The notes under the pieces: generated by a model | The model's database searches: none | Seen by the model: the letters and a program-made list of their open reading frames with translations, nothing else | Told to the model about the DNA's origin: nothing | Origin: a bacterium | GTDB taxonomy: Bacteria; Patescibacteriota; Minisyncoccia; Phycocordibacterales; JAKAEA01 | NCBI GenBank assembly: GCA_021818465.1 | Contig: JAKAEA010000001.1 | Location: 169,972 to 233,971 of the forward strand | Direction: 5' to 3' | Length of the DNA: 64,000 bases | Shown here: positions 1-64,000 of the stretch, in pieces | Position numbering within the stretch: position 1 is the first letter of the stretch | Layout: each line of letters begins with the position of its first letter | Position numbers and translations under genes: made by a program

Positions 1-1323
1 GCTGCAGAAAAATTTAATCAGCAACCATTTTCGTATATACCCGCCAGCATCGATGTTTTACTTGTTACTCATGCCCACGCTGACCACATCGGTCGCATTC
101 CGAAGCTCGTTAAAGACGGTTTTCGTGGCCGTATTTATTCTACGCCGGCAACACGAGACTTGGCCGAAGTGATGCTCGCCGATGCGGTGCATTTGCTCAC
201 AGAAGAATCGGGTCATCTGCATAAACCCGCATTGTATGAAGAAACCGATGTGCAAACGGCATTTTCGTTGTGGCACACTATTCCTTATTACACACCCACT
301 GATATTGGCGGCTGTGTTTCAATGATTGCCAAAGATTCAGGTCATATTCTTGGTGCGGCTATGTATGAACTACATGTTGGCACCAACGTCTGCCCCACAC
401 TTGGAGCGTTTACACCAAAAACGGGTGGCACGGTACCTACAGCGCAAAAAAAATATGGTGAAACTGTCATTGTCTTCACTGGTGATCTTGGCAATTCACC
501 AGCACTTTTTTTGCGTGATACCGACAGCATTGCTGGCGCCGATTATCTCGTAATGGAATCTGTATATGGAGACCGCAATCACGAGTCAAAAGAAAAACGC
601 CGCGCTGAGTTAGCTGCCGTTATCACTGACACGGCTCGACGTAATCGCACGCTCATCATTCCAGCATTTTCATTAGAACGCACCCAAGATATTCTTTTTG
701 AAATGAATGAGTTAGAACGTGCCGGAAAGATCCCCAGTATTCCAATATATATAGATTCGCCACTTGCTCAAAAGGTAACGGATATTTATCGTCGCTACAG
801 TGATAGTTATAATGATCGTGCCAAAAAACTTTTAGCGGCTGGTGATAAAGATATTTTCGCCGTACCCAAACTTACACGCATAGAAAATAATCGCGAATCG
901 GAACGTGTTGATAGTTTTCCTAATCCTAAAATTATTATGGCTGGTTCAGGTATGTCGGTTGGCGGTAGAATTATTCGCCACGAGCAACACTTTTTACCTG
1001 ATCGCAATACCACGCTACTTTTGGTAGGGTATCAGGCCTTGGGAACGCTCGGACGCGCTCTAGAAGAGGGCGTGCCAGAGGTTACTATTGCTGGTGAGCG
1101 CGTGCCGGTTCGCGCTGAAATAAAAACGATACTCGGGTATTCATCGCATAAGGATTCCGACCACTTGGTAGAGTTTGTTAGTGGAGCCGCATCCACTTTA
1201 AAAAAAGTTTTTGTTGCGATGGGCGAGCCCAAATCAGAGCTTTTCTTGGCTCAACGAATTCACGACTATCTTGGTGTAAATGCCGTGGTGCCCAAACTCG
1301 GTGACACGAGTACGTTATCTTAA
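1..1323 (+). CDS. MBL-fold metallo-hydrolase with beta-CASP-like C-terminal region (RNase J/CPSF-like RNA-metabolising enzyme), 5' end cut by window edge
   Basis: Frame-1 reading frame is open from nt 1 (AAEKFNQQPF...), stop at 1321-1323. HxHxDH zinc motif (LLVTHAHADHIG) near the start. Further conserved His/Asp (IIRHEQH, GYSSHKDSDHL) typical of the beta-CASP C-terminal part. Confidence 0.7.
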   Translation, partial: AAEKFNQQPFSYIPASIDVLLVTHAHADHIGRIPKLVKDGFRGRIYSTPATRDLAEVMLADAVHLLTEESGHLHKPALYEETDVQTAFSLWHTIPYYTPTDIGGCVSMIAKDSGHILGAAMYELHVGTNVCPTLGAFTPKTGGTVPTAQKKYGETVIVFTGDLGNSPALFLRDTDSIAGADYLVMESVYGDRNHESKEKRRAELAAVITDTARRNRTLIIPAFSLERTQDILFEMNELERAGKIPSIPIYIDSPLAQKVTDIYRRYSDSYNDRAKKLLAAGDKDIFAVPKLTRIENNRESERVDSFPNPKIIMAGSGMSVGGRIIRHEQHFLPDRNTTLLLVGYQALGTLGRALEEGVPEVTIAGERVPVRAEIKTILGYSSHKDSDHLVEFVSGAASTLKKVFVAMGEPKSELFLAQRIHDYLGVNAVVPKLGDTSTLS

Positions 1324-1329
1324 ATTCAA

Positions 1330-1674
1330 TTATTTACTTGCGGCAATAATGTGTGAGAAAACAGTGGAGTGGTTGGCAGCTAAATCAGAAAGTATTTTTC
1401 GATCCAAAACAATTCCTTTTTTCTTTAAGGCGCCAATAAATTTGCTATAAGAAAGCCCCTGGGCTTCTAGTGCGGCATTAATACGAACTATCCAAAGTTT
1501 ACGAAAATCATTTTTCTTGTCGCGGCGGTGGGCAAATGCGTAAGCACCGGCATGCATAAGAGCTTCTGAAGCGGCGCGTTCTTTTTTGGATCGGCCAAAA
1601 CGATAGCCTTTTGCTTGGCGTAAAATATTACGACGACTTTTAAGAGCATTAACACCTTTTTTAACACGAGTCAT
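1330..1674 (-). CDS. rplT: 50S ribosomal protein L20
   Basis: 114-aa product MTRVKKGVNALKSRRNILRQAKGYRFGRSKK... is a full-length match to the L20 family. Sits in the canonical infC-rpmI-rplT order. Confidence 0.92.
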   Translation of the reverse strand: MTRVKKGVNALKSRRNILRQAKGYRFGRSKKERAASEALMHAGAYAFAHRRDKKNDFRKLWIVRINAALEAQGLSYSKFIGALKKKGIVLDRKILSDLAANHSTVFSHIIAASK

Positions 1675-1685
1675 AGTAGTATGGG

Positions 1686-1874
1686 TTATTTAGTAGCTAA
1701 AAAACGAGAAAAATCTTTATTTTTCATTATAAGAGCAGCGGAACGGCGACGACCGAGGCGCTTATTACGACTTTCTTTGGCATTGAAATGATTTTGGCCA
1801 GCTTTGCGGGCAATAATTTTTCCGCGCCGAGTTACTCTGAGTCGCTTTGTATAGGATTTGTTTGTCTTAATCAT
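1686..1874 (-). CDS. rpmI: 50S ribosomal protein L35
   Basis: Lys/Arg-rich 62-aa product MIKTNKSYTKRLRVTRRGK.... ATG at 1872-1874 preferred over the TTG-extended ORF that ends at 1889. Immediately downstream of infC. Confidence 0.85.
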   Translation of the reverse strand: MIKTNKSYTKRLRVTRRGKIIARKAGQNHFNAKESRNKRLGRRRSAALIMKNKDFSRFLATK

Positions 1875-1875
1875 G

Positions 1876-2364
1876 TTATGTTCGTTCAATTACCACGATG
1901 AGGCCTTTGGGACCCTTCTTGGGAGCTTCGGCAATTTTATATTCCTCACTGATAAGATGTAGCACACGCTCCATTCGTTCTTTGAGGAAGTTGAAGTCCA
2001 TATACTTGGACCGGCCAATTAAAAAGAGCTCAATCTTGACTCGATGGCCTTCCCGAAGCCATTCCGAGGCTTTTCTGGCCTTTAAATCAAGGTCGTGCTC
2101 GCCAGTTCCGATTTTGACCTGGATATTCTTGGTTTCCGTGGTCTTACTCTTGGCTTTAGCGGCTCGCTCTTTTTTGCTTTCAGCGTACAAGAATTTACCA
2201 TATTCCATCAATTTTGCAATAGGGGGCACTGTATTGGGAGAAATTTCAATCAAATCAACACCGCGTTCCTCGGCGAGTTTGAGGGCGGTAGAAAGTGGCA
2301 TAACGCCGATATTCCCCTCATCACCGATAACCCGAATTTCTCGGGCAGTGATCTGATGATTGAT
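1876..2364 (-). CDS. infC: translation initiation factor IF-3, with probable non-AUG (ATC/ATT-type) start
   Basis: The ORF from the internal Met (1876..2301) encodes the IF-3 C-domain and linker (LIEISPNTVPPIAKLMEYGKF...). The same frame stays open upstream and encodes the conserved IF-3 N-terminus INHQITAREIRVIGDEGNIGV without any ATG. A stop (TAG) lies ~30 codons upstream. The ATC at 2362-2364 is the most plausible start, and IF-3 is classically AUU/AUC-initiated. Confidence 0.8.
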   Translation of the reverse strand: MNHQITAREIRVIGDEGNIGVMPLSTALKLAEERGVDLIEISPNTVPPIAKLMEYGKFLYAESKKERAAKAKSKTTETKNIQVKIGTGEHDLDLKARKASEWLREGHRVKIELFLIGRSKYMDFNFLKERMERVLHLISEEYKIAEAPKKGPKGLIVVIERT

Positions 2365-2498
2365 TCGTGTGTGAGGTTTTGGCAGGGTAGTGAAAGGTGA
2401 TTGCTAATTGAGTACTGTTACTCTTCAGTAAGAGAACTATAACACAATTTACTATACGATATCAATACATTGATAAATCTCACCTTTTTTCAACGAAG

Positions 2499-2879
2499 TG
2501 GAGATGGGCGGAATCGAACCGCCGTGCAGGAGGGATTCAAAAGATGATTCTACGAAGTCTAGCCGCTTTTAAAAATTTAGATCAAACGGATAAGAAAGAA
2601 GCAAAATTTCCGAAAGATCGAGTCGCGTACATTCGGCTGGCGATGCGACGGCCGCTAGCTATAGTCCGGAAATAAGCATCGACTACTAGCGGACGGACGC
2701 CGCTGGCGCGATGTCGCTTAGGCCGTAGCGTAAGCGAATGCAGGAGCGCCCTTAAAATAAGGGGAGGCTACGCTGCCAAGTGCTGTAGTGGCACTTAAAA
2801 TTTGTGTCAGATTAAGGAGTTAACACAGCTCCACGTCGCTCATCTAGTGAACAAACTCCTGTCTAGGCCGATCATCCCC
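2499..2879 (-). ncRNA. ssrA: tmRNA (transfer-messenger RNA, SsrA)
   Basis: On the minus strand the 5' end reads GGGGAUGAUCGGCCUAGACAGGAG... and the 3' end reads ...GGCGGUUCGAUUCCGCCCAUCUCCAC (tRNA-like T-arm plus acceptor). The 7-bp acceptor helix has a G3-U pair, the AlaRS identity element. ~380 nt with no ORF of 60 aa or more. Internal tag frame is GCC ACU ... GCU UAC GCU ACG GCC UAA (ATTALGSVASPYFKGAPAFAYATA*). smpB is adjacent. Confidence 0.88.
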
Positions 2880-2988
2880 CGCCAAAGTTTAATTTTTTAT
2901 TAAACTCTCGCAGGGAAGGACTTCCTGACAGTTTTTAATTTTCAAATGTCTCTTAGATTACTACGGATGACTCGAAGAAAAGTGTCAC

Positions 2989-3450
2989 TTACCGGTCGCT
3001 CCATTCGCGGCGGATTTGACGTTCGGTATCACGCTTCTTAAGCGTTTCGCGCTTATCAAATTTTTTCTTGCCGCGCGCCAAAACAATTTCCACCTTCAGT
3101 TTTCGTGCTTTATTATACACTGAAATAGGCACTATTGTCAATCCTTTAGCGGAACCAGTGCCAACGTTGGCTAAACGGCTGATCTCAACTTGAGTTAAAA
3201 GGAGTTTGCGTGGTCGATCACTAGAAGCTTCACTGTTGCCTCCAGCTATATTACCGGGTTGATAAGGTGGAATGGTCATTTTTTCTAACCAGACTTCGCG
3301 GCCGCGTACTACAATATAGGCGCCATCTAATGAGCCGCGGCCAGCACGAAGTGATTTTACTTCTGCTCCGTTAAGTTCTATACCAGCTTCAAAATGCTCC
3401 AAAAATTCGTAGTTAAAACTGGCTTTTCGGTTGGAAATCAAGGCTGCCAT
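2989..3450 (-). CDS. smpB: SsrA-binding protein SmpB
   Basis: 153-aa product with the SmpB family signature (GIELNGAEVKSLR...GREVWLEKMTIPPY) and a basic C-terminal tail. Next to ssrA. Confidence 0.9.
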   Translation of the reverse strand: MAALISNRKASFNYEFLEHFEAGIELNGAEVKSLRAGRGSLDGAYIVVRGREVWLEKMTIPPYQPGNIAGGNSEASSDRPRKLLLTQVEISRLANVGTGSAKGLTIVPISVYNKARKLKVEIVLARGKKKFDKRETLKKRDTERQIRREWSDR

Positions 3451-3506
3451 TTTCTTGTAGTATCATCCTAGCAAATCTTTGCTCAGTATTGTAGAATGTA
3501 GACCCT

Positions 3507-5582
3507 ATGACAGAAGATATCTCTCTAGAAGAAAACAATTCAAACGAGGAGCCAATGGCAGAAAATCCAGTAGTAGAGAACGAAGAGCAAAACTTCGAGG
3601 AGCCCTTTCTTGCCTCTGAGCAAGATCATGAATCAACCACTGAACCTCGTCGCGATTCTCTTTCGCCACGGCAGCCTCATAATGGTCAACGTCCACCCAA
3701 TCGTCGCCCCACCAACCAATTTATACGAAACATTTTAACGGGTTTATTCATCTTACTCATTATTGTTAGTGTCTATTCGCTCATTGCTGGTAATCCGAGT
3801 AGACATAATAAGATTCCGTTAACGCAAGTAGCCAGTGATGTAAATGCTGGTAAAGTCACTGAAATTGATGTTAATGGGGATGCACTCACCGTTCACTATG
3901 ACACTACCGATACTATTGTTAAAAAATCGCAAAAAGAGGACAGCAGTTCACTTATTGCCCAACTACAAGGTTTGGGTGTTCCGTCAAATAAAATTGAAGC
4001 GGTAACTATTAATGTGCAAAGCCCTAGTGGTTGGAGCTATTGGCTAACCAATATTATTGTTCCTATTGTTTTGCCACTTATTCTTTTGTTGGCTCTAGCG
4101 TGGTTTATTACTCGTCAAATGCGCGGCGCTGGTATGCAAGCATTTACTTTCGGTCAGTCAAAGGCGCGTATTATTTCACCTGACGATACTAAACAGCGCG
4201 TGACCTTTAAAGATGTGGCTGGTGCTAAAGAAGCCAAAGAAGAACTTATGGAAATCGTGGATTTTCTTAAGAATCCAAGAAAATTTATTGAAATTGGTGC
4301 ACGTATTCCCAAAGGCATCATTTTAATGGGTCCCCCTGGCAGTGGAAAAACCCTACTCGCCCGAGCCGTCAGTGGGGAAGCGCGCGTTGCTTTCTTCTCT
4401 ATTTCCGGTTCGGAGTTTGTGGAAATGTTTGTGGGTGTTGGCGCCAGTCGCGTGCGTGACTTATTTAAACTTGCTAAACAAGCGGCACCGGCGATTATCT
4501 TCGTTGATGAGATTGACGCGGTGGGCCGGGTGCGCGGCACAGGTGTCGGTGGTGGTAATGACGAGCGCGAACAAACGCTCAATCAAATCCTTGTGGAAAT
4601 GGACGGTTTTGAACCAAATGAAAAAGTGATTGTGATGGCCGCCACTAACCGTCCTGATGTTCTTGATCCAGCTCTTTTGCGTCCTGGTCGCTTTGATCGG
4701 CGTGTGGTGATTGATCTACCTGATCGTCAGGATCGTTTCGATATTTTACGCATTCATGCGCGAATGAAGCCGTTTGCCGAAGATGTTAACCTCGAAGTTA
4801 TTGCTGAACGCACCCCCGGCTTTAGCGGTGCCGATCTTTATTCGCTTATGAACGAGGGCGCGATTTTAGCTGCTCGCGAAAATCGTACACGCGTTTCGCA
4901 ATACGACCTCATTCGTTCCATTGAAAAAGTTATGCTTGGGCCAGAGCGCAAAAGTCACATTCTCTCTAAACACGAAAAAGAAATTACCGCATATCATGAA
5001 GCGGGTCACGCTCTGGTTGCATCAATCTTGCCGTATGCTGATCCTGTTCATAAAATTTCTATTATTTCTCGTGGCCGTGCTGCTGGTTACACGCTCAAAT
5101 TACCACTGGAAGATCGTAAACTTCAGTCGCGCAAGGAATTTCTTGATGATATCGCTATGTCGCTGGGTGGATATGTTACGGAGAAAATTGTTTTTGGTGA
5201 TATTACCACTGGTCCGTCTAATGATTTGCAAGTTTCTACAGCAATGGCTCGCGATATGGTTACGCGCTATGGTATGAGTGAAAAACTCGGCGCTATCGCT
5301 CTTGAGGGAGAAGGTGGTCGCGCGCTTTTTGGTCGCGGTCTAGAAGATAAGGAACACTCCGAAAAAGTTGCTGGTGAAATTGATGCGGAAGTCGCCCATA
5401 TTATGAGTGAATCGCTTAAGCGTGCCGAAGACATTATTAAGAAACACCGTCCGCTTTTGGATGTGATTGCCAAGCGTCTCATTGCTGTGGAAACTATAGA
5501 GCGTGCCGAGTTTGATCAAATGCTCACTGCGCACGGTATCACCTTAAAGAAAAAAGAGGTTGAGGTTGAAATAAAAAAATAA
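3507..5582 (+). CDS. ftsH: ATP-dependent zinc metalloprotease FtsH
   Basis: AAA+ Walker A (GPPGSGKT), Walker B (IIFVDEIDA), second region of homology, HEAGH zinc motif. Two TM segments. Unusually long acidic N-terminal extension (~75 aa). Confidence 0.95.
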
Positions 5583-5599
5583 TTGCTAATGTAGTGTCT

Positions 5600-5630
5600 C
5601 CAGCGTATACTACGGCTGGCTTGTGTTTTT
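5600..5630 (+). terminator. weak hairpin plus T-run after ftsH
   Basis: ccagc-N10-gctgg followed by cttgtgttttt. Confidence 0.3.
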
Positions 5631-5655
5631 GGTCTTTTAAAAAAGGAGAATTGGA

Positions 5656-6117
5656 ATGTTATTCAAAATATTGGCGGCGACAGTATTTGTTGCTGGCTCT
5701 CTGACACTACTTGGTAGTGTTTGTGTTTTTCTGTGTAAAGCGGTATTGGGTGGTCGGTTGTTGGCCTTGAAAGACGAATCAACGCTTTCACGTTCTGAAC
5801 GACGCACGCTACACCAGAGAAACGGCCGTCTCGTGGTGTGTGTGCTCATAGCACTTTTGGTTTGGTTGGAAGGCAGTTTACAGATTTTGGGTGTACACGC
5901 TACAGCTCCAGGTGGTTTTCCGCTTTGGTATCTTGTGGTACACATCTGTTGCTTCGCTGCTCCGGCACTGATTCTTTTTTCGTTAGCATTGTATTTTACG
6001 GGTGAGCGAGTAATGTGGCATCGCTACCTAGTATATACAGCCATCACTCTTTTTGCGGCGGCGATTGTGACTGGCGTCCCAATGTTTTTGTGGGACGTTT
6101 GGCACATAGTATACTGA
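5656..6117 (+). CDS. hypothetical integral membrane protein (about 4 TM)
   Basis: 153-aa ORF with four hydrophobic stretches. RBS-like aaaaggag 9 nt upstream of the ATG. Confidence 0.45.
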   Translation: MLFKILAATVFVAGSLTLLGSVCVFLCKAVLGGRLLALKDESTLSRSERRTLHQRNGRLVVCVLIALLVWLEGSLQILGVHATAPGGFPLWYLVVHICCFAAPALILFSLALYFTGERVMWHRYLVYTAITLFAAAIVTGVPMFLWDVWHIVY

Positions 6118-6179
6118 ACGTTATCTAAGCGATTGTCGAGTATAGCTCAGCAGTCGCTTTTTTGTGCTAACATTTTAGT

Positions 6180-6401
6180 ATGTACATACACGTACGCGTG
6201 ACTGCTGGTGCAAAAAAAGAACAATTGAGAAAAACGAAAAAAGACCATTTTGAAGCGGTGGTTACGGAAAAAGCCGAGCGAAATATGGCAAATAGGAAAG
6301 TTATTGCCCTCATCGCTTGTCATTATAAAGTGTCGATTGGGAAGGTTAGGATTGTTACGGGTCATCATGCGCCCAGTAAAATAGTAGCAGTTGATATATA
6401 A
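6180..6401 (+). CDS. DUF167 (YggU-like) family protein
   Basis: 73-aa product VRVTAGAKKEQL...ERNMANRKVIALIACHYKVSIGKVRIVTGHHAPSKIV matches the DUF167 pattern (GkANxalixxLa ... vsGxtsrxKxv). Confidence 0.55.
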   Translation: MYIHVRVTAGAKKEQLRKTKKDHFEAVVTEKAERNMANRKVIALIACHYKVSIGKVRIVTGHHAPSKIVAVDI

Positions 6402-6411
6402 TATAATGTGT

Positions 6412-7158
6412 ATGCACAAACTCTCTCAATTTTTTAATAATCAATTTGTGCCCGTTGGGGCACTACTTGGTGTGGCGCTGGTTATCGCGGCACTGATTGG
6501 TTCCTGGACGGCGATTGTAGTTAAAAATGCCAACAATACCTTGACAGTTACTGGTTCAGCAACGCAAAACGTTTCTGCGGATACAGCCAAATGGACTATC
6601 ACGGATAATCGCACAGCATTTCAAGCCGAGCTTCCCTCGGCTACCAATCAAGTGATTGCTGACGCTAAAATAATAACTGCTTTTCTCACGCATGCTGGTA
6701 TTTCTGCTGCCGATATTACACTCGGTGCTATTCACACTAATCAAGATTATTCTTATGTAAAATCTAATGTAAATTCTCCAACGCGCTATGTTGTTTCGCA
6801 AAACGTCACTGTTACTTCAAATAATCCGGAGCTCATTCAAAGTCTTGCGCAAAATACGTCGTCGCTTACTAATCAAGGTCTTATTTTGAATGTTCAAGAT
6901 CCACAATATCTCATTTCTAATTTACCGCAATATCGTATTTCATTGGCGGGCGCGGCGATGCAAGATGCTCGAGCACGCGCCGAGCAGATTGTGAAAGGAA
7001 GTGGCGAGTCGGTTGGCCCATTGCGTTCAGCCTCAACCGGCGCTGTTCAGGTGATGGCTGCCGACTCTATTGATGTTTCCGACTTTGGCACCTACGACAC
7101 GGGCACCATTAATAAAACTGTTATGGTTACCGTTCGCGCTACCTTTGCAGTGCAGTAA
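6412..7158 (+). CDS. SIMPL-domain (DUF541) secreted/membrane-anchored protein
   Basis: N-terminal hydrophobic segment then LTVTGSATQNVSADTAKWTI... typical of the SIMPL/26-kDa periplasmic immunogenic protein family. ATG at 6412 chosen to avoid overlap with the upstream gene. Confidence 0.45.
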   Translation: MHKLSQFFNNQFVPVGALLGVALVIAALIGSWTAIVVKNANNTLTVTGSATQNVSADTAKWTITDNRTAFQAELPSATNQVIADAKIITAFLTHAGISAADITLGAIHTNQDYSYVKSNVNSPTRYVVSQNVTVTSNNPELIQSLAQNTSSLTNQGLILNVQDPQYLISNLPQYRISLAGAAMQDARARAEQIVKGSGESVGPLRSASTGAVQVMAADSIDVSDFGTYDTGTINKTVMVTVRATFAVQ

Positions 7159-7176
7159 TTTTGTCTCAAAAATAAA

Positions 7177-7202
7177 ATGGTCGACTTTACAAAAGTCGAC
7201 CA
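7177..7202. terminator. perfect 9-bp hairpin between convergent genes
   Basis: atggtcgac-tttacaaaa-gtcgaccat. A run of A on the plus side gives a U-tail for the minus-strand gene 7217..7510. Confidence 0.5.
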
Positions 7203-7216
7203 TTGGCGGTCATAAT

Positions 7217-7510
7217 TTAGCCCCACGAAAATCCCGAATCATTGATCATTGCCGTTACTCGAGCAATGTCGTGGAGGCTGGAAGCTCTGACGTGGATTTT
7301 TCTTTGTTCGGTAATAGTAACTTCTACCGTCGTCACTGTTTTTCGTATGTGTTCACCGAGCTTCTCAATTTGAGCACTAGTTATAATGGGAAAACAAAAC
7401 GTTTTTTCTTCCACCATATAAAGACTCCTTATAAAATTTTTTTCGGAAACTATATCTAGCGCGTATGGTATATCGTTTATTCTAAAATTGCAAATTTGAA
7501 AAAACCGCAT
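7217..7510 (-). CDS. hypothetical protein
   Basis: 97-aa ORF followed by a terminator hairpin. No recognisable motif. Confidence 0.3.
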   Translation of the reverse strand: MRFFQICNFRINDIPYALDIVSEKNFIRSLYMVEEKTFCFPIITSAQIEKLGEHIRKTVTTVEVTITEQRKIHVRASSLHDIARVTAMINDSGFSWG

Positions 7511-7533
7511 TCCATTATGGAATGCGGTTATGT

Positions 7534-8034
7534 TTAACGAATCATTGCACTTGATGGCCGAGGTATAAGAGAATGCTCCTCTTCACAGCATATCTCTATC
7601 CACGGATGGTCTCTTCCCACGGATGCCAATACTGACATCGTATCTTTTTGCCATCGTAGATCGGCCGGATGAGGATGTTCGGTTGCAAAGCATGTCATGG
7701 CAGTATCTTTGTTCTGAAAGAGGGCGACGATAGGAGCTGAAAATCTTAACCAATTTGCAATGTCTATTTGAAAAGGATTCCGATAAAGTCGCTCGCCCCT
7801 CTTTTCAGGAGAGTAGAAGATAATATAAGAAGAAATAGCAACCATGACTGATGTTAAACTGTTACCCACGAGTACAGAACTTTCTCCGCGAAGAGCAATT
7901 TTTTCTGCCACTACTCGATTCTCATCTTTTTTGAATCCGCTTCGGATATGATAGACAGAAACCGCTTTATCAGAAGCAGTCACGACAAAAAAATGTAGCA
8001 ACATAGTAAGTCTCCTTTCAAAGTAGCAATTCAA
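7534..8034 (-). CDS. hypothetical protein
   Basis: 166-aa ORF; start uncertain (MNCYF.. or MLLHFF..). No recognisable family. Confidence 0.4.
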   Translation of the reverse strand: MNCYFERRLTMLLHFFVVTASDKAVSVYHIRSGFKKDENRVVAEKIALRGESSVLVGNSLTSVMVAISSYIIFYSPEKRGERLYRNPFQIDIANWLRFSAPIVALFQNKDTAMTCFATEHPHPADLRWQKDTMSVLASVGRDHPWIEICCEEEHSLIPRPSSAMIR

Positions 8035-8087
8035 AGTACGTATCTATCCGAATACTACTCGTTGTATAAAAAGATGCAAGAGAATTT

Positions 8088-8546
8088 TTAACTCCGAGTG
8101 TTTCGCGTAATCACAAAATGCCAGATTGACACTGCTATGAGAGCACACATCATACTTGCCACAACGTCTAGAGGATGGTGGAGACCGACATAGACGCGAG
8201 CTGCGGCGATAACCACGGTAATAGCCCACAAAACTATGCCTAACCATTTATTCCAATACATACCAACAGCCGCAAAAGCTGCTGCTAAAAGTGTGTGGTC
8301 AGAAGGGAAGCCGTTGTCGGGTGTATGGGCGATGAGTGGTGTAAAATGATCAACAACGAACGGTCGAGGATCAATATACAGATGGTTGGCGATAAGGCCG
8401 AGGATGTAGGTACATAATCCGGCTGGTAGGGCAAACAACACCATGGTTCGCCATGTTGTTCGCGGTTGGCCTAAAAAATATACACCCATAATAAGAATCG
8501 GTAGCACAAAAAGATATTCCGCTGAAAAAATAAAAAATTGATTCAT
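8088..8546 (-). CDS. PAP2-superfamily phosphatase (undecaprenyl-diphosphatase/PgpB-like)
   Basis: Polytopic membrane protein with PAP2 motifs: FPSDHT (PSGH-like) and ARVYVGLHHPLDV (SRxxxxxHxxxD). Confidence 0.7.
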   Translation of the reverse strand: MNQFFIFSAEYLFVLPILIMGVYFLGQPRTTWRTMVLFALPAGLCTYILGLIANHLYIDPRPFVVDHFTPLIAHTPDNGFPSDHTLLAAAFAAVGMYWNKWLGIVLWAITVVIAAARVYVGLHHPLDVVASMMCALIAVSIWHFVITRNTRS

Positions 8547-8726
8547 CTTTTTCTAGTAGCACTCTTTTGAGTAGACTATTTTTCTATAATACCAAAACCT
8601 TCTAAAGTACTTTTCTTCATCTGCGTATTATAACAAAATAAGAGTGACACCCATAACGTTCGATTACAATCTGGTCTCACGTTTGACTAACACAAAGAAG
8701 GAATTAAGGCCACTGAAGATTCAATG

Positions 8727-8800
8727 TCCACCCCCTTGGATTCGAACCAAGGACCGCCGAGGTATAAGCTCGGTGCTCTAACCAGCTGAGCTAGGGGTGG
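8727..8800 (-). tRNA. tRNA-Ile with anticodon UAU (reads AUA)
   Basis: Minus-strand sequence CCACCCCTAGCTCAGCTGGTTAGAGCACCGAGCTTATACCTCGGCGGTCCTTGGTTCGAATCCAAGGGGGTGGA folds as a cloverleaf. Anticodon loop CTTATAC gives anticodon TAT. Discriminator A. Confidence 0.7.
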
Positions 8801-8835
8801 GTAAGGAGAACTATACTCCAAAATGAGCAGGGTTT

Positions 8836-11004
8836 CTACTCAAAGTGGATTTCGTGCTGGCGCGCGGTGGCGGCGACTTTGAGAGTGGGGTGGTGGACGA
8901 GCTCGGGGTCGGCCTCTATGAGGCGGCGAGCCTCTTGGCGAGCCGCCTCCACCATAGCCTGATTTTTCAGAGCTTCCATAGCAACATCGGAAAGCCCCCA
9001 TTGTTTGATGCCATACAATTGACCAGCGCCACGCAATTGTAAATCAGCTTCGGCCAGTTCAAAACCATTCTTGGCAGTTGCCAACGCTTTGAGTCGGTCC
9101 GCGGTTTTTTGTGAACCACTTTCGGTGAATACGTAGCAGTATGCTTGCTCGCTCGAGCGGATGACACGCCCACGCAATTGATGGAGTTGCGCTAGGCCAA
9201 AACGTTCCGCCCCCTCTATTATTATAACGGTGGCGTTGGGTACATTAACACCGACTTCTACGAGCGAGGTGGCTACCAAGATGTCAATTTTTTTGTCGCG
9301 AAAATCAAGCATGGTTTTTTCTTTGTTGGCGGTGGTCATTTTGCCATGAAGCGGCGCTACGTGATATTCAGGAAAAATATCTTTCTTAAGACGTCGCGCT
9401 TCGGCTTTGACCGATTTTGCTTCAAGAAGCACTTCTTCATCAGGATCAGGCTCGTCGATTCTCGGACAGATAACGTAAACCTGACGTCCAGCTTCAAGCT
9501 CGGCGCGTACTTTTTCGTACACGCTGTCGCGATGATCGGGGCGGACGATTTCGGTAATGATGGGCTTACGGCCAGCGGGTAGTTCATCAAGAAGTGTGAG
9601 ATCAAGGTCACCGAAAATAGTGAGTGCTAAGGTGCGCGGAATTGGCGTGGCGGTCATGGAAAGCAAGTGGGGCAGGTGAGTATCTTTGCGAGCGAGCTTG
9701 CGCCGTTGGGCGGTGCCGAAACGATGTTGTTCATCGATAATAACACAAGCAAGATGTTTAAATTGCACTGCTTTTTGAATAAGTGCATGGGTACCAATTA
9801 AAATGGGAATTTCACCGTTCGCCACCCATTTCAAAAGTTGTGAGCGAGAGATATCGGTCCAACCATGCGGATTTACTTTTGAGGGAAATTTTTTACAACC
9901 GGAGGAAGTGATGAGGCCGACCTGTGTGCCAAGATGAAAAAAATAACTAATAAATGATTCAAAATGTTGATTAGCGAGAATCTCTGTCGGACACATATAA
10001 GCAACTTGGAGTGTTCCAAAATTCTGGCCCTGTGGTCGACTAGAGACGATGGCGTAGGCGCTTGCTGCTGCTACGGCGGTTTTGCCAGAACCAACATCGC
10101 CTTCTAAGAGGCGCGACATTGGTTGGTTGCGAGAAAAATCTTCTAAAATAGTCGCTACAGCTTTTTTTTGAGCGGCGGTTTCTTTAAAAGGAAAGTGGCT
10201 GACGAAATCAACAAGGTCGGCCGGCGTTTTCCGAATGGAAAACGCCGGCTCACGTTGCACCGTCTGTCGCTCGGCTTGCTTGGCGAGTTGAATAAAAAAA
10301 ACTTCTTCAAATGCAAAACGTTTTCGGGCTACGGTAGCGTTTTCTTGACTGTGAGGTACGTGAATCCAAATAAGCGCGCTTTTGAGGCTTGGCAGTTTGT
10401 ATTTTTCCAAAATGTCGCTCGGAATTGGATCGACAAGCGAATCAAGAAATGCTTGATCGCTGAGTATTTTTTTGACGACATGAAAAAGCCAACGCGATGA
10501 AAGTCCGCGGCTCTCGGGATACACTGGAAAAAGCGCCGCCGCTTCGGTAGATCGGTTGCCAAATAATGAGGAACCAACAGTCTGTATTTTATCAACGAGC
10601 TCATATTCAGGATTAGCAAGATAGAGCGCACCATTTTTACGTGCAGTAACGCGACCGGTAAATTTTGCGTTGGTACCTTCGCCGAGCATCTTGGCAATAT
10701 ACGGTTGGTGAAACCAGACTGCTTCCAGTGAACCAGTCTCATCGGTGATGAGTGCGGTGGCTCGAGTAATGTTACTGCGAAATCCTTTACCGAGTGTGAG
10801 TTTCGAGGCTCTACCGTAAATAGACACTGTTTCGCCAGCAGCGAGGTCGCGAATATTTCGTACGGCACTGACGTCACTGTAACGAATAGGAACGTGATAC
10901 AACACATCGCCTACGGTGCGTAGTTTCAATTTAGCCAAACCACGCCGTAAATCAACATCAATGATGCGCGTAATTTTTTCCAGTGGTGTGGTGAGTGTTA
11001 TCAT
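8836..11004 (-). CDS. recG: ATP-dependent DNA helicase RecG
   Basis: 722 aa. Wedge domain, Walker A (GDVGSGKT), DEQH box (IIDEQHRFG), helicase C motifs. Start overlaps the stop of the upstream gene (ATGA). Confidence 0.9.
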   Translation of the reverse strand: MITLTTPLEKITRIIDVDLRRGLAKLKLRTVGDVLYHVPIRYSDVSAVRNIRDLAAGETVSIYGRASKLTLGKGFRSNITRATALITDETGSLEAVWFHQPYIAKMLGEGTNAKFTGRVTARKNGALYLANPEYELVDKIQTVGSSLFGNRSTEAAALFPVYPESRGLSSRWLFHVVKKILSDQAFLDSLVDPIPSDILEKYKLPSLKSALIWIHVPHSQENATVARKRFAFEEVFFIQLAKQAERQTVQREPAFSIRKTPADLVDFVSHFPFKETAAQKKAVATILEDFSRNQPMSRLLEGDVGSGKTAVAAASAYAIVSSRPQGQNFGTLQVAYMCPTEILANQHFESFISYFFHLGTQVGLITSSGCKKFPSKVNPHGWTDISRSQLLKWVANGEIPILIGTHALIQKAVQFKHLACVIIDEQHRFGTAQRRKLARKDTHLPHLLSMTATPIPRTLALTIFGDLDLTLLDELPAGRKPIITEIVRPDHRDSVYEKVRAELEAGRQVYVICPRIDEPDPDEEVLLEAKSVKAEARRLKKDIFPEYHVAPLHGKMTTANKEKTMLDFRDKKIDILVATSLVEVGVNVPNATVIIIEGAERFGLAQLHQLRGRVIRSSEQAYCYVFTESGSQKTADRLKALATAKNGFELAEADLQLRGAGQLYGIKQWGLSDVAMEALKNQAMVEAARQEARRLIEADPELVHHPTLKVAATARQHEIHFE

Positions 11005-11822
11005 TGAGCAAGACTAAAACGTTTATTATGATACACAATAAAACCTTCTGTTGTTAGTGCAGCCAAAATTTTTTCTAGATGTGAAGTGGCTGGTGTTATG
11101 TTACGTTCTACTAGGTGTTGTTGTAGTGTGCGGCGCGTGGTGGGGGCGATGCTTATATATTTTAATATTTGACCGCGTATGTGGCGATCAGAACCGATAA
11201 AACGGTTTTGGCGGGCATAGTGTGTACTGCGTTGGCTAACGTTACCCACTGTTTTTTTGAGGTGTGCGCCATAGTCCATAAGAGCCCAGTACCATTCGCG
11301 CGGTCGAGTATGGTCAAGTGTTTTTTCAATAAATGGTACAAGATCGCGATCGTTCACTTTTTGTTTTGTGTTGAAAAAATGGTGAATAAATACAGTGCGA
11401 ATATTTGTTTCAATTAAAATTGTCGGTTGATTAAATGCAAACGTGAGAATAGCTTGTGCGGTATATGGCCCAATACCAGGAAGAGCAAGAAGCGAGTCGT
11501 AGTCACTGGGGAATTTTTTATTTTTACTGAGGATGGTGACTGCACGGTGGAGAGCAAGAGCTCGACGATTGTAACCCAAACCTTGCCACATTGTCAGTAT
11601 CTCAGAACGTGGAGCAAGTGCTACTTTTGAGGAAGTGGGGAAACGCCGCAACCACGCGCGGTATTTTGGGATGACCCGATCAACTTGCGTTTGCTGCAGC
11701 ATTATTTCTGAAACAAGAATGTGATAGGGATTACGAGTTTCTCGCCAAGGTAGTGAACGGCCGTGGTGTTTAAAATGCCCCCACACTTTTTTCTGAAAAG
11801 CTTTATAGGACAGTTTAGACAT
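11001..11822 (-). CDS. HhH-GPD base-excision DNA glycosylase (MutY/Nth-like; no obvious 4Fe-4S Cys cluster)
   Basis: Helix-hairpin-helix plus Gly/Pro-rich loop (LLALPGIGPYTAQAIL) and conserved Asp. Translationally coupled to recG. Confidence 0.7.
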   Translation of the reverse strand: MSKLSYKAFQKKVWGHFKHHGRSLPWRETRNPYHILVSEIMLQQTQVDRVIPKYRAWLRRFPTSSKVALAPRSEILTMWQGLGYNRRALALHRAVTILSKNKKFPSDYDSLLALPGIGPYTAQAILTFAFNQPTILIETNIRTVFIHHFFNTKQKVNDRDLVPFIEKTLDHTRPREWYWALMDYGAHLKKTVGNVSQRSTHYARQNRFIGSDRHIRGQILKYISIAPTTRRTLQQHLVERNITPATSHLEKILAALTTEGFIVYHNKRFSLAQ

Positions 11823-11941
11823 AAAAATATACTACCACGGATAGGTATAAAAAAGAACATAAATAAAAATAATGTCAAGTTGACCGAAAAACGAGCAGAG
11901 AGTAATGTGACATCATAAAAATAGTATTTAGTAAAGGGCGT

Positions 11942-12982
11942 ATGACAAAAATAACATTATTTACAGCCATAGTGGTAAGTATTTTTGCGGCAATTGCTAC
12001 ACCGGCCTTTGCTTTTACACCATCTCTTTCCGTTTCTCCCGTTAGTAATAATATGGTTGCAATTACCGTTAATGGTGATGCAAACTCAAGTATTCAACTC
12101 TATTATTTTCCATACAACCAAAATTATAACGGCGCTTCATTAGCAGCAACAATTGGTTCTACCAATAATGCTGGCTACTTCTCAACGGTAGTGCCAGCAT
12201 CAAGCTACAATATTCCCGTGGGGGCAACAGTTTTTGTGATCGTTAACAATCAGCAATCGTCACGAATAAGTTGGCCAATGGCAACGGGGTACTATAACGG
12301 TTCGTATCCTCAACCATATCCGTATCAAGTGACACCAGTATCGGTTGGTGTTAATCAAACATCGAGTGTAACCAATCAAAATGCCGGAACATACATGGTA
12401 TTTTCAAATTCAAATCCTACTGTGGTGTCCGCAACCGCTAGTGGCAATGTGATTACGTTTAGTGGCGCTAGTGCTGGTACGGCCAGTGTGCTTGTGTGTC
12501 CAGCGGCTTACGGTTCTGTGTATGGTTACAACTATAATTACAACTATAACTACAATTATAATTACAATTACAACGGTTCTTATAATAATTATGCTGGTCA
12601 GTGTACAAAATATTTAGTGACGGTAACGCCAGCACTTACGTTTAGTCAGAATAATGTGACGCTCTATGGTATTGGACAAAGTCAATCGGTGCGCATTGGA
12701 GGTGGTTGGGGGTATGTCTCGTATCCGTATAATTACTACAATGCGTATTATTTGAATGGTAACACTAATCCCAGTGCGGTTTCAGCATCAATTAGTGGAT
12801 CTATTTTAAGTGTGTACAGTGTTGGTTATGGCGGTGCAACCCTTACTGTATGTGCCGCCAACGGAGCCTGCGGTCATATCTATGTTTCAGTGAATGGCGG
12901 CAATAATTATTACTACTCACCGTATGTATATCCCTACTACCCGTATTATTACCAACAAAACTATTTTCCTAATCCATACTAA
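11942..12982 (+). CDS. secreted Tyr/Asn-rich repeat protein
   Basis: Signal peptide (MTKITLFTAIVVSIFAAIATPAFA). Central (YN)8 repeat and Tyr-rich C-terminus (YVYPYYPYYYQQNYFPNPY). Confidence 0.6.
   Translation: MTKITLFTAIVVSIFAAIATPAFAFTPSLSVSPVSNNMVAITVNGDANSSIQLYYFPYNQNYNGASLAATIGSTNNAGYFSTVVPASSYNIPVGATVFVIVNNQQSSRISWPMATGYYNGSYPQPYPYQVTPVSVGVNQTSSVTNQNAGTYMVFSNSNPTVVSATASGNVITFSGASAGTASVLVCPAAYGSVYGYNYNYNYNYNYNYNYNGSYNNYAGQCTKYLVTVTPALTFSQNNVTLYGIGQSQSVRIGGGWGYVSYPYNYYNAYYLNGNTNPSAVSASISGSILSVYSVGYGGATLTVCAANGACGHIYVSVNGGNNYYYSPYVYPYYPYYYQQNYFPNPY
12523..12576 (+). repeat. hexanucleotide microsatellite (AAYTAY)n encoding the (Tyr-Asn)n tract
   Basis: acaactataattacaactataactacaattataattacaattacaac, about 8 imperfect hexamer units, in frame. 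Confidence 0.8.
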
Positions 12983-14043
12983 GTAGAGTGTATAGTATTG
13001 TGGTGAAAGGAATGGACTGGTCTATTTTCTTCATAAAAATCTAGATCAGTCTTTTTTTCTTGAATTTTTTCAATCAGTTGCCACGCTACAATAGATTGTT
13101 CAATGGTCGCAAAATGTTCTCGTTTTCCTAAAAATAAATCACTGAATAGACGAATGTATGGGTTATCGGCGGTATCAAAATGAATAACGGTGTCATCGAT
13201 TGCTAAGTACCCAAGCTTCGTAGCAAATTTTTTGCCGGTAACAAATTCAAATTCTTGATTGTGCGTTTTTAAAATAACGCGCACAAACGTTTCTGTGTCG
13301 GATGATTTTCCGAGGTCGCGAGCGTAACCACTGGTGCTACCATTACCATATTGGGCTCGTTCGTGCGTCGTAATGTGCATATGCTCAATATCTTTTTCTG
13401 GATGTGCGAGAAGTTTAAAAACAATGTTAAGAAAATGGCTCTGTACCATATCGCGCAAGGCACCCACCGCGTCATAGTAGCCAACGCGTTTTTCTAAGCC
13501 AACATGTTCTAGTGAAACAAGTTTTAGTTTTGTAAAGGGTCGACGCTCCAGAGCCACTATTTCTTTTTTAAAAAGATAGTGATCGGAAATCAAAGTATCG
13601 TTCGTCAGACGTTCATCGCGAATAATTTTTTGAAGATGGAGTGCATTAGCGTAGCTTGTGCCGAACGGTTTTTCAATGAGTAACGTGATAGGGTAGTTGG
13701 CACGCTTAAGACTACCCACATACTGAATCACGCGCTCACTCTGTTGAGGTGGCAAAGCAACATAAAAATAATTTTGTTCAGTGGTGCTGAGATACTTACT
13801 ACACTCCTCGCATACTGTCGGCGTATCCAAATCAATTTTAATATAGTCAATATGAACGACGGGAGATGTCACACTCGCCCCGCGAGACACAAGAGTTTGA
13901 TATTCTTGCGTGGTTAAATTTTTTCTACCTAAGGCGACGGTGTGAATAGTAAAGTGAGGTAGAGCGTGTAGAGCCGGAATAATTTTTCGCTGTACCAAGT
14001 CGCCTGTTGAGCCAAAGATAAAAAGATGTTTCGTGGGATGCAT
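12979..14043 (-). CDS. glucose-6-phosphate dehydrogenase-like protein (short form)
   Basis: N-terminal Rossmann motif (FIFGSTGDLVQRKIIPAL), EKPFG motif (LLIEKPFG) and DHYLxKE-like motif (ISDHYLFKKE). Only 354 aa versus about 490 for canonical Zwf. Confidence 0.6.
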   Translation of the reverse strand: MHPTKHLFIFGSTGDLVQRKIIPALHALPHFTIHTVALGRKNLTTQEYQTLVSRGASVTSPVVHIDYIKIDLDTPTVCEECSKYLSTTEQNYFYVALPPQQSERVIQYVGSLKRANYPITLLIEKPFGTSYANALHLQKIIRDERLTNDTLISDHYLFKKEIVALERRPFTKLKLVSLEHVGLEKRVGYYDAVGALRDMVQSHFLNIVFKLLAHPEKDIEHMHITTHERAQYGNGSTSGYARDLGKSSDTETFVRVILKTHNQEFEFVTGKKFATKLGYLAIDDTVIHFDTADNPYIRLFSDLFLGKREHFATIEQSIVAWQLIEKIQEKKTDLDFYEENRPVHSFHHNTIHST

Positions 14044-14138
14044 ACTCGCCTATAGTACGTCTAACATCGTAATTTATTACAATATGTTATGCACGTGGAC
14101 TTTACGTATATCGTGTCGTACTATTACGTACTCACTTT

Positions 14139-14813
14139 ATGCATCAATACACTACACTTATTGTTTCGGATATCCATTTAGGCACGCGGGTGTGTCGTAC
14201 TGATAAGCTTCTTACTGTACTGCGACAAACGTCCTATGCAGAGCTTATTATTAATGGTGATTTGTTTGATAGTAACCGTATTACGCGCTTGTCAGCGAAA
14301 CACTGGGAGGTGCTTAAGGCTCTAGAGGAAATAGCTAAAACCAAAAAAGTATTTCTTATTGGTGGCAATCATGGTCGGAAACTTGATAGTGAAGCAGTAA
14401 AAATTGGTATAGAAGTTCGTGATAGCTATGCTTTTGAAATAGGGCAAAATCGTTTTTTGTGTGTCCATGGCGACGAATTTGATTTTTTTGTGCGACGGCT
14501 AGTTCGGTTATCAAAAGTTGCCGGTAGCGTATATAGTTTTTTACAGAGTTTTGGTGGTCGCCAGCAGCGAATGGCGCGTTTTATGAAGCGGTTAAGTAAG
14601 CACGCGCTCGGTGTGCCGAAGCGTCAGCGACGATTAGCGCTTCGACACGCTGCCCAACACGGCGCCTCTGTTATTATTTGTTCTCACACTCATGTTTCTC
14701 ACGATGATTTTACGAACGATATTCGCTTTATAAATTCCGGATCATTTTGCGAAAATATTTGCCACTTCGTTACTATTGATGAGCAAGGAAATCCCGCGTT
14801 ACATGCTGTATAA
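14139..14813 (+). CDS. calcineurin-like metallophosphoesterase (LpxH/YfcE-like fold)
   Basis: Motifs SDIHLG, NGDLFD, GNHG, VHGDEFD, SHTHV in the canonical order of the metallophosphatase superfamily. Confidence 0.65.
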   Translation: MHQYTTLIVSDIHLGTRVCRTDKLLTVLRQTSYAELIINGDLFDSNRITRLSAKHWEVLKALEEIAKTKKVFLIGGNHGRKLDSEAVKIGIEVRDSYAFEIGQNRFLCVHGDEFDFFVRRLVRLSKVAGSVYSFLQSFGGRQQRMARFMKRLSKHALGVPKRQRRLALRHAAQHGASVIICSHTHVSHDDFTNDIRFINSGSFCENICHFVTIDEQGNPALHAV

Positions 14814-14925
14814 AAGATGTTCCCGATCGTTTTATTCGTAAAGAAAGGAGTAAGCAAACGAGCGGCTACGCTGTCTCTTGTGTAAAATAATCTATACGTT
14901 TTTCAATTTCGCTGAATGTACAACT

Positions 14926-15017
14926 TGGCGGAGACGCAGGGATTCGAACCCTGGAGGCCGTTTAACGGGCCTACCTCGTTAGCAGTGAGGCGCTTTCGAC
15001 CACTCAGCCACGTCTCC
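14926..15017 (-). tRNA. tRNA-Ser (anticodon GCU), long variable arm, CCA encoded
   Basis: Minus-strand GGAGACGTGGCTGAGTGGTCGAAAGCGCCTCACTGCTAACGAGG...GGGTTCGAATCCCTGCGTCTCCGCCA. 91 nt with a long extra arm. Anticodon loop CTGCTAA. Confidence 0.8.
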
Positions 15018-15058
15018 GGTGGGGGCATTCTAGCAGATTTTTTATTACGATGCATTTT

Positions 15059-15715
15059 TTAATGAGCAAAAGCTATACATACAATATCGGTGAAGCCGCG
15101 AACGAATAATGTTTCGAAAGCCTCGGCAAATGTTGCGCCCGTGGTCGTGACATCATCAAGTAAAATAAGTAATGTATTAGCATCAATTTTTGTACGAATA
15201 TCATTGGCTGTTTTAAAACTTCCAGCAAGATTAGTGAGACGAGCACGGCTTTTTAAGGTGGCTTGTGCAGGAGTGTGTCGAATTTTTTTGAGCATATGTG
15301 CATATATCTGAGCTTGCGGATAATAGTGGGGAATATACTGGGCAATTAGTTCGGTTTGATTCCAACCGCGCTCGCGTCGGCGCCGTGCCGAATTGGGAAG
15401 GGGAATAATCGCAATTTTTTTTGTGGTGATACGAGCAATAGCTGAAAGTTCGTCGGCGACGAGTGCGGCGACGAGTCGAGCAACCGCACGATTGCCCCGA
15501 TATTTAAGTTCCCAAACAGCTTGGCGTACAAAAGGGTGGCGATAATTTGCTATGGCTAGGGTGGCGCACGGTACACGGGCCAGTGCTATGAGGCGCATAT
15601 CTTTGGGACGTGGTATATGTTGGCGGAATTGCGCTACAGTTAAGGTCTCAAGGGTTCGTAGTGTCGTTGGTGGTGGAAAAAACCAATCCAGCACGTTCTG
15701 AAAAAGAAAATACAT
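15059..15715 (-). CDS. comF: ComF-family phosphoribosyltransferase-domain protein (competence protein ComFC-like)
   Basis: C-terminal PRTase motif (LLILLDDVTTTGATFAEA). Divergent from the pilus operon. Confidence 0.7.
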   Translation of the reverse strand: MYFLFQNVLDWFFPPPTTLRTLETLTVAQFRQHIPRPKDMRLIALARVPCATLAIANYRHPFVRQAVWELKYRGNRAVARLVAALVADELSAIARITTKKIAIIPLPNSARRRRERGWNQTELIAQYIPHYYPQAQIYAHMLKKIRHTPAQATLKSRARLTNLAGSFKTANDIRTKIDANTLLILLDDVTTTGATFAEAFETLFVRGFTDIVCIAFAH

Positions 15716-15815
15716 ACCGCAACCCTAGCGCAGCAACCTTCAAGTTTCGTTCAATTTTTTCTCAACGAAAAATAAACAGAAAAATAAGTACACAAGGTGA
15801 TTTTGAGACTGTTCA

Positions 15816-15824
15816 TGCTATAAT
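15816..15824 (+). promoter_or_regulatory. candidate extended -10 element (TGcTATAAT) for the pilM operon
   Basis: tgctataat lies 11 nt upstream of the pilM ATG. TTGAGA is upstream but at non-canonical spacing. No SD, so possibly near-leaderless. Confidence 0.25.
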
Positions 15825-15834
15825 TACCAACAAA

Positions 15835-16953
15835 ATGGCCGCATTTCTTTCAAATATATTCGGACGAAAAAATACCAGTGTTATTGGCGTTGATATTGGA
15901 TCGTCGGCAGTGAAGGTAGTACAACTCGCTCGGCGTCACGGTCGAGCAATTTTGGAAACGTACGGTGAACTTGCTCTCGGACCGTATGCTGGAGGCGAAA
16001 TCGGCCAGGCTACTAATTTGTCTCCAGAAAAAATCAGCGCATCGCTCGTTGATCTGATGCGTGAAGCAAAGGTAACGACTAATTTAGCAGCACTCTCTAT
16101 TTCCTACGCTTCGAGCCTCATTACTATTATTGAAATGCCGGCAGTTCCAGAGCGGGAACTTGCCTCGATGATTCCTATTGAAGCTAGAAAGTATATTCCC
16201 GTAGCCCTTTCAGAAGTTGCTCTTGACTGGTCAGTTATTCCTAAGGCGCCACCGCCTGGTACGGGAAGAAATTTTGGCGATCGAGAACCAGTACCGTTAC
16301 CAAGCGACAAGTTAGATGTACTTCTGGTTGCAATCCATCAAGATACTATCTCTCGGTATCAAACTATTGTTGAACAAGCAAAACTTGCCGCAAGCTTTTT
16401 TGAAATTGAAATTTTTAGTGCAGTACGTTCAGTCTTGGATCAAGATACCGCGTGTCATATGGTTATAGATCTTGGTGCAGCGTCCACCAAAGTGTATGTG
16501 GTGGAGCGAGGTGTGGTACGTATTTCACACGTCATTAATCGTGGCGCTCAAGATATTACTTTAGCGCTCTCGGCTGGTCTTAGCGTATCGGTTCGTGAAG
16601 CAGAAGCAATGAAACGCGAACCGACTAATATTTCTGCCGCTAATAAAACGAGTGTCAACGAGGTCATTGCCCTGGCCTTAGATTATATTTTTGGAGAGGC
16701 TAATCGTGTACTCGTCGATTATCAAAAACGTCAAAATAAAAATATTTCTTTAGTGACGCTTGTTGGTGGCGGCGCTCGTCTTTTTGGTGTCGTAGAATCT
16801 GCTACCAAACATCTGCAAGTTGATGTGGTTATTGGCGATCCTTTTAGTAAAACGCAAGCACCAGCTTTTTTGGGAGACATTCTTAAACACACTGGTCCGG
16901 AATTTGCTGTGGCTATTGGCGTTGCTTTACGCCGTTTGCAAGAAATGAACTAG
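15835..16953 (+). CDS. pilM: type IV pilus assembly ATPase-like protein PilM
   Basis: Actin-like ASKHA fold signature (VIGVDIGSSAVKVVQL ... DLGAASTKVYVV). Internal ATG at 15835 chosen; the longer ORF from 15610 would overlap comF on the opposite strand. Confidence 0.85.
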   Translation: MAAFLSNIFGRKNTSVIGVDIGSSAVKVVQLARRHGRAILETYGELALGPYAGGEIGQATNLSPEKISASLVDLMREAKVTTNLAALSISYASSLITIIEMPAVPERELASMIPIEARKYIPVALSEVALDWSVIPKAPPPGTGRNFGDREPVPLPSDKLDVLLVAIHQDTISRYQTIVEQAKLAASFFEIEIFSAVRSVLDQDTACHMVIDLGAASTKVYVVERGVVRISHVINRGAQDITLALSAGLSVSVREAEAMKREPTNISAANKTSVNEVIALALDYIFGEANRVLVDYQKRQNKNISLVTLVGGGARLFGVVESATKHLQVDVVIGDPFSKTQAPAFLGDILKHTGPEFAVAIGVALRRLQEMN

Positions 16954-17018
16954 GTTGTCCACAGTCTTAGGTCATTCATTATGAAATAAAATTTATTGGA
17001 AATGGTAGAATATGCTCA

Positions 17019-17633
17019 ATGGATAGTGTCCCTCAAACTACTTTTATGCCCCGTAAGCCGATGTCGGATGCGGTGCAAACAAAACGAAGCGGTGGCGGTG
17101 TGTTTTTAGCTGTTGGCTCTGTTATTCTCGCGGTGGCGATTATTATCTCTGGGGGTCTCTTTTTTTACGGTCAAATGTATCTTCCCAATTCACTTGCAAC
17201 TGAACAAAGTGCTCTCCATAGTGCCGTCTCGCAGTTTAGTTCCAGCCCACTTTCTGACATGGTCACGCTCAGTAACCAACTTGCTGCTACCAAGCTTGTC
17301 TTGGGTCAACATACCGCGCTCTCATCACTTTTTAGTTTTTTGGCAGCTAATACTGTTGCTTCTGTGAGTTTTACTAATTTTTCATACACTACAAGCAATA
17401 ATGTGTTTACTGTTAAGTTAACAGGCATGGCTGCCAGTTTTGCTGCTCTTGATGCTGAAGAAAACCAACTACAAACGGCGGGTACTATTTTACAAAATCC
17501 TACAGTAAGTGATGTTGCCGTGACTAAAACTGGCGCCGTCACATTTACTATTACCGGGGCAGTTTCTATTTCTGATGTCTTGTATGAGAATAATTTTTCA
17601 AATGGCATAGTCGCTTCATCAACACCATCATGA
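17019..17633 (+). CDS. PilN-like bitopic pilus assembly protein
   Basis: Single N-terminal TM (VFLAVGSVILAVAIIISGGLFFY) followed by a Ser/Thr-rich periplasmic domain. Positioned after pilM. Confidence 0.45.
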   Translation: MDSVPQTTFMPRKPMSDAVQTKRSGGGVFLAVGSVILAVAIIISGGLFFYGQMYLPNSLATEQSALHSAVSQFSSSPLSDMVTLSNQLAATKLVLGQHTALSSLFSFLAANTVASVSFTNFSYTTSNNVFTVKLTGMAASFAALDAEENQLQTAGTILQNPTVSDVAVTKTGAVTFTITGAVSISDVLYENNFSNGIVASSTPS

Positions 17634-18145
17634 AAGCACTCATCTCCATAATTTTTATTATCGTAAGCGTTAGTTTATTTTTCTGGTATATGGAACCGGC
17701 GTGGGCCAATATTAATGCGTTACAGGCGCAGATTGGTCAATACCAAAGCGATCTTGCTCAGGCGAACCAGGCAAAAGTAAAAAGTGATCAGTTAGTGACC
17801 ACGTTTAATGGTATAACGCAAAGTCAACAACAAGAATTGGCAACCTTTTTACCAACAAATATAAATCCTATTTCATTTGCGCTTTCACTCAATTCTATCG
17901 CTGCGCAGTATGGTTCTGGTTTAGCAAGCATCAGTATCGGAAAGTCTTCTGCAGTTTCCGGACAGAATCTAAACATTTTGCCGGTAACATTTTCTGTAGC
18001 GATGACGTATCCCAATTTCTTACTTTTTTTGAAAGATTTAGAACGTAGTTTGCCACCTACTGATGTAACCAGTCTTTCGTTTAAGACGCCCACTAAGAGT
18101 AGTGTGTATACATTCATAGTTGGTGTGCAAACGTATTATCTGTAA
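17630..18145 (+). CDS. PilO-like bitopic pilus assembly protein
   Basis: N-terminal TM, coiled-coil-like Gln-rich segment (INALQAQIGQYQSDLAQANQAKVKSDQL), then a periplasmic domain. Start overlaps the previous stop. Confidence 0.45.
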   Translation: MKALISIIFIIVSVSLFFWYMEPAWANINALQAQIGQYQSDLAQANQAKVKSDQLVTTFNGITQSQQQELATFLPTNINPISFALSLNSIAAQYGSGLASISIGKSSAVSGQNLNILPVTFSVAMTYPNFLLFLKDLERSLPPTDVTSLSFKTPTKSSVYTFIVGVQTYYL

Positions 18146-18149
18146 TTAT

Positions 18150-18554
18150 ATGATTTACAAACGACGAACTTCATTTTCTCCAGTATTTATCACTCTTGCA
18201 TTGTTGCTGGTGAGTGGGGGGCTAATTGCAATAGCAACTTTTCAGCCATCGACGCCAACTACATTGGCGGCGGTAGCTGTGTCAGGAGATCCAAACTTAA
18301 CGACTAACGCAGCTGGTGCTACACGGGGGGCTTCCACAGCGAATACGGGAGCCTTGAATACAGACGAAGTTACTTTAGCGAATGACATTCAACAAATTAA
18401 TTCTATTAATCTTGATACGTCAATCTTGCAAAGCCAGGCGTTTCTTAGTTTTGTGAACTTTGTACACGCTATACCACAAACAGTTGGTCGGACTAATCCT
18501 TTTGCGCCAATAAACGGTTTAGTAGTAACGGGCACTTCGTCAACGGGGCATTAG
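18150..18554 (+). CDS. hypothetical membrane-anchored protein (PilP-like position)
   Basis: N-terminal TM (FSPVFITLALLLVSGGLIAIA) plus Thr/Ala-rich region. ATG at 18150 chosen. Confidence 0.35.
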   Translation: MIYKRRTSFSPVFITLALLLVSGGLIAIATFQPSTPTTLAAVAVSGDPNLTTNAAGATRGASTANTGALNTDEVTLANDIQQINSINLDTSILQSQAFLSFVNFVHAIPQTVGRTNPFAPINGLVVTGTSSTGH

Positions 18555-18587
18555 TTAATTTGTAATGTATATTTAGGTATTTGTGTC

Positions 18588-20345
18588 ATGACCCTTCTTG
18601 AAGTTCTTGCTCAAAAAAATATTATCACCCAAAAGGATATGGTGCCGATCTATGATCAGGCAGAATCCGCGGGAGTTTCTGTGGAAGAAGTTTTGCAACG
18701 TCGCGGTATTAATCCAGAGGTAATTTTAAAAGCCAAGGGAGAGGCAGCCGGTTTACCGACGCGTGTAATTATTGCTGATGAAGTTCCTTACAGTATTTTG
18801 CAATATATTCCTGAAGAATCGGCGCGATACTATCATTTTGTGCCACTGGATGTTAAGGACGGTGTTTTGGAGGTTGGCATTGTTGATCCAGATAACCTTG
18901 AAGCGCGCGACGCTCTTAATTTTATTTCGGCAAAAATAAACCTTCCATACAAAATTTATCTCATATCCTCAACAGATTTTGATAAGGTTATTGGTGTATA
19001 TAAAGGTCTTTCGGGCGAAGTTAATCAGGCTCTATCTGATCTAGAAATCGAATTTTCCAAAGGTAAAGAAAAATCTCAAGGAGAAGAGGAGGGCGATACT
19101 GCTGAAGCTGATAAAAAAACGGGCAATAGAACCACTGACGAAAAAAACAAAGAAACAAAAATTGTTGAAGATGCGCCGGTAACAAAAATAGCAGCGACAA
19201 TCCTACGCTATGCCGTGGAAGGTGGTGCATCCGATATTCACATTGAACACATGCGAGAAAATATTCGCGTACGTTTTCGTGTGGACGGTGTGCTCAATAC
19301 TAGCTTGTTGTTGCCTGTATCTATTCACCCCATTCTCATCGCTCGCATAAAAATTCTTTCGAATATGCGTTTAGACGAAAAGCGCAAACCTCAAGACGGT
19401 CGTTTTTCTGCAAAAATTGACAGTCGCCGTATTGATTTTCGTGTTTCAACGCTTCCGACGTATTACGGTGAAAAAATCGTGATTCGTATTCTTGATCAGG
19501 AACGCGGCTTGCACAAATTGGAAGATGTCGGTCTCACCAAAGCAAATATGGATATGATTCACCGCGCACTCAAACGGCCGTATGGCATTATTCTTATTTC
19601 TGGTCCAACTGGTTCCGGTAAAACGACCACGCTCTATTCAATGCTCAATTTAATTGATAAAGAAAAGCAAAACGTTCTTTCTTTGGAGGATCCAATTGAA
19701 TATAACGTTGAGGGTGTTAATCAGTCTCAAGTGCGACCAGAAATCGGCTATACGTTTGCTAATGGTTTACGTACCACTTTGCGTCAAGATCCGAATGTTA
19801 TTTTGGTTGGTGAGATTCGTGATAAGGAAACTGCACAGCTGGCTATTCAAGCCGCACTTACTGGTCACTTGGTACTTTCTACCATTCACACCAACAACGC
19901 CGTCGGCATTGTACCGCGTCTTATTGATATGGGGGTTGATCCGTATCTTATTGCGCCGACGTTGGTGCTTGGTATTGCTCAGCGCCTGGTTGGTCTTCTG
20001 TGTGAAGGCAGTGGAAAAGATGTACCAGTTGATGGTAGCATCAAAAAAATTATTGAACGAGAATTCGAGGATTTATCTGAAGAGTTTCGCTCACAGATAA
20101 CGATACCGGGGACTATTAAGGAAATTGATCCTTCACCAACGTGTCCGGCTGGCACTCGCGGTCGCGTCGCTGTGTTTGAAATGTTTGAAATGGATAAAGA
20201 ACTGGAACAAATTATTCTGAGCAATGCTTCGGAGCTTGCCATCGGTAAACATTTGCGCGCTAAAGGTATGCTGACAATGCGCGAGGATGCCTTACTCAAA
20301 GTATTTGCTGGTAAAGTGCCCTTTGAAGAAGTGAATAAGTTATAA
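18588..20345 (+). CDS. pilB: type IV pilus assembly ATPase PilB (GspE family)
   Basis: Walker A GPTGSGKTTT, Asp box, Walker B and His box of secretion NTPases. C-terminal tetra-Cys-like region (CEGSG...CPAG). Confidence 0.9.
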   Translation: MTLLEVLAQKNIITQKDMVPIYDQAESAGVSVEEVLQRRGINPEVILKAKGEAAGLPTRVIIADEVPYSILQYIPEESARYYHFVPLDVKDGVLEVGIVDPDNLEARDALNFISAKINLPYKIYLISSTDFDKVIGVYKGLSGEVNQALSDLEIEFSKGKEKSQGEEEGDTAEADKKTGNRTTDEKNKETKIVEDAPVTKIAATILRYAVEGGASDIHIEHMRENIRVRFRVDGVLNTSLLLPVSIHPILIARIKILSNMRLDEKRKPQDGRFSAKIDSRRIDFRVSTLPTYYGEKIVIRILDQERGLHKLEDVGLTKANMDMIHRALKRPYGIILISGPTGSGKTTTLYSMLNLIDKEKQNVLSLEDPIEYNVEGVNQSQVRPEIGYTFANGLRTTLRQDPNVILVGEIRDKETAQLAIQAALTGHLVLSTIHTNNAVGIVPRLIDMGVDPYLIAPTLVLGIAQRLVGLLCEGSGKDVPVDGSIKKIIEREFEDLSEEFRSQITIPGTIKEIDPSPTCPAGTRGRVAVFEMFEMDKELEQIILSNASELAIGKHLRAKGMLTMREDALLKVFAGKVPFEEVNKL

Positions 20346-20391
20346 GAGAAGAATAGCGAGCATGGTATACTTTTAACAAGCCCTCGAGCGT

Positions 20392-20799
20392 ATGGAACAG
20401 CAAACTTCTCAAAATAAAACGCTAATGCTTGTCGATGACGATACTTTTCTGTTGAACATCTATGCTACACGGCTTACAAAAAGTGGTTTTATGGTTAATC
20501 AGTTTGCTGACCCAACCGTTGCTCTGGAAAAAATTCGCGGCGGTCTTAAGCCTGACATTTTGATTACTGACGTAGTGATGCCTTCCATGAACGGCTTAGA
20601 TATGTTGGAAAAAATTCGTACCGAAAAACTTTTACCACCGACAACTGCCGTAATTGTTTTGACTAATCAAAGCGATTCTGCGGAAAAAGAACGCGGCGTG
20701 TCACTCGGCGTCGATGGATATATTATTAAAGCAACCACTATTCCTTCAGAGGTCGTTGATACGGTGATTGCATTGAGTGCTAAACATACAACAACGTAA
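20392..20799 (+). CDS. single-domain response regulator receiver (CheY/PilH-like)
   Basis: MLVDDD...ILITDVVMPSMNGLDMLEKIR...GVDGYIIK. Phospho-acceptor Asp and the conserved Lys are present. No output domain. Confidence 0.75.
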   Translation: MEQQTSQNKTLMLVDDDTFLLNIYATRLTKSGFMVNQFADPTVALEKIRGGLKPDILITDVVMPSMNGLDMLEKIRTEKLLPPTTAVIVLTNQSDSAEKERGVSLGVDGYIIKATTIPSEVVDTVIALSAKHTTT

Positions 20800-20804
20800 C
20801 TACT

Positions 20805-21863
20805 ATGGCATCTGAACATCTCATTAAAGATTTAATTGCGGCAGTGGAGCAACAAAATGCTTCCGATCTACATCTAGGTGAAGGACGTGTGCCATCAGCA
20901 CGCATTTCCAGTTTACTCATTCCATTGGAAAAATTTGGCGTACTTTCGCGTGATGATTTAGGAACTATTTTGGAGGATATTTTACCAACAGGTAAAAAAG
21001 ACGAATTTTTAAAAAATAAGGAAGTTGATTTTTCGTATGCTACGCACAATATTCGTTTTCGTGGCAATGCTTTTTTTCAGCAAGGTCAAATTGGTATAGC
21101 TCTTCGTCTTATTCCCAAACATATTCGTACGCTCGAGGAGCTCCGGTTGCCAGGAATTTTAGAGACATTTACACGACGTACGCAAGGGTTTTTTCTCGTC
21201 GTTGGTCCAGTGGGGCAGGGAAAATCAACCACACTTGCTTCAATGGTTGAGCTCATTAATCAAGAACGTCCAGAACATATTTTAACTATTGAAGATCCAA
21301 TAGAATATCAGTACGAACCTAAAAAATCTATCATCGATCAGCGTGAGATTGGTATTGATACGAATGATTTTCACACGGCCCTTGTGTCTATGGTGCGTCA
21401 GGATATCAATGTTGTGTTACTTGGTGAAATGCGCGATCCAGAAACGATATCCGCAGCTGTCACTGCTGCTGAAACTGGACACCTTGTTTTTTCCACGTTG
21501 CATACCAACAATGCGCCGCAAACTATCGATCGTATTATTGACTCATTTCCTTCTAGTCAGCAGCCGCAGATTCGCACACAGCTATCGAGTTCGCTTTCTG
21601 GGATTTTCTCGCAGCGTTTGATTCCGCGTATTGCCGGTGGTGTCGTGCCAGCGTATGAATTACTCATTACCAATACTGCTGTGTCCAATCTTATTCGCGA
21701 AAGTCGCACGCATGAGATTCCCTCAGTTATCGAAACGGGTTCACAAGACGGTATGATTGATTTCAATCGTTCGCTTGCCGATTTGGTGCGAGCGGGAGAA
21801 ATTACGGTTGAGAACGCCTATCACCACTCTCTCAATCCTAAGATTTTGGAAAAATTACTCTAA
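20805..21863 (+). CDS. pilT: twitching-motility (retraction) ATPase PilT
   Basis: Walker A GPVGQGKSTT, PilT-type His box and AIRNLIRE-like motif (AVSNLIRE). Confidence 0.9.
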   Translation: MASEHLIKDLIAAVEQQNASDLHLGEGRVPSARISSLLIPLEKFGVLSRDDLGTILEDILPTGKKDEFLKNKEVDFSYATHNIRFRGNAFFQQGQIGIALRLIPKHIRTLEELRLPGILETFTRRTQGFFLVVGPVGQGKSTTLASMVELINQERPEHILTIEDPIEYQYEPKKSIIDQREIGIDTNDFHTALVSMVRQDINVVLLGEMRDPETISAAVTAAETGHLVFSTLHTNNAPQTIDRIIDSFPSSQQPQIRTQLSSSLSGIFSQRLIPRIAGGVVPAYELLITNTAVSNLIRESRTHEIPSVIETGSQDGMIDFNRSLADLVRAGEITVENAYHHSLNPKILEKLL

Positions 21864-21882
21864 ATATTTATTATTGTCATTT

Positions 21883-23094
21883 ATGCTTTTTTCTTATAAA
21901 GCCCTTGATACGAGTGGCGCGAATCGTGAAGGTAGTATTGAAGCTATTAATCAAGACGTGGCTATTGCTTCATTGCAGCGTCGCGGTCTCGTTATTGTTT
22001 CTATAAAATCATCCGAAGATGGTTCACTCATTGCGCGTCTCAATAAGATTACCTTCTTTAGCAGTGTAAAAAATAAAGATATCGTCGTGCTTTCTCGTCA
22101 GATGGCCGTGCTTTTTGATGCTCAAGTGCCAGCTTTGCGTATTTTCGGTCTTTTGGCAGCTGAATCAGAAAATCCGGCATTACGCAAAGTACTCAGTCAA
22201 ATTTTCGATGACATTCAGGGTGGCAGCTCTATTTCAAAAGCTTTAGAGCGTCATCCACGGGTTTTCTCATCATTCTATGTCAATGTGGTTAAAGCGGGTG
22301 AAGAATCAGGTAAACTTCAAGATTCGTTACTCTACTTGGCTGATTATCTCGATCGCAACTATGCGATAACATCTAAAGCTCGCAACGCTCTTATCTATCC
22401 TGCTTTTGTTATTGCTACGTTCATCGCTGTTATGATTCTTATCTTCATTTACGTTATTCCAGAAATCAGCGCTATTATCAAATCATCTGGCGCGTCTATT
22501 CCTATTTATACCACGATAGTTATAGATATTTCCGCGTTTCTTGTGAGCTACGGTATTTATGTTGGCATCGCAGCAATCATCGCTATTGGTGTTGGTATCT
22601 GGTATGTTCGTACCCCCGATGGTAAAGCGCAGTTTGATGAGCTTAAAGTTTCTATACCACCTATTAGTGGTTTATTTCGCAAACTTTATCTTGCTCGTAT
22701 GGCCGACAACTTGTACACCATGCTCGTCTCTGGTATCACGACACTGAAAGCTTTAGAAATCACCGCGGCAGTGGTGGATAATGAGGTTTATAAGAGAATT
22801 ATTTTGGAAAGTGTCGAGCAGGTAAAGGCCGGTAAAGCTCTTTCCGATTCTCTTTCAACGCACCGAGAAATTCCCAGTATTATGGTGCAAATGGTTAAGG
22901 TGGGTGAAGAAACTGGCCAGCTCGGTCCTATTTTGAAAACGCTCGCTCGCTACTACGATCGAGAAGTTGATCAAGCTGTCGATACATTAGTGGATATGAT
23001 TGAGCCAGTTATGATTGTTGTGCTTGGTGTGGGTGTCGGATTCCTCATGGCTTCCGTTCTCGTGCCTATCTACAATCTCGCTGGTAGTTTGTAA
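21883..23094 (+). CDS. pilC: type IV pilus inner-membrane platform protein PilC (GspF family)
   Basis: Two GspF repeats, each with three TM segments. ATG at 21883 chosen, just after the pilT stop. Confidence 0.85.
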   Translation: MLFSYKALDTSGANREGSIEAINQDVAIASLQRRGLVIVSIKSSEDGSLIARLNKITFFSSVKNKDIVVLSRQMAVLFDAQVPALRIFGLLAAESENPALRKVLSQIFDDIQGGSSISKALERHPRVFSSFYVNVVKAGEESGKLQDSLLYLADYLDRNYAITSKARNALIYPAFVIATFIAVMILIFIYVIPEISAIIKSSGASIPIYTTIVIDISAFLVSYGIYVGIAAIIAIGVGIWYVRTPDGKAQFDELKVSIPPISGLFRKLYLARMADNLYTMLVSGITTLKALEITAAVVDNEVYKRIILESVEQVKAGKALSDSLSTHREIPSIMVQMVKVGEETGQLGPILKTLARYYDREVDQAVDTLVDMIEPVMIVVLGVGVGFLMASVLVPIYNLAGSL

Positions 23095-23147
23095 AAGGTA
23101 TATATTTTTTGATAGTGAATGTGATAGTATGTTGATACTTTACACGT

Positions 23148-24239
23148 ATGGATAATACGATTTCTGTCATCGTTCCTGTTTTTAATGAAAAGAAAACACT
23201 TCAAGAAGTTATACAACGTATATACGCAGCTGATTTCGGTACGTGGAATAAGGAAATTATTGTTGTTGATGATGGCTCTACAGACGGAACAGCCGATATT
23301 GTACGTGGCCTTCCTGAGTCGGTTATAAAAATAATTTTACCGGTAAATTCTGGTAAGGGTTCTGCTGTAAAAGCTGGTTTAGTGAAAGCAAATGGATCGT
23401 ATTGTGTGATTCAAGATGCAGATCTTGAATATCATCCCGATGATATTCAAAATTTATTGAAAAAGATTAAAAATAAAGATACGGATGTAATTTATGGTTC
23501 ACGTAATATTGCATCAGGTACTCGACATGGAAGCTTGATTCCGAGAATTGGTGTTTTTTTTATTACAAAACTTACCAATGCTTTATTCCAACTTACATTA
23601 ACGGATATTTGGACATGTTATAAACTTTTTCCTAAACGTGCGGCGCGTTTTTTTACATCTGGCAGATTTGAAAGTGAAATTGCATTCACCATAGCTTTAG
23701 CAAATAACGGCTTTCTATTTTCTGAAACGGCTATAACCTATACTCCGCGAGATAAACAGCAGGGTAAAAAAATAAAATACAGAGACGGTATACTGGCTAT
23801 TTTTGTAGTTCTTAAAACATATCTTTTGACGCGCGGCAGAATACTTCGTTATATTATGGCCGGATGTACTGGGATAACAATTAATATTGGTATATATACC
23901 TTACTTCTCACGTTTGGTTTTTGGTATGTTACTGCCGCGACCATTGCTTTTTCTATAGCGACAATTGTCAGTTTTTTACTTCAAAAATATTGGACATTTG
24001 GTAATCGACAACATGGTAAAAAAGTAACTATACAATTTGGACTGCACGTTACAGTTGTTGTTTTTAATATTATTGCCAACAGTTTTTTTGTATTTGTTTT
24101 TGTTGATACATTAGCAGTCAATAAAATTTTGAGCGAAGCGCTTTCTAGTTTTATTATAGCTATTTGGAGTTATTTTGCTTATAAATTTATATTTCATCAT
24201 CTTAAAATAAAAGGGGAGATTGTAGAAAAAAACGGATAG
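23148..24239 (+). CDS. GT2-family glycosyltransferase fused to a GtrA-like 4-TM domain (polyprenyl-phosphate sugar synthase-like)
   Basis: N-terminal VIVPVFNEKKTL...VVDDGSTDGT and a DAD motif, characteristic of the GT-A fold. C-terminal four TM helices characteristic of GtrA. Confidence 0.7.
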   Translation: MDNTISVIVPVFNEKKTLQEVIQRIYAADFGTWNKEIIVVDDGSTDGTADIVRGLPESVIKIILPVNSGKGSAVKAGLVKANGSYCVIQDADLEYHPDDIQNLLKKIKNKDTDVIYGSRNIASGTRHGSLIPRIGVFFITKLTNALFQLTLTDIWTCYKLFPKRAARFFTSGRFESEIAFTIALANNGFLFSETAITYTPRDKQQGKKIKYRDGILAIFVVLKTYLLTRGRILRYIMAGCTGITINIGIYTLLLTFGFWYVTAATIAFSIATIVSFLLQKYWTFGNRQHGKKVTIQFGLHVTVVVFNIIANSFFVFVFVDTLAVNKILSEALSSFIIAIWSYFAYKFIFHHLKIKGEIVEKNG

Positions 24240-24390
24240 TATGGATGCTGCGGTATAAATTAACTTATCCACAACTAGCTTGCGCAATAAATGCATTTAT
24301 TGCGTATAATAGTAACTACATCAGGCAGGTTACCGCGCGCGTCGGCACCGTAACAGGCCAGGATTTAAAAGTCAGATTAATTATTTTTAA

Positions 24391-24858
24391 ATGAAAACAT
24401 TAAAATCGAAAGGTTTCACCCTTATCGAACTCTTGGTGGTCATCGCCATCATTGGCATCCTGGCCGCCATTGTTCTTGCCTCGCTCAGTACTGCACGTTC
24501 CAAGGCACAAGACGCAAAAATAACTTCGCAGCTTGCAAGTATGCGTAGTGCTGCAGAAATATCATACAGTAACCACGGGGATACTTATGCCGATAATGCT
24601 ACTAATAGTGGTTGTACCGCTCTACCATTCAATGATACGACTTCTGGTATGCAAGGTTTAGTAAATAACACAAACTCTGCCGCTGGTGGATCTGAGTCGT
24701 GTGCGGCAAATAACACCGCTTGGGTGGCAGCCGCACAGTTGTCAAATAACACAGCTTGGTGTGTTGATTCCACAGGCGCTTCAACGGATATTTCCAATGC
24801 TACTGCTCCCGCTAATTCTTACTTGAACTATAACGCTACTACTTTGTCTTGTCAGTAG
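24391..24858 (+). CDS. pilA: type IV major pilin (prepilin with class III signal peptide)
   Basis: MKTLKSKG|FTLIELLVVIAIIGILAAIV has the N-methyl-Phe motif and Glu5. Cys pairs in the C-terminal region. Followed by a very strong terminator. Confidence 0.8.
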   Translation: MKTLKSKGFTLIELLVVIAIIGILAAIVLASLSTARSKAQDAKITSQLASMRSAAEISYSNHGDTYADNATNSGCTALPFNDTTSGMQGLVNNTNSAAGGSESCAANNTAWVAAAQLSNNTAWCVDSTGASTDISNATAPANSYLNYNATTLSCQ

Positions 24859-24866
24859 AACTTCTT

Positions 24867-24916
24867 GCCCAAAAGAAAAACCACCTCTTAGTAGGTGGTT
24901 TTTCTTTTGGGCAAAT
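24867..24916 (+). terminator. strong rho-independent terminator after the pilin gene
   Basis: Perfect 20-bp arms gcccaaaagaaaaaccacct / aggtggtttttcttttgggc, loop cttagt, with embedded T-runs. Confidence 0.75.
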
Positions 24917-24961
24917 GGTACATTTATAGGGAAAATTTTTTAATAACATTTTAAATAATTT

Positions 24962-26716
24962 ATGAGCGCACTACAGAGATCCTACTATTGGTGGAAGAAA
25001 ACAATAAGTGCTTTTTATATTTCTCTCAATAATTATCTTGTATCACGAATGTGGCTCAGTACGCTTTTAGTGTTTACATTTTTCTTTCTGATTTTTTTAT
25101 GGACATATTTTACAGTATCAACCGTCTCATCTCCTGATGATCAATGGTTTCACTTCCGGTTTGCACAATCAATGCTCAAAAATGGCATTCTCGGTTCGTT
25201 TTGGCATTTCAAATCCATTTACTTTTCTAAAATGGCTAGTGATCAATATTTTGTTTATTATAATTTTTTATCATACCTATTTGTTATTCCCTTCACGTTC
25301 ATCCACCCGTTATTTTTGGGAATGAAATTGTTTGCGGTTGTTGTTGCTAGTTTTATTTTTACCGTTTTTTATTGGTGTGCAAAACGTCTCGGGGTTCGGT
25401 ATGCATTTCTAGGGGTTCTAGCAATTTTTGCTATTGTTAATTACGCTTCTATTTGGCGTTATTTTTTGTCGCGACCATATACTGTAGCTCCCGCTCTTTT
25501 GCTGTTTCTGATTTATTTTCTAAGCAGACGAATGTACGTTGCTCAATTTATTATTAGTTTTCTGTATCTGTATTGGCATTGTTCTACCTTCTTCTTTCCG
25601 CTTATAGTTGTTGGATGCTTCTTTTTGTTCGAAGGATTGTATAGAAACAAAGTTGACTGGAATAGTGTTTTTGCTGTTTTTGGTGGTGTCGTTACAGCTA
25701 TAGGAGTTTCATATTTACTAGCACCTGGATTTCTTTATTTTGTAAAGGACACAGAAATTGGTATTTATTGGCAAACTATTATAGGTATTGGAAAGAAGGT
25801 GCCGCTTCCAGAAGGAGCTGAGTTGTATCCGGTTAATTTCTTTAACTATCTACAGCAAAATACTCTTCTTATATCAGGATTGCTTATCGGTATTGTGGTA
25901 GAAATCAGAAAATATTTTGTATTTCGAGAACAAAGAAAAAATGGATATTTTGCTGATAGTCTGGTTGTTACTAATGAGGTTCGATTAGCCATATTACGAG
26001 CGTCGCTTTTTCTTCTTTCTATTGGTTTCTTTCTTGGTGTAATAACAATTAGTCTTCGTTTTGCTGACTTCTTTATATTTTTTGCCGGTTTCTATTTAAT
26101 TCTATTGTTTGGGGAAATTCTAAATGATATCCAGCTGAAAACGATCTATATTAAACAGAGTCTAATTATCGGTTTGTTTATTGTAATAGGATATCTATTT
26201 GTTTCTAATATCCTTTTACTGCAAGAACAGTTTGCAAACGCAGGTGTTGCTCCGTATACAATGCAAACAATAGGTAATTGGTTAGCGACCAATACGCAAA
26301 AGGGAGATGTTGTATTTAATGCTAACTGGAGCTGGTTTACGCAGCTATATTATTGGAGCCCTGATAATAATTATGTGATAGGACTTGAGCCGAGATTTTT
26401 GTATGATTATAATCATCCATTATATTGGAAATGGTGGCATATTACTGCTGATGGATATGTATGTGATACTGAAAATTGTTCTGCACAAGTGGCAGCGCAA
26501 AAGAAAGCCGTTTTAACCCAAAGCGATCTCAAGGATTGGGAACAAACAGAAGGAAATTTAGTTGCCACAACAATACTTAACGATTTTCATTCAAAATATA
26601 TAGTGACTGCTCAGGGTTTGTATCCAGGCCTTGATATACTTCTTGAAAATAATAACCATTTTAAATTAGCTGTTAAAGATATTCATGGATATGAGGTTTA
26701 TAAAGTGATACCGTAA
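24962..26716 (+). CDS. polytopic membrane protein, GT-C-like glycosyltransferase candidate (PMT/ArnT-like)
   Basis: 584 aa with at least 11 predicted TM helices. DD motif in the first extracytoplasmic loop (SSPDDQWFHF). Large C-terminal soluble domain. Confidence 0.45.
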   Translation: MSALQRSYYWWKKTISAFYISLNNYLVSRMWLSTLLVFTFFFLIFLWTYFTVSTVSSPDDQWFHFRFAQSMLKNGILGSFWHFKSIYFSKMASDQYFVYYNFLSYLFVIPFTFIHPLFLGMKLFAVVVASFIFTVFYWCAKRLGVRYAFLGVLAIFAIVNYASIWRYFLSRPYTVAPALLLFLIYFLSRRMYVAQFIISFLYLYWHCSTFFFPLIVVGCFFLFEGLYRNKVDWNSVFAVFGGVVTAIGVSYLLAPGFLYFVKDTEIGIYWQTIIGIGKKVPLPEGAELYPVNFFNYLQQNTLLISGLLIGIVVEIRKYFVFREQRKNGYFADSLVVTNEVRLAILRASLFLLSIGFFLGVITISLRFADFFIFFAGFYLILLFGEILNDIQLKTIYIKQSLIIGLFIVIGYLFVSNILLLQEQFANAGVAPYTMQTIGNWLATNTQKGDVVFNANWSWFTQLYYWSPDNNYVIGLEPRFLYDYNHPLYWKWWHITADGYVCDTENCSAQVAAQKKAVLTQSDLKDWEQTEGNLVATTILNDFHSKYIVTAQGLYPGLDILLENNNHFKLAVKDIHGYEVYKVIP

Positions 26717-26721
26717 AAAAC

Positions 26722-26750
26722 ACAATCCCCACCTCGGGGATTTTGTTTTG
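26722..26750 (+). terminator. rho-independent terminator
   Basis: caatcccc-acctc-ggggatt followed by ttgtttt. Confidence 0.55.
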
Positions 26751-26774
26751 GCGTAGGTGGCGTACAATGAAGTC

Positions 26775-27374
26775 ATGCATCGTCGCGGCTTTACGCTCAT
26801 TGAGTTAGTTATCGTTATTGCTATCATTGCCATTTTGGCGGGATTTATTTTGGCGAGCTATGGGCCGGCCAAGCAAAAAGGGCAGGACACAGAGCGTGTC
26901 TCTGATATTGCTCAACTGCAAACAGCCCTAGAATCTTATTTCGAAGATCCAATAAACGGGAGCCAATACCCGCCGACGACAGTGCAAACAAATGCCCAGG
27001 GCAAGATAGTGAATCCGTGTCAGCCAGCTAATACTACTGGTAATAATTCAAAAACTTCCGGACTGGGGTGTTTACCACTTGGCGGGTATATATCATCGCT
27101 GCCGACTGATCCGGTGACTGGGGCTTCTTTTGATTACTACAGCTGTGATAGCGGCAGTTGTTTGAGTGCTGATTTGAATAATGCTCCCTATAAAGCCTAC
27201 TGCATTGGTGCGAATCTTGCTGACCCTAATGCTGCGGGCAACGCCGAGCAAAGCGCTCAAGCAAGTTGCGTGGGTGTGACGTGGTGTCCCTATCTTGGGT
27301 CGTATGCAGGAAATTTTTGGACGAGCCAGGACACATCGCCGCGATCCGACAACTACGTCGTCTGTCGGCAATAA
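26775..27374 (+). CDS. pilin-like protein with prepilin-type N-terminal cleavage/methylation motif
   Basis: MHRRG|FTLIELVIVIAIIAILAGFILA. ATG at 26775 gives a canonical short leader; the GTG at 26757 was rejected. Cys-rich C-terminal domain. Confidence 0.75.
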   Translation: MHRRGFTLIELVIVIAIIAILAGFILASYGPAKQKGQDTERVSDIAQLQTALESYFEDPINGSQYPPTTVQTNAQGKIVNPCQPANTTGNNSKTSGLGCLPLGGYISSLPTDPVTGASFDYYSCDSGSCLSADLNNAPYKAYCIGANLADPNAAGNAEQSAQASCVGVTWCPYLGSYAGNFWTSQDTSPRSDNYVVCRQ

Positions 27375-27416
27375 GAACGGCGGGGAAGTTGAATTTGCTA
27401 TAATGCTAAAGTTGCT

Positions 27417-28193
27417 ATGGTTTTTATTTTTTCCATCATTGTTGCGTTTGTGCTCGGTACGATTATTGGCAGTTTCTTGAATGTTGTTATTTTACGTTGG
27501 AATACAGGAGCGTCTATTGCGGTGGATCGCTCGCGTTGTTTTTCCTGCGGTCGAACACTGCGCTGGTATGAACTCATTCCGGTCGTGAGCTTTCTTGTGC
27601 AAGGTGGACGTTGTCGTAGTTGTGGCAGCCGCTTGAGTTGGCAATATCCGTTGGTAGAAATGGGAACGGGCGTGCTCTTTGCGCTCGTGGTGTGGCTATT
27701 TCCGCCGCTCTCATCTCTGGGTGCACTCGCAGACGCGCTTTATTTTGCAATTGTAAGTGTGTTAATGGTGATTGTGGTCTACGATCTGCGTCATAAAATC
27801 ATCCCCGATATTTTTTCCTACTTTTTTGCGTTTCTCGCTATGGTGTTGATTATGTTGCATGCCAGCGTCGGTATATTCGATTGGTGGACATTGGCTGCTG
27901 GGCCGCTGTTAGCTCTACCACTTTTCTTACTTTGGCTGGTTTCTGGCGGTCGTTGGATGGGTTTGGGTGACGCGAAGCTCACGCTCGGTATTGGCTGGAT
28001 GCTTGGTCTTAATGCTGGTGGTGCGGCGCTCGTTATGGCTTTTTGGATCGGCGCTATCGTGGGCATCGCGCTTATTATTGTGCACCGTATGCGTCTAAAA
28101 AGTGAGGTGCCATTTGCTCCATTTCTTATTGCTGGAACACTCATTGTATTTTTCACCGGCCTAACGTTTACTAGTCTTGCTCTGTTTCTATAA
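27417..28193 (+). CDS. pilD: prepilin peptidase PilD (A24 family)
   Basis: N-terminal tetra-Cys (CFSCG...CRSCG) and catalytic Asp residues within TM helices. Confidence 0.85.
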   Translation: MVFIFSIIVAFVLGTIIGSFLNVVILRWNTGASIAVDRSRCFSCGRTLRWYELIPVVSFLVQGGRCRSCGSRLSWQYPLVEMGTGVLFALVVWLFPPLSSLGALADALYFAIVSVLMVIVVYDLRHKIIPDIFSYFFAFLAMVLIMLHASVGIFDWWTLAAGPLLALPLFLLWLVSGGRWMGLGDAKLTLGIGWMLGLNAGGAALVMAFWIGAIVGIALIIVHRMRLKSEVPFAPFLIAGTLIVFFTGLTFTSLALFL

Positions 28194-28198
28194 GGTTT

Positions 28199-28882
28199 AT
28201 GAGTTTTTTAAAAAAAAAACATACCGCTATTGCCGGCTTTACGCTCGTTGAACTTATGGTGGCTATTGGTATTTATATTTTGATGGCAGCACTTCTGTTT
28301 GCTAATCAAAACAAGTTTAACAGCAGCTTAGCGTTCTCTAATCTTGGTTATGACATAGCGCTTACTATTCGCCAAGCACAAACGTACGGCTTCGCCGTAC
28401 GCGGCGAAAATTCTGGAAGCACTGTTGCGTTCACGAATGCATTCGGTGTGCATTTTCAGGGTGATAGTCCTTCAAAATTTCAGCTTTTTTATGAGCCGAT
28501 TCAGGGTTTGCTCGGTGCTACTAATCCAACACCGCAGCCCTATGATCAAAGTTCAAATACGACTGTTCTTTCTACATATAATCTTCAGAATAATTACACC
28601 ATTTCAGCGCTGTGCTACAACCCCAATAATAAATGCGGTCAAACAACAGATATTTCTTCGGGTACATGCGACCCTGTTTCTACTAGTGGTAGCTCGGCAA
28701 AATACTTAGATATTATTTTTCAACGGCCCAATCTCAATGCGTTTATGTTTAATAGTGCCGGACCCATTTCTCAACAAGTAGCTATTGAATTGGAGTCGCC
28801 GCAGGGAGAGAAAGAGTGTGTCAGTGTATTTGCGAGCGGCGATATTGAAGTAGGTACTAGTACGGCCCCAAGCCCATCATAA
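28199..28882 (+). CDS. pilin-like protein / minor pilin (prepilin N-terminal motif)
   Basis: AG|FTLVELMVAIGIYILMAALL. Confidence 0.7.
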   Translation: MSFLKKKHTAIAGFTLVELMVAIGIYILMAALLFANQNKFNSSLAFSNLGYDIALTIRQAQTYGFAVRGENSGSTVAFTNAFGVHFQGDSPSKFQLFYEPIQGLLGATNPTPQPYDQSSNTTVLSTYNLQNNYTISALCYNPNNKCGQTTDISSGTCDPVSTSGSSAKYLDIIFQRPNLNAFMFNSAGPISQQVAIELESPQGEKECVSVFASGDIEVGTSTAPSPS

Positions 28883-28894
28883 GTACGTGGTACT

Positions 28895-29464
28895 ATGAAG
28901 ATGCGAATGCAAAAAAAATCTCTAACCGGCGGTTTCACCCTCATTGAAGTGCTGATCTCACTGCTCATTTTTTCTATCGTAATTACTGTAGCGGTGGGCG
29001 CACTTTTTTCTATGGTTGATGCTGGTGAAGAATCACGTTCTATTAATTCGGTAATGCAAAACCTCGATGTTGCTTTGGAGACTATGGCGGAAACGGTGCG
29101 TACGGGCACGGGATATAGCTCTTCTGCTACCTGCGATAATCCCTCTAATGCTCTATCTCTACAAGTACCTTCGAGTTCATACCTTAATACTGGTTTACCC
29201 ACCGGAGTTACTATTACGAATGTTGTGTATAGTCTTCAAAACAACCAGATTATTGAAACCGTAACGTATAGTAATGGAAACAAAAGTGTCATCCCTATTA
29301 CGGCTGTTGAAGTACATGTTACAGATCTTGTGTTTTGGATACATAATTGTACCGCTACTGCCCCAGCAAAACCGTATGTGTTGATGGCCGTGCAAGGATT
29401 TGTGGAAACACGACAAAGTAACAAAGCCTCTTTTAATATTCAAACCACAATGACGGAACGTTAA
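28895..29464 (+). CDS. minor pilin-like protein (PilV/GspH-like)
   Basis: GG|FTLIEVLISLLIFSIVITVAVG. Confidence 0.7.
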   Translation: MKMRMQKKSLTGGFTLIEVLISLLIFSIVITVAVGALFSMVDAGEESRSINSVMQNLDVALETMAETVRTGTGYSSSATCDNPSNALSLQVPSSSYLNTGLPTGVTITNVVYSLQNNQIIETVTYSNGNKSVIPITAVEVHVTDLVFWIHNCTATAPAKPYVLMAVQGFVETRQSNKASFNIQTTMTER

Positions 29465-29468
29465 TACT

Positions 29469-30062
29469 ATGCAATTTTCTCATACACACTCAAAAGGATT
29501 TACGCTCATTGAAACTTTGATTTCGATTGTCATTGTCAGTATTGCTGTCATTACAGCGACGGCTGCTCTACAGAGTAGTTTGCAAACGTCTGTCTTTGTA
29601 AAAAATCAAATTACCGCACGCTACTTAGCCTCGGATGCCATGGAATATATTTTAGCCTTGCGTGATGCCGGCGCAGCAACACCGCAAGGTTGGATGAGTG
29701 AACTATTGCCGTGTGTGACTACGGTAAATGGATCAGTAACATGTAGTGTCGATACAGTGAATCTTTCTTTAACGCCAATAACTTCGACACCGTCGCCATT
29801 ATATTTGTGCTCGGTCTCCGATGGTAATGGGGGAACTGTTAATGTTTTTACACAAAATAATACCGGCAGCTGTACGCAAACGATATTCACTCGTACGGTA
29901 ACTATTACACCTATTCAACTTATTCCGGGGTATTCTAATGATGTGAATCAATACAATGAAGCAATTGTTTCCGTAAAGGTGAGTTGGGGTAGCGGCCCAT
30001 TTTCTTCTGCGCAGTCGTACACGCTTGCGGAAGATATCTATAATTGGCAACCGCCATCATGA
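29469..30062 (+). CDS. minor pilin-like protein (PilW/GspI-like)
   Basis: KG|FTLIETLISIVIVSIAVITATAAL. Confidence 0.7.
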   Translation: MQFSHTHSKGFTLIETLISIVIVSIAVITATAALQSSLQTSVFVKNQITARYLASDAMEYILALRDAGAATPQGWMSELLPCVTTVNGSVTCSVDTVNLSLTPITSTPSPLYLCSVSDGNGGTVNVFTQNNTGSCTQTIFTRTVTITPIQLIPGYSNDVNQYNEAIVSVKVSWGSGPFSSAQSYTLAEDIYNWQPPS

Positions 30063-31462
30063 AAAAACCCTTAACACAACCCGGTTTTGCACTTTTGTAT
30101 TCCGTACTTGTCGTTGGGGCAATGATGAGTTTGGTTTTTGGTGTCATAAATATTGTCTATAAGCAATTAGAACTTTCTGGCGTTAATAAAAATTCCACTG
30201 CTGCTTTTTACACTGCTGAAAGCGGTTTGGAATGTGGCCGCTATTGGAGTGCTTATGGCGCGTTTAATGCTTATCCTGATAATCCATCAGCAACTTCTAC
30301 AAACTCTTTTGCCACCATCGAGTGTTTAGGGAGTACTATTGGTCCAAGTTGTTCTGGTACTAATAATACATCGTGCGGTCTTGTTGATGATGGATACAGC
30401 AACATAAATACCACGGTGAATGGCATTACTAATCCCGCGGCAATAATTAATACATCATTTCCTTTCTATAACAATTATTTCACCTACTCTCTTGGACCGG
30501 CGTATAACAACATAACATCTGCACCAACGACGAGTGTGAACATCTGGCAAACGCAACAGTTTAATCCGACTGCTGACCCGACAGATCTCACTACAGCTAT
30601 TTTAGCAACGGGAGACAATGGTTCGGCGCCAAATGAAGTGCAGCGCGGTGCTGGCGAAACCGCCGGCATTACTCAATGCCTTGCGCCGGCGTTTACGTAT
30701 ACACTTACTGGCGGAGGATCATACCCTGTTATTCCGTGGACAAATAACCAAATTTTTTCTCAAAATGTTGCATCGTATTTTCCTGGAGAAAATACCTCCG
30801 GTCTTCAAGGTGTTTTTGCAAAGACACTTGGTGAAGGTAAAACTTCAGCACCTGCTTTCCCATATTTATCTTGGGGTCCAGCTGATAATTGGTCGTTCAA
30901 CAATTCATCTAATTCTACATTTTCTACAATCTTACCTTCACTAACACTTTCTGCTGCATTCTTAAATTTTAATTCATCCAATCCTTCATACGAATATAAA
31001 TTTGGTTATTATTCAACCACTAATACACCATCAAATATGCGAGGTATCGATTACGCAACAAGTACTCCTGGTGTATTTGTAACACTTCTTGATAGGAGTA
31101 CTTCGGGTACAGTTACCGCAACAGCCAACGCGATACCGGCAACTACAAACAACATTCACTTTGCTTTGGAGGAAATTACTACGAGCGGTAATGTGTATGG
31201 ATTTTGGTCAACGAATGCGGCTGATGATTACTATAATGGTACGTATTACGACGGTACTGACAATAATGTTGGTGGTCCCAGTGGTCATACGCACGTGATT
31301 GTTCTTTCGACACCGTTACCTGGTACTGTTGGTACCAATCCCAATAATTCTAATACACGTCTTTCCGGAAAATATGTTTTTGGTTTTGGCGGTATTGATG
31401 GAAATTCGCCGTCCTCATATAGCAGTGTCATTGTCGCTCTACAGCTTGCGGGATGCCCATAA
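30059..31462 (+). CDS. PilX-like large minor pilin
   Basis: N-terminus MKKPLTQPGFALLYSVLVVGAMMSLVF resembles the PilX N-terminal domain. 467 aa, Ser/Thr/Asn-rich. Start overlaps the previous stop (ATGA). Confidence 0.55.
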   Translation: MKKPLTQPGFALLYSVLVVGAMMSLVFGVINIVYKQLELSGVNKNSTAAFYTAESGLECGRYWSAYGAFNAYPDNPSATSTNSFATIECLGSTIGPSCSGTNNTSCGLVDDGYSNINTTVNGITNPAAIINTSFPFYNNYFTYSLGPAYNNITSAPTTSVNIWQTQQFNPTADPTDLTTAILATGDNGSAPNEVQRGAGETAGITQCLAPAFTYTLTGGGSYPVIPWTNNQIFSQNVASYFPGENTSGLQGVFAKTLGEGKTSAPAFPYLSWGPADNWSFNNSSNSTFSTILPSLTLSAAFLNFNSSNPSYEYKFGYYSTTNTPSNMRGIDYATSTPGVFVTLLDRSTSGTVTATANAIPATTNNIHFALEEITTSGNVYGFWSTNAADDYYNGTYYDGTDNNVGGPSGHTHVIVLSTPLPGTVGTNPNNSNTRLSGKYVFGFGGIDGNSPSSYSSVIVALQLAGCP

Positions 31463-31491
31463 GTTCGCGCGTACCATTATAATTTTTCGTT

Positions 31492-32410
31492 TTTTGTGGA
31501 TAACTCCAACGACTCACGTTGGTCGGTAAGGTACAATAAGGCCATTATCATAGCTATTCATTACAATGCCTAAAAAGTTTCTCGGGTGGGTTCTCGTGGC
31601 GGTTGCTGCTGTCGTGCCACTTGCTGCATCAGCACAGCAACAAGGAGGTACTTTTCAGGCGCCACAGGTCTATGTGCAAAATATCCATATCGCTGAAAAC
31701 ACTGTGTTTCAAGGCGATACAGTACACGGCACGTTTGTACTACAAAATCAAGGCACGACCAACGCTTCCAACATTGGCTACCGCATCTCGCTCGTCGGTA
31801 ACTACCAACCCAATACATTAGCAGGTACTTTCTACGACACAAGTGCTCTAAAAGGATCAGTCTTTGTTCCTGCCAATGGTAGTGTTACGGTGCCTTTTAC
31901 ATATACTCTATCTCCAGGTGTGGTGGGTTCTGGAAAAGGTATTCAAATCCAGGCATACACCTCAGCCGGTATTCCACTCGGCTGGTCTGACGACCACATC
32001 ACCATCAACCCCAAACAGGGGATTGTCGTACCGCCCTCACTCGCTATTACCAATGCGCAATTAAAGCTCGGTACCTCAACATTTCCATTGCAAGCGGGGC
32101 CGGTGGTACACGTAGGTGAGCATCCCACACTCATCATCACTCTTGGTTCTTCTACAACACAAAGTGTTATCCCGTATGTCGCTCTCTATAATCGCGTTAT
32201 CATGGGCACCCCATTGCAAGCAGCTACCGGTACGCCTATCGCCATCACACATAAGACCTTCTCTATCTCGCTTCCATTACCTACGACGGCAGGTGTGTAT
32301 GACACGCGGGTGATATTAGCCAATATCGCAGGTGTGCAATTGGCTGCTCCGCTCGATATCCGCTACATTGTGGCAGGTGACATTGTGACGATTCAATCGT
32401 TGACGTCTAA
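31492..32410 (+). repeat. tandem duplication copy A (75-nt leader plus about 830 nt of coding sequence shared with copy B)
   Basis: The leader ttttttgtggataactccaacgactcac...ggtacaataaggccattatcatagctat...cattacaatgcctaaaaag is near-identical at 31492 and 34211. Long perfectly identical nucleotide runs lie inside the ORFs. Confidence 0.8.
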
Positions 32411-34208
32411 CGTCACCTCGGTTTCTGCGAATAGCCCTTTCGTTTTGACGCTGCAATATACAGGATCGCCATTTGATATTCGCACGGGCGCTGTTGCCAA
32501 TCAGTCAACCTCGACCCTTACGGTGACCGTCGCCAATGAACTTGGTACCACCATTGCAACCTCTCAAGGTCCTCTCGATCCTGCTGGCGGCTCTCTTACT
32601 ATTCCATTGACCGCATCCGCTGATGCTACAGCTATGACCGCCACCGCCACTGTAACGAACAACGGCAAAGTTATTGCGACCTACAGTACCAACCTCTCAC
32701 CCAATGTTGCCGCCGCTCGAGCCAAAGCTCTTGCCACTTCCACCACCTCTCCTTGGTTTTATATTATTCTCTCCATCGTACTCTTAGTTTTCATCTTTAT
32801 TATCATCCGTATGCTCAAGAAAAAGAAATTATCTACCACCCCACTTGTTATTTTTGCGGTTATGGCTGTGGCCGGTGTGACCTTATTTTCAGGGGCGGGG
32901 GTGGCGAAAGCCTGGAGTTTTAATCCTAATGCCGTTTCTATAGCCGTTCCAGCTCTTAAAAATCTCTCTGGTGTTCAGAGTACCACATTTGCTCCAGGTC
33001 AAAATTTTGTATTTACAGGTACTGTGTATGTATCGGCTTGTGTCAACGAGTCTCCCAATGTTAATTTCTATTTTTTAAATCCTACAAACACACAAAACTA
33101 TCAATCGGCAACCACTTATGTTGGTTATCAATCTCCAACTCCACCAAATCCAATACAACTTACAACACATTATACGTTTTTCAATACTATAAATTATAAT
33201 TCAGGTTATGGTGGCGAAGGGGGGACAACATATACGTATCAATTTGCCGATCCATTTACAGCACCTACTACTCCTGGGACATATTCAATTAGCCTCCATA
33301 TTGAAGCGGAGCAGTATTTCGATAATGAATGGGGTGGTGCAACTTCCATTTCTACTGCAAGCTACACCGGTCCTATTCCTTCTGGTTATGGTAACGAATA
33401 CAACATCGGAGATGCCACTCTCACCTATACTGTTGTTCCTCCTCCCACCGCTACACTCACTGCGTCAGGAAATGGTGTTACAAAAAATTTCGTTTCGTCA
33501 ACGTTCAATTCTTACACAGTGGAATTGGGCTCGCCAGTCACTCTTACCTGGAGTTCCGCTAATGCCACCGAGTGCCAAGCTGTTCAAGCTTCATCACCAT
33601 TTACTACCAACGGTGCACCAAATGGTAGCGCAGTAGTTACACCACCTAGTGTTGGCGATTATAGCTACTCAGTGACATGTTCCAACTCTTCGGGGGCTAG
33701 TCCTTATTCTTCTCCAGGCGTGGGTTTGTGGGTTGTCAATTCTCCGCCTCCTCCGACCTGTCCTACTGGTGCTACTTTGAACAGTACAACCAACACCTGT
33801 GTTTGTTCCAGTGGTACGTGGGATAGTACGACCAACACGTGTGTTCCGCCTCCATCAACACCTCCTAGCATTTCTTCATTCAGTATTGATTCAACTAATG
33901 TATGTAATCCCAAACTTGTTTGGTCGGCGACTAGTCAGAATGGTACTTGTACCATGAGTAATTCTCTCAATGATCCAGCGTGGATAGGTCAGCTCCCTCT
34001 TTCTAGTTCTAATAATTATACCGGCTCGGGTAGTACTGTTATTGGTCAAGGGTTTACACCTACGCAGCTTAATGGTGCTACCTACACACTCTCGTGCTCA
34101 AACAATTCTAATAGTCCTGTTTCTAAAACCGTTACTCTCTCTATTCCTGCTACGTGCACCAATGCAAATGGCACTGGCGGTCAAAACAACAACTTCTTCC
34201 CATTCTAG
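31566..34208 (+). CDS. giant secreted/surface protein, paralog A (signal peptide, N-domain, internal double hydrophobic anchor, repeat-containing C-domain, C-terminal GQNNNFFPF)
   Basis: 880-aa ORF. Sec signal MPKKFLGWVLVAVAAVVPLAASA|QQ. Hydrophobic segments at about aa 395-420 and 428-450. Cys-pair repeats. Confidence 0.7.
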   Translation: MPKKFLGWVLVAVAAVVPLAASAQQQGGTFQAPQVYVQNIHIAENTVFQGDTVHGTFVLQNQGTTNASNIGYRISLVGNYQPNTLAGTFYDTSALKGSVFVPANGSVTVPFTYTLSPGVVGSGKGIQIQAYTSAGIPLGWSDDHITINPKQGIVVPPSLAITNAQLKLGTSTFPLQAGPVVHVGEHPTLIITLGSSTTQSVIPYVALYNRVIMGTPLQAATGTPIAITHKTFSISLPLPTTAGVYDTRVILANIAGVQLAAPLDIRYIVAGDIVTIQSLTSNVTSVSANSPFVLTLQYTGSPFDIRTGAVANQSTSTLTVTVANELGTTIATSQGPLDPAGGSLTIPLTASADATAMTATATVTNNGKVIATYSTNLSPNVAAARAKALATSTTSPWFYIILSIVLLVFIFIIIRMLKKKKLSTTPLVIFAVMAVAGVTLFSGAGVAKAWSFNPNAVSIAVPALKNLSGVQSTTFAPGQNFVFTGTVYVSACVNESPNVNFYFLNPTNTQNYQSATTYVGYQSPTPPNPIQLTTHYTFFNTINYNSGYGGEGGTTYTYQFADPFTAPTTPGTYSISLHIEAEQYFDNEWGGATSISTASYTGPIPSGYGNEYNIGDATLTYTVVPPPTATLTASGNGVTKNFVSSTFNSYTVELGSPVTLTWSSANATECQAVQASSPFTTNGAPNGSAVVTPPSVGDYSYSVTCSNSSGASPYSSPGVGLWVVNSPPPPTCPTGATLNSTTNTCVCSSGTWDSTTNTCVPPPSTPPSISSFSIDSTNVCNPKLVWSATSQNGTCTMSNSLNDPAWIGQLPLSSSNNYTGSGSTVIGQGFTPTQLNGATYTLSCSNNSNSPVSKTVTLSIPATCTNANGTGGQNNNFFPF

Positions 34209-34288
34209 ATGGTTTTTTGTGGATAACTCCAACGACTCACACTAGTCGGCACGGTACAATAAGGCCATTATCATAGCTATCCATTACA

Positions 34289-39831
<5,543 letters not shown>

Positions 39832-39876
39832 TGTCTAGAAAAAACGAATAGAGAATGCTATGATGGCTCTGCCTCT

Positions 39877-40167
39877 ATGATTTCTAAGCATGACATACAA
39901 AAGTTAGCAGCACTCTCGCGTATTAAATTGACGTCGGAGGAGGAAGCGTCGGTGGCTGGTGATATGGAAAATATTTTAGGATATGTGCAGCAGATTCAAG
40001 ATGTGTCGGCGCAGCACACAGGAACACATGTCCGCGATACAAATGCACCGCACAATGTCCTGCGAGCTGACGAAGAACCTCACCAAAGCGGTGCATACAC
40101 TGAAGCACTACTTGCTGCAACGCCGGCACGTCATGGCAACTACGTTAAAGTAAAAAAAATCTTATGA
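39877..40167 (+). CDS. gatC: Asp/Glu-tRNA amidotransferase subunit C
   Basis: 96 aa. IQKLAALSRIKLTSEEE... matches the GatC family. Stop overlaps the gatA start. Confidence 0.85.
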   Translation: MISKHDIQKLAALSRIKLTSEEEASVAGDMENILGYVQQIQDVSAQHTGTHVRDTNAPHNVLRADEEPHQSGAYTEALLAATPARHGNYVKVKKIL

Positions 40168-41594
40168 AGCACGATCTTGCTCATATGACGATTGCCACAG
40201 CCCGTGAATTGCTCGATCGTGGCGATGTGTCGGCTGTAGAACTCGCTGATGCATATTGTGCGCGTATTGCGGAAAAAAATCCAACGCTGAATGCCTACCT
40301 GGAAGTGTACGATGACGTACGCGAGCAAGCTAAAGCAGCCGACACGATGTTAGCCGCTGGCACACGACACGCGCTTACCGGTATTCCAATTTCAATAAAA
40401 GATAATATTTTGATACAGGGGAAAATTGCTTCAGCAGCTTCACAAATGCTTGCCACCTATCGGGCAAGTTACGATGCAACCGTCATTGATCGGCTTAAAA
40501 AACAGGGCGCTGTTTTTTTGGGTCGCACGAATATGGATGAATTTGCGATGGGTGGTTCCACCGAGAATTCTGCATTCGGTCCCACAAAAAATCCGCACGA
40601 TCTCTCGCGTGTGCCGGGTGGGTCTTCCGGTGGTGCGGCCGCTTCGGTAGCTGCCGATCTTGCAGTGGCCGCGCTCGGTTCTGATACGGGTGGTTCTATT
40701 CGCCAGCCGGCAAGTTTTTGTGGAGTGGTTGGTCTTAAACCTACCCACGGGGCAGTGTCACGCTACGGTCTTATGGCGATGGCTTCTTCGCTTGATCAAA
40801 TCGGGCCGCTTGCTAAAACAGTCGCTGATACGGAAATACTTTTTAATGCTATCGCCGGTCGCGATTCTAAAGACGCTACATCAATAGATCGGCCGCGACC
40901 GCCGACACACGATAAAAAACTCGTTGTTGGTGTGCCACGCGATTTTTTGGAAAAAGGTGTTGATCCTGACGTGTTAGAAAATTTTGAAAACTCTCTTGCC
41001 GCGCTCAAACAATCTGGTGTAGAAATTCGCGACATTAATCTGCCTAATCTAAAATATTCGCTCGCGGTGTACTACGTGATAATGCCCGCTGAGGTTTCTT
41101 CCAATCTCGCTCGTTTTGATGGAGTGCGCTACGGCGCGCACGTCGACGCCCCGACGATGCTGGAAGAATATCTTGCCACCCGTCGTGCGGGTTTCGGTGC
41201 CGAGAGCCGCCGCCGTATTATGCTCGGTACCTACGTGCTTTCTACTGGCTACTATGACGCGTACTATGGTAAAGCCACTATGGTACGTGAGTTGCTTAAA
41301 GATGATTTTAATACTGTTTTTGCTACTGGTGTGGACTGCATCCTTACACCGACTTCACCGACACCGGCTTTTACCATAGGAGAAAAATCAACCGATCCGC
41401 TGGCGATGTATCTTGCTGATATTTTTACCGTTTCAGCAAATCTCGTTGCATTGCCGGCAATTTCCGTGCCGTCTGGTTTTGCCAATCGTGCTGGGGCGCG
41501 TGTACCACTCGGTATTCAGTTTACTGCTCCCTACGCCCGTGAAGATTTGTTGTTCACTATTGGTAAACTTTTTGAGAAGGCGAATCGGGCATAA
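40164..41594 (+). CDS. gatA: Asp/Glu-tRNA amidotransferase subunit A (amidase signature)
   Basis: Amidase signature GGSSGGAAASVA with Ser-cisSer-Lys triad residues. 476 aa. Confidence 0.92.
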   Translation: MKHDLAHMTIATARELLDRGDVSAVELADAYCARIAEKNPTLNAYLEVYDDVREQAKAADTMLAAGTRHALTGIPISIKDNILIQGKIASAASQMLATYRASYDATVIDRLKKQGAVFLGRTNMDEFAMGGSTENSAFGPTKNPHDLSRVPGGSSGGAAASVAADLAVAALGSDTGGSIRQPASFCGVVGLKPTHGAVSRYGLMAMASSLDQIGPLAKTVADTEILFNAIAGRDSKDATSIDRPRPPTHDKKLVVGVPRDFLEKGVDPDVLENFENSLAALKQSGVEIRDINLPNLKYSLAVYYVIMPAEVSSNLARFDGVRYGAHVDAPTMLEEYLATRRAGFGAESRRRIMLGTYVLSTGYYDAYYGKATMVRELLKDDFNTVFATGVDCILTPTSPTPAFTIGEKSTDPLAMYLADIFTVSANLVALPAISVPSGFANRAGARVPLGIQFTAPYAREDLLFTIGKLFEKANRA

Positions 41595-41614
41595 CGTGTT
41601 GTATAATTGGCCGT

Positions 41615-42409
41615 ATGGCTGAGGGTGACGAAAAAAAAGGCGAAAAAAAAGAAAGCTCCACATTTTGGTCGGCGCTCGATGTTGTTGAGTGGCTAGTTAT
41701 TGGCATTATTCTTTTTGCTGGTGCCATTCAAGTCGAACATTTTTTTGCCGGTGGTAAAAAAAGTGTGTTTAATCTTTGGCTTGTCGCTCAGCCGAATATC
41801 GTCGCTCTCGGCAACGACGTTCGTCTTTGGCTTGCTAGTGCAGCTCGATCGCTCACCGCATTTTCCAACGGTCTTTCATTGTTTCTGATACTGCTCATTG
41901 GCTATATTACTTTTCGTCGAGGTGAAGTGCATAAGGTATGGTATAAAAATCTCTATCCTCTTGAAAAGAAAATAGATGTACATGGTGTCGTCGTTGCCGT
42001 TTCTGCAGCTGCCAAGACACATCCCACGTCGCATATCCCAGCCAATTTACCAACGAGTCAACCACTTTCAGCATTTTCTGTACATACGGTCCGTCAAAAT
42101 CCTCGCTGGCAAAAAGTGTTGGAACATATCGCTTCTGATAATCCAAGCGATTGGCGTTTAGCGATTTTAGAAGCCGATATTGTTCTTGAAGAAACACTTG
42201 ATCAAGTTGGTTATGCTGGCGACACCGTGGGCGATAAGTTGAAAAATGCTGAACGACGACCGTTTGCTAGTTTGAATGCGGCTTGGGAAGCGCATCGTAT
42301 TCGCAACGCTATCGCTCACCAAGGTCAAGGCTTTGATGTGACCCAACGAGAAGCGCAGCGCGTCATTGCACTTTTTGAAGGGGTTTTTCGCGAGCTTGGA
42401 TCGGTTTAA
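41615..42409 (+). CDS. membrane-anchored protein with C-terminal HEPN-like domain (Rx4H motif)
   Basis: Two N-terminal TM segments. C-terminal helical domain ends with AWEAHRIRNAIAHQGQG, which has R-N-A-I-A-H spacing Rx4H. Confidence 0.4.
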   Translation: MAEGDEKKGEKKESSTFWSALDVVEWLVIGIILFAGAIQVEHFFAGGKKSVFNLWLVAQPNIVALGNDVRLWLASAARSLTAFSNGLSLFLILLIGYITFRRGEVHKVWYKNLYPLEKKIDVHGVVVAVSAAAKTHPTSHIPANLPTSQPLSAFSVHTVRQNPRWQKVLEHIASDNPSDWRLAILEADIVLEETLDQVGYAGDTVGDKLKNAERRPFASLNAAWEAHRIRNAIAHQGQGFDVTQREAQRVIALFEGVFRELGSV

Positions 42410-42584
42410 AGTTGCTCAACCATTTTTTTCTGGTATACTAAATACTTTCCAGCGGGGTAGTGGACTGGTACCACGTCAGGCTCATAACCTGAAGAAAGAA
42501 GTTCGATTCTTCTCCCCGCCACACGCTTGGCTAGGGTGAGGTACCGCCAGTGTTCAATTCTAATCCGCTCAATTGTCGGAGTAG

Positions 42585-42647
42585 CTCAGTTGGTAGAGCA
42601 CGGGACTCATAAGCCCGGGGTCGTGGGTTCGATCCCCACCTCCGACA
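42585..42647 (+). tRNA. tRNA-Met (anticodon CAU; elongator-type features)
   Basis: GTCGGAGTAGCTCAGTTGGTAGAGCACGGGACTCATAAGCCCGGGGTCGTGGGTTCGATCCCCACCTCCGACA. G1-C72 paired and C11-G24 argue against an initiator. Could alternatively be a lysidine Ile2 tRNA. Confidence 0.7.
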
Positions 42648-42659
42648 CCTAAACTTGCT

Positions 42660-43026
42660 TTTTAAATATAACTGTGATATATTATTAAGCAGTTGTGGAG
42701 ACAAGGGTTTGTGGAACTGGAAGTACGGATGTTTCTAGCCACGATACTCTTCGATTTGCTCCACAAGGGGCCATCTACGGAAAGGAAGGCCTATGTCACT
42801 TCTCTCGGGAACCGACGTTCTGTCGGTAGATGGGGCTTCAGCTCCCCACCAATTGGCACATGGTGACGCTACGTCATCTTGTGGTACCTCTCGTCGCCAT
42901 CTGCGACAGCAGATACGACGGGAAAAATGCGCTCAAAGAAAATTTGAGCGTTCTATCCGGGTTATCCCGCCATCGGCTATGGCGGGGATTACGTCAGATA
43001 CAGCATGGTGCTGATCTGACTCATAA
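42660..43026 (+). ncRNA. candidate structured RNA of unknown class (ORF-poor, nested hairpins, followed by a strong terminator)
   Basis: No convincing ORF. 8-bp helix ttgtggag...ctccacaa. 10-bp hairpin ccatctacgg...cggtagatgg enclosing a GGAAAGGAAGG-rich segment. Terminator follows at 43027-43067. Confidence 0.25.
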
Positions 43027-43067
43027 GGGGTTTCGTACAAACATCGATGTGTACGAAACCCCTTTTC
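43027..43067 (+). terminator. strong rho-independent terminator
   Basis: ggggtttcgtaca-aacatcgatg-tgtacgaaacccc followed by ttttc. Confidence 0.7.
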
Positions 43068-43157
43068 ATTAACCAAATTTTCTATATAGATAGTTTGTAA
43101 GATGACGTATGTATAAAATTGCTCATAATTATATTTTTTGCTACATTTAAGCGCATT

Positions 43158-43232
43158 GGGGTCGTAGCTCAACTTGGTTAGAGCACTCGCCTGTCACGCG
43201 AGAGGTTGCGGGTTCAAGTCCCGTCGGCCCCG
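43158..43232 (+). tRNA. tRNA-Asp (anticodon GUC)
   Basis: GGGGTCGTAGCTCAACTTGGTTAGAGCACTCGCCTGTCACGCGAGAGGTTGCGGGTTCAAGTCCCGTCGGCCCCG. Anticodon loop CTGTCAC. Confidence 0.85.
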
Positions 43233-43282
43233 CTTCTTATATTTTCAGTAGGTATGTTAAGTATTTTTTAAAAAATAACATA

Positions 43283-43317
43283 AGAAAAAGCGCGTTCTCT
43301 CGTGAGAGAACGCGCTT
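43283..43317 (-). terminator. rho-independent terminator for the minus-strand lipoprotein gene (perfect palindrome)
   Basis: aagcgcgttctctc-gtg-agagaacgcgctt with a run of A on the plus side, giving a U-tail on the minus transcript. Confidence 0.65.
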
Positions 43318-43335
43318 AAGTTTGTGGCAACCCTC

Positions 43336-43776
43336 CTACCAACAAGTATTGTTGCTATAGCTTGGCGGCAGAGTATAAATCGGTGGCGGTGGCATCATTT
43401 GATATTGTTGTGGACAATATACCTGTGGTTGTGTCTGTGGGACTGGTGCCAACTGTACCGGCGGCCGATAATTGGGCGTTATGTATGGCGTTTGTGCTGT
43501 TGATGCACAATTGTTGCTGTTGCCCACGTTAGCGATGGCGCTCATATCGCCATCGCTGAACGTCTGACCGTTGAGTTTCTCCGTCTGCCCGGGTAACCGA
43601 ACAGCGCCGAAACGTTGGGCCGCGGCAACGCCCTGATTGATGCTGCGTGCATCAACCCAGGTCGTAGTTGTGGTGATCGTGCGACAATTGTTCGCACAAC
43701 CGCCGACGCCCACCAAGATCAATGCCGCCATCCCCATCCAACCCAAGGTGCCAAGGAACTTTTTGCTCGTACACAT
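43336..43776 (-). CDS. putative lipoprotein with Pro/Gln-rich C-terminus
   Basis: Signal peptide with lipobox-like LVGVGGC. C-terminal PVQLAPVPQTQPQVYCPQQYQMMPPPPIYTLPP. Start at the MCTSKKF Met preferred over the upstream Met at 43821. Confidence 0.5.
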   Translation of the reverse strand: MCTSKKFLGTLGWMGMAALILVGVGGCANNCRTITTTTTWVDARSINQGVAAAQRFGAVRLPGQTEKLNGQTFSDGDMSAIANVGNSNNCASTAQTPYITPNYRPPVQLAPVPQTQPQVYCPQQYQMMPPPPIYTLPPSYSNNTCW

Positions 43777-43962
43777 ATGTGCTCCTTTCATAAAAAATAC
43801 CACTCGAGCTTTCTTGTGCAATTATATCACGTATTGAATTTATGTCAAGTATTCGGTGATGTAAAAGGAGAGCTATACAAAGCCGTATTTTTGTCGTCTT
43901 CTAATTTACTATGCCTAGTTTTAAAAATAAAAATGCGATATAAATAAGGGTAATTGTAGAAC

Positions 43963-45210
43963 TTGCCCATGAAAATTCTCTATATTATTACCCAAGGTGA
44001 GTGTGGTGGTGCTCAAAAAAATGTTTTGGACTTAGCGGTGGGGGCGCGACAGGCGGGATATACGGTAACCGTAGCAACGGGTCGACAAGATACTGTAACG
44101 AGCCGCTGGCTTTTTGATGAATTGCGCGCTGCTGGTTTTCGAGCGGCCGCGCCAGCGAGATTGCTAGGTGTGCGACCATCGCCGCAACCGATTGGTTCGC
44201 CCGACCTCATGGTGATACCGGCATTACGGCGAGATATTCGGCCGCTTGCTGATCTCGTTGCTTTTTTTCAAATTATGCGTTTAGTGCGACGGTTGCGGCC
44301 AGATATTGTGCATGTGCATAGTAGTAAGGCAGGCAGTGTTGGAGCGGTAGCGGCAAAACTCGCGTGTGTTGGTGTAAAAGTTGTGTACACCGTGCACGGC
44401 TTTGTGATTGCTGAACCATTGCCGTCGTTTACCAAAACGTTGTATCGTGTTTCAGAATACATCGCCTCGTTTTTTCGCGATCTGGTTATAACAGTGTCAG
44501 CGCATGATGAAACGCTTGGGCGCACAGAAAAGCTCATTCACAGCCGCAGCGTTGTTATTTATAATGGTTTGGATCAGGCAAAAAAAGCTGGTATCTTGGC
44601 GTTCTCACAAGCGCGAGAAGCGCTCGGGCGTCTGTTACCGGCCGATGTCGCCGCGTCGTTTACGAGCAATCGTCGAGCGGTGGGCGTTGTGGCCAGTTTT
44701 TATCCAACGAAAGGATTAACGTATTTACTTGATGCTATTGCGCTGGTACGTTCTACTACCACACAACATGATGAAGCACATTTTGTACCGTATGTGATTG
44801 TTGGTGATGGGGTGTTGCGAACCGAGTTAGAAGCCAAAATCAGACGACTTAAACTTACTGATCAAGTTTTTTTTGTTGGTATGGTCGATGATGCTTACCG
44901 CTATCTAACAGCCTTTGATCTTATGGTGTTGCCATCAGTGAAAGAAGGATTTCCGTACGTGTTGCTGGAGGCACTTTTGGCCGGCCGGCCATTTATCGCT
45001 AGTCGTGTTGGTGGTATTCCAGAATTAGCGCACATGCTGCCTTCGGGTGTGGCACGTCTTGTGCCGCCTGCTGAGCCGCGCGCATTAGCCGCAGCGATTG
45101 TGCAATTCTTTCGTGAGGCCCCGCCAACATCTATTCGTTTACCCGAGCTCTTTAGTATTGAACACATGCGCACTACTACCTTTGCTGAATACAAACGGCT
45201 GCTGGCATAA
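43963..45210 (+). CDS. GT4-family (GT-B fold) glycosyltransferase
   Basis: C-terminal EX7E-type motif region (SVKEGFPYVLLEALLAGRPFIASRVGGIPE). Confidence 0.8.
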   Translation: MPMKILYIITQGECGGAQKNVLDLAVGARQAGYTVTVATGRQDTVTSRWLFDELRAAGFRAAAPARLLGVRPSPQPIGSPDLMVIPALRRDIRPLADLVAFFQIMRLVRRLRPDIVHVHSSKAGSVGAVAAKLACVGVKVVYTVHGFVIAEPLPSFTKTLYRVSEYIASFFRDLVITVSAHDETLGRTEKLIHSRSVVIYNGLDQAKKAGILAFSQAREALGRLLPADVAASFTSNRRAVGVVASFYPTKGLTYLLDAIALVRSTTTQHDEAHFVPYVIVGDGVLRTELEAKIRRLKLTDQVFFVGMVDDAYRYLTAFDLMVLPSVKEGFPYVLLEALLAGRPFIASRVGGIPELAHMLPSGVARLVPPAEPRALAAAIVQFFREAPPTSIRLPELFSIEHMRTTTFAEYKRLLA

Positions 45211-45252
45211 TTCAAAAAAATATACTACTATGCAATCTTGGTGATTGTGTGC

Positions 45253-45325
45253 GCCGTTGTAGCTCAGTTGGTAGAGCATCCCCATGGTAAGGGGAAGGTC
45301 GTCGGTTCAATTCCGACCAACGGCT
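45253..45325 (+). tRNA. tRNA-Thr (anticodon GGU), CCA encoded
   Basis: GCCGTTGTAGCTCAGTTGGTAGAGCATCCCCATGGTAAGGGGAAGGTCGTCGGTTCAATTCCGACCAACGGCT followed by CCA. Confidence 0.8.
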
Positions 45326-45385
45326 CCAAACATAATATATGGTATACTAAAATCCTACTAGCGCATGTTCTAATTAGCGTTATAT

Positions 45386-46273
45386 ATGCCTGAAGAAACT
45401 ACTACACAACCCATTGGTCAGTTAACCCCCGTAGTCAATCTCATTGAGCGCTCACTTAATCGCTTTAAGCGGCTTTTTTCCCCATTGTTTCCGTGGTTGG
45501 TAATTTCTTGTTTGGGTGGTTTTATGGCGGCGCTTGCTAATGCCACTATTCCATTGTGGCAACGATCCAGTATTGCTGTGGTAGGTTTGGTTATTCTTTT
45601 CGTTTCATATATTGCTGAGATTCGTATTATCAGCGGTGTTGAACAAGAGCCGAATGATATTGTGAGCAACACGCGCGCTTCGCTAAAACTTTTCTTCCCA
45701 TATATTTGGTTGGCTATTCTTGAAACTTTTATTTTTATAAGCGGCATTACCCTGGTGGTGCCAGCAATTATTTTTGTGGTGTACGTTGTGATAGTGCCGT
45801 TTGTGTTTGTGGTAGAAAACGGAAGGGGATTACCGGCGCTGACGCGCTCGTGGGGGTATGTCGCGGGCCGCTGGTGGGCGACTTTGTGGCGACTTATGGT
45901 TGTTGTTTTTTTAGTACTTGTTGTAACGTTTATTCTCGATTTGATTTTAGCTTTATCCTTTGGTTTTAGTCCGATACTTGTAAACAGTATGCGCTTTTGG
46001 GGTGTTGTGCTTATCCAGCAGCTCATTGAAGCATTTTTGCTTGCGCCATGGGTGATACTGTATCTGTTTGAGTTGTATCAAGATTTACGAACTACGAAAT
46101 CTGTTCCTGCTACTGCTGATGAAAAAACTGCCCGCTTATGGCTGGTTATTTTTCTTATACTTGGTATTATTTTAGCGCTCCTGTTTGCTTTTGGTGCGGT
46201 GACGCATACGGCTGCGTACGGTGCGCATCAAGAAATTTTTCATACATTTACTACTGGGTCGCTCGTACCCTAA
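45386..46273 (+). CDS. hypothetical polytopic membrane protein
   Basis: 295 aa with at least 6 hydrophobic helices. Flanked by two tRNA-Thr genes. Confidence 0.4.
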   Translation: MPEETTTQPIGQLTPVVNLIERSLNRFKRLFSPLFPWLVISCLGGFMAALANATIPLWQRSSIAVVGLVILFVSYIAEIRIISGVEQEPNDIVSNTRASLKLFFPYIWLAILETFIFISGITLVVPAIIFVVYVVIVPFVFVVENGRGLPALTRSWGYVAGRWWATLWRLMVVVFLVLVVTFILDLILALSFGFSPILVNSMRFWGVVLIQQLIEAFLLAPWVILYLFELYQDLRTTKSVPATADEKTARLWLVIFLILGIILALLFAFGAVTHTAAYGAHQEIFHTFTTGSLVP

Positions 46274-46276
46274 ATT

Positions 46277-46349
46277 GCCAGCGTAGCTCAGTTGGTAGAG
46301 CAACGCACTCGTAACGCGTAGGTCGCCGGTTCAATTCCGGCCGCTGGCT
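46277..46349 (+). tRNA. tRNA-Thr (anticodon CGU)
   Basis: GCCAGCGTAGCTCAGTTGGTAGAGCAACGCACTCGTAACGCGTAGGTCGCCGGTTCAATTCCGGCCGCTGGCT. Anticodon loop CTCGTAA. Confidence 0.8.
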
Positions 46350-46442
46350 CCCTTTGTTTTTTTGTGCGATATGTGTGTATAGAAAAACCGCTCCATTTTG
46401 GAGCGGCAGGTGGGGTGTATAACGAAGCGAAGCGTTGTAACA

Positions 46443-47021
46443 CTAAGGTGCGATATACGAAAATGAAATGGTGTACCGCTGTGGATCACATCGTATTGGA
46501 AACGGTAGGGTAATCTCCCCAGTATGTATTTTCTCAAAGATGTGTCTGACTATTTGATCGCCACCATTGCCAAGAAAAATGGTTTTGATGGCACGTTCGT
46601 GTGCGTAGCGCAAAAAGATTGCTACTTGTTTGCAACCATATCCTTGATTGCGAAAATTATCGTTAACAAGTAGGCGAAACACTCTCCAGACAGTAGTGTT
46701 ATTGTATCGATGTTCCTGCCAGAAGATGCCACCAATAGGCATCCCCTCATCGAGTTTTTTTTGTGGTTCTGTGTGATGCAGAAAAAAGAGAATGCCGTTG
46801 TAACCACGGTGCATTAATTGGTCAAAGAACTCATCGTCTGGCAGGTGACGAATATCGCTTGTGCATGTATCAAATTCGCTATCCAAATCTGGGTCTCTGG
46901 CTAGTTGTATAACGTATCCTCGCCAAATATTTCCTTTTGGAAGATCGCTAATGAGTTGAATACACAGTGTCATAACAACCCCCTTTCTTTTTAAAATGGT
47001 GCATGACGCCACTGGCAGCAT
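46443..47021 (-). CDS. GNAT-family N-acetyltransferase
   Basis: Motif A-like RNQGYG and surrounding beta-strand pattern. Start uncertain (47021 or the internal Met at 46973). Confidence 0.55.
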   Translation of the reverse strand: MLPVASCTILKRKGVVMTLCIQLISDLPKGNIWRGYVIQLARDPDLDSEFDTCTSDIRHLPDDEFFDQLMHRGYNGILFFLHHTEPQKKLDEGMPIGGIFWQEHRYNNTTVWRVFRLLVNDNFRNQGYGCKQVAIFLRYAHERAIKTIFLGNGGDQIVRHIFEKIHTGEITLPFPIRCDPQRYTISFSYIAP

Positions 47022-47050
47022 ACGCTATTATGCGGTACATTTCAATATTG

Positions 47051-47932
47051 ATGAGTATAGATGACGTGCGAAAAAAAATAAGTGAACTCGAAGCGATAAT
47101 GAGTGCTTCGGATTTTTGGGCTGATAAAACAAGAGCCCAAGCGATTATAAAAGAGATGCAAGAGTTGCGCAGTGCGATGGAAAATCCAGGCGCCGGACCA
47201 TATGACCACGGCGCCGCCGTGGTCTCAATTTTGTCCGGCGCCGGTGGCGATGACGCTGAAGATTTTTCGGCGATGCTTTTTTCGATGTACCGAAAGTATA
47301 TTGAAAAACGAGGTTGGCAATGGGCTATAGTACACCAAAATGAAAATGACCACGGCGGATTTCGTAATATCACTTTTGATGTAACAGGGCGGAACGTGTA
47401 CGGTACACTCAAAAACGAATCTGGTGTTCATCGACTCGTACGCATATCGCCATTTAATGCCAAACAACTTCGCCACACGTCATTTTCGCTTGTGGAAGTG
47501 ATACCAAAGTTTGATAAAGAGCCACCTATTGAAATTCGGCCGGAAGATATTCGTGTAGAATTTGCACGCGCCGGAGGTCCTGGTGGTCAGAATGTTAATA
47601 AACGAGAAACGGCAGTACGCGTCGTGCACCTGCCCACCAATATTGCCGTACACGTAGCCAGTGAGCGCAGTCAAGCACAGAACCGTGAACGCGCCCTGAC
47701 TATTTTGAAAGGTAAACTCTATAAACGTGCTGAAGAGGAACGTATAGCAAAAGAGAAAGGAATGCAGATCAGTAAGACTACCGACATTGAATGGGGTAAT
47801 CAAATTCGTTCATATGTATTGCACCCGTATAAATTAGTTAAAGATCATCGCACAGGTGTGGAGGTGCACGACGCTGAGCGGGTGCTTGCTGGTGATTTAA
47901 ATAATTTTATTGAGGCTGAACAAGGCCTCTAA
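47051..47932 (+). CDS. prfB: peptide chain release factor 2 (short form, no programmed frameshift)
   Basis: SPF tripeptide anticodon motif (RISPFNAKQ) specific for RF2. GGQ motif (RAGGPGGQNVNK). Single uninterrupted frame. ATG at 47051 (MSIDDVRKK...). Confidence 0.8.
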   Translation: MSIDDVRKKISELEAIMSASDFWADKTRAQAIIKEMQELRSAMENPGAGPYDHGAAVVSILSGAGGDDAEDFSAMLFSMYRKYIEKRGWQWAIVHQNENDHGGFRNITFDVTGRNVYGTLKNESGVHRLVRISPFNAKQLRHTSFSLVEVIPKFDKEPPIEIRPEDIRVEFARAGGPGGQNVNKRETAVRVVHLPTNIAVHVASERSQAQNRERALTILKGKLYKRAEEERIAKEKGMQISKTTDIEWGNQIRSYVLHPYKLVKDHRTGVEVHDAERVLAGDLNNFIEAEQGL

Positions 47933-47983
47933 ATACAGAGCCATTGATTTATCAGCTTAAGTAGTTACAATAGAGAGTGCGGT

Positions 47984-48664
47984 ATGATTTATTTTGATAA
48001 CGTCTCTAAACAATACGCCGACAATTCCATAGCTCTGGATAGTATTACGCTCGCTGTAGATCCGCAAGAATTTGTATCAATTGTTGGACATTCTGGTGCC
48101 GGCAAAACCACACTCATAAAAATGCTTCTTGCTGAAGAGCGGCCTACCGATGGCAGGGTATATTTTCAGTCGGTTGATATTCACGATTTACGTCGCAACG
48201 AGATGAATCTTTATCGTCGAAAAATTGGTGTGGTATTTCAGGATTTTCGTTTGCTACCATATAAAACAGCTTTTGAAAATATTTCCTTTGCAATGGAAGC
48301 GGCGGGTCGAAGTGATGCGGAAATAAAATCAGATGTACCGCATGTATTAGATCTTGTTGATTTGGGTGAAAAAATGTGGAATTTTCCGCACCAACTTTCC
48401 GGTGGAGAAAAACAGCGGGTGGCGATTGCTCGAGCTATTGTCAATCAACCCGACGTTTTAATTGCCGATGAGCCTACCGGCAATCTTGATCCGGTCAATA
48501 CGTACGACATTGTCCAGATTCTCAAAAAAATTAATGATTTGGGAACTACGGTGCTCCTCACGACCCATAATCGTGGCGTTATCGATTCTATTGGTGGGAG
48601 AGTGATTTCAATGGAAGCCGGAAGAATTATTCGCGACGATCGTAATGGTCGGTATGTTTTTTAA
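47984..48664 (+). CDS. ftsE: cell-division ABC transporter ATP-binding protein FtsE
   Basis: Walker A GHSGAGKTT, ABC signature LSGGEKQRVAIARA, Walker B VLIADEPTG. Confidence 0.9.
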   Translation: MIYFDNVSKQYADNSIALDSITLAVDPQEFVSIVGHSGAGKTTLIKMLLAEERPTDGRVYFQSVDIHDLRRNEMNLYRRKIGVVFQDFRLLPYKTAFENISFAMEAAGRSDAEIKSDVPHVLDLVDLGEKMWNFPHQLSGGEKQRVAIARAIVNQPDVLIADEPTGNLDPVNTYDIVQILKKINDLGTTVLLTTHNRGVIDSIGGRVISMEAGRIIRDDRNGRYVF

Positions 48665-48691
48665 ATTTTTAATAAAATATTTTTTACTATA

Positions 48692-49618
48692 ATGTTCTGG
48701 ACTACCAATAAACGAATTATAAAAGCCGGCTTCGTTGGTTTTTGGCGCAATGGTTTTGTGTCGTTGTCGTCTATTGTGGTTATGACGGTGACACTACTCG
48801 TTATTGTTGCCAGTCTTTTGTTCAGTATCATTTTTAGTGCCACGCTCAATCAAATCAAAAATCAAGTTGATATCACTGTCTATTTTGTGACCACCGCATC
48901 AACGAGCGATATGTTGGCGTTGCAAAAGTCTGTCGATGCTTTACCAGAAGTGGCTACTACCACATTTATCTCTGCCGATCAGGCCTTAGCAAATTTTAAA
49001 CAACGCCACGCCACCGATGAATTGACCCTACAGGCTTTAGATGAAATTAACGGCAATCCCCTTGGAGCTGAGCTGAACATTAAGGCCAAAGATCCGTCAC
49101 AGTACGCAGACATTGCCGCTTATCTTCAATCGCAAAGTGTCTCGCCAACTAATGGTTTGCCTATTATTGATACCGTTAATTACAATCAAAATCAGGCGGC
49201 CATTACCAAATTGACCGCTATCATTGACGGCAGTCGTCGGTTTGCACTTATTCTTATTGGAATTATGGTGGCTATTTCGCTCATCATTACCTATAACACT
49301 ATTCGTCTTGCTATTCACGCCTCGCGCGAAGAAATTGCTGTGGAGCGGTTGGTGGGCGCTAGTTCGCGTTTTGTTCGTGGGCCGTTTGTGATTGTTGGTA
49401 TTATGTGCGGTATTGTATCGGCTATTTTGGCGGCGGTAATTTTGTATCCGGCGACATACTACTTAGCGCAAACTACGACCACGTTTTTTATCGGTTTTAA
49501 TATTTTTAACTATTATCTTGCCAACTTCGGTCAGATATTCCTTGTGCTTTTGGCAAGTGGCATTATAATTGGAGCGATTTCTAGTTGGTTGGCAGTACGT
49601 CGCTATCTTAAAGTATGA
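48692..49618 (+). CDS. ftsX: cell-division permease FtsX
   Basis: N-terminal TM, large periplasmic loop, three C-terminal TM helices. Follows ftsE. Confidence 0.85.
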   Translation: MFWTTNKRIIKAGFVGFWRNGFVSLSSIVVMTVTLLVIVASLLFSIIFSATLNQIKNQVDITVYFVTTASTSDMLALQKSVDALPEVATTTFISADQALANFKQRHATDELTLQALDEINGNPLGAELNIKAKDPSQYADIAAYLQSQSVSPTNGLPIIDTVNYNQNQAAITKLTAIIDGSRRFALILIGIMVAISLIITYNTIRLAIHASREEIAVERLVGASSRFVRGPFVIVGIMCGIVSAILAAVILYPATYYLAQTTTTFFIGFNIFNYYLANFGQIFLVLLASGIIIGAISSWLAVRRYLKV

Positions 49619-51375
49619 GCAAGAATCACAAATACGTTTTTGTTATTGGCGGTGTTATGTCCGGCGTCGGCAAGGGTATTGCCACCTCTGCCATCGGTCA
49701 AATTCTTCAAGCAAAAGGTTTTCGGATCAATCCAATCAAGATTGATCCGTATTTAAATGTGGATGCTGGTACCATGAACCCCACCGAGCACGGTGAAGTA
49801 TTCGTACTTGATTCTGGTTTGGAAACCGATCAAGACATGGGCAACTACGAGCGCTTCTTGGAAATGAATTTAACGCCCGAAGATTATATGACGAGCGGCA
49901 TGATCTATAAACACGTCATTGAGCGTGAACGCAACCTCGGCTATGGTGGCAAGTGCGTGGAAGCTATTCCGCATATCACTGGCGAAATTGTGCGTCGCAT
50001 TATGCGCGCAGCGGAAAAAACTCGTTCCGATATCTCGCTCATAGAAATCGGCGGCACGGTCGGTGATTATCAGAACATGATGTTTTTAGAAGCAGCGCGC
50101 ATTTTGCGCTTGCGTCAGCCGGAAAGCGTATGTTTCGTGTTGGTTAGCTATTTACCTGTGCCTTCAAAACTTGGTGAAATGAAAACGAAGCCGACGCAAA
50201 CAGCAGTGCGAATGCTGAATAGTTACGGTATTCAGCCAGACATTATTATTGCGCGCTCCACCCATCCGCTTGATGCACGTCGCAAAGAAAAAATAGGAGT
50301 GTCGTGTAATGTGCACGGCGACCGCGTCATTTCCGCACCGGACATTGATTCTGTGTACGATGTACCTTTGAATTTTGAAAAAGATCACATTGGCGAAACT
50401 ATTTTGGACGTGTTACGGATGAAGCCAAAACATAATGGCACAGCTTTGGCATCGTGGAAAAAATTTGTGGCCAAGACTAAAAACGGCACGCGCGATGTTA
50501 CGATTGCTGTAGTGGGGAAGTATTTTGATTCTGGTGACTTCGTACTTTCTGACGCATATTTGTCAGTGATTGAAGCGATCAAGTTTTCGTCCTACTGGCA
50601 CAATGCGCGACCCAAGCTCACGTGGATAAATGCGAAAGAGTATGAGACTGGCATGCGTAAGGTAAGTGAGCTGGCCGCTTTCGATGGCATTATTGTTCCT
50701 GGTGGCTTCGGTACCTCTGGCATTGAAGGGGTTATCAGCGCCGTGCAATATGCTCGTGAACATAAAATTCCGTTCCTTGGTCTTTGTTACGGTATGCAAT
50801 TGCTTACGGTAGAATTTGCTCGTCATGTTGCTAAAATTCGCAACGCCCATACTGTTGAAGTTGATCCGCAGACCGATGCGCCTATCATCGACATTATGCC
50901 TGATCAAAAAAAGTTTCTCGCTTCTGGTCGGTATGGTGCCACGATGCGTCTCGGTGCATATCCCGCTAAGCTCAAGAAGGGAACTATTGCTCGTGATGCC
51001 TATGGTACCGAAAAAATTTCCGAACGTCATCGCCATCGCTACGAAGTTAATCCGGCTTTCATCAATAAACTTCTTGCCGCTGGTCTTGTGTTTTCTGGCA
51101 CCTCGCCTGACGACACACTTATGGAAATTGCTGAATTGCCACGCGAAGTGCATCCATTTATGCTCGGTACGCAATTTCATCCAGAATTAAAAGCGCGGCC
51201 GTTGGCACCTCACCCGCTCTTCGATGCTTTCATTAGTGCCGCTCTGAAGTCGCGCCCCCTGCTTGTGCATAAACAAAAAACAATTGATGCAAAGAAACAA
51301 AAAGCTCCAATTCCATCGAAAAAAATTTCTTCCCTCAAGCTCTTGAAGAAAACCGCTTTTTCCAGTATTGTGTAA
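49615..51375 (+). CDS. pyrG: CTP synthase
   Basis: N-terminal synthetase domain (KYVFVIGGVMSGVGKGI) and C-terminal class I glutamine amidotransferase domain (GLCYGMQ, His-Glu). Confidence 0.95.
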   Translation: MSKNHKYVFVIGGVMSGVGKGIATSAIGQILQAKGFRINPIKIDPYLNVDAGTMNPTEHGEVFVLDSGLETDQDMGNYERFLEMNLTPEDYMTSGMIYKHVIERERNLGYGGKCVEAIPHITGEIVRRIMRAAEKTRSDISLIEIGGTVGDYQNMMFLEAARILRLRQPESVCFVLVSYLPVPSKLGEMKTKPTQTAVRMLNSYGIQPDIIIARSTHPLDARRKEKIGVSCNVHGDRVISAPDIDSVYDVPLNFEKDHIGETILDVLRMKPKHNGTALASWKKFVAKTKNGTRDVTIAVVGKYFDSGDFVLSDAYLSVIEAIKFSSYWHNARPKLTWINAKEYETGMRKVSELAAFDGIIVPGGFGTSGIEGVISAVQYAREHKIPFLGLCYGMQLLTVEFARHVAKIRNAHTVEVDPQTDAPIIDIMPDQKKFLASGRYGATMRLGAYPAKLKKGTIARDAYGTEKISERHRHRYEVNPAFINKLLAAGLVFSGTSPDDTLMEIAELPREVHPFMLGTQFHPELKARPLAPHPLFDAFISAALKSRPLLVHKQKTIDAKKQKAPIPSKKISSLKLLKKTAFSSIV

Positions 51376-51383
51376 TCGCATCT

Positions 51384-51454
51384 TGCGGGTTCGTCTAATG
51401 GTAGGACACATGCCTCTGGAGCATGGTATTGGGGTTCGAGTCCCTGACCCGCAG
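51384..51454 (+). tRNA. tRNA-Gln (anticodon CUG)
   Basis: TGCGGGTTCGTCTAATGGTAGGACACATGCCTCTGGAGCATGGTATTGGGGTTCGAGTCCCTGACCCGCAG. U1-A72 pair, 3-bp D stem. Anticodon loop CTCTGGA. Confidence 0.8.
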
Positions 51455-51546
51455 CAGTCTAGAAAAGTATCGAAGGACCCAAAGGGGTCATATTTGCCCG
51501 CTCTTTGTGGGCTGCTTCGATATGCGAGATAATTCCCACATTCCTG

Positions 51547-52521
51547 ATGGCTAAAAAGAAAAAGAAGAAAAATTCAGGTCCCAAAAATCAGCACTTCGTA
51601 CCCAGGTGCTATCTTTCGGAGTTTACAGACCCCAACACCCCTGCAGGTCAGGAGCCCTACGTCTGGGTGTTTGATAAAGACGGTAAGAATCCTCGAAAGA
51701 AGGCCCCTAAGAATATCTTTACCGAAACGCATCTGTATACCTTCGAATTCAACGGCGAAAAGGACTTCACCATAGAAAAGAGCCTTTCAGCCATCGAGTC
51801 AAAATACGCTTACATTTTCCGTAGCAAGATCAAAGAGAAAAAGCCCCTTTCGGAGTCGGAACACGCCTATCTCTGTGCCTTCGTGGCGGCACAACTGCAA
51901 CGCACTCTGCGGTTCAAACAAAACCAGGAGAATTTCATCCAGCAGCTTATCGATCATGGCACTCAGATGGCGATGGCCCATGGGGTGACCGATTCTCCGC
52001 AGGTCCGCGCATGGCAGGAGTACAAAAAGGACATCCATAAATTGCAGCTCGTGGATGGTATTCCGTTCTTAGCAAATATTCTCATGCAGATGAGTCTGGC
52101 GTTCCTTTGCTCAAAGAATCCGAACAAAAACTGGTTCATTACCTCTGACGATCCGTGCGTGTTATTCAACCCCGACCTCCAGTGGCAGAAATTCTACGGT
52201 CCCGGTTTTGGGCAACAGAATGTGCAGCTTACTCTGGCTTTAAGTCCGGAGATAATCGTTATGTTCACGTGGGCGAACTTCCATGGCTACTCGTACGTTG
52301 ATGGCGGGAACGTAGATAATATGCTCAACCGAATGACTCGAGCCCATGCTGATAAGGAATTCATCTCGCCTTATCCAAAGAAGAAATGGATATGGTTCAG
52401 CCGTGTTCCGCTTGACCCCTTCTTTCTTCTGAAAGTCGTAAAGAATGAGACCAAAGTGTTCCTGCATCGTGTGAGGAATAATTGGCAGTATAGGAAAATA
52501 TATGCGAGACGCAGAAAGTAA
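51547..52521 (+). CDS. DUF4238-like protein, paralog 1
   Basis: N-terminal HFVPRCYLSEF (HxxPxxYLxxF) and downstream TSDDP motif, the pattern I associate with DUF4238. Lys-rich N-terminus. ATG at 51547. Confidence 0.5.
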   Translation: MAKKKKKKNSGPKNQHFVPRCYLSEFTDPNTPAGQEPYVWVFDKDGKNPRKKAPKNIFTETHLYTFEFNGEKDFTIEKSLSAIESKYAYIFRSKIKEKKPLSESEHAYLCAFVAAQLQRTLRFKQNQENFIQQLIDHGTQMAMAHGVTDSPQVRAWQEYKKDIHKLQLVDGIPFLANILMQMSLAFLCSKNPNKNWFITSDDPCVLFNPDLQWQKFYGPGFGQQNVQLTLALSPEIIVMFTWANFHGYSYVDGGNVDNMLNRMTRAHADKEFISPYPKKKWIWFSRVPLDPFFLLKVVKNETKVFLHRVRNNWQYRKIYARRRK

Positions 52522-53398
52522 TTTCAAACAAGCCCTTGATGGGATTGTTGGGTCAAGTCGATCCGATCAAAAAAAGATAGAGGCGATCAGCGAACTGATT
52601 GCTGGCTTGAACACGCTCGAACAGAACCCTGAAATTCGCCTCGCTACCGAAACGGGAGCTGTGCTGGCGCGTAAGGCAAACAGGCCAGAAATGGCTGCGC
52701 AGCTTTGTCTTATGAGAGCTAAGGCAGAGATTGCTCAGGCGGGTGAGCTGATAGCCGAAATGAAGAACCTTAAAATGGCGATAGATTGGCGCGGTTTTGC
52801 CCTTGAGAAAGCAGCAAATCGGCACAAAGACTTAGAAAAGAAGTTGAACGCAACATGGAGTGCCACTCAGGCGTTTATCGATGCAGGCTACAAGCTACTT
52901 AATGAAAAGCCATACGTTGGAGCGGCCGCTTACTGCCACGATGCTGCAGGTCAGATTTATGGCCAGCATTATCTTCAGCTGAAACTCTACTACCTAACAA
53001 CAGGAAGACCGTGGCGTGCACGAATCGGGAATTACAAAATCAGCCGGTGGCTTAGCCTAGACGACTTTTTCGTGATTGATAAAAAGTCTCGCGCACATCT
53101 CCGAAAGGTTCGGAAGGATTGTCTAACCTCGCTTCACCAGGCAATGAAGCTCTATCGACAGATTAAGGCGCGAGATTATATAATCGACACGTACCTTGAC
53201 CTGGCTCTTGAGCATCATTCTTTTAATGATGCGATTCAGAGCAAGTTTTATCTTCTTCTTGCAAGGATGTTAATGAGCGTATGGGGTCTCTCGAATAATT
53301 CTCGACTTAAGCCGAGGCTTAAGTCGCTAGAAAAACTGCCTCTGATTGGCAGCGATCGGAACGATGATATTAGTCGACAGTTACCAAACCTTTCGTGA
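52502..53398 (+). CDS. hypothetical alpha-helical protein (partner of DUF4238 paralog 1)
   Basis: 298-aa ORF overlapping the upstream gene by 20 nt (translational coupling). No recognisable motif. Confidence 0.4.
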   Translation: MRDAESNFKQALDGIVGSSRSDQKKIEAISELIAGLNTLEQNPEIRLATETGAVLARKANRPEMAAQLCLMRAKAEIAQAGELIAEMKNLKMAIDWRGFALEKAANRHKDLEKKLNATWSATQAFIDAGYKLLNEKPYVGAAAYCHDAAGQIYGQHYLQLKLYYLTTGRPWRARIGNYKISRWLSLDDFFVIDKKSRAHLRKVRKDCLTSLHQAMKLYRQIKARDYIIDTYLDLALEHHSFNDAIQSKFYLLLARMLMSVWGLSNNSRLKPRLKSLEKLPLIGSDRNDDISRQLPNLS

Positions 53399-54647
53399 TT
53401 TTTAGCTTGGTTCGAAGGCAGTCCATCAGGTCGCGCTTCTCGAATATTGACCCTTCTGTCAGGAGGTACTTTGCATAGTTCCGTATATCGGCATCTTTCA
53501 CGGAATAGTTCTCATCAGCTTTGCCCATAATCCCTGAATGGAATTTCTTATGCCGCTCGATCTCGGCTTCAAGTTTCTTCTTGATACCTGATCGTTCCAG
53601 ATCAATTACATCAAAGATTCTTAGGAATTCTTTAATAAGCACTTTCTCTTCGGTATATCCTTCTTTGCAGTTGATGTTTCGGGAACGGGTGCAGCCGTAG
53701 TAAATGTATTTGGCGACGGAGCCGTCTTTAAGAGATTTGAATTTCTCCTGGGCGGTTATTCCTGAGCCACAAGCTCCACAGGAGAGGAGACGGGTGAAGG
53801 CAAATTCTTTATTTCGATTCTTCGATTTGACTTGGAGATGAAGCTGCTTCTGTACCTCCTCGAACAACTCCTTAGAAATGAGCGGCGTGTGCTTGCCCTG
53901 GAACCATCTGCCGCTCGCTTTCGGGTATTCAAATGTGCCGTAGTAGAAATGGTTATTCAGAATGACGTAGACGTTGCTCAAGGTGAGTGGCTTTCCGGTG
54001 CGGGTCTTGAACTTAATGTCTTTAAGCCATCGGTATACTTTTCGGCCGCTCCAGCCCTCGTTAGCTACTTTTTGAAAGAGGTCCTTGATAACAGGAGCTC
54101 TATCTGGGTCTACGAATACGACACCTTTCTGGTCTTTGTTTTTGGAGTTGAGATAGCCGGTTGGAGCGACACTTGGCCAAAGCCCGAGCTCGCACTTAGT
54201 CTTGAGGCCGCGCTTCACATTAATGCTCTTATTGTCGTTCTCGAGTTTTGCTTGGCTGCCGAGAATCATCAGGAGGAACTTCTCGTTTGGGTTGTTGGTA
54301 AACCGCTGGCTGTAGGTACGGATCTCTAAGAGCTTCTTCTGATCGAAGAGGTCCACGATCGCACCAAGGTCTCCCGCGTTGCGAGAGAGGCGGTCGGGGT
54401 GCCATACGAGGATTCCATCGAATTTGCCCTCACGGATATCCATCAGAAGCTTGTTGAAAACAGGCCGCTGGCCGGCATCCTTTGCGGAGTGCGACTCGCG
54501 ATACATATCGACCACATTCAGTCCATCTCGCTGGGCGAGGCTCAGCATCTCCTTGAGCTGGGAATCTATCGAAAGCGCCTGTTTCTCCTCGGCCTCGCTC
54601 GATTTCCGGGCATATAGGCAGTACCTGACGGGGTCCTGGTTTTCCAT
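53370..54647 (-). CDS. large serine recombinase (resolvase catalytic domain, recombinase domain, zinc-ribbon)
   Basis: N-terminus MENQDPVRYCLYARKSSEAEEKQALSIDSQ has the catalytic Ser in the YARxSS context. It continues DGILVWHPDRLSRN. Recombinase domain and a Cys pair (CGACGSG...CTRSR) follow. Start at the internal Met at 54647 preferred over the 498-aa ORF. Confidence 0.85.
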   Translation of the reverse strand: MENQDPVRYCLYARKSSEAEEKQALSIDSQLKEMLSLAQRDGLNVVDMYRESHSAKDAGQRPVFNKLLMDIREGKFDGILVWHPDRLSRNAGDLGAIVDLFDQKKLLEIRTYSQRFTNNPNEKFLLMILGSQAKLENDNKSINVKRGLKTKCELGLWPSVAPTGYLNSKNKDQKGVVFVDPDRAPVIKDLFQKVANEGWSGRKVYRWLKDIKFKTRTGKPLTLSNVYVILNNHFYYGTFEYPKASGRWFQGKHTPLISKELFEEVQKQLHLQVKSKNRNKEFAFTRLLSCGACGSGITAQEKFKSLKDGSVAKYIYYGCTRSRNINCKEGYTEEKVLIKEFLRIFDVIDLERSGIKKKLEAEIERHKKFHSGIMGKADENYSVKDADIRNYAKYLLTEGSIFEKRDLMDCLRTKLKITKGLVTVD

Positions 54648-54741
54648 ACAACACAACACATGCCCGAAGCGAGGGAAGAAGTCCAGTGGTGGATAGGTGG
54701 TAACTTTCAAGTGAATTTGACTTTGATCCATTTGATGCATT

Positions 54742-55053
54742 ATGATGGTAGGTATGGAAGAGTCAGTTTCTGGATACAAAGCAGTCAAGCGGCTTGCAGT
54801 AGAGCGGCCTGATTGGCTCCCCATTGTTCGAGAATGCTTGAATTTGCGGAAAGAGATCCATAACACCGATTTCGCTGGTGCATGGGTATATCAGCGCCTT
54901 CAAGAAAAGGGCGGACCGAAATTTTCAAACCTGCGTCTTCTTGTTAGCTTTGGCATCTTGAAGAAAGAGGCAACTTCGCGCGGTGGTCGACGCGCGTACT
55001 ATTCTTTCGTAGATCCTGAAGGGGTTGAGCGGGCACTTGGCGAGTTGAAATAA
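54742..55053 (+). CDS. small hypothetical protein, possible winged-helix DNA-binding protein
   Basis: 103-aa ORF divergent from the recombinase and immediately upstream of the MTase operon. The basic C-terminal half RLLVSFGILKKEATSRGGRRAYYSF is winged-helix-like. Confidence 0.3.
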   Translation: MMVGMEESVSGYKAVKRLAVERPDWLPIVRECLNLRKEIHNTDFAGAWVYQRLQEKGGPKFSNLRLLVSFGILKKEATSRGGRRAYYSFVDPEGVERALGELK

Positions 55054-55057
55054 TTTT

Positions 55058-56155
55058 ATGAAAGCGAAAGTTGCAAATACAAGCCTTCACGGCGCGAAAA
55101 AGGCGAAGAAAGACGAGTTTTACACTCAACTCGTCGATATCGAAAAGGAGCTGAAGCACTACAAAGACCAGTTTCGCGGCAAAGTAGTCTATTGCAATTG
55201 CGACGACCCATTCGAGAGCAATTTCTTCAAATATTTCGCCGCAAATTTCAACGCGCTCGGATTGAAGAAACTCATCACGACAAGTTTTGTAAAATCGCCT
55301 ATCGCTGGCGGGCAGTTGCCGCTCTTTGAAATGCAGGGACTAAAGCCCGACGGCAAAGAGCCGTTCAAAATTGAAATACGGGAAGTACCTGACGCAGACG
55401 GCGACGGCGCGATCAACCTTGATGACGTGAAGTATCTACTACAACACGACAAGAACACCGCAATCCCGCTGAAAGGCAACGGTGATTTCCGTAGCGACGA
55501 ATGCATAGAATTTCTTAAAGAGGCGGATATTGTTGTGACAAACCCGCCATTCTCGCTTTTCCGCGAATACATTTCGCAATTGGTAGAACATAATAAAAAA
55601 TTCCTTATCATCGGCAATATCAACGCCGTCACTTACAAAGAAGTGTTCCCTTTGGTTAAAGCAAACAAATTGTGGCTTGGCGCAAGTATCCATAGCGGCG
55701 ACCGTGAGTTTAGAGTGCCGGAAGACTACCCGCTAAACGCGGCCGGATACCGAGTTGATGGAGAAGGAAACAAATATATTCGCGTCAAAGGTGTGCGCTG
55801 GTTTACAAATCTTGATTATGACGAGCGCCACGACAGCATTGTGCTTTACAAAAAGTATTCGTCAAAAGAGTATCCGAAATACGATAACTACGACGCCATA
55901 AACGTGGATAAGACCGTCGATATTCCAATGGACTACAAAGGCGCTATCGGCGTACCAATTACTTTTCTTGATAAATACAGCCCCGACCAATTTACAATTT
56001 TGGGCGCGTTGATCTCCGGCCCACTCGGACAAGAGTTAGGAGCGACCAAAACGAAACAAATAAGGCCAAACGGAAAAACGACGATGGAATACGGGCCCAT
56101 TATCAAGACCAAAGGTTATTACGGAAGAATTGTCATTAAAAATAAAACACTATGA
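55058..56155 (+). CDS. putative N6-adenine DNA methyltransferase-like protein (gamma-class order: EFYT motif X then NPPF motif IV)
   Basis: DEFYTQ near the N-terminus and DIVVTNPPFS at about aa 165. No textbook glycine-rich motif I visible; VVYCNCDDPF occupies that position. Contains a DADGDGAINLDD loop. Confidence 0.5.
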   Translation: MKAKVANTSLHGAKKAKKDEFYTQLVDIEKELKHYKDQFRGKVVYCNCDDPFESNFFKYFAANFNALGLKKLITTSFVKSPIAGGQLPLFEMQGLKPDGKEPFKIEIREVPDADGDGAINLDDVKYLLQHDKNTAIPLKGNGDFRSDECIEFLKEADIVVTNPPFSLFREYISQLVEHNKKFLIIGNINAVTYKEVFPLVKANKLWLGASIHSGDREFRVPEDYPLNAAGYRVDGEGNKYIRVKGVRWFTNLDYDERHDSIVLYKKYSSKEYPKYDNYDAINVDKTVDIPMDYKGAIGVPITFLDKYSPDQFTILGALISGPLGQELGATKTKQIRPNGKTTMEYGPIIKTKGYYGRIVIKNKTL

Positions 56156-57243
56156 AAATCGAGCTACATAAAATCAAAATACGAGAAGTCGTTAACGGCT
56201 TCAAAGACAGCGCCGAGGAAGGTGTCGTGGCGTATGGCGGCAAGCTTGATGTCCGCCCGAAGTACCAGCGCGAGTTCGTCTACAAAGACAAGCAGCGCGA
56301 CGCCGTGCTTGATACGGTCAAGAAAGGATTCCCGCTCAACGTCATGTACTGGATGGTGCGCGAGGATGGCGGCTTTGAAGTGCTCGACGGCCAACAGCGC
56401 ACCATCAGTATCGGCCAGTATGTGAATGGCGACTTTTCGCTTGGCGACCGCTATTTCCATAACCTCATCAAAGAGGAGCAAGAGCAGACTTTGAACTACG
56501 AACTGATGATTTATTTCTGCGAAGGCACGGACAAAGAGCGGCTCGACTGGTTTAGGACTATCAATATTGCGGGCGAGAAACTAACAGACCAAGAGCTTCG
56601 AAATGCCGTGTATACCGGCCCGTGGCTTTCGGATGCAAAACTTAAATTCAGCAAGACCGGCTGCGCCGCGTATCACTTGGCGAACGATGGCGGAGCGCTT
56701 GTGAGCGGCTCGCCGATCCGCCAAGAGTATTTGGAAACTGCGCTCTCATGGATAAACAAGGGCGAGGTGGCGGATTACATGGCGAAGCATCAGCACGACA
56801 AGGACGCCGAGAAATTGTGGGCGTACTTTCAGGACGTAATAGCGTGGGTGCGAAAGACGTTCCCCAACTACCGCAAGGAAATGGCGCACGTGAATTGGGG
56901 CGAGCTGTACAACGAATACAAGGACAAAAAACTAAACGCCACCAAGCTTGAGACCGAGGTCAAGAAGCTCATGCAAGACGAGGACGTAACGAAAAAGTCC
57001 GGCATCTACCCGTATGTGTTGACCGGCAACGAACGCGAGCTTTCTATCCGTGCGTTTACCGACAAAATGAAGCGCGAGGCATACGAGCGGCAAGACGGCG
57101 TCTGCACATTCTGCAAAAAGAAGTTTGATATTTCGGAAATGGAGGCCGATCACATTACACCCTGGCACGAAGGTGGAAAAACAACAGCTGACAACTGCCA
57201 GATGCTCTGCAAACTGGATAACCGAACAAAGTCGGGGAAATGA
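56152..57243 (+). CDS. DUF262 (ParB-like, DGQQR motif) domain fused to C-terminal HNH nuclease
   Basis: N-terminal KYQREFVYK...EVLDGQQRTISI. C-terminal CTFCKKKFDISEMEADHITPWHEGGKTTADNCQMLCKLDN (HNH with Zn-binding Cys). Start overlaps the MTase stop (ATGA). Confidence 0.7.
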   Translation: MKIELHKIKIREVVNGFKDSAEEGVVAYGGKLDVRPKYQREFVYKDKQRDAVLDTVKKGFPLNVMYWMVREDGGFEVLDGQQRTISIGQYVNGDFSLGDRYFHNLIKEEQEQTLNYELMIYFCEGTDKERLDWFRTINIAGEKLTDQELRNAVYTGPWLSDAKLKFSKTGCAAYHLANDGGALVSGSPIRQEYLETALSWINKGEVADYMAKHQHDKDAEKLWAYFQDVIAWVRKTFPNYRKEMAHVNWGELYNEYKDKKLNATKLETEVKKLMQDEDVTKKSGIYPYVLTGNERELSIRAFTDKMKREAYERQDGVCTFCKKKFDISEMEADHITPWHEGGKTTADNCQMLCKLDNRTKSGK

Positions 57244-58922
57244 AATACATGCCTGAGATCGTTCACCAGTTTTCAAATGCAGTGAGCATTATCTTGCACA
57301 ATCCGATCTGGGAAACTCACTCCTCATACAACTTGGGCGTTGCAATCACGGCCATAGCCATAGTTGTTGCGTTTATTGAATTTATTGCAAACAGGCGAGA
57401 GCTAAGATTTAGTTTGAATTACAGAAAGAGACAAATGGCCCTATGGTTTGCTGTTGCGAGCATAGCATTAACGTTTTTGGGAGAATTAGACGGCCTTTTT
57501 CTTGGTTACCCCTTTATTTTTGAGACCAGTGGAGCGGTACTCATGATTGCCGCTATAGCGATTTATCTCAGATTAGTTCTTAGTCCACTCAAACGACTCA
57601 ATAAAAAACAAATCTCCGTCCTACAAGATATTTTGGCCGGAACATTGTCCAATGCTCATTTGGATAAACCACAAATCGTTCGTGGTTGTATGGAGCTATT
57701 TGAAAATTTGCTGGACCTTTCCTTAGACAACAAAGATGTTCGAGGCATTTTCAGAAATGCTTTCGCCAGTGATGTCTTCCTCAAATCTTTTTCTGAATCT
57801 TATTTTGTATTCGGACGTACAGTCGATTTCTATAGGCAGAAAAGAATAGAGGGTGGACACGATTTAGACCATCTTGAATTTTTTCTCAAGCGACTCATGA
57901 CCAAGTCACTTGAGAACGGCGAATCATTCTTGAATATGTTCATTGGACAAAAAATCTATCCAAATGCCCTGTTTTGCCTTGATGATGTGATGATAAACGA
58001 GAAAAACGATTCGGCGCTTCAAACTCTTTTTGGGGAATATGGATATAACGGATTGGATTATGTTGGTCAGTTAAATTACATAGATCTGGTCACTCGTTAT
58101 TTCAGACTGGTTTATCAGGAAAATAATCATATAAGCCTAAAAGACGGATATCAACGAAATTACGAGTTGAATGATGGTCTTATTGGGATTTTCTTTGAAC
58201 AAATCAGCAACTTTATTGAGAGGTGTTATGACCAAAAACACCTTGAGGCTCTGATCGATAAGACGGAGGGTTTTTCGTGGTACTACACCTGGGGGGTCAG
58301 AACTCGAGATAAGAGCGAGCACATAAGAGGAGACACCGGCAAGTTTCTATTTGATGTTTTCTATAACTCTATTAGCAAATACGAGATCGAAAATGAGGAA
58401 ATATTCAGATTGAAAGTACATCAGTTGTACGATCATTTTCTTGAGATGCAGGAGAACGGGGTTGAGAGTAACATCGCTTACGCCGTCTTCGTAGAAAAGT
58501 TAAAGAAAAAAATACTTGGCGACGGAAAGGATGGAGACATGCCAAACTACAAGGGTTATTTCCCGGCAATGATTCTGGTCTATTTCTATATGTTTGGTTT
58601 TTATGCTTTCTCGGAAAAGCAGAATGAGGCACAGGCGAGAGACTTGCACGTACCTGTTTTCTCAAAACTAGCTGAGGCGTTTCCTAAGCTTTATCAAGGT
58701 TTTAAACAAGAATTTTATGATGCGGAAACTCTCCCAGAAGGTAAAAAAGAATTGCTCGAAAAGCAGGGACGAGAGACTTTAGATCAGTTCTTAAAAAAGA
58801 ACATGGTCTATAACTTTGAAGAAAACTCGCTGTCATATTACTACAGCGGCAACGTACACAGCGCAAAAGTATTTCTGAATGATGTTCGCGACAAACAGAC
58901 GATCGAGCCGAAGAGATTATGA
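57240..58922 (+). CDS. hypothetical membrane-anchored alpha-helical protein (operon member 3)
   Basis: 560 aa. Three or four N-terminal TM helices, then a large soluble all-alpha domain and one further hydrophobic segment near aa 440. Start overlaps the upstream stop (ATGA). Confidence 0.4.
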   Translation: MKYMPEIVHQFSNAVSIILHNPIWETHSSYNLGVAITAIAIVVAFIEFIANRRELRFSLNYRKRQMALWFAVASIALTFLGELDGLFLGYPFIFETSGAVLMIAAIAIYLRLVLSPLKRLNKKQISVLQDILAGTLSNAHLDKPQIVRGCMELFENLLDLSLDNKDVRGIFRNAFASDVFLKSFSESYFVFGRTVDFYRQKRIEGGHDLDHLEFFLKRLMTKSLENGESFLNMFIGQKIYPNALFCLDDVMINEKNDSALQTLFGEYGYNGLDYVGQLNYIDLVTRYFRLVYQENNHISLKDGYQRNYELNDGLIGIFFEQISNFIERCYDQKHLEALIDKTEGFSWYYTWGVRTRDKSEHIRGDTGKFLFDVFYNSISKYEIENEEIFRLKVHQLYDHFLEMQENGVESNIAYAVFVEKLKKKILGDGKDGDMPNYKGYFPAMILVYFYMFGFYAFSEKQNEAQARDLHVPVFSKLAEAFPKLYQGFKQEFYDAETLPEGKKELLEKQGRETLDQFLKKNMVYNFEENSLSYYYSGNVHSAKVFLNDVRDKQTIEPKRL

Positions 58923-59821
58923 ATAAACAGAGTCGAAGCCATCATTATCTACCGCGACATTATCTCGAAGGCTTTAAAGGGAGCAACAGCGGTTTTTTCG
59001 TCTACGACAAACAGGAAGATAAAATCTTTCCCTCCAGCCCCGGCGCTACTTTCTTTGAAAATCACCTAAATACCGTCTACCTTCCTGACGGTAAAACCTC
59101 TGTATTCGTCGAAGACCAATACACAAACATTGAGAATGATTGCTGGCCCGCCATAGATAGGATAAGGACCTCCGACAGCAAGACCCTAATTACTCACGAG
59201 GACAAGGAATTCTTGCATCTCTTCTTGTCTTCGCTGTACTGGAGGCTTCCAATAAATTCATCGATGGCAGAGCAGTGGTCCAAGAGTGCATTCACTGACA
59301 CCAGTCCTGTCGATTACTTTCGTCTGAAAAACAAGCAAGGAAAATCGATACCGCGTCACATCGTAGATGCGATTAGGGACTCAGATGCATTCAAAAAATC
59401 ATTCAGATTGATCCTGTCCATGGCTCCTTTTCTCAAGGATAAGAGTTGGGGTCACAAGTTGCAAAACTGGCGATTTTTCTATCACCAAAACGGGCAGCGC
59501 TTCAACATTGTTGGCGATAATCCAATTCTGACCCGAACTGAAAATCACGAAGACCCAGTATCATTGTTGGACGAATTTGTATTTCCACTATCAGCGAGCA
59601 TAACAATCGTTAATACAAACCCCGTTCCAACAAAAGGCCTATCTCCGGAATTTACCCTTCAATTAGGTGTAGCGATGGTAGAGAGGGCGCGGCGGTTCGT
59701 CGTTTCTCACAACAAAGCTTGGCTAGAAGCAGTAGTAGGCCACTACAAAATTTATGCGAACGCGGGAATGAATCACCTGATTCTCGATCAATTATGCCTC
59801 ATGTTGCAACAGGCAGCCTAG
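58919..59821 (+). CDS. DUF4238-like protein, paralog 2 (operon member 4)
   Basis: N-terminal HHYLPRHYLEGF and downstream GDNPIL motif. Start overlaps the upstream stop (ATGA). Confidence 0.5.
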   Translation: MNKQSRSHHYLPRHYLEGFKGSNSGFFVYDKQEDKIFPSSPGATFFENHLNTVYLPDGKTSVFVEDQYTNIENDCWPAIDRIRTSDSKTLITHEDKEFLHLFLSSLYWRLPINSSMAEQWSKSAFTDTSPVDYFRLKNKQGKSIPRHIVDAIRDSDAFKKSFRLILSMAPFLKDKSWGHKLQNWRFFYHQNGQRFNIVGDNPILTRTENHEDPVSLLDEFVFPLSASITIVNTNPVPTKGLSPEFTLQLGVAMVERARRFVVSHNKAWLEAVVGHYKIYANAGMNHLILDQLCLMLQQAA

Positions 59822-59862
59822 CCCCAGTCTTCAGAGCGTTTTTCGGAGCAGTGTTGAAGGCC

Positions 59863-60081
59863 TTATAGAAAATACTCGACCTTCTTTCCGTAAAGCTTCG
59901 CGAGTCGGTTTAGCCAAATAGCCTCAACTCGCAATTCTCCAAGTTCGATCTTAGATACCCAAGACTGTGAACAGCCGAGCTTTTCTGCTACTTCGGCCTG
60001 CGTAAGCCCAGCTTCCAAGCGGGCTTTCTTGAGTTTCTTCACGAACCCGGCCCGCTCATCGGTATGAATGGACTTCTTCAT
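59863..60081 (-). CDS. XRE-family (Cro/C1-type) HTH transcriptional regulator
   Basis: LTQAEVAEKLGCSQSWVSKIE, a classic HTH_3 signature. 72 aa. Confidence 0.8.
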   Translation of the reverse strand: MKKSIHTDERAGFVKKLKKARLEAGLTQAEVAEKLGCSQSWVSKIELGELRVEAIWLNRLAKLYGKKVEYFL

Positions 60082-60095
60082 ACCTATAAGCGTCT

Positions 60096-60125
60096 ATTCC
60101 GTATTGGGATATTCCAAAGCGGAAT
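60096..60125. promoter_or_regulatory. imperfect inverted repeat, candidate operator of the XRE regulator
   Basis: attccgtattgg-gatatt-ccaaagcggaat, lying 15-45 nt upstream of the regulator start (minus strand). Confidence 0.3.
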
Positions 60126-60230
60126 ATTTATGCTAAGCTCAGAAATAGCCTCCAAAACCGCCATTTGTGGAGGTGTTGGTAACTGGGACTACACAACCCT
60201 CCGAAAAGAAGCTAAAGAACAAGGACCCAT

Positions 60231-60806
60231 ATGAAAACCCACATAATCGTTACGGCACTCATCACCGTTTTTGCGCTCCCGACCGTCGCGCTAGGAGCTT
60301 CCTTCACATACTCGCTGATTCAAGGCAGGACGCCAGCAGAGGCCGTATCGATCATTGCCGATCAGGTGGATCTACTTTTTGGCCGCGTAGATACCCTCGA
60401 AGCACAGCAAGCAAGCACGACCGCCGAGCTTGAGCAATTGAAGCAGGAGAACGCAAATCTTCAGGCAAAGACAGCTGCGATAGCATCAAGCACGGCAAAG
60501 GCTAGCGCCGCTGAAGATAGGCGCTCAACCTGCGCAGACTTCGCCAGTAGGATCGGCAAGATAGAGACATCTATAAAGGCACCGTACGTTCAGCAGATGA
60601 CCACGCTCAGTGCTCAGATTCACACTCTTGCTGCGCAGAAGAATAGTGCCAGTACCACGATGGACGAAGCGGTCCAAATAAAGCAACAGATGCAAGCTCT
60701 ACAGAAGCAGATGAGCGACTTGAACGACCAGATGCAGCAAGCCATGGACGCAAATACCGATCTACAGGCACTCATTAAGCAGGCCAATAATCTCCTATGC
60801 GCCTGA
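60231..60806 (+). CDS. secreted coiled-coil protein
   Basis: Signal peptide MKTHIIVTALITVFALPTVALGA, then Gln/Ala-rich heptad-like sequence. Confidence 0.4.
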   Translation: MKTHIIVTALITVFALPTVALGASFTYSLIQGRTPAEAVSIIADQVDLLFGRVDTLEAQQASTTAELEQLKQENANLQAKTAAIASSTAKASAAEDRRSTCADFASRIGKIETSIKAPYVQQMTTLSAQIHTLAAQKNSASTTMDEAVQIKQQMQALQKQMSDLNDQMQQAMDANTDLQALIKQANNLLCA

Positions 60807-61030
60807 CAAGCCGATATCTGAAAATTGGGATAGGTGTTGTTGCTGTGGTGGTTTTGCTGCTGATTTACCACGTAGCTGTTGTCGTGCCGAAAGAGGTTCG
60901 TGAACTATGCGACAAGCAGGCGATGCAAGCCGCTGCTCCAGCAGCCGATTATCGCCCAGACTACTCGCTTGATTTATACACATTAAAATTTAATTCCTGT
61001 CTCCACAGTCACGGATTGCAGGCAAGGTAG
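60797..61030 (+). CDS. small hypothetical membrane protein
   Basis: 77-aa ORF with one TM segment (IGIGVVAVVVLLLIYHVAVVV). Overlaps the previous gene by 10 nt. Confidence 0.25.
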   Translation: MRLTSRYLKIGIGVVAVVVLLLIYHVAVVVPKEVRELCDKQAMQAAAPAADYRPDYSLDLYTLKFNSCLHSHGLQAR

Positions 61031-61207
61031 CTGGGGGTATAATTAAGCAAAAGTCGGAGAACCCGGATACCTGGGCCCGCAAGCATTCGACAATCCGCAT
61101 TTGCGCGACCGATTGCTCCGAAGGTGAAAAGAGGAAAATACAGGAGAACTCTTTCCACGCTCACCGAGCATTAAGAGCCCTGCCTTATTTGCTAAGCGTT
61201 ATTGCTT

Positions 61208-61768
61208 ATGCAAGGCAGAAAGATACCTAATGATACGTGGAAGAAATTTCCACGAGTACTTGCTCAAGTGGGCGGCTCCATAACCGCAGCCGCTACCCAA
61301 TTTGGGGTTGATCCAAGATCCGTCTATTACCACATGCGACGCAATCCAGCGTTCGCAAGCAAAATTCAGGAAGTCTACGACACAACCGTCGTTCCTATCC
61401 TTGAACAGCAGATGTACGCGCTCGCGCTCTCGAAGGACTATCGGGCGATGAGATTCATTCTTGCTAACCGTTCGCCGCGAAGGTGGAATACGGAATTCGT
61501 ACTCCGCACCGAGCTTGAAGTGGAACTCGCGCGAGAAGTGAAGAGGATAGAAGACGGCGAGAAGAAGCGAAAGCCGGTCTGTAAATGGATGTCGCTTAGG
61601 GAACTAATCCTCAAGCACATCTATGAACAGCACCTCTACAGCGGACAACCCATTCCGGACATACTTACGATAGATACGAGAGAGGAGAAGAAATACTTCG
61701 AGTCGTATCGATCTCACAGAGAAGCATGGCTCAAAGAGCATCCAGACGGAAGAGATGTAGGCGAGTAA
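61208..61768 (+). CDS. HTH-domain protein (phage terminase small subunit-like or regulator)
   Basis: N-terminal HTH GSITAAATQFGVDPRSVYYHMRRNP. ATG at 61208 preferred over the TTG at 61202. A hairpin spans the start region. Confidence 0.35.
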   Translation: MQGRKIPNDTWKKFPRVLAQVGGSITAAATQFGVDPRSVYYHMRRNPAFASKIQEVYDTTVVPILEQQMYALALSKDYRAMRFILANRSPRRWNTEFVLRTELEVELAREVKRIEDGEKKRKPVCKWMSLRELILKHIYEQHLYSGQPIPDILTIDTREEKKYFESYRSHREAWLKEHPDGRDVGE

Positions 61769-61777
61769 ATCGCAGAA

Positions 61778-61808
61778 CAGTCAAGGCCCCGAAAGGGGCC
61801 TTGACTGT
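61778..61808 (+). terminator. hairpin terminator
   Basis: cagtcaaggcccc-gaaa-ggggccttgactg; weak T-tail. Confidence 0.45.
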
Positions 61809-62009
61809 TGGGCTGTGCTTACCCTCAAATTCGGCGAAAAGTGCGAAAAGTTAGATCGACCTAAAGCCGTCAAAAGCCGTGGGGTAAATCTGCTAAAATA
61901 CCCTTACAACAGCTCGCTACAGTTGGTACCAGACCAGACATCGCAGCACTTATAAAATTTTGGGAATACAGTTTTCTTGTTTGATTTTTGTTAAACCAAG
62001 AGATTTTTA

Positions 62010-63404
62010 TTATAAAAAATGAATGTCCTCAATCTCTTCTCGTTGGCCGCGAATGACGGTGTCTGCAATGTGGGTGACGGCTTTTTTGGGCGTATTGAGG
62101 AGGCCGTTGACCGCCGCACCAGCCAACCAACCGGATTGTAGCCAATCTAGTAGCCACTCGTGCGTGAAGCGTGGATCAAATTGCTCAATGCCGGCGCCAA
62201 CCATGTGCAGCCACGCACGGTTCGATTCTTCTTGCGAGCCGAGCGGGGGAGCGATAATGATAGGCAAGCCAAGGCCTGCGTAAAAAGAAAGTTCACTCGG
62301 TTTAGTCCAGAGAATATCGGTTTCAGTTAGTGCGGCAGCGAATTTTTTAAAATACTCAAATGTATTCGGCGCGTACACAATATTGTTTTCACTCCGGATG
62401 CCAAGTCGCTGCATTGCTGCTTCAAATTTTTTCTTAATATACTCAAGCGCACCAGCTGCCAGTATGAGTCGAATGGTGCCAGACGTGATGTGCTGACGAA
62501 GTGATTCGAGAATTGTAATACCAATTTCCCATTGGGCGCCAGCGCCGCCAACAGAAAACATGATTGTAAGTGGCGTGCGGGTTACATCTGCAGTCGATTG
62601 CTTAAGTGATGCGCCAGTTGTGTCGCTGATGTAGAGATCTAAAAGTTCCCCATACTTTTTCCGATATCGGCCGTGGGGATCTAATACCGCAAGACGACGG
62701 GAAAGAGTGGCGGCAGTGATATCGGACCGATTAGATATTTCTGGTAAGGGAAAACCGGTGATGATAATGCGCTCGGCACGAATGCCGTAGAGTTTTAAAC
62801 GTTCTTTAGCACGCAGGGTTGGCGCAAGATAGGTGATGCGACTGCGTGTTGGATCAAGCGGTGCCCAGGCACGAGCTACGTCGGTGTCGGTGCACAAACA
62901 GTAAATGTCACCACGGTAACCGTGTTCTTCAGCAAAAAAAGCAGGAACAGGAAAGGTGCATATGAGAGGCAGCGGCTCGGCATTGAGTGTATCAATGAGG
63001 TGTTTGCCCCAGTGCGCTCTTCGAATTAATGTATATGTTTCTTTCAGCTCTAGTGTTGGTTGCGACAAGTCGCGGCGTGGATAAAATGGTGGAATTTGAT
63101 GGAGATAATCCATGAGGTGGAAAATACGCTTACCTAAAAAAGGAATACTGTCGAAACGCGACACGCCCTCGTATGTTTTTTCAATGTTATTCCAAATCAA
63201 TCGGTCTTTTTTAGGAATATTTGTATACGTATTCGCGGAAATAATTGTTGATTCAGTCGAATCCCAAAGTTTGGGTAGTGTGGCTATGCCACGCAAGGGG
63301 AATGCTGCTCGCTGATGACCGTAGCCCATATCTACTGCTACGACATATGCACCGCGAGGATGAATGGAAGATTCAGACATAGGTACTATCATTCTAGTAT
63401 ACAC
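62010..63404 (-). CDS. GT28-family (MurG/MGDG-synthase/UgtP-like) GT-B glycosyltransferase
   Basis: N-terminal Gly-rich loop VDMGYGH. C-terminal TKPSELSFYAGLGLPIIIAPPLGSQEESNRAWL resembles the MurG/UgtP donor-binding region. Confidence 0.5.
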   Translation of the reverse strand: MYTRMIVPMSESSIHPRGAYVVAVDMGYGHQRAAFPLRGIATLPKLWDSTESTIISANTYTNIPKKDRLIWNNIEKTYEGVSRFDSIPFLGKRIFHLMDYLHQIPPFYPRRDLSQPTLELKETYTLIRRAHWGKHLIDTLNAEPLPLICTFPVPAFFAEEHGYRGDIYCLCTDTDVARAWAPLDPTRSRITYLAPTLRAKERLKLYGIRAERIIITGFPLPEISNRSDITAATLSRRLAVLDPHGRYRKKYGELLDLYISDTTGASLKQSTADVTRTPLTIMFSVGGAGAQWEIGITILESLRQHITSGTIRLILAAGALEYIKKKFEAAMQRLGIRSENNIVYAPNTFEYFKKFAAALTETDILWTKPSELSFYAGLGLPIIIAPPLGSQEESNRAWLHMVGAGIEQFDPRFTHEWLLDWLQSGWLAGAAVNGLLNTPKKAVTHIADTVIRGQREEIEDIHFL

Positions 63405-63480
63405 CTCTCGATTAATTTGTGTGTATAAAAAAACAGGACTATTAAGTCCTGTTCAACCGAACCATTCAATGATCTGGACT

Positions 63481-63702
63481 CTAGAAGAGTCGATATTGAA
63501 TGGAGGGTTTTTTTTGTGCCTGCGCACGTTTTTTTGCAGCGCTGCGCTTACCCAGTTCCGAAAGAATTTGCCGAAACATCTCTTGTCGTGTGTTGGGCGC
63601 TATACCGTGTCGTTGAAGCACGGTAAGCGCCGCGCGCGGTCGAGGAATCCCGAGTTTGCCGAGTGCTTCTGTCTCGTTGGCCAGTGTTTTTATACTGCAC
63701 AT
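63481..63702 (-). CDS. small basic hypothetical protein, possible HTH
   Basis: 73-aa ORF with a basic C-terminal tail (KRSAAKKRAQAQKK). Confidence 0.25.
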   Translation of the reverse strand: MCSIKTLANETEALGKLGIPRPRAALTVLQRHGIAPNTRQEMFRQILSELGKRSAAKKRAQAQKKPSIQYRLF

Positions 63703-63855
63703 TTTTGGACCCCTTTCTGTAAAAGAACAAACATATTATACTATGAATATAAATATAAGTCAATGCATGTAATTGACAAAACTATTATATTGAATTATGG
63801 TTAATTTGGTTTGGTGTATATTGTGTAGTTTTTTAAAATAGAAAGGAGCCTGTGT

Positions 63856-64000
63856 ATGGCTACAAAAACGCAAGATATTAACGTGCAAAAAATCATTCCT
63901 TTACCAACTCCGTTTGAACTCAGGGATACCTGGCCGCTTACAACTCATGCGCTTCAGAACGTGGAGTACGCGCGTCAGGCCGTTCAGAATATTCTCGCAG
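63856..64000 (+). CDS. class I 3-deoxy-7-phosphoheptulonate (DAHP) synthase, N-terminal fragment; 3' end cut by window edge
   Basis: RBS gaaaggag 7 nt upstream of the ATG. N-terminus KIIPLPTPFELRDTWPLTTHALQNVEYARQAVQNIL aligns with AroG/AroF N-termini. Confidence 0.55.
   Translation, partial: MATKTQDINVQKIIPLPTPFELRDTWPLTTHALQNVEYARQAVQNILA

Follow-up and report, generated by a model that had tools for sequence, protein, structure and literature searches.

A 10.5-kb integrative element with defence cargo, probably inserted by a large serine recombinase at tRNA-Gln of a Paceibacteria bacterium

Positions 51457-61948 (10,492 bp) of the window, as we call the whole 64,000-nucleotide stretch of DNA analyzed, very probably constitute a site-specific integrative element of 10.5 kb that carries defence cargo and was inserted at tRNA-Gln by a large serine recombinase (LSR). 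The host is a Paceibacteria (CPR) bacterium represented by a metagenome-assembled genome (MAG), and the sequences compared were MAGs and metagenome contigs throughout.

The chromosomal site and its flanks

The element has the 3' end of tRNA-Gln(CTG) on its left and a gene for a lipid glycosyltransferase on its right. A previous sequence-only reading had proposed that about 10.5 kb of accessory genes interrupt housekeeping synteny here, and all genes concerned were recovered, namely prfB (47003-47932), ftsE (47984-48664), ftsX (48692-49618), pyrG (49615-51375) and tRNA-Gln(CTG) (51384-51455, forward strand; ARAGORN and Rfam RF00005, 55 bits). The prfB-ftsEX-pyrG order is kept in most of 80 Paceibacteria genomes. 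The right flank, also correctly described beforehand, consists of a DUF6938/MGDG-synthase-like glycosyltransferase gene (62010-63404, reverse strand) and, beside it, a DAHP synthase gene (the aroG-like gene of that reading). The right junction was independently assembled in a Logan contig.

In the closest genome, L004, pyrG is 85-90% identical to that of the window and tRNA-Gln(CTG) is identical as far as its terminal GCAGC. From there to the glycosyltransferase homologue L004 carries different genes belonging to other cassettes, and none of the island genes is found at the site. A core region would be shared at this position by all relatives; the block is missing there from L004, and distant Paceibacteria carry other cargo. 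The compositional deviation anticipated by the sequence-only reading is real but mild, with tetranucleotide distances of z +0.3 to +1.6 in the block vs. -0.7 to -1.2 for the housekeeping genes around it.

Attachment sites and the recombinase family

The two ends of the element share the 7-mer CGCAGCA, at 51450-51456 (attL) and 61942-61948 (attR), both on the forward strand, with host sequence restarting at 61949. It had been regarded as a weak repeat, and taken alone it is indeed at chance level; comparison with related elements, however, identifies CGCAGCA as the att core. The element-side half of attL, or P' arm (GTCTAGAAAAGTATCGAAGGACCCAAAGGGGTCAT, 51457-51491, forward strand), matches L109 over ~36 nt without mismatch and L111 with a single one, and is also kept in L116, L119, L118, L112 and L121. 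The tRNA sequence adjoining this arm differs in most of these relatives, as do the host genes where they can be seen; for example, the tRNA of L109 differs from that of the window and the pyrG of L111 is only 64% identical. At the other end, a non-coding P-side block (61825-61941, forward strand) can be aligned to the right end of L112 as far as CGCAGCA, directly past which homology is lost. The motif TTGGTACCAGACC of this block (61923-61935) is found again at the right end of L111, which reads GTACCAGACCAGAGCACGCAGCC followed by host-like sequence, and in L145, where the P block, the core and recombinase-side sequence follow one another without a tRNA, as expected for attP. In the window, L109, L111 and L112 elements arm conservation begins or ends precisely at the core. 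The non-coding arms beside the core are conserved between elements and the host tRNA and flanks are not.

All related elements have GCAGC of the core in common, and it appears that crossover took place within this portion, at the 3' extremity of the tRNA. The LSR would have joined an attP made up of P block, core and P' arm to a host site comprising the T-arm and acceptor end of tRNA-Gln(CTG) and the sequence downstream; the T-arm and the 3' strand of the acceptor form the host (B) half of attL. Crossover at this position would explain why the tRNA gene is intact despite the insertion and why the ends are marked only by a repeat of 5-7 bp. The att site displays imperfect dyad symmetry about a short core, and the distal motif stands ~4 nt closer to this core in the host half than in the element half. 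Such a difference in spacing between attB and attP is known from the structures of serine integrases. The predicted attP consists of 61900-61948 joined to 51457-51500, and an empty attB would read tRNA-Gln joined directly to ...CTTATAAAATTTTGGG. Comparison with relatives thus defined attL and attR, but the collections searched held no empty site of the window element, and a search for its excised circle found none; for this reason present-day mobility is inferred from the relatives.

The recombinase gene (53370-54740, reverse strand; true start between 54647 and 54866) has an intact open reading frame, and its recognition as an opposite-strand LSR from the letters alone was borne out by Pfam, since all three LSR domains are present (Resolvase, 4.7e-25; Recombinase, 6.2e-18; Zn_ribbon_recom, 7e-4). 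The motifs YARKSS and DRLSRN can be read in the sequence. It also matches the PHROG integrases (3e-72) and, in the PDB, SPbeta YokA (5.7e-17) and the TP901-1 and A118 integrases; among NCBIfam models CcrB matches best (5.9e-40), with a score that falls far short of the 900-bit cut-off of that model. With more than 500 relatives in metagenomes, the enzyme belongs to a large, undescribed family. At 36 of the 77 testable loci the 5 kb 3' of the recombinase include an opposite-strand tRNA, which is tRNA-Gln in 26 cases, and recombinases 90-94% identical to each other are found at different tRNAs. The pyrG/tRNA-Gln site of the distant Paceibacteria L049, L075, L085, L111, L116 and L129 is occupied by recombinase homologues of about 55-85% identity with other cargo. 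No recombination directionality factor was identified in the element.

The window enzyme shares its three-domain organization and the imperfect dyad symmetry of its att site with the serine integrases of temperate phages (A118, SPbeta SprA/YokA, TP901-1, phiC31). The latter usually target protein-coding genes, whereas the window family targets tRNA 3' ends, and the window element is devoid of virion genes. A resemblance to SCC/SCCmec (Ccr) extends beyond the LSR to insertion right at the 3' terminus of a housekeeping gene that is conserved and stays intact, very short repeats, variable cargo including restriction-modification (R-M) systems, the lack of own transfer genes, and tandem accretion with recombinase-less cassettes, the last seen in relatives of the window element. 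SCC differs in its target, which is rlmH instead of a tRNA gene; moreover, the window element resides in a CPR host and carries phage-type XRE and TerS-like genes.

Regulatory region, TerS-like protein and transfer

As suggested beforehand, a Cro/C1-type (XRE-family) repressor gene (59863-60081, reverse strand; PHROG repressor families, 2e-11; Pfam HTH_3/HTH_31) lies near a palindrome: operator-like repeats (TATTCCG, TATTCC, CGGAATA) are readable at 60095-60126, between the repressor and a divergent operon. The repressor is 91% (protein) and 81% (DNA) identical to that of L049, with ~54 nt of its upstream region conserved as well, although the recombinases of the two elements are only 60% identical. 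The small operon (60130-61030, forward strand; open reading frames and NCBI gene calls) comprises orf34, orf191 and orf77, the last two being the secreted and small membrane proteins of the sequence-only reading: orf191 (60231-60806) combines a signal-peptide-like N-terminus with a coiled coil and has homologues at the same position in L075 (35%) and L112 (46%), and orf77 (60797-61030) encodes a small hydrophobic protein. It is followed by a gene for a TerS-like HTH protein (61202-61768, forward strand; PHROG terminase small subunit, 0.006), relatives of which occupy the same position in L112 (44%), L126 (31%), L075 (37%) and P0122 (66%). The XRE repressor, opposed to orf34, orf191, orf77 and the TerS-like gene across the repeats, may form a phage-type switch.

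The likeness to terminase small subunits noted earlier holds for part of the protein. When aligned with small terminases encoded directly upstream of TerL (hhalign, 96.9%, E 1.9e-10), the match covers the N-terminal 78 columns only; judging by these profiles, homology to phage small terminases is confined to the N-terminal domain, the C-terminal half being unrelated. Neither TerL nor a ParB-methylase was found anywhere in the window. The terminator reported at the end of the block corresponds to a hairpin with a perfect 15-bp stem located by repeat search 3' of the TerS-like gene (61776-61809). However, it has no T-run, the intrinsic terminator scan made no call, and the element itself ends ~140 nt further, at 61948.

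Given that capsid, large terminase, replication and conjugation genes are all absent from the element, it cannot move between cells by itself. We tentatively favor packaging by a helper phage recruited via the TerS-like protein; passive transfer, in the manner of an SCC-like cassette, is about equally likely. That the element is a functioning phage satellite, comparable to PICI, SaPI or PICMI, is possible but somewhat unlikely. In that case infection or induction of a helper would open the XRE switch, the LSR would excise the element and the TerS-like protein would direct the large terminase of the helper to package the 10.5 kb. The combination of integrase, repressor and TerS-like genes in ~10 kb, and hotspots of defence genes like those of P4/PICI elements, are in line with such a cycle, as are the intact TerS-like gene (186-200 aa) of the window, L112, P0122 and P0123, its location at the element end in the window, L075, L112 and L126, the homology of its N-terminal domain to small terminases beside TerL in related elements, and the occurrence of TerS without TerL in many relatives. 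On the other hand, the protein shares homology with TerS in its DNA-binding domain only, which sets it apart from those of small-terminase satellites, and the TerS-like gene is not detectable in L111, which is among the closest recombinase relatives. In contrast to SaPI/PICI, PICMI and PLE (the PLE satellite is also described as using an LSR), the window element has no replication module, no capsid-remodelling genes and no known helper phage. Furthermore, relatives with both TerS and TerL are likewise without capsid or portal genes within 10 kb, and a search of the viral collection IMG/VR with TerS or orf191 as query returned no element of the window architecture.

The tycheposons of Prochlorococcus are comparable as tRNA-targeted integrative elements of a streamlined genome. 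Some of them carry cargo, others are PICI-like (terS), and arrays in tandem with partial tRNAs occur as well; tyrosine recombinases are present in 910/937 and replication genes in many. The window family differs in its LSRs, and no replication genes were seen.

Cargo slots and their exchange

The element has two cargo slots, one to either side of the LSR gene. The slot nearer the tRNA, slot 1, contains DUF4238 protein a (51547-52521, forward strand, start per NCBI gene call; Pfam PF14022, 1.2e-34; partial PADLOC match to DUF4238-Pers, 1.6e-7) and orf298 (52502-53398, forward strand), which overlaps it by 20 nt and had no family matches in profile searches. Protection of E. coli against T7 has been demonstrated for the DUF4238 domain (PMC9122126).

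Slot 2 is occupied by a translationally coupled operon on the forward strand. Its first gene, orf103 (54742-55053), is divergent from the recombinase and gave no family matches in profile searches; since a 108-aa gene in L190 and HTH_17 excisionase-like genes in relatives occupy its position, it is possibly a regulator or directionality factor. Next come an M.EcoRI-family adenine DNA methyltransferase with an NPPF motif (55058-56155; Pfam PF13651, 3.9e-149; PADLOC MTase_II, 8.7e-129) and a DUF262 (GmrSD_N)-HNH endonuclease with DGQQR and HNH/CxxC motifs (56152-57243; Pfam GmrSD_N, 9.6e-18, and HNH, 2.7e-12; PADLOC REase_II, 2.6e-136, over the whole length). By homology, the two make up a type II R-M pair. 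They are followed by orf560 (57240-58922), a membrane-anchored all-alpha protein of 560 aa with 82 homologues at 35-83% identity. In the three other contexts examined it stands directly after the same methylase and nuclease (3/3), so that gene order argues for a conserved three-gene module. The AlphaFold model of orf560 (pLDDT 83.6, pTM 0.81) matched none of the solved folds (best TM <=0.3). The last gene encodes DUF4238 protein b (58919-59821; Pfam PF14022, 3.7e-28), overlaps orf560 by 4 nt and is absent from the other loci of this module examined; its identity to protein a is only 25%, at the N-terminus.

The R-M pair and the two DUF4238 proteins, together with the variable site and the conserved arms, substantiate the earlier proposal of an integrated element with defence cargo, the identities of the cargo being supported by homology. 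In L190, located at tRNA-Ser, the three-gene module is 83-90% identical, although the recombinase beside it is only 58% identical, and cargo is evidently exchanged between elements in a mosaic fashion. Other R-M systems, DUF262, HEPN and STAND genes fill the same slots in related elements, and the family would therefore be a carrier of exchangeable anti-phage modules.

Slot 1 could alternatively be a separate, recombinase-less cassette accreted at the same site, like ccr-less SCC/CIMEs beside a recombinase-bearing element. Several observations in relatives agree with this: the cargo between tRNA and recombinase in L141 is flanked by ~75-nt direct repeats of the tRNA-downstream arm, L004 has three copies of a unit of tRNA 3' end and arm that bound recombinase-less gene blocks, tandem recombinase elements occur in L163/L177 and L173/L182, and the DUF4238a-orf298 pair recurs as a unit in L110, where it follows an 83%-identical recombinase (DUF4238a 57%, orf298 33% identical). 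Nevertheless, such an origin is unlikely for the window, because the final 29 nt of the recombinase gene are shared with orf298, leaving no second arm or core copy between the two, and the P' arm beside the tRNA is of the type typical of the window's recombinase subfamily.

A decayed, immobile prophage remnant, whose recombinase, XRE and TerS-like genes would be vestiges and whose defence genes would have been added later, is quite improbable. It would account for the absence of structural, lysis and replication genes and of evidence for excision, and the recombinase family also adjoins TerS/TerL/ParB-methylase modules in IMG/VR contigs. However, deletions from the TerS-TerL-recombinase layout would not yield the gene order of the window element, in which TerS is inverted and at the far end. 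Its open reading frames are all intact and closely spaced, with 4-nt overlaps, and elements of this reduced architecture, loaded with different cargo, are found again in different hosts. In addition, the att arms are almost unchanged in sequence among elements whose recombinases are ~80% identical, which points to selection on functional sites. That the block is ancestral core genome of the lineage with a coincidental repeat has next to no credibility, being compatible with the mild composition deviation and the empty site not found in the collections searched, but already contradicted by the lack of island genes at the site in L004, by homologous elements with other cargo, hosts and tRNAs, and by cargo 83-91% identical between elements whose host genes are ~64% identical.

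As an integrative element with swappable defence genes in fixed slots, the window element resembles the hotspots of P2 phages and P4 satellites, where interchangeable anti-phage systems, a DUF4238 gene among them, occupy fixed backbone-adjacent slots (PMC9122126), although backbone, integrase class and host phylum are all different.

The tRNA-Gln insertion site and the ends of the element

The accessory genes at 51457-61948 very probably constitute an element that a large serine recombinase integrated at the 3' terminus of a tRNA-Gln gene and that carries exchangeable defence modules. All the features listed in the sequence-only reading are present, namely prfB, ftsE, ftsX, pyrG and tRNA-Gln(CTG) at 51384-51455, followed by about 10.5 kb of accessory genes. 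The order prfB-ftsEX-pyrG is kept in most of 80 related genomes, and the relatives of the window are Paceibacteria/Patescibacteria MAGs. At the other end lies a hairpin (61776-61809), past which lie a minus-strand gene for a DUF6938/MGDG-synthase-like glycosyltransferase and a gene for a DAHP synthase. The proposal of an integrated element with defence cargo was supported by homologous recombinases accompanied by other cargo at the tRNA-Gln site and by attachment arms conserved between elements. Nor is the block part of a core shared by all relatives: in the closest genome, L004 (pyrG 85-90% and glycosyltransferase about 75% identical), the interval from tRNA-Gln to the glycosyltransferase gene comprises 7.8 kb of wholly different genes, including those for HD-domain proteins, purD, CYTH and HIT, none of which occurs in the window.

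An empty site was not found; the exact pyrG and glycosyltransferase proteins are confined to contigs of the same organism, all of which carry the island. The nearest glycosyltransferase homologues are in L004 (75%, other genes at the site) and in the related locus P0005 (70%, different synteny). Compositional deviation, also anticipated by the sequence-only reading, was found in part: tetranucleotide z-scores range from +0.3 to +1.6 in the island against -0.7 to -1.2 in its flanks, but the shift is modest and is exceeded elsewhere in the window. The strongest outliers are 23000-27000 and 31566-37780, of which one is a low-GC stretch (0.34-0.38) and the other, with z-scores up to +2.8, contains ORFs of 880 and 1163 aa, both very large. 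An independent Logan assembly of SRR13299515 breaks inside tRNA-Gln into two contigs (L002 and L003); one stops about 33 nt past pyrG, and the other begins within the tRNA and spans the whole island to the DAHP synthase gene. This break could stem from tRNA k-mers common to other community members, or from alternative junctions in the population.

The 7-mer CGCAGCA (51450-51456 and 61942-61948), previously noted as a weak repeat near both ends, is not significant by itself, but the arms of related elements identify it as the attachment core, within which GCAGC is the stretch common to all elements. The element is thus delimited to 51457-61948 (10,492 bp). At its left end, the sequence straight after the tRNA (...GCAGCA) is GTCTAGAAAAGTATCGAAGGACCCAAAGGGGTCAT (51457-51491). 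It matches the related metagenome locus L109 over about 36 nt with 0 mismatches and L111 with 1 mismatch, and is discernible also in L116, L119, L118, L112 and L121. Since tRNA bodies and host genes differ among these loci (L111 pyrG is 64% identical), the conserved sequence represents the P' arm of the element. At the right end, 61825-61948 aligns with the end of L112, and the similarity is gone directly after CGCAGCA; the right end of L111 is GTACCAGACCAGAGCACGCAGCC, followed by sequence like that downstream of tRNA-Gln. In L145, where no tRNA intervenes, recombinase-side sequence comes immediately after TTGGTACCAGACC and a core-like GCCAGC, which is the layout expected of attP. For the window, the predicted attP junction would read ...GTTGGTACCAGACCAGACATCGCAGCA + GTCTAGAAAAGTATCGAAGGACC... 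and the predicted empty attB junction ...GGTTCGAGTCCCTGACCCGCAGCA + CTTATAAAATTTTGGGAATAC....

In the joined arms, TTGGTACC-N5-AGAC-ATCGCAGCA-GTCT-N6-GTATCGAA, we read an imperfect dyad. On the host side, the distance between the core and the T-loop motif TTCGAGTC is about 4 nt shorter, a spacing that may be likened to the attB/attP difference known from serine integrases. Searching the far end for a partial tRNA of the kind seen in tyrosine-integrase islands gave none, and local alignment of the two ends of the element gave scores at the level of shuffled controls. In Rfam the tRNA was the sole match, and the conserved non-coding arms correspond to no known RNA family. A single pattern match to the P arm plus core in a viral contig (L189) lies in unrelated GC-rich sequence with no homologous genes and was therefore regarded as a chance match.

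The recombinase and its tRNA targets

The recombinase, encoded on the minus strand, is a three-domain large serine recombinase. Its resolvase catalytic domain (PF00239, 4.7e-25) carries the motifs YARKSS and DRLSRN, consistent with a catalytic serine, and its C-terminal part matches PF07508 (6.2e-18) as well as a zinc ribbon (PF13408, 7e-4, under the gathering score). Residues 13-396 align to the SPbeta integrase, and among solved structures its best matches are the SPbeta, TP901-1 and A118 integrases. An enzyme of this kind would catalyze attP x attB recombination with a 2-bp crossover; what is seen here is the integrated state together with the conserved arms.

Homologues of the recombinase are found directly after tRNA-Gln 3' of pyrG in L049, L075, L085, L111, L116 and L129. 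Scanning of IMG/VR returned 20 loci at 47-61% identity and that of JGI metagenomes at least 526, the best 80 of these at 59-85% identity. Downstream sequence of 400 bp or more was available for 77 loci, and in 36 of them the opposite strand carries a tRNA gene no more than 5 kb away (Gln-CTG 18, Gln-TTG 8, Tyr 3, Arg 2, Asn 2, Ser 2 and Leu 1). A second subfamily, with recombinases 56-63% identical to that of the window, has another P' arm in common, CAYATGCTAAGTCAGGTGACYGAG, which adjoins Leu, Arg, Asn and both Gln tRNAs. Here, the recombinases of L142 (Arg-CCT) and L146 (Leu-CAG) are 94% identical, and those of L150 and L155 (both Asn-GTT) are 90-91% identical to that of L164 (Gln-CTG); these five loci share almost the same element arm despite their different tRNA species. 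In L142 and L146 the tRNA T-arms are nearly identical and the acceptor strands different.

The L004 interval (JAJYGQ010000001.1, 11850-17873) contains three copies, at about 11868, 14525 and 17780, of a 60-70-nt unit made up of the tRNA-Gln 3' half or end plus about 45 nt of downstream sequence. Division of the stretch by three such tRNA-3'-end units indicates that the tRNA-Gln site is a hotspot in L004 too. The repeats bound gene blocks without a recombinase (HD protein and purD; CYTH, NDK-like, HD and HIT) that look like att-flanked cassettes with metabolic genes, and since the repeats resemble the arm of the second subfamily, these blocks appear to be recombinase-less cassettes of the same superfamily.

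Two further arrangements were observed near tRNA-Gln. At L006:12366-14040, a recombinase gene (37% identical) right after tRNA-Gln is enclosed by a perfect inverted repeat with arms of about 50 bp (12366-12416 and 13990-14040), suggesting an invertible segment or an IS-like unit and not an integrase at the end of an element. At L158:9640-9960, tandem repeats of ~130 nt upstream of tRNA-Gln(TTG) each open with the tRNA's initial 17-23 nt (one copy shorter) fused to unrelated sequence; similar displaced 5' tRNA fragments, for which the recombinase model does not account, occur in L122, L165, L119 and L112.

Exchangeable defence cargo

Slot 1, between the tRNA and the recombinase gene, holds a DUF4238 gene (DUF4238a, 51547-52521) overlapping orf298, which has no family match; the same pair was found again in L110. 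A second copy, DUF4238b, closes the operon in slot 2, and translational coupling links each copy to other genes. The two proteins match the DUF4238 domain over near full length (PF14022, 1.2e-34 and 3.7e-28, respectively), and the PADLOC defence model matches DUF4238a only, partially (1.6e-7). A DUF4238 protein from a P2 hotspot has been reported to protect E. coli from T7 (PMC9122126), as a single-gene defence (Rousset et al., 2022). It is possible that slot 1 is a separately accreted cassette. Such accretion is seen in L141, in which 1.65 kb of cargo between tRNA-Gln and the recombinase gene lies between ~75-nt direct repeats (6239-6300 and 7850-7925) that are about 85% identical and correspond to the arm next to the tRNA, but the window sequence gives such accretion no support. 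The L141 repeats contain small hairpins whose loops are GNRA-like and which show compensatory changes from locus to locus (ATACCTGC...GCAGTAT vs ATACCGG...CCGTAT).

Slot 2, divergent from the recombinase gene, is a five-gene operon with 4-nt overlaps encoding orf103, a methylase, a DUF262-HNH nuclease, orf560 and DUF4238b. The methylase belongs to the M.EcoRI family (PF13651, 3.9e-149; PADLOC MTase_II, 8.7e-129) and has the motif IV sequence NPPF, and the nuclease, whose gene overlaps that of the methylase by 4 nt, matches PADLOC REase_II over its full length (2.6e-136); together they would make up a type II R-M pair. Palindrome counts in the 64-kb window (GGATCC 1 vs 7 expected, GAATTC 9 vs 15.7) reveal no clear R-M target. 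Homologues of orf560 number 82 (35-83% identity, many at 70-83%), and orf560 directly follows the same methylase and nuclease in the window and in all three other contexts inspected, which defines a three-gene module (window 55058-58922; L190, L192-L194 and L195-L196) whose third gene, encoding a membrane protein of roughly 560-600 aa, is unusually well conserved. DUF4238b stands outside this trio. The confidently predicted structure of orf560 (pLDDT 83.6) consists of an N-terminal membrane anchor and an all-alpha domain; fold searching with this model returned only generic alpha-solenoid matches (TM <=0.3) and no solved relative, and orf298 and orf560 are unrelated.

Cargo differs among the tRNA-Gln-site elements L049, L075, L085, L111, L116 and L129. 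L049 carries an NsnA/PD-T4-2-like DUF262 protein and an AccI-like/Eco57I-like R-M pair, L075 a HEPN protein, and further relatives a type I R-M system (HsdM) and a STAND NTPase. The L190 trio is 83-90% identical to that of the window, with an adjoining recombinase only 58% identical and located beside tRNA-Ser(GGA). Similarly, the XRE repressor gene with about 54 nt upstream (59863-60135 vs L049:20513-20785) shows 81% DNA and 91% protein identity, and the recombinases of the two elements are 60% and the host pyrG 64% identical. Because the XRE and trio identities lie far above those of the recombinases, the elements are mosaics that exchange modules, and the XRE regulatory module moves between them.

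Regulation, packaging-type genes and routes of transfer

The 72-aa XRE repressor gene (minus strand) lies opposite orf34, orf191 (a secreted coiled coil), orf77 (a membrane protein) and the gene for a 188-aa HTH protein, with TATTCCG/CGGAATA repeats between XRE and the divergent genes. The likeness of the HTH protein to small terminase subunits (TerS), suggested by the sequence-only reading, holds for its N-terminal 78 columns (96.9%, E 1.9e-10, profile-profile) and not for the different C-terminal half; the protein thus combines a small-terminase DNA-binding domain with another C-terminal half. Its direct relatives (L112 44%, L126 31%, L075 37%, P0122 66%, P0123 53%) share its location at the end of the element in every case where the context is visible. 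Word-based protein search with it gave two homologues only, on short contigs, and IMG/VR held no close homologue of it or of orf191. Elsewhere among the recombinase's relatives, a protein that clusters by BLAST with the HTH protein (TerS PHROGs, 2e-8) is encoded directly upstream of a large terminase, TerL (PHROG 38, 4.8e-83), both after ParB-methylase genes, and many relatives combine ParB-methylase, TerS and recombinase without TerL.

The element may travel as a satellite by means of its TerS-like protein, though this is less likely than not; a helper phage would then have to induce and package it, and no candidate helper came to light. An integrase, a repressor and a putative packaging gene lie together within the 10-15 kb or so typical of PICI-like elements; a replication module (primase/rep, ori), a further mark of satellites, was not represented by any such family in Pfam, PHROGs or NCBIfam. 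The island contains no TerL, portal, capsid, replication or conjugation genes and no PHROG structural match, and thus no virion genes of a prophage; TerL is absent from the whole window. In the relatives with TerS and TerL, the 10 kb upstream encode a CI-like repressor, a Sie-like protein and nucleases. No capsid or portal was found there, and these relatives can therefore not confidently be called phages. Tandem units of about 15-17 kb occur on one 560-kb contig (L173/L182) and one 92-kb contig (L163/L177); each ends with ParB-methylase, TerS, TerL and recombinase genes, beside tRNA-Tyr or tRNA-Gln, and has no recognised capsid or portal gene. These units may be terminase-encoding satellites, neither prophages nor complete phages.

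Passive transfer as an SCC-like cassette could also apply. Like such cassettes, the element is inserted site-specifically where a conserved gene ends (3'), has short repeats and lacks transfer genes, but its recombinase is not a Ccr at equivalog level (best NCBIfam model CcrB, 137 bits vs a cut-off of 900). That the block is a fixed remnant appears improbable beside the conserved arms and differing cargo of its relatives.

The nearest concepts to the integrated defence element proposed here are SCC elements, PLE and PICI satellites, tycheposons and P2/P4 hotspots. We found no published description of this element family, nor any report on Patescibacteria serine recombinases with prophages, and a Patescibacteria survey that covers R-M systems and genomic islands leaves integrases and tRNA targets unmentioned (PMC12455944). 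As a tentative joint reading, these elements might form an undescribed CPR superfamily whose recombinases read the generic tRNA T-arm and acceptor end as attB, and would thus be retargetable between tRNA species by very few changes. Members with TerS alone, and those with TerL as well, would then be the first phage satellites in CPR, ferrying exchangeable defence modules, one of them the methylase/DUF262-HNH/membrane-protein trio, which would not be a plain type II R-M system.

CPR/Patescibacteria have tiny genomes, CRISPR is mostly absent from them and their gene acquisition is little understood. The family offers a concrete route for the circulation of defence genes among CPR, in which a serine recombinase and two cargo slots are combined with a fixed tRNA site, and the methylase/DUF262-HNH/orf560 trio and the DUF4238-partner pairs are candidate new defence mechanisms. 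Furthermore, serine integrases are genome-engineering tools prized for their strict site specificity, and this family, whose natural variants run to hundreds, have defined att arms and include near relatives at different tRNAs, constitutes a ready data set on how specificity is encoded. Finally, in another part of the window, ARAGORN called a tRNA-Ile with the anticodon TAT (8726-8800), an uncommon bacterial means of reading AUA.

Follow-up and report, generated by a model that had tools for sequence, protein, structure and literature searches.

A conserved, overlapping pair of DUF4238 and TPR-like genes between a tRNA gene and a serine recombinase in Patescibacteria: a possible two-protein variant of a known anti-phage system

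The window, by which is meant the whole 64-kb stretch of Patescibacteria DNA analysed here, contains a tRNA gene followed by two overlapping genes (termed A and B), a convergent recombinase gene and a run of cargo genes that ends in a second gene for a DUF4238 protein. The features are as follows.

51384..51455, + strand: tRNA-Gln(CTG), called by ARAGORN, 91 nt upstream of gene A
51456..51489, + strand: tRNA-proximal junction (about 10 nt, a motif and a hairpin), from an alignment of 9 loci
51466-51476, + strand: junction motif AGTATCG(G/A), from junction alignments
51475-51489, + strand: short junction hairpin, from junction alignments
51526..51539, + strand: -10-like GAGATAAT box, read from the sequence, 14 nt before the ATG of A
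51547..52521, + strand: gene A, DUF4238 protein of 324 aa (Pfam match)
52502-52521, + strand: A/B overlap, 20 nt common to both reading frames
52502..53398, + strand: gene B, predicted TPR-like helical repeat partner of 298 aa (all-helical model)
53370..54647, - strand: large serine recombinase of 425 aa, lying between the two DUF4238 genes
54645..54708, - strand: motif 5' of the recombinase ATG, AGTTACCAAC..GGGACGCTCTGGACTCC..TGCGTCAT..ATG, from an 11-locus alignment
54742..59821, + strand: variable cargo beyond the recombinase (Pfam, PADLOC)
within 54742..59821, + strand: 103-aa open reading frame of the cargo
55058-56155, + strand: EcoRI-like methyltransferase (Pfam, PADLOC)
56152-57243, + strand: GmrSD_N+HNH restriction enzyme (Pfam, PADLOC)
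57240-58922, + strand: 560-aa membrane protein, upstream of the second DUF4238 gene
58919..59821, + strand: second DUF4238 gene, the fourth of its operon, 300 aa (Pfam match)

Membership of the DUF4238 family (PF14022) was taken to require a full-length HMM match above the gathering score of 27 bits, and both genes reach it: for gene A the match covers profile positions 1-276 of 281 with 120.7 bits (E=1e-34), and for the second DUF4238 gene it reaches 99.2 bits (E=3.7e-28). Aligned directly, the two proteins match over 110 aa at 25% identity (E=2e-5). An alignment of 13 family members, drawn from the A and A2 clades, from plasmids of alphaproteobacteria and from one phage, contains ten invariant residues (H16, P19, Y22, E77, E84, F112, R119, I198, D201 and P203), among which the polar or aromatic residues are H16, Y22, E77, E84, R119 and D201, six in all; the family-wide HxxPxxY motif, the two glutamates, the arginine and the mid-protein DxP are thus all found in gene A. 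Since the two proteins of the window have the ten residues in common, the likeness of their motifs reflects homology and not chance, and the genes are best read as true, divergent paralogs, as had originally been predicted from short motifs. Gene A further bears a lysine-rich, basic N-terminal tail and a C-terminal extension (residues ~283-324), which forms a long helix in the predicted model (pLDDT 87.3) and is specific to its clade: it is present in 7/7 aligned proteins with a B partner and missing from 4/4 full-length ones without, a fifth B-less member being truncated and the phage protein bearing an unrelated extension. Comparison of gene A with the PDB gave neither a fold nor a sequence match, and the sole viral fold match was to a protein of the P2-like phage Smp131 (E=5e-10). 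The PADLOC model DUF4238-Pers (PDLC03000) matches gene A in part (E=1.4e-7, residues 170-242 only) and does not match the second DUF4238 protein at E<=0.01.

The closest relatives of the second DUF4238 protein (46-61% identity) are encoded by stand-alone genes adjoining IS transposases. The 560-aa membrane protein encoded just upstream was considered as a dedicated DUF4238 partner and rejected in that role: its homologs come after restriction-modification operons of types II and III that have no DUF4238 gene in their vicinity, the operon of methyltransferase, restriction enzyme and 560-aa protein recurs in loci L031 and L032 without either DUF4238 or recombinase, and the relatives of the second DUF4238 gene are likewise without the 560-aa gene, so that the adjacency of the two looks incidental. 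The original prediction of two DUF4238-like modules flanking the recombinase is accordingly not supported in its original form, since they are not equivalent pairs of DUF4238 and partner: the 560-aa protein goes with restriction-modification and the relatives of the second DUF4238 gene stand alone. Its further idea, that DUF4238 proteins swap partners, is supported in part: it gains from outside the window, through the varied upstream neighbours of DUF4238 genes on plasmids, which have no B-like gene, and through a published E. coli TIR defence system that contains a DUF4238 domain (PMC11350192).

Gene B has no match in Pfam, PADLOC, NCBIfam or PHROG. Its AlphaFold model consists of helices only (pLDDT 84.5, pTM 0.81), which agrees with the earlier description of an unrelated, all-alpha 298-aa protein, and the top PDB fold matches found by Foldseek, the LGN TPR domain and 14-3-3, are weak (E ~3e-3, TM<=0.45). 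A profile of the B family matches the Pins/LGN TPR with E=3.6e-7, and TPR_12 is matched by 10/45 family members (best E=2.4e-5). The family comprises 90 representatives among 1.84 billion, all of about 300 aa, and has zero invariant polar residues; the sequence EHHSF, invariant in close homologs, was entertained as a catalytic site and rejected, since distant members of the family have not kept it. Gene B therefore appears, from profile and model, to encode a divergent all-alpha, TPR-like helical repeat protein unrelated to gene A.

Genes A and B form a real, conserved and overlapping operon. The 20-nt overlap noted originally is exact, and an overlap of 11-20 nt recurs at 15/15 distinct related loci of Patescibacteria and at three more distant ones besides (18/18 in all); in these three A is 46-51% identical and the genes downstream of it, of 308-320 aa, match the B profile with E=5e-26 to 4e-14. 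The second DUF4238 gene fits the description of a stand-alone gene; gene A, with its overlapping partner at every one of these loci, does not. An AGGA sequence lies 9 nt upstream of the ATG of B, inside gene A, and the arrangement may be read as translational coupling. Loci that resemble each other more closely in A tend to do so in B as well (Spearman 0.67 between pairwise identities, p=5e-10), and B is the more diverged in 65/66 pairs (mean identity 48% against 71% for A), as is expected of a sensor facing changing targets. The pair is unbroken in loci where the recombinase is missing (L018, L023, L024) or reduced to a C-terminal remnant of ~50 aa (L001, L003), and its persistence in L001, L003 and L018 argues for a function independent of the recombinase. 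No A-B module was found on the IMG/VR viral contigs searched, and no B homolog on the plasmids searched, so that hotspots on mobile elements beyond the Patescibacteria contribute no independent evidence for a role in defence.

As predicted, the pair lies where the recombinase-associated island borders on the tRNA-Gln gene. A tRNA gene is found 60-330 nt upstream of A in 8/13 assessable loci; it is a tRNA-Ser with various anticodons in other loci and tRNA-Gln here, and the edge of the A-B cassette lies at the tRNA 3' end. Three further loci (L013, L020, L039) have in its place a tRNA-like 3' fragment that is not a tRNA, and the junction motif follows this fragment too. A TATAAT or GATAAT sequence occurs in L013, L014 and L039 at the position equivalent to the -10-like box, and the mRNA of gene A is, on its placement, probably near-leaderless; no signal above chance came out of a scan for promoters and terminators. 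The conserved stretch of 90-110 nt that precedes A where no tRNA is present was considered as a possible structured RNA, and none was detectable: the stretch has no Rfam match, and its consensus fold contains only a T-arm-like hairpin. The pattern of the tRNA-like site was not found on IMG/VR viral contigs.

The recombinase has the catalytic domain (PF00239 Resolvase, E=4.7e-25) and the Recombinase domain (PF07508, E=6.2e-18) of the large serine recombinases, together with a zinc ribbon (PF13408 Zn_ribbon_recom) that was counted towards this assignment at E=7e-4, under its gathering score. Its start codon was set from an alignment of 11 homologous upstream regions. The gene is convergent with B, the 3' ends overlapping by 29 nt, and homologs with 56-60% identity adjoin A-B in most loci: the 3' ends of B and the recombinase abut or overlap in 8/15 distinct loci and lie within 2 kb in 2 more, while in L013 and L022 A-B is found 5' of the recombinase. 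The identities of the recombinase do not track those of A or of B (Spearman -0.25 and -0.10, respectively); L014 and L015, for example, have 96% identity for each of A and B and 67% for the recombinase. One recombinase homolog (L034) has no adjacent A-B. The motif upstream of the recombinase is either a putative control region or a putative att half-site. Integron-like cassette capture at this motif was considered and rejected on comparison of L010 with L011: their 99% identity extends a few codons into the recombinase gene, and each retains the motif in a diverged version. Related elements would thus have exchanged DNA by homologous recombination rather than site-specifically at the motif. 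A candidate site borne by the element itself has the form GGGTACTTAACCCAC..CCGCCA.

The extent of the island was sought in several ways. A second copy of the 3' 23-mer of the tRNA-Gln (<=3 mismatches) was not found in the 64-kb window, nor were relevant att-type direct repeats between 51300 and 64000, so that the window shows no far edge marked by a directly repeated tRNA 3' end. Serine recombinases work without such repeats, and their absence is therefore no bar to mobility. A 22-nt inverted repeat (53392-53413 and 59530-59551, 82% complementary) was judged to be due to chance. DNA-level comparison of the window with all loci showed similarity only within the coding regions of A, B and the recombinase, for which reason the ends of the island could not be mapped by breaks in synteny. 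Flanking genes vary at nearly every A-B locus, and the neighbours include type I, II and III restriction-modification systems, a ParB-methylase, a reverse transcriptase, a KAP NTPase and HipA.

Rst_DUF4238 (the DefenseFinder name; DUF4238-Pers in PADLOC) is a single-gene anti-T7 system from an E. coli P2 prophage hotspot, where the DUF4238 protein confers strong resistance to T7 (Rousset et al. 2022, PMC9122126). Gene A resembles it in its PF14022 domain, with HxxPxxYL at the N-terminus and D-x-P in mid-protein, in a fold common with a P2-like phage protein, and in being surrounded by defence genes on DNA that is presumably mobile. It differs in several respects: Rst_DUF4238 is one gene, whereas A has an obligate, overlapping and co-evolving TPR-like partner and a clade-specific C-terminal helix; the identity of A to proteobacterial DUF4238 proteins is only ~25-33%, and its host belongs to the Patescibacteria; and the carrier is a tRNA-linked serine-recombinase island rather than a P2/P4 hotspot. 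A DUF4238 domain is also present in a validated E. coli TIR anti-phage system (PMC11350192), which like A-B combines DUF4238 with a second functional module, but there the partner is a TIR NADase, while that of A is a presumably non-enzymatic TPR-like protein, and no TIR is present. Avs/STAND and TIR-TPR (TIR-II) systems (PMC11350192) likewise join an enzymatic module to a fast-evolving repeat module of TPR type; B, by comparison, has no NTPase or STAND domain, is a separate protein of 300 aa, and has DUF4238 as its partner. A-B is most likely a new, two-protein version of this established kind of system.

Given these resemblances, it is tempting to suggest that A-B is a two-component variant of the DUF4238 anti-phage system, composed of an enzyme and a TPR sensor or regulator and carried on a tRNA-associated recombinase island, and the chances of this being so are put at about even. 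In such a system A would be the catalytic or executing subunit, with its invariant His/Tyr/Glu/Glu/Arg/Asp set in the DUF4238 fold, and these conserved residues are the reason for regarding it as a putative effector. B, a TPR-like repeat protein whose overlapping reading frame would tie its synthesis to that of A, would bind A, probably through the clade-specific C-terminal helix, and would serve as the fast-evolving sensor or regulator that couples the activity of A to an infection cue. The pair would be the constant passenger of a small island that has a tRNA 3' end or tRNA-like site as its boundary on one side and includes the convergent recombinase, beside which further defence genes, for restriction-modification of types I, II and III and for reverse transcriptase, would gather. 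Counting against this reading are the low identity of A to proteobacterial DUF4238 proteins and its match to only part of the DUF4238-Pers model.

The tight linkage to one recombinase family could also mean that A-B has a role in the biology of the element itself. If A and B were accessory factors of the recombinase, whether as directionality factor, selector of the tRNA 3'-end target or regulator of excision, then the abutting or closely spaced 3' ends of B and the recombinase, the start of the cassette at a tRNA or tRNA-like site and the lysine-rich tail of A would be accounted for. It would remain to explain why the recombinase does not track A or B in its identities, why A-B is kept in loci that have lost the recombinase or retain a remnant, why the homolog in L034 has no A-B beside it, and why an E. 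coli DUF4238 protein blocks T7 with no recombinase involved (PMC9122126); this is a very unlikely reading, the least probable of those considered. The same decoupling of the A-B and recombinase phylogenies would be natural if A-B were instead a fixed chromosomal landing pad by tRNA genes, alongside which recombinase elements and their cargo integrate, the link being made by choice of target site. Remnants of the recombinase C-terminus lie 3' of B in recombinase-less loci, and L003 and L007 have upstream synteny in common, both of which fit this; but flanking genes that differ at nearly every locus, a tRNA-like fragment and junction motif that accompany A-B where there is no tRNA, and the placement of A-B 5' of the recombinase in two loci make a fixed position quite improbable.

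The pair might alternatively stabilise the island as an addiction module of toxin-antitoxin type, with A as a toxic enzyme that B, translated along with it, would neutralise; cells losing the island would then die, and anti-phage action would not be the primary function. This would suit a translationally coupled, overlapping pair that is the constant passenger of a mobile-looking unit and outlasts decay of the recombinase, as well as the location of A2-type and other plasmid DUF4238 genes next to replication and partition genes. Neither A nor B matches a toxin-antitoxin family in Pfam or PADLOC, the likeness being confined to the operon layout; at 324 and 298 aa they are far larger than typical type II pairs, the faster evolution of B is more in keeping with recognition of outside targets than with an unchanging antitoxin interface, and the many stand-alone DUF4238 genes argue against a domain that kills by itself whenever a partner is missing. 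Addiction as the primary role is therefore considered unlikely. Toxin-antitoxin and abortive-infection functions are not mutually exclusive, however.

A two-component defence system would place the pair within a wider context. DUF4238 is an experimentally validated anti-phage domain without a known activity, a solved structure or a fold relative, and a clade in which A and B are always paired and co-evolve is a natural system for telling sensing and execution apart, for which the invariant residues of A provide a ready list for mutation. A DUF4238 protein gated by a sensor would, if real, open a first way into the mechanism of this orphan defence domain. On a more ambitious and rather less likely view, the tRNA-like site, DUF4238 gene, TPR partner and recombinase would constitute a self-contained Patescibacteria mobile element of ~3.3 kb that targets tRNA 3' ends, carries an obligatory DUF4238-TPR pair in which the enzyme is gated by the repeat-protein sensor, and nucleates defence islands by supplying the recombinase-adjacent site at which restriction-modification, reverse-transcriptase and other systems accumulate. 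Like tRNA-targeting islands and large-serine-recombinase elements such as SCCmec ccrAB and LSR prophages, the A-B island, a putative mobile unit, has a recombinase at its edge, variable accessory or defence cargo, a boundary at a tRNA 3' end and an element-borne tRNA-like fragment; it departs from them in having no displaced repeat of the tRNA-Gln 3' end at a far end within the window. It is tyrosine integrases, rather than serine recombinases, that typically target tRNA genes, and a serine recombinase that truly targets tRNA 3' ends would be of interest for genome-engineering tools.

The Patescibacteria (CPR), whose genomes are tiny, are generally credited with few defence systems. The compact cassette of tRNA-like site, A-B and recombinase recurs across many of their lineages with differing restriction-modification and reverse-transcriptase cargo, which points to lineage-specific building and exchange of defence islands. 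That a tRNA gene, A-B and a serine recombinase are found linked in so many genomes is also the strongest pattern in the data, and one that the original prediction had missed.

Two DUF4238 genes lie in the window: gene A, which overlaps gene B, encoding a 298-aa partner, and a 300-aa gene beyond a large serine recombinase gene. The arrangement is as follows.

49615-51375, pyrG
51384-51455, tRNA-Gln(CTG)
51547-52521, gene A, 324 aa
52502-53398, gene B, 298 aa
53370-54647 (corrected), large serine recombinase, 425 aa, convergent with B
54645-54708, minus strand, motif 5' of the recombinase start codon
beyond the recombinase, plus strand, block of five genes: 103-aa ORF, EcoRI-like methyltransferase, GmrSD_N+HNH restriction enzyme, 560-aa membrane protein (57240-58922) and 300-aa gene (58919-59821; Pfam DUF4238)

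Both DUF4238 proteins match the Pfam model over nearly its whole length (A, E=1e-34; the second, E=3.7e-28) and they can be aligned directly with each other (25% identity, E=2e-5). A shares its last 20 nt with B and contains a Shine-Dalgarno-like AGGA. The original prediction of two paralogues, one of them coupled to B, is therefore correct throughout.

A B-family gene is conserved 3' of the A clade, in 15 distinct loci related to the window and in three distant ones (A 46-51% identical), whose downstream genes of 308-320 aa match the B profile (E=5e-26 to 4e-14). In every locus recovered the start of the B homologue lies within the DUF4238 gene, the overlap being 11-20 nt. The close B homologues all belong to Patescibacteria (Paceibacteria and relatives); searches of viral contigs for A-B, and of plasmids for a B homologue, found neither. 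Across the 12 complete loci mean identity is 71% for A and 48% for B; in 65 of 66 pairs A has changed less than B, and the distances of the two proteins are correlated (Spearman 0.67, p=5e-10).

B has no match in Pfam, PADLOC, NCBIfam or PHROGs. Its AlphaFold model, computed from 24 homologues (pLDDT 84.5, pTM 0.81), contains helices only, in keeping with the all-alpha fold originally proposed, and a Foldseek search of the PDB found nothing beyond a weak resemblance to the LGN/Pins TPR domain and 14-3-3. An exhaustive profile search recovered 90 cluster representatives out of 1.84 billion, each of about 300 aa. When 45 members of this wider family are aligned, none of the invariant positions is polar, and W96 and F99 alone come close to invariance; ten of the 45 members match TPR_12, and the family profile matches Pins/LGN TPR (E=3.6e-7). 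These features together argue that B is a divergent TPR-type repeat protein, probably non-enzymatic. An EHHSF motif is invariant in close homologues of B and gone from distant ones.

For A (predicted model, pLDDT 87.3) no PDB relative was found by sequence or by fold. Among viral models one significant match emerged, to a protein without annotated function from the P2-like phage Smp131 (E=5e-10). It fits the P2-hotspot origin of the E. coli DUF4238 gene that confers strong T7 resistance (PMC9122126), the family's sole functional result; as of late 2024 the domain had yet to be classified. An alignment spanning the A clade, the A2 clade (proteins of the second DUF4238 type), alphaproteobacterial plasmids and a phage has H16, P19, Y22, E77, E84, F112, R119, I198, D201 and P203 invariant, a pattern that would suit an enzyme active site. 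A C-terminal extension, modelled as a long helix (residues 291-322), is found in each of the seven aligned A proteins partnered by B and is missing from the four full-length partnerless DUF4238 proteins; a fifth partnerless protein is truncated, and the extension of the phage protein is unrelated. Since, among the full-length members compared, the extension is confined to B-partnered proteins, this helix is a putative docking place for B.

It had been proposed that two DUF4238 modules flank the recombinase and exchange partners. The 560-aa membrane protein was considered as partner of the second DUF4238 and rejected: in the contexts examined, members of its uncharacterised family (82 homologues, 35-83% identical) come after type II or type III restriction-modification operons, the EcoRI-methyltransferase/GmrSD-HNH operon of the window recurring in L031/L032 and a type III operon preceding the homologue in L033, with no DUF4238 close by. 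Family members were noted at L031, L033 and L034, and in L033 a PycTM gene adjoins the homologue. At 46-61% identity, the nearest relatives of the second DUF4238 stand alone, with IS transposases on their flanks. Judged by these homologues, then, the window appears to hold one dedicated two-gene module, A-B, and one ordinary DUF4238 of stand-alone type appended to a restriction-modification operon, rather than two partner-swapped modules. Outside the window modularity has some support: none of the DUF4238 genes on 249 plasmids has a B-like neighbour, upstream genes differ among the three plasmid DUF4238 genes inspected, and a validated E. coli TIR defence system includes the domain (PMC11350192). 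An Oscillospiraceae phage (L035, PV036438.1, 996-5507) has a 389-aa DUF4238-like gene with 25.6% identity to A; a 'DNA invertase' (serine recombinase) is encoded two genes upstream of it, and the next ORF downstream, of 121 aa, overlaps it.

Recombinase homologues found in related loci by tblastn with the window proteins are 56-60% identical. The gene is convergent with B and abuts it in eight of 15 loci, is convergent at 0.7-2 kb in two, survives as a C-terminal remnant of about 50 aa directly after B in two, lies on the opposite side of A-B in two (L013, L022) and is absent from one. The remnants (L001 8872-9027; L003 8868-8990) comprise the last 45-50 or so codons (residues ~368-421), truncated at a nearly identical residue in both lineages. 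Beyond the recombinase the genes vary by locus: type I, II or III restriction-modification, ParB-methylase, reverse transcriptase, Hsp70-like plus AAA, or plain host genes. Recombinase distances track neither those of A (Spearman -0.25) nor those of B (-0.10); between L014 and L015 A and B are 96% identical and the recombinase 67%, and between L010 and L011 99% identity breaks into divergence a few codons inside the recombinase gene. The lack of tracking and the L010/L011 switch point to reassortment of the island parts by homologous recombination. In L039 a pair of related large serine recombinase genes (1-818; 11824-13514) point the same way at a distance of 11 kb, and A-B precedes the second of them. 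This layout suggests tandem elements, which could explain the layouts with the recombinase upstream of A-B. A 109-aa neighbour stands at each of the two genes (75-86% nt identity), with methylases and other cargo between.

A role for A and B as recombination accessory factors is argued against by loci where the pair is intact and the recombinase decayed or absent (L001, L003, L018, L023, L024), and by the decoupled phylogenies. We favour, with roughly even confidence, a two-component DUF4238 defence variant, in which A would be the executing enzyme and B, translated together with it, a sensor or regulator of TPR type, both riding as a constant passenger on a tRNA-associated serine-recombinase island that would also gather other defence genes. 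A serious rival is that A-B is an addiction or toxin-antitoxin-like module, which is itself compatible with defence by abortive infection. As a two-component defence variant A-B would be no surprise in kind, and it offers a concrete, testable way into an orphan defence domain, in an island architecture that recurs in CPR bacteria. In those portions of the DUF4238 literature available to us, the domain figures as a single-gene system, as one still unclassified or as part of a TIR system, and no TPR partner, Patescibacteria clade or link to a serine recombinase is described.

A tRNA gene ends 60-330 nt before A in eight of 13 assessable loci (tRNA-Ser with four different anticodons; tRNA-Gln in the window), followed by a conserved junction in which about 10 nt lead to AGTATCGG and a hairpin comes next. 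In L013 (~8862-8948), L020 (~8826-8920) and L039 (~9833-9918) this tRNA is absent, and a conserved sequence of 90-110 nt, ending in the tRNA T-arm/acceptor-like GGGTACTTAACCCAC..CCGCCA, precedes the same junction. With neither an Rfam match nor a consensus RNA fold, it looks like a DNA site and may be an unrecombined attachment site. On the other side, a conserved motif of about 65 nt, AGTTACCAAC..GGGACGCTCTGGACTCC..TGCGTCAT, is found immediately 5' of the start codon of the recombinase in 11 loci (window and ten others), and variable cargo starts directly past it, the 103-aa ORF of the window 34 nt beyond. The loci thus share a core of about 3.3 kb (window ~51456-54708) that runs from the tRNA-like site through A and B to the recombinase with its upstream motif; neither the second DUF4238 nor the restriction-modification operon belongs to it. 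The window yielded no att-type repeats or displaced tRNA-Gln fragment, and no DNA similarity between loci was seen outside the three coding regions.

Directly before A-B in L003 (6920-7009), L007 (6825-6912) and L019 (8834-8923) stands a tRNA-Ser whose anticodon, ACT, is unusual; in all three genomes it adjoins a normal tRNA-Ser(GCT). The L003 and L019 copies differ in the anticodon stem by compensatory changes, a sign that this tRNA may be functional. In L007 a 78-aa GIY-YIG ORF (6430-6666), absent from the 95%-identical L008, is inserted between two tRNA-Ser genes. A -10-like GATAAT/TATAAT box only 6-14 nt before the A start codon (window 51526-51547; L013, L014, L039), with no Shine-Dalgarno sequence there, suggests a leaderless or near-leaderless A mRNA. 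L013 carries a match to LOOT RNA (5283-5409; Rfam RF03000, 74.8 bits, E=2.8e-12) in island cargo between ParB-methylase and VRR-NUC-like genes, and L020 a tandem duplication (14096-19306) of 613-aa and 136-aa genes, 3' of a 367-aa reverse transcriptase gene adjoining the recombinase. Elsewhere in the window, the tmRNA gene at 2498-2879 has an unusually long predicted tag peptide, ATTALGSVASPYFKGAPAFAYATA.

Follow-up and report, generated by a model that had tools for sequence, protein, structure and literature searches.

Do four tightly packed genes in a CPR (Patescibacteria/Minisyncoccota-like) genome encode one new defense machine, or several modules sharing a transcript? The question arises at positions 55058–59821 of the window, the 64,000-nucleotide stretch of DNA analyzed here. 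A preliminary description took the four genes for a novel restriction-like system with a likeness to BREX, DISARM and Ssp, and read their overlaps as implying obligate co-expression and probably a complex. We favor another reading, to which we give a probability of about 0.7: the locus is a recombinase-associated defense island beside a tRNA-Gln gene, with three modules in one transcription unit. These would be a classical Type II restriction-modification (R-M) pair (g1 and g2), an autonomous unit that rides restriction operons for expression and mobility (g3), and a gene (g4) that joined behind g3 in this genome alone, with a divergent DUF4238 copy at the island's opposite end.

Gene arrangement

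The four open reading frames all lie on the plus strand: g1 (55058–56155, 365 aa), g2 (56152–57243, 363 aa), g3 (57240–58922, 560 aa) and g4 (58919–59821, 300 aa). ATGA stop/start overlaps were read directly from the sequence at all three junctions, in line with the preliminary description, with the qualification that the g2/g3 overlap depends on the start chosen for g3. In the database g3 is called as 557 aa, from which we infer a start at Met4 (57249). A GGGGA Shine-Dalgarno-like motif has a spacing that fits this start better, and its use leaves a 5-nt gap after g2 in place of an overlap. The corresponding gap is 11 nt in the closest relative, locus L050. Under either start g2 and g3 are tightly packed. 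No terminator-like sites were found on the plus strand within or between g1–g4.

Dense operon packing is common in small CPR genomes. The three successive 4-nt overlaps are dense packing and no evidence of an obligate complex, and the separate distributions of g3 and g4 described below likewise undercut the proposed obligate partnership. The tight ATGA g3/g4 junction and the absent terminator nevertheless mean that g4 is co-expressed with g3 here; a functional link between the two, local to this locus, may exist.

A Type II restriction-modification pair

The product of g1 matched the Pfam EcoRI_methylase family over its full length (PF13651, E = 4e-149, positions 2–345 of 345) and the PADLOC MTase_II model PDLC03297 end to end (E = 9e-129), and the NPPF motif was found in its translation. 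We therefore agree with its earlier assignment as a gamma-class N6-adenine methyltransferase; by family membership it is predicted to be an EcoRI-family enzyme, the modification half of a Type II system. The g2 product carries a GmrSD_N/DUF262 domain with DGQQR (residues 34–154) and an HNH domain (318–361) by Pfam, as had been proposed, and that HNH domain, CxxC...H...N...C residues included, is intact. It matched the PADLOC REase_II model PDLC03418 (E = 3e-136, 1–363 of 372); its other notable PADLOC matches, among them NsnA, PD-T4-2_A and PtuB, cover DUF262/HNH parts only. The g2 protein is accordingly a putative DUF262 (GmrSD_N/ParB-like) plus HNH endonuclease, the restriction half. The restriction-modification logic originally read into the pair is thus borne out by the models. 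Judged from family membership, cleavage would be methylation-sensitive: g1 would mark adenines in host DNA and g2 would cut unmarked incoming DNA.

GmrSD-type Type IV restriction was considered for g2 and rejected. GmrSD, BrxU and SspE are modification-dependent nucleases combining DUF262 with DUF1524 (PMC12707154), and g2 shares with them the N-terminal DUF262/GmrSD_N domain with DGQQR and a C-terminal His-Me finger nuclease. In g2, however, that nuclease is a classical HNH (PF01844) instead of DUF1524, and whereas GmrSD-type enzymes act alone on modified DNA, g2 is paired with a methylase in both CPR and plasmid loci. Because it matched a Type II restriction endonuclease model, g2 most likely cuts unmodified DNA.

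The pair is widespread. Near-full-length g2 homologues were found in 43 plasmid records; among the 12 plasmid matches listed, 8 had an adjoining EcoRI-family methylase, and the homologues next to such methylases are 54–61% identical to g2. The plasmids belong to Proteobacteria, Actinomycetota, Bacillota and Bacteroidota. At the three plasmid loci inspected (Aeromonas, Sulfitobacter and Gordonia) the methylase gene precedes the nuclease gene with a 4-nt overlap and unrelated neighbors, and the same arrangement recurs in about 17 CPR loci. Matched families, order, overlap and protein sizes are as on these three plasmids. The difference is that g3 is appended in CPR genomes, while no g3- or g4-like annotation follows the pair at the three inspected plasmid loci. 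From these sequence comparisons, g1 and g2 have the features of a catalogued, ordinary Type II R-M pair conserved across unrelated genomes.

One further difference concerns a possible regulator. In L001 a co-oriented small HTH gene occupies the controller (C) protein position ahead of the pair, and the window has no such gene. A co-oriented ORF of about 70 aa lies directly ahead of the methylase in L001, L019, L025 and L030; the two that were scanned are HTH_3-annotated (L001) or have an HTH match (L025). The window instead contains a 72-aa XRE-type HTH protein (59863–60081, minus strand; Pfam HTH_31/HTH_3) convergent with g4, with weak PADLOC matches to Control_protein and HTH_VI. It could be a C protein that has been displaced, or else an unrelated regulator.

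g3 follows diverse nuclease modules

The genomic context of g3 was compared across 31 non-redundant loci with a visible upstream region, window included; most are short metagenomic contigs. In 26 of them the gene immediately 5' of g3, on the same strand, is a nuclease gene or what remains of one. A g2-type nuclease is directly upstream in 17 of the 31, only an HNH-tail remnant of g2 in three (L025, L016 and L017), and another nuclease module in six. These six comprise Type III Mod and Res (L004), Type III Res (L035; PDLC03649, E = 0), MTase_II with REase_II PDLC03572 (L010), AAA_21-RloB-DpnI (L012), SNase-Excalibur (L018) and Vsr (L038). In all six the g3 homologue shares the strand of the gene before it, at spacings from a 4-nt overlap to a 30-nt gap. 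The L025 remnant shares 83% identity with g2 residues 274–363 and stands behind an M5C methylase with R.HinP1I. Even where g2 is reduced to 78–114 aa or a restriction endonuclease is frameshifted (L025, L016, L010), g3 is still there. No recognizable nuclease was found directly upstream in the remaining 5 of 31 (L023, L032, L007, L005 and L055). No recurrent gene family was found downstream of g3, the downstream genes differing in every locus.

One ancestral arrangement may underlie all 17 g2-type loci, in which case about 8 of 13 independent associations would be with a nuclease. Pairwise identity matrices of g2 and g3 showed no co-divergence (Mantel r = 0.005, p = 0.47), with identities spanning 39–97% for g2 and 73–93% for g3. 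The GC content is about 51% across g2 versus 40–42% across g3. Unrelated nucleases precede g3, and its divergence does not follow that of g2; it is a conserved partner of restriction operons generally and is not specific to the g1 and g2 pair.

The g3 protein has three predicted transmembrane (TM) helices (about 32–52, 61–82 and 91–114) followed by an all-alpha, helical-repeat domain of about 445 aa, which is cytoplasmic by the positive-inside rule. The preliminary description had likewise given it N-terminal TM helices and no assigned function. No relative was found in Pfam, PADLOC, PHROG or PDB, and neither a catalytic motif nor a fold relative was detected. The family is small and patchy, with 51 representatives confined almost entirely to CPR/Patescibacteria assemblies, and no fused domains were found in it, distant members included. 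TM1 is the most conserved segment (top-residue frequency 0.87), and TM1 and a C-terminal beta motif are the most conserved parts of the protein, which argues that the membrane segment does work beyond anchoring.

g4 and the island

The g4 protein matched DUF4238 over its full length (PF14022, E = 4e-28, 99 bits against a cutoff of 27), as first proposed. A DUF4238 protein from a hotspot in E. coli P2 prophages is sufficient on its own to protect E. coli against T7 (Rousset et al. 2022, PMC9122126). The PADLOC DUF4238-Pers model was not matched by g4, which is therefore a distant relative of that validated protein. Homologues of g4 (48–56% identity) are solitary genes in L044–L049, one of them adjoining a Type I R-M system; single-gene occurrence and a full-length PF14022 match are shared with the P2-hotspot system, whereas g4 is joined to another operon by an ATGA overlap. 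No DUF4238 gene was found in any of the 30 other non-redundant g3 loci, by tblastn or by the DUF4238 HMM against all ORFs. DNA homology between the window and L050 covers 55058–58897 only, from the start of g1 to the end of g3; downstream of g3, L050 has a 143-aa ORF and then an IS3 element. These comparisons suggest that g4 is an independently acquired single-gene defense candidate outside the conserved g1-g2-g3 block.

Upstream, the housekeeping gene pyrG ends at 51375 and is followed by tRNA-Gln(CTG) (51384–51455, plus strand; ARAGORN, and Rfam tRNA at 55 bits). This tRNA gene, immediately ahead of the first defense gene, probably marks where the island begins on the left. That first defense gene, dufB (51505–52521, plus strand, 338 aa), encodes a second full-length DUF4238 protein (PF14022, E = 1e-34, 120 bits against a cutoff of 27). 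It is a g4 paralogue with only 21% identity in alignment, and its match to PADLOC DUF4238-Pers (PDLC03000) is weak and partial (residues 184–256, E = 2e-7). An unannotated ORF, partB (52502–53398, plus strand, 298 aa), overlaps dufB by 20 nt; it had no match in Pfam, PADLOC, NCBIfam or PHROGs and no relative in viral contigs or any fetched locus.

A large serine recombinase (53370–54866, minus strand; Pfam Resolvase, Recombinase and Zn_ribbon_recom) is the mobility gene of the island, consistent with the recombinase-bearing setting noted previously. Its NCBIfam match is CcrB-like and below cutoff, and it is 58% identical to the recombinase at the same position in L050. Because its homology to relatives begins near residue 78, its translation probably starts further downstream than the GTG at 54866. 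In other loci too, L008 and L031 among them, the cassette is flanked by recombinases. A 103-aa ORF in the interval between recombinase and g1 (54742–55053, plus strand) had no family match in Pfam, PADLOC, NCBIfam or PHROGs and tblastn found no counterpart in L050, where a 108-aa ORF unrelated to it takes this position.

Alternative explanations

That g1–g4 make up a single obligate complex of four components, restriction-like and of a new type, with g3 and g4 as essential subunits, would account for their co-orientation, the three ATGA junctions, the lack of an internal terminator and their location in a mobile island. We find it scarcely credible. The preliminary description had proposed HMM searches and a check of co-occurrence and gene order, and had named beforehand a failure of the four families to co-occur elsewhere as telling against a novel system; they occur together in 0 of 30 other g3 loci, all of which are without DUF4238. 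The g1-g2-g3 block does recur in conserved order, as in L050, but g4 is not part of it. Moreover, homology to L050 stops at the end of g3, the g1 and g2 pair occurs alone across phyla, g4 homologues occur alone, and g3 follows unrelated nucleases without co-diverging with g2. No PADLOC model of BREX, DISARM, Ssp or Dnd (signature proteins such as PglZ/BrxC, DrmA/DrmB or SspBCD/DndB–E) was matched by g1–g4 or their neighbors, and the suggested likeness to such systems is not supported.

The remaining alternatives concern g3. It could be a generic membrane tether or scaffold, its helical-repeat domain docking the nuclease or methylase encoded upstream and so concentrating restriction where foreign DNA enters, away from the host nucleoid. 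Tight coupling 3' of nuclease genes at 26 of 31 loci, the cytoplasmic large domain and a fold like HEAT/ARM-type protein-binding solenoids fit this idea, and older localization work assigned both EcoRI and EcoKI to the membrane. A single scaffold, however, would need to bind proteins as different as HNH, PD-(D/E)XK HinP1I, DpnI, Type III Res and an SNase that is probably secreted. Moreover, g3 shows no co-evolution with g2, outlasts nuclease decay (L025, L016, L010) and is kept without an adjacent nuclease (L032, L007), and conservation is lower in its putative docking domain than in TM1. We regard the tether as unlikely. We give less credence still to a non-defense role, with g3 a resident CPR membrane protein for housekeeping or DNA/nucleotide scavenging whose 5' flank is an insertion hotspot for restriction cassettes. 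Recombination breakpoints do fall at the 5' end of g3 or inside the g2 tail, g3 varies far less than the genes preceding it, its partners include the non-defense nucleases SNase and Vsr, and five loci have no directly adjacent nuclease. Yet g3 has no conserved chromosomal neighborhood, its downstream genes varying at every locus; it travels with the R-M cassette beside serine recombinases, IS elements and prophage genes, and its tiny, patchy family is unlike that of a housekeeping gene. The block shared with L050 begins precisely at g1 and stops at g3, and therefore g3 moves with the cassette and is not left in place.

A possible membrane accessory of restriction operons

The loci compared show that g3 is associated with nuclease operons; under the favored three-module reading we do not think that it is a fixed nuclease subunit. 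Our best guess at its mechanism, made with low confidence and drawn from gene context and topology, is that it works autonomously as a back-up at the level of the membrane. On the inner membrane face it would form a second layer of defense, as a sensor or effector answering infection or restriction failure.

Abortive-infection genes occur within or near restriction operons, as with PrrC within EcoprrI, RloC, and AbiE near R-M systems. Each is a gene for something other than a nuclease subunit, co-transcribed with R-M and thought to be a second line when restriction fails, and by analogy they may be the closest guide to how g3 works. In contrast to them, g3 is a membrane protein accompanying many R-M types and not one, and it has no sequence or fold similarity to these proteins. 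EcoprrI/Stp is mentioned in PMC12707154. Zorya (ZorAB with ZorCD) and Kiwa (KwaA with KwaB) follow a similar logic, an inner-membrane component with a cytoplasmic nuclease or DNA-binding effector, although g3 matched no PADLOC model of either and differs in its architecture of three TM helices plus an alpha-solenoid and in having no dedicated conserved partner.

As known kinds, the R-M pair and DUF4238 make most of the locus ordinary. The locus does supply a second DUF4238 example with a confident structural model, in a family that is mechanistically opaque, and the fold is without a solved relative. The new item is g3. CPR bacteria are thought to be poor in defense systems and are hard to study, and the lead here is a family without detectable relatives whose gene follows at least eight different nuclease modules of these bacteria on their 3' side and is kept nearly constant while the modules are swapped, truncated or frameshifted. 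Tentatively, and as a possibility more than an expectation, g3 may represent a new class of restriction accessory: a membrane module behind any DNA-cleaving defense operon (Type II, IIM or III), coupling restriction to the envelope at DNA entry or setting off a membrane-level abortive response once restriction is overwhelmed. Such a layer is undescribed for R-M systems and is so far seen only in CPR/Patescibacteria assemblies. If true, a portable membrane accessory would be a new layer in R-M biology, bearing on whether restriction acts at the membrane.

Results and Discussion

Three modules are stacked at this locus. They are a known restriction-modification (R-M) pair, a single-gene defence of known family and a promiscuous new membrane "rider", meaning a recurrent 3'-terminal gene behind diverse nuclease operons. 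The four genes of the locus, g1 (55058–56155), g2 (56152–57243), g3 (57240–58922) and g4 (58919–59821), were found on the + strand at the positions assigned in a preliminary description. The domain calls made there were all correct (g1, EcoRI methylase; g2, DUF262/GmrSD_N plus HNH; g4, DUF4238). All three ATGA junctions are likewise present in the sequence, with the g2/g3 overlap hinging on the start codon chosen for g3. The database call for g3 is 557 aa long (P0001) and presumably begins at Met4 (57249), where a GGGGA motif is better spaced and the g2/g3 gap would be 5 nt; this gap is 11 nt in the closest relative, locus L050. The ATGA junctions, and the lack of any terminator-like site found on the + strand within or between g1–g4, make it almost certain that the genes form one transcript in this genome. 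An Rfam scan of the locus returned no RNA elements.

By sequence, g1 and g2 are identified as a known Type II R-M pair. Full-length matches were obtained for g1 to PF13651 (E = 4e-149) and, end to end, to the PADLOC model MTase_II PDLC03297 (E = 9e-129). g2 matched REase_II PDLC03418 end to end (E = 3e-136, residues 1–363 of a 372-position model). Near-full-length g2 homologues were present in 43 plasmid-collection records. The best 12 of these showed 54–61% identity and came from Chryseobacterium, Macrococcoides, Aeromonas, Sulfitobacter, Variovorax, Gordonia and others; in 8 of the 12, an "adenine-specific methyltransferase EcoRI family protein" was annotated under the match. The M-then-R order and 4-nt overlap were the same in all three plasmid loci inspected, in which unrelated genes come next and no g3- or g4-like annotation lies near the pair. 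The N-terminal domain of g2 is common to the Type IV enzymes GmrSD, BrxU and SspE (PMC12707154). Its nuclease domain, however, is a classical HNH and not DUF1524, and g2 is always accompanied by a methylase; a Type II reading is therefore the better one. Literature and cluster names gave no named REBASE enzyme for the pair; the annotations there read just "DUF262 domain-containing protein" or "EcoRI family". Apparent loss of g1 from four related loci (L021, L026, L028 and L031) was ruled out, as the tblastn HSPs are full length without stops. Judged from their families, g1 would methylate host adenines and g2 would cut unmethylated DNA, possibly in an NTP-dependent manner via the DUF262 domain.

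A co-oriented HTH_3 protein precedes the methylase in L001, a CPR relative, at the usual controller-protein position, and similar small HTH genes lie upstream of and co-oriented with the methylase in some relatives. In the window, an XRE-type HTH gene (59863–60081) is convergent with g4 and may be a displaced controller gene.

g4 (DUF4238 match, E = 4e-28) is a module separate from g1-g2-g3. L050 is a Minisyncoccota MAG whose proteins are 90% (g1), 89% (g2) and 83% (g3) identical to those of the window. At the DNA level the two are homologous from the first base of g1 (55058) to 58897, about 25 nt before the g3 stop, and not beyond. Downstream of its g3, L050 has a 143-aa ORF and then an IS3 element. 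Using tblastn with g4 and its paralogue, a second DUF4238 gene in the window, we detected no copy in the other g3-bearing loci. Because the two proteins are only 21% identical, a DUF4238 HMM was also built and searched against 1,919 stop-to-stop ORFs from all loci; its matches were limited to both copies in the window and to loci retrieved for g4 homologues. The novel four-gene system put forward in the preliminary description is not supported by either the gene content of other g3 loci or the point at which L050 homology stops. Homologues of g4 (48–56% identity) are solitary and occur in varied contexts, one adjoining a Type I R-M system; a viral-contig scan for DUF4238 found nothing. A DUF4238 protein from a P2 prophage hotspot protects E. 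coli from T7 on its own (PMC9122126). g4 did not match the PADLOC model of that subfamily, which makes it a distant DUF4238 family member, and by family resemblance it would act alone.

The surrounding island spans from tRNA-Gln (51384–51455) to roughly 60.1 kb; besides g3 and the Type II R-M pair, it contains a large serine recombinase and two divergent DUF4238 genes. The tRNA-Gln(CTG) gene lies between pyrG and the first island gene. Insertion beside a tRNA gene is suggested; a search for flanking att-like repeats gave only short, chance-level repeats. The recombinase and R-M block is flanked by the two DUF4238 paralogues. The first, a 338-aa gene within 51505–53398, shares 20 nt with an unannotated helical ORF of 298 aa (partB, 52502–53398) that had no relatives in libraries, retrieved loci or viral contigs; together they could be a two-gene DUF4238 variant. 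Elsewhere in the window, a tRNA-Ile gene (8726–8800) has the anticodon TAT, an uncommon decoding strategy. Most bacteria decode AUA with a lysidine-modified CAT tRNA.

The preliminary description gave g3 no function, and g3 could be assigned to no family: searches of Pfam, PADLOC, NCBIfam, PHROGs and PDB sequences gave no match. A lenient Pfam scan of 31 members yielded only weak TM-region matches (DUF7139, DUF2231), and 24 distant members contained no fused domains. The family is small: a search of 5.8 billion proteins gave 82 matches, and even a profile search recovered no more than 51 of 1.84 billion cluster representatives. Neither 72,556 plasmids nor 50,697 phage genomes contained a relative; the one IMG/VR match agrees in arrangement and identities with L031. 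The sources that carry a name are MAGs of Minisyncoccota, Paceibacterota, Taylorbacteria and Saccharibacteria. In addition, three third-party MAGs bearing the label "uncultured Gammaproteobacteria" (L015, L017 and L019) have g3 homologues sharing 75–81% identity with those of CPR; mis-binning of CPR contigs is the probable cause, not a genuine presence outside CPR. g3 is the real finding at this locus, new with respect to the five collections searched. It may nevertheless be identical to LdgA or DdgA, which are Patescibacteria-restricted defence proteins (PMC12366544).

In the AlphaFold model of g3, which is of good quality (pLDDT 84, pTM 0.81), three TM helices at the N-terminus are followed by an all-alpha domain, and the C-terminus forms a small beta sheet. 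The positive-inside rule predicts an N-out, C-in topology, which would place the large domain in the cytoplasm. Conservation peaks in TM1 (residues 28–52, "SSYNLGVAITAIAIVVAFIE"), whose top-residue frequency of 0.87 is equalled by a C-terminal NSLSYYYSG motif. The invariant residues of TM1 are S28, L32 and G33 together with the S29/Y30/N31 positions. Since TM1 tops conservation, the membrane segment is read as functional and not as a passive anchor.

The g3 loci are mostly short metagenomic contigs, and 31 of them, duplicates removed, have a visible upstream region. In 17 of these (including the window, L050, L001, L008 and L014), g3 is preceded by a nuclease of the g2 type, together with the methylase if the contig extends far enough; these 17 may reflect a single ancestral event. 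Only an HNH-tail remnant of g2 is present in three (L025, L016 and L017), and five have no recognisable nuclease immediately upstream (L023, L032, L007, L005 and L055). The remaining six carry a different nuclease module: Type III Mod+Res (L004), Type III Res alongside a PDC-S18-like gene (L035), an N6_N4 MTase paired with a frameshifted REase_II, PDLC03572 (L010), AAA_21-RloB-DpnI-AF_1447 (L012), SNase-Excalibur (L018) and Vsr (L038). In these six, g3 is on the same strand, spaced from a 4-nt overlap to a 30-nt gap from the preceding gene. L025 (5364–9710) is a direct snapshot of an R-M module swap ahead of g3. There, a 114-aa remnant, 83% identical to g2 residues 274–363, is joined to an intact g3 and preceded by a complete HTH, M5C methylase and R.HinP1I module that took the place of g1 and most of g2.

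Other features of these loci were noted. In L010 (1483–2530) the Type II REase is broken up into two overlapping ORFs of 84 and 278 aa, with methylase and g3 intact; L011 has the split at identical coordinates and L034 has ORFs of equal sizes. This restriction gene is either frameshifted or phase-variable. Immediately after the L004 g3 homologue is a gene for a Pycsar-type transmembrane effector, PycTM (6438–6890), and farther downstream this dense defence island encodes a further DUF262 protein as well as a large methylase. No gene family recurs downstream of g3, the downstream-ORF clusters all being duplicate contigs, and g3 is thus the terminal conserved gene. The g1-g2-g3 cassette of L001 directly adjoins a 16S rRNA gene and five tRNA genes (10175–12633), where gene callers left a gap; this accounts for the 3-kb "gene-free" stretch after g3 and rules out a hidden component there.

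Across 13 trio loci, pairwise identity ranged from 39 to 97% for g2 (median 69) and only from 73 to 93% for g3 (median 82), and the two matrices were uncorrelated (Mantel r = 0.005, p = 0.47). L021 and L003, for example, are 89% identical in g3 and 41% in g2. GC content falls from ~51% across g2 to ~40–42% across g3. The flat correlation, identity spans and GC drop indicate that restriction modules are exchanged ahead of a near-constant g3. Together with the persistence of g3 where the nuclease is truncated or frameshifted, this argues against a specific, obligate nuclease–g3 complex. One rival idea, that g3 tethers restriction enzymes generically to the membrane, is weakened because its partners are so diverse and it does not co-evolve with g2. 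Another is that g3 is a resident gene without a role in defence and that insertions are concentrated at its 5' flank. This too is weakened, as g3 has no conserved chromosomal context and the g1–g3 block moves as a unit.

The interest of the locus lies entirely in g3. We tentatively propose that g3 would be an autonomous membrane-level module to which restriction operons supply expression and mobility, with any resemblance to PrrC/EcoprrI being one of logic only. Such a module might add a second layer of defence, through envelope sensing or an abortive membrane effect.

Follow-up and report, generated by a model that had tools for sequence, protein, structure and literature searches.

A DUF262–HNH nuclease translationally coupled to an EcoRI-family adenine methyltransferase as the likely restriction subunit of a mobile two-gene cassette

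In current accounts, DUF262/ParB-like domains sense modified DNA, for example in GmrSD, BrxU, SspE, and Dazbog. GmrSD, BrxU, and SspE carry a DUF262 ParB-like N-domain with a DGQQR motif followed by a His-Me-finger nuclease, and NTP-stimulated nuclease activity has been documented for them (PMC12707154, PMC10952713). They have no cognate methylase and act on DNA that is modified or PT-marked, and the DUF262 nucleases characterised to date depend on modification or sense it and are not blocked by it (PMC10952713). In Menshen NsnA, PD-T4-2, and Dazbog, a helical region likewise comes after the ParB-DUF262 domain; no nuclease is fused to these proteins, and their partners are ATPases and effectors. 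The ParB-DUF262 systems surveyed in 2025 are GmrSD, PD-T4-2, Dazbog, Ssp, and Menshen, and a methylase-linked family is absent from that survey (PMC12065111); we found no mention of such a family in the DUF262 reviews and surveys consulted. Type II systems with HNH enzymes, such as KpnI, Hpy99I, and NlaIII/SphI, have adjoining separate methylase and nuclease genes, cysteine zinc ligands in the HNH domain, and optionally an upstream controller HTH. Orthodox Type II enzymes do not need NTP.

In this study, we analysed a window of 64,000 nucleotides (the whole stretch of DNA examined), in which the gene of a methyltransferase (M) is followed by the gene of a nuclease (R). The features of the two genes are listed in Table 1. 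We believe that R is best explained as the restricting half of a small restriction–modification (R-M) cassette of two genes that moves horizontally. To the full reading, in which adenine methylation shields the DNA of the host and the HNH nuclease is probably under the control of a ParB-like NTP switch, we give a probability of about 0.68.

Table 1. Positions in the window of the M-R cassette, its modules and motifs, and the ORF upstream of it.
Feature	Position (nt)	Strand	Details and basis
103-aa ORF, ending 4 nt before M	54742..55053	+	possible regulator, assignment uncertain
M, EcoRI-family N6-adenine DNA methyltransferase	55058..56155	+	365 aa; PF13651, PADLOC
M module V1, aa 76-135	55283..55462	+	alignments, clustering, segment identities
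M V1 EF-hand/dockerin-like loop DADGDGAINLDD, aa 112-123	55391-55426	+	alignments
M catalytic motif IV NPPF, aa 162-165	55541-55552	+	sequence
M module V2, aa 205-250	55670..55807	+	alignments, clustering, segment identities
M module V3, aa 316-357	56003..56128	+	alignments, clustering, segment identities
ATGA overlap of M stop and R start	56152..56155	+	sequence; translational coupling
R, DUF262-HNH endonuclease	56152..57243	+	363 aa, ATG start; Pfam, PADLOC, AF2
R ParB/Srx-like (DUF262) N-domain, aa 1-155	56152..56616	+	invariant columns, Foldseek
R invariant R35-P36..Q39-R40	56254-56283	+	homologue alignment
R DGQQR, D79-G80-Q81-Q82-R83	56386-56400	+	invariant in 58 homologues
R helical middle region, aa 156-300	56617..57051	+	conserved; AF2 secondary structure, pLDDT 85-97
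R zinc-finger HNH (beta-beta-alpha-Me), aa 301-363	57052..57240	+	PF01844; invariant columns
R C318-x2-C321	57103-57114	+	zinc ligands
R D333-H334	57148-57153	+	HNH residues, D-H general base

The DUF262 plus HNH architecture that the initial annotation had read from the sequence of R was confirmed by Pfam. The N-terminal part of R matched DUF262/GmrSD_N (PF03235, aa 34-154, E 9.6e-18), and the C-terminal part matched HNH (PF01844, aa 318-361, E 2.7e-12) as well as PF14279. The HNH signature comprises a D-H general base, a structural Asn, a metal-binding Asn/His, and CxxC zinc ligands. In the homologue alignment, C318, C321, D333, H334, N348, C353, and N357 were all invariant, and against PDB profiles the region matched the Gme HNH (4h9d, E 8e-7). 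The catalytic and NTP-pocket residues were invariant among R homologues of 46-97% identity, and the middle region was also rich in invariant residues.

An NTPase-type fold of the N-domain had also been proposed, and the predicted structure agrees with it. When the AF2 model of R (pLDDT 86.2) was compared with the PDB by Foldseek, the best match was BrxU (7p9k_A, E 1.7e-4, probability 0.99), with further matches to ParB-CTPgS (7bnr_A), ParB (7bm8_A and 6sdk), Noc, and sulfiredoxin; CTP/CDP-bound ParB was among the top matches. The whole-chain TM-scores were low (0.2-0.4) because the model is multi-domain. R thus has both features of the ParB/Srx superfamily, the fold and a conserved GxxR-type pocket motif (DGQQR). 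These results establish the domain composition and motif integrity of R and, as far as the predicted structure goes, its fold. The HTH of ParB and the 'ParBDB' of NsnA follow the N-domain (PMC12065111). The middle region of R lies at the same position, and for this reason it is by analogy probably a candidate DNA-binding or recognition part.

In the mechanism that we propose, M would put N6-adenine methylation on its target sites in the host DNA, and we infer that R attacks DNA on which this mark is missing. Following the example of BrxU, GmrSD, and SspE, the DUF262 domain would most likely switch its conformation when it binds or hydrolyses NTP and thereby allow the HNH domain to act; the helical middle domain would probably bind DNA. 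Compared with the Type II HNH enzymes, R adds a ParB/Srx-like domain of approximately 155 aa and a helical domain before the HNH, and because its NTP-binding motif is intact, R may depart from the NTP independence of Type II enzymes. Of the two alternatives left by the initial annotation, a methyl mark that tunes an NTP-dependent nuclease and a classical R-M pair whose endonuclease binds NTP through a ParB-like domain, the second is now the best-supported reading.

Translational coupling of R to an adenine MTase was also predicted correctly, since a PF13651 methylase overlaps R from upstream. The coupling is not exceptional; it proved to be the rule in this large family. In the best 80 genome loci, chosen by R similarity, M was upstream of R in 77. 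The overlap or spacing was 30 nt or less in 62 of these 77 loci, mostly an overlap or 1 nt, and genes were inserted between M and R in 14. Two of the 80 loci (L043 and L077) had an intact R and no M in the fetched DNA, which counts against the preferred explanation. The M-R pair was present in at least 573 species-representative genomes, and R had more than 8000 homologues, with 510 clusters (50% identity) at E ≤ 1e-30, numbers that go far past what chance would give. The M-then-R order was kept despite varying flanks in CPR genomes, and this conservation, together with an upstream controller-like XRE HTH, counts for the R-M explanation.

Such linkage also bears on whether R could be a Type IV enzyme of the GmrSD/BrxU type, which would cut foreign DNA that carries modifications and would have no functional relation to the methylase beside it. 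We consider this extremely improbable, even though R has a DUF262 domain with BrxU as its best PDB fold match and known DUF262 nucleases sense modified DNA, a precedent that counts against the R-M pair. M is linked to R in 77 of the 80 loci with tight, mostly overlapping or 1-nt spacing, and the neighbourhood is therefore not coincidental. R had no DUF1524 match (Pfam, E ≤ 0.01) and no match to the PADLOC GmrSD, BrxU, or SspE profiles, and the R profile reached the BrxU sequence at only E 0.23. The nucleases of these systems have DUF1524 (PF07510) and approximately 580 aa or longer, whereas R has PF01844 and 363 aa. R is not a member of the GmrSD family, and the GmrSD/SspE-like character first suggested for it was not upheld. 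Its closest DUF262 match in PADLOC was NsnA (E 2.2e-22, aa 30-158). In contrast to GmrSD, BrxU, and SspE, R has an adenine MTase as its partner, and because this partner is obligate, the polarity would be opposite: modification protects.

The M-R pairing is already known to databases as Type II and is a very common two-gene cassette. R matched the PADLOC profile REase_II PDLC03418 'Type II restriction enzyme' over its full length (aa 1-363 on profile 1-372/372, E 2.6e-136), and M matched MTase_II PDLC03297 'Type II methyltransferase' (E 8.7e-129). Type II profiles for both proteins count for the R-M explanation. PADLOC profiles such as PDLC03418 are presumably derived from REBASE reference enzymes. 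In a literature search, the characterised enzyme behind PDLC03418 was not found. CviAII and LlaBI, which are of 'unknown fold' in Orlowski & Bujnicki 2008, and Sse9I, which is PD-(D/E)XK in the same study, were rejected as this enzyme; 'Mae7806ORF5066P' (HNH, 13 members) is a tentative candidate. Neither biochemistry for any family member nor a paper on the mechanism of R was found in the searchable literature.

The cassette is highly mobile. R was 77-95% identical across Patescibacteria, Omnitrophota, Bacteroidota, Gammaproteobacteria, and Atribacterota, and we therefore conclude that horizontal transfer is rampant. The M-R pair was found on plasmids of Proteobacteria, Firmicutes, Actinobacteria, and Bacteroidota (for example, a 7.5-kb plasmid with only MerR-M-R-rep), in a Flavobacterium phage, and within a serine-recombinase island. 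T5orf172, RhuM, and other mobile cargo were inserted at the M-R junction in relatives. The two genes are obligately linked, tightly coupled, and mobile. Few R-M cassettes have been transferred as widely in CPR bacteria as those of this family, which are also common on plasmids. The same observations (the identity of R across distant phyla, the small plasmids, phage and recombinase island, and the cargo at the junction) would suit a selfish mobile or addiction module, in which the HNH nuclease enforces maintenance or spread of the cassette by post-segregational killing or by homing-like cleavage of unmethylated, cassette-free genomes, and phage defence is secondary. We regard this as quite improbable as the main role. 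Such traits are common to all Type II R-M systems and compatible with defence, no target-site or homing signature was found, and the cassette lies among defence-type genes in the window, where DUF4238 occurs twice (Pfam, PADLOC).

M belongs to the same family as the methylase of the EcoRI system. It matched EcoRI_methylase (PF13651) over its full length (profile 2-345/345, E 3.9e-149), its NPPF fits the catalytic pattern (D/N)PP(F/Y/W), and it was 46% identical to M.EcoRI (locus L092) over the full length by blastp; relatives of M were up to 54% identical and carried the M.EcoRI C-terminal module. Because the M family is 46-54% identical to M.EcoRI, its sequence suggests a GAATTC-like or AATT-core target site. 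The partner nucleases are unrelated, DUF262-HNH here and PD-(D/E)XK in R.EcoRI, and the gene order is M-R here and R-M in EcoRI. M also differs from M.EcoRI in the extra or alternative modules V1-V3. V1, which M.EcoRI lacks, had 4 discrete types in relatives. Among 70 relatives, V2 had 7 discrete types and the hypervariable V3 had 30; V3 re-assorted independently of V1 and V2, and 47 type combinations occurred in 70 loci. These alignments show M to be a mosaic of three modules that are shuffled independently; two of them lie in the presumed DNA-recognition region. V2 is immediately N-terminal of the conserved WFTNLD..RH element, which corresponds to the H235 site of M.EcoRI. H235 is a specificity residue, with an H235N phenotype (PMC2396439).

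R did not follow this variation. It was approximately 81% identical across the loci compared, with an identity of 0.82 for pairs of the same M module type and 0.81 for pairs of different types, and no co-variation of R columns with M module types exceeded the permutation null. One MAG, which is possibly chimeric, had two cassettes with R 90.5% identical and different M modules. A shuffled presumed recognition region in M beside a constant R without co-variation is awkward for two independent readers of one sequence. These observations, with V2 abutting the residue that controls specificity and intercalation in M.EcoRI, would fit a Type III-like system, in which R has no specificity of its own and M, bound at an unmethylated site, recruits or activates it. 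In place of the helicase-like ATPase found in Type III Res, the ParB-like domain would then serve as an NTP-triggered switch or sliding clamp, the HNH domain would cut, and specificity would be altered by module swaps in M alone. The order is also that of mod-res, with the methylase gene first and a tightly coupled, conserved nuclease second, and Type III systems likewise combine variable, shuffled methylase modules with a conserved NTPase-bearing nuclease subunit.

We nevertheless consider this unlikely. R has no SF2 helicase/ResIII match in Pfam and no PD-(D/E)XK, and M is a gamma-class EcoRI-type methylase (PF13651), not a Type III (beta-class) Mod; the resemblance is one of evolutionary pattern only (variable M, conserved R). 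M.EcoRI, 46-54% identical to this family, is a free monomer beside an independent R.EcoRI. The greater conservation of R was rejected as an anomaly: between EcoRI and an EcoRI-like system of Klebsiella, conservation is likewise higher for R (91%) than for M (83%), so this feature alone is not diagnostic, and the 80 loci were picked by R similarity. V1-V3 could be tolerant surface loops, the two-copy MAG may be chimeric, and two proteins that act independently would agree with the controller-type HTH and with the frequent insertion of genes between M and R (14 of 77). The sole M-R fusion found, P0266 (688 aa), was rejected as evidence for a complex: FPSF replaces NPPF and the linker looks like read-through, so that an artefact of gene calling or of the genetic code is probable.

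If R is an NTP-switch enzyme that leaves methylated DNA intact, ParB-fold NTPases would have a wider range than is known and the Type II 'no NTP' rule would be blurred. If M guides R, the cassette would form a separate class of R-M system that does the work of Type III with unrelated parts, and in which shuffling of V2 and V3 re-programs specificity with R constant; R would be the first DUF262 nuclease blocked, not triggered, by DNA modification. A modular M with a constant R offers a testable route to re-programmable specificity. In practice, the cassette probably also hinders attempts to manipulate Saccharibacteria and other CPR bacteria genetically.

We also attempted to find the recognition site from palindrome avoidance. 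The pooled flanks of the 80 loci (994 kb) showed no outstanding palindrome depletion, and this route to the site was rejected; counts within the homologous M and R genes are non-independent and were disregarded. The lack of site-specific depletion in these flanks counts against the R-M explanation. In the window, CATG was the lowest palindrome (O/E 0.60), followed by GGATCC and GAATTC.

Type II systems whose R is toxic by itself typically have a controller-like HTH upstream of M. The 103-aa ORF upstream of M had no match in Pfam, PHROG, or NCBIfam and was conserved only in the island lineage of this cassette (L003, L004, L005, and L012). The downstream genes for a 560-aa membrane protein and a DUF4238 protein were rejected as components of the system; a 95%-identical relative has other cargo in their place, and they therefore lie outside the module. 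As in some Type II HNH loci, at least 14 other loci have an XRE-type (HTH_3-like) ORF upstream of M, at a distance of 6-18 nt.

The gene pair under study joins an EcoRI-family N6-adenine methyltransferase (M) to a downstream DUF262-HNH protein (R), and the stop codon of M and the start codon of R share ATGA. Across its full length, M shared 46% of its residues with authentic M.EcoRI, the E. coli plasmid protein whose gene adjoins "type-2 restriction enzyme EcoRI"; it carried NPPF at aa 162-165 and matched the PADLOC "Type II methyltransferase" profile (E 8.7e-129). In R, Pfam placed GmrSD_N/DUF262 at aa 34-154 (E 9.6e-18) and PF01844, the classical HNH, at aa 318-361 (E 2.7e-12), with the HNH residues C318-x2-C321, D333-H334, N348, C353 and N357. 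The initial annotation, which had described a DUF262-HNH protein translationally coupled to a methyltransferase, was correct on both points. In an alignment of 58 homologues (46-97% identical), R35-P36..Q39-R40, D79-G-Q-Q-R83 and the HNH residues were invariant, as was much of the middle region. In the HNH finger, the fourth zinc ligand appears to be relocated among homologues: the window clade has C349 and D356 (NCQMLCKLDN), in Lactobacillales-type proteins residue 349 is L and residue 356 is C or H (NLQMLCKxCN or KRHN), and some carry Cys at both positions.

Features of the M-R locus in the window
Feature	Position (nt)	Strand	Protein (aa)	Remark
Mobile/defence island	51505-60081			beside pyrG
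Small ORF	54742-55053	+	103	ends 4 nt before M
M	55058-56155	+	365	EcoRI_methylase PF13651, full length, E 3.9e-149 (Pfam)
V1 of M			76-135	variable module
V2 of M			205-250	variable module
V3 of M			316-357	variable module
EF-hand/dockerin-like loop of M	55391-55426		112-123	within V1
R	56152-57243	+	363	
DGQQR motif of R	56386-56400	+	79-83	
R residue 349	57196-57198			
R residue 356	57217-57219			

The structural statements on R were drawn from one AlphaFold2 model (mean pLDDT 86.2) and Foldseek summary scores. In the model the N-domain was alpha/beta, the middle (aa ~127-300) was entirely helical, and the HNH had the beta-beta-alpha form. Its top PDB match was BrxU (7p9k_A, E 1.7e-4, probability 0.99), followed by the N-terminal regions of CTP/CDP-bound ParB and Noc, and then by the Gme HNH nickase and sulfiredoxin. 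TM-scores over the whole chain were low, which is usual when a model has several domains. At the sequence level, BrxU was barely detected with the R profile (E 0.23), and the HNH matched Gme HNH (E 8e-7) and also Cas9d/IscB-type HNH. R aligned end to end with the PADLOC "Type II restriction enzyme" profile (aa 1-363 against 1-372/372, E 2.6e-136) and matched none of the PADLOC profiles for GmrSD, BrxU and SspE; the closest PADLOC relative of its N-domain was Menshen NsnA (E 2.2e-22). R therefore shares a ParB-like sensor/NTPase module with GmrSD, BrxU and SspE but lies outside that family, its nuclease domain being different and without DUF1524. The proposed GmrSD/SspE likeness thus holds for the N-domain, but not for the nuclease half.

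We believe, with a probability of about two in three, that M and R form a classical restriction-modification (R-M) pair. M would mark host adenines, R would cut DNA without the mark, and NTP binding or hydrolysis in the nucleotide pocket of R would gate the HNH, by analogy with BrxU and SspE. Because this pocket is intact and invariant in sequence, NTP binding or hydrolysis is argued to be functional in R. Reviews describe a dimer/monomer cycle of BrxU under NTP control and an NTPase-triggered activation of the SspE nuclease (PMC12707154, PMC10952713). From the identity of M and its relatives to M.EcoRI (up to 54% for some relatives, which also have the C-terminal module of M.EcoRI), a GAATTC-like or AATT-core target is a reasonable guess. 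Pooled flanks of related loci (994 kb) gave no signal of palindrome avoidance. Among the 4-bp palindromes of the window, CATG was depleted most (113 observed, 187 expected, O/E 0.60), and GGATCC occurred once against 7 expected; because neither depletion was seen in the pooled flanks, other R-M systems of the host probably account for this scarcity.

The cassette is widespread. A word-indexed search with R matched at least 8000 proteins, and an exhaustive search found 5613 related 50%-identity clusters at E<=1e-3 and 510 at E<=1e-30, most of them full length (about 360-400 aa). Under the PGAP names "adenine-specific methyltransferase EcoRI family" and "DUF262 domain-containing protein", the M-then-R order is annotated on plasmids from genera that include Aeromonas, Macrococcoides, Mammaliicoccus, Variovorax, Gordonia, Ligilactobacillus and Lactiplantibacillus (39-61% identity to R). 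MerR-M-R-rep is the entire gene content of one 7.5-kb plasmid, and the pair also occurs in a Flavobacterium phage. When one genome per GTDB species was scanned, an R relative was present in at least 573 of them. The best 80 by R similarity (77-95% identical to R) cover Patescibacteria, Omnitrophota, Bacteroidota, Gammaproteobacteria, Atribacterota and others, the nearest being a locus labelled Candidatus Saccharibacteria (L012). In 77 of these 80 loci M lay upstream of R, and 62 of those 77 had overlapping genes or a gap of <=30 nt, so the coupling is not unusual. Two loci, L043 (R at 3305-4393) and L077 (R at 984-2087), had an intact R and no EcoRI-family methylase in the fetched DNA (14 and 12 kb, respectively); either R is an orphan nuclease there, or its M is encoded at another place in the genome.

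Profile libraries for R-M systems already cover the R family, and the window locus is therefore a further member of a known family. We found no published biochemistry of any member and established no characterised REBASE enzyme in it, and the methylase-linked DUF262-HNH family is not mentioned in PMC4619093 (2015), PMC10952713 (2023), PMC12707154 (2025) or the 2025 survey of ParB-DUF262 systems (PMC12065111). The earlier question of a classical pair or a methyl-tuned nuclease is therefore legitimate.

Across 72 loci, the R proteins had a median pairwise identity of 81%, and the M proteins one of 63%. In M, conserved blocks (aa 16-75; aa 140-200, with NPPF; aa 256-315, WFTNLD..RH..LYKKY..YDNYDAINV..GVPITFLDKYNPxQFEI) alternate with the modules V1, V2 and V3, which occurred in 4, 7 and 30 discrete types and 47 combinations (70 loci). 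The modules re-assort independently: V1, V2 and V3 identities were 33%, 87% and 88% between the M proteins of loci L003 and L031, 76%, 33% and 90% for L078/L070, and 71%, 88% and 8% for L036/L070. V2 and V3 are presumed to be where the target-recognition domain lies in this gamma-class enzyme. Shortly after the end of V2 comes the conserved "RH", in which the His corresponds to H235 of M.EcoRI, and H235N changed DNA intercalation/bending and specificity (PMC2396439). V1 of types A and B holds a canonical EF-hand/dockerin-like loop (DADGDGAINLDD), absent from M.EcoRI and the short type C, which could be a Ca2+ site or a protein-docking element.

R did not track these modules: mean identity was 0.82 for same-type and 0.81 for different-type pairs, and no R alignment column co-varied with module type above the permutation null. 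One bin (MAG JAYTWI01, Candidatus Moraniibacteriota GFS_5782), possibly chimeric, held two cassette copies, L037 and L053, with 90.5% identical R and different V2 and V3. Should specificity be set by the modules, a conserved R could not read the same sequences independently, which would point to restriction guided by M with a Type III-like logic, a ParB-like NTP switch standing in for the helicase-like ATPase. We consider this unlikely, because the link of V1-V3 to specificity is itself a supposition of that reading, M.EcoRI works independently of its own nuclease, and the 80 loci were selected by R similarity; between EcoRI and a Klebsiella EcoRI-like system, R is likewise more conserved than M (91% and 83%).

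The M-R junction was an insertion hotspot, with one or two unrelated genes between intact M and R in 14 of the 77 loci, which fits independently acting proteins. The inserted genes included T5orf172 (L018, L026, L056, L086, L091), RhuM (L055, L060, L061), DUF2130 (L018), an AAA ATPase (AAA_21/AAA_15; L090) and a membrane protein (L046, L049, L055). The only M-R fusion found, the 688-aa metagenomic protein P0266, has FPSF instead of NPPF in methylase motif IV and a 20-aa linker before the normal R start; it looks artefactual, which also weakens the M-guided reading, and its sequence suggests stop-codon read-through (an alternative genetic code or a gene-calling artefact).

The island opens with a DUF4238 gene and its partner of 298 aa, followed in order by a large serine recombinase (minus strand), the 103-aa ORF, M, R, a 560-aa membrane protein with a second DUF4238, and an XRE HTH gene (minus strand). 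Each DUF4238 gene is translationally coupled to its partner, the second through ATGA overlaps. A relative whose R is 95% identical (L005/L012) keeps recombinase-103-aa ORF-M-R-XRE but has other genes in place of both flanking cargo pairs, and unrelated genes flank M-R in other lineages; the conserved functional unit is therefore M and R, optionally with a small regulator in front. In at least 14 loci M was preceded, at a distance of 6-18 nt, by an XRE-type HTH gene. This arrangement resembles Type II systems with a controller protein and again fits independently acting M and R. The 103-aa ORF had no family match and may take the place of this controller of other lineages; its C-terminal half (LRLLVSFGILKKEATSRGGRRAYYSF) resembles the wing of a winged helix.
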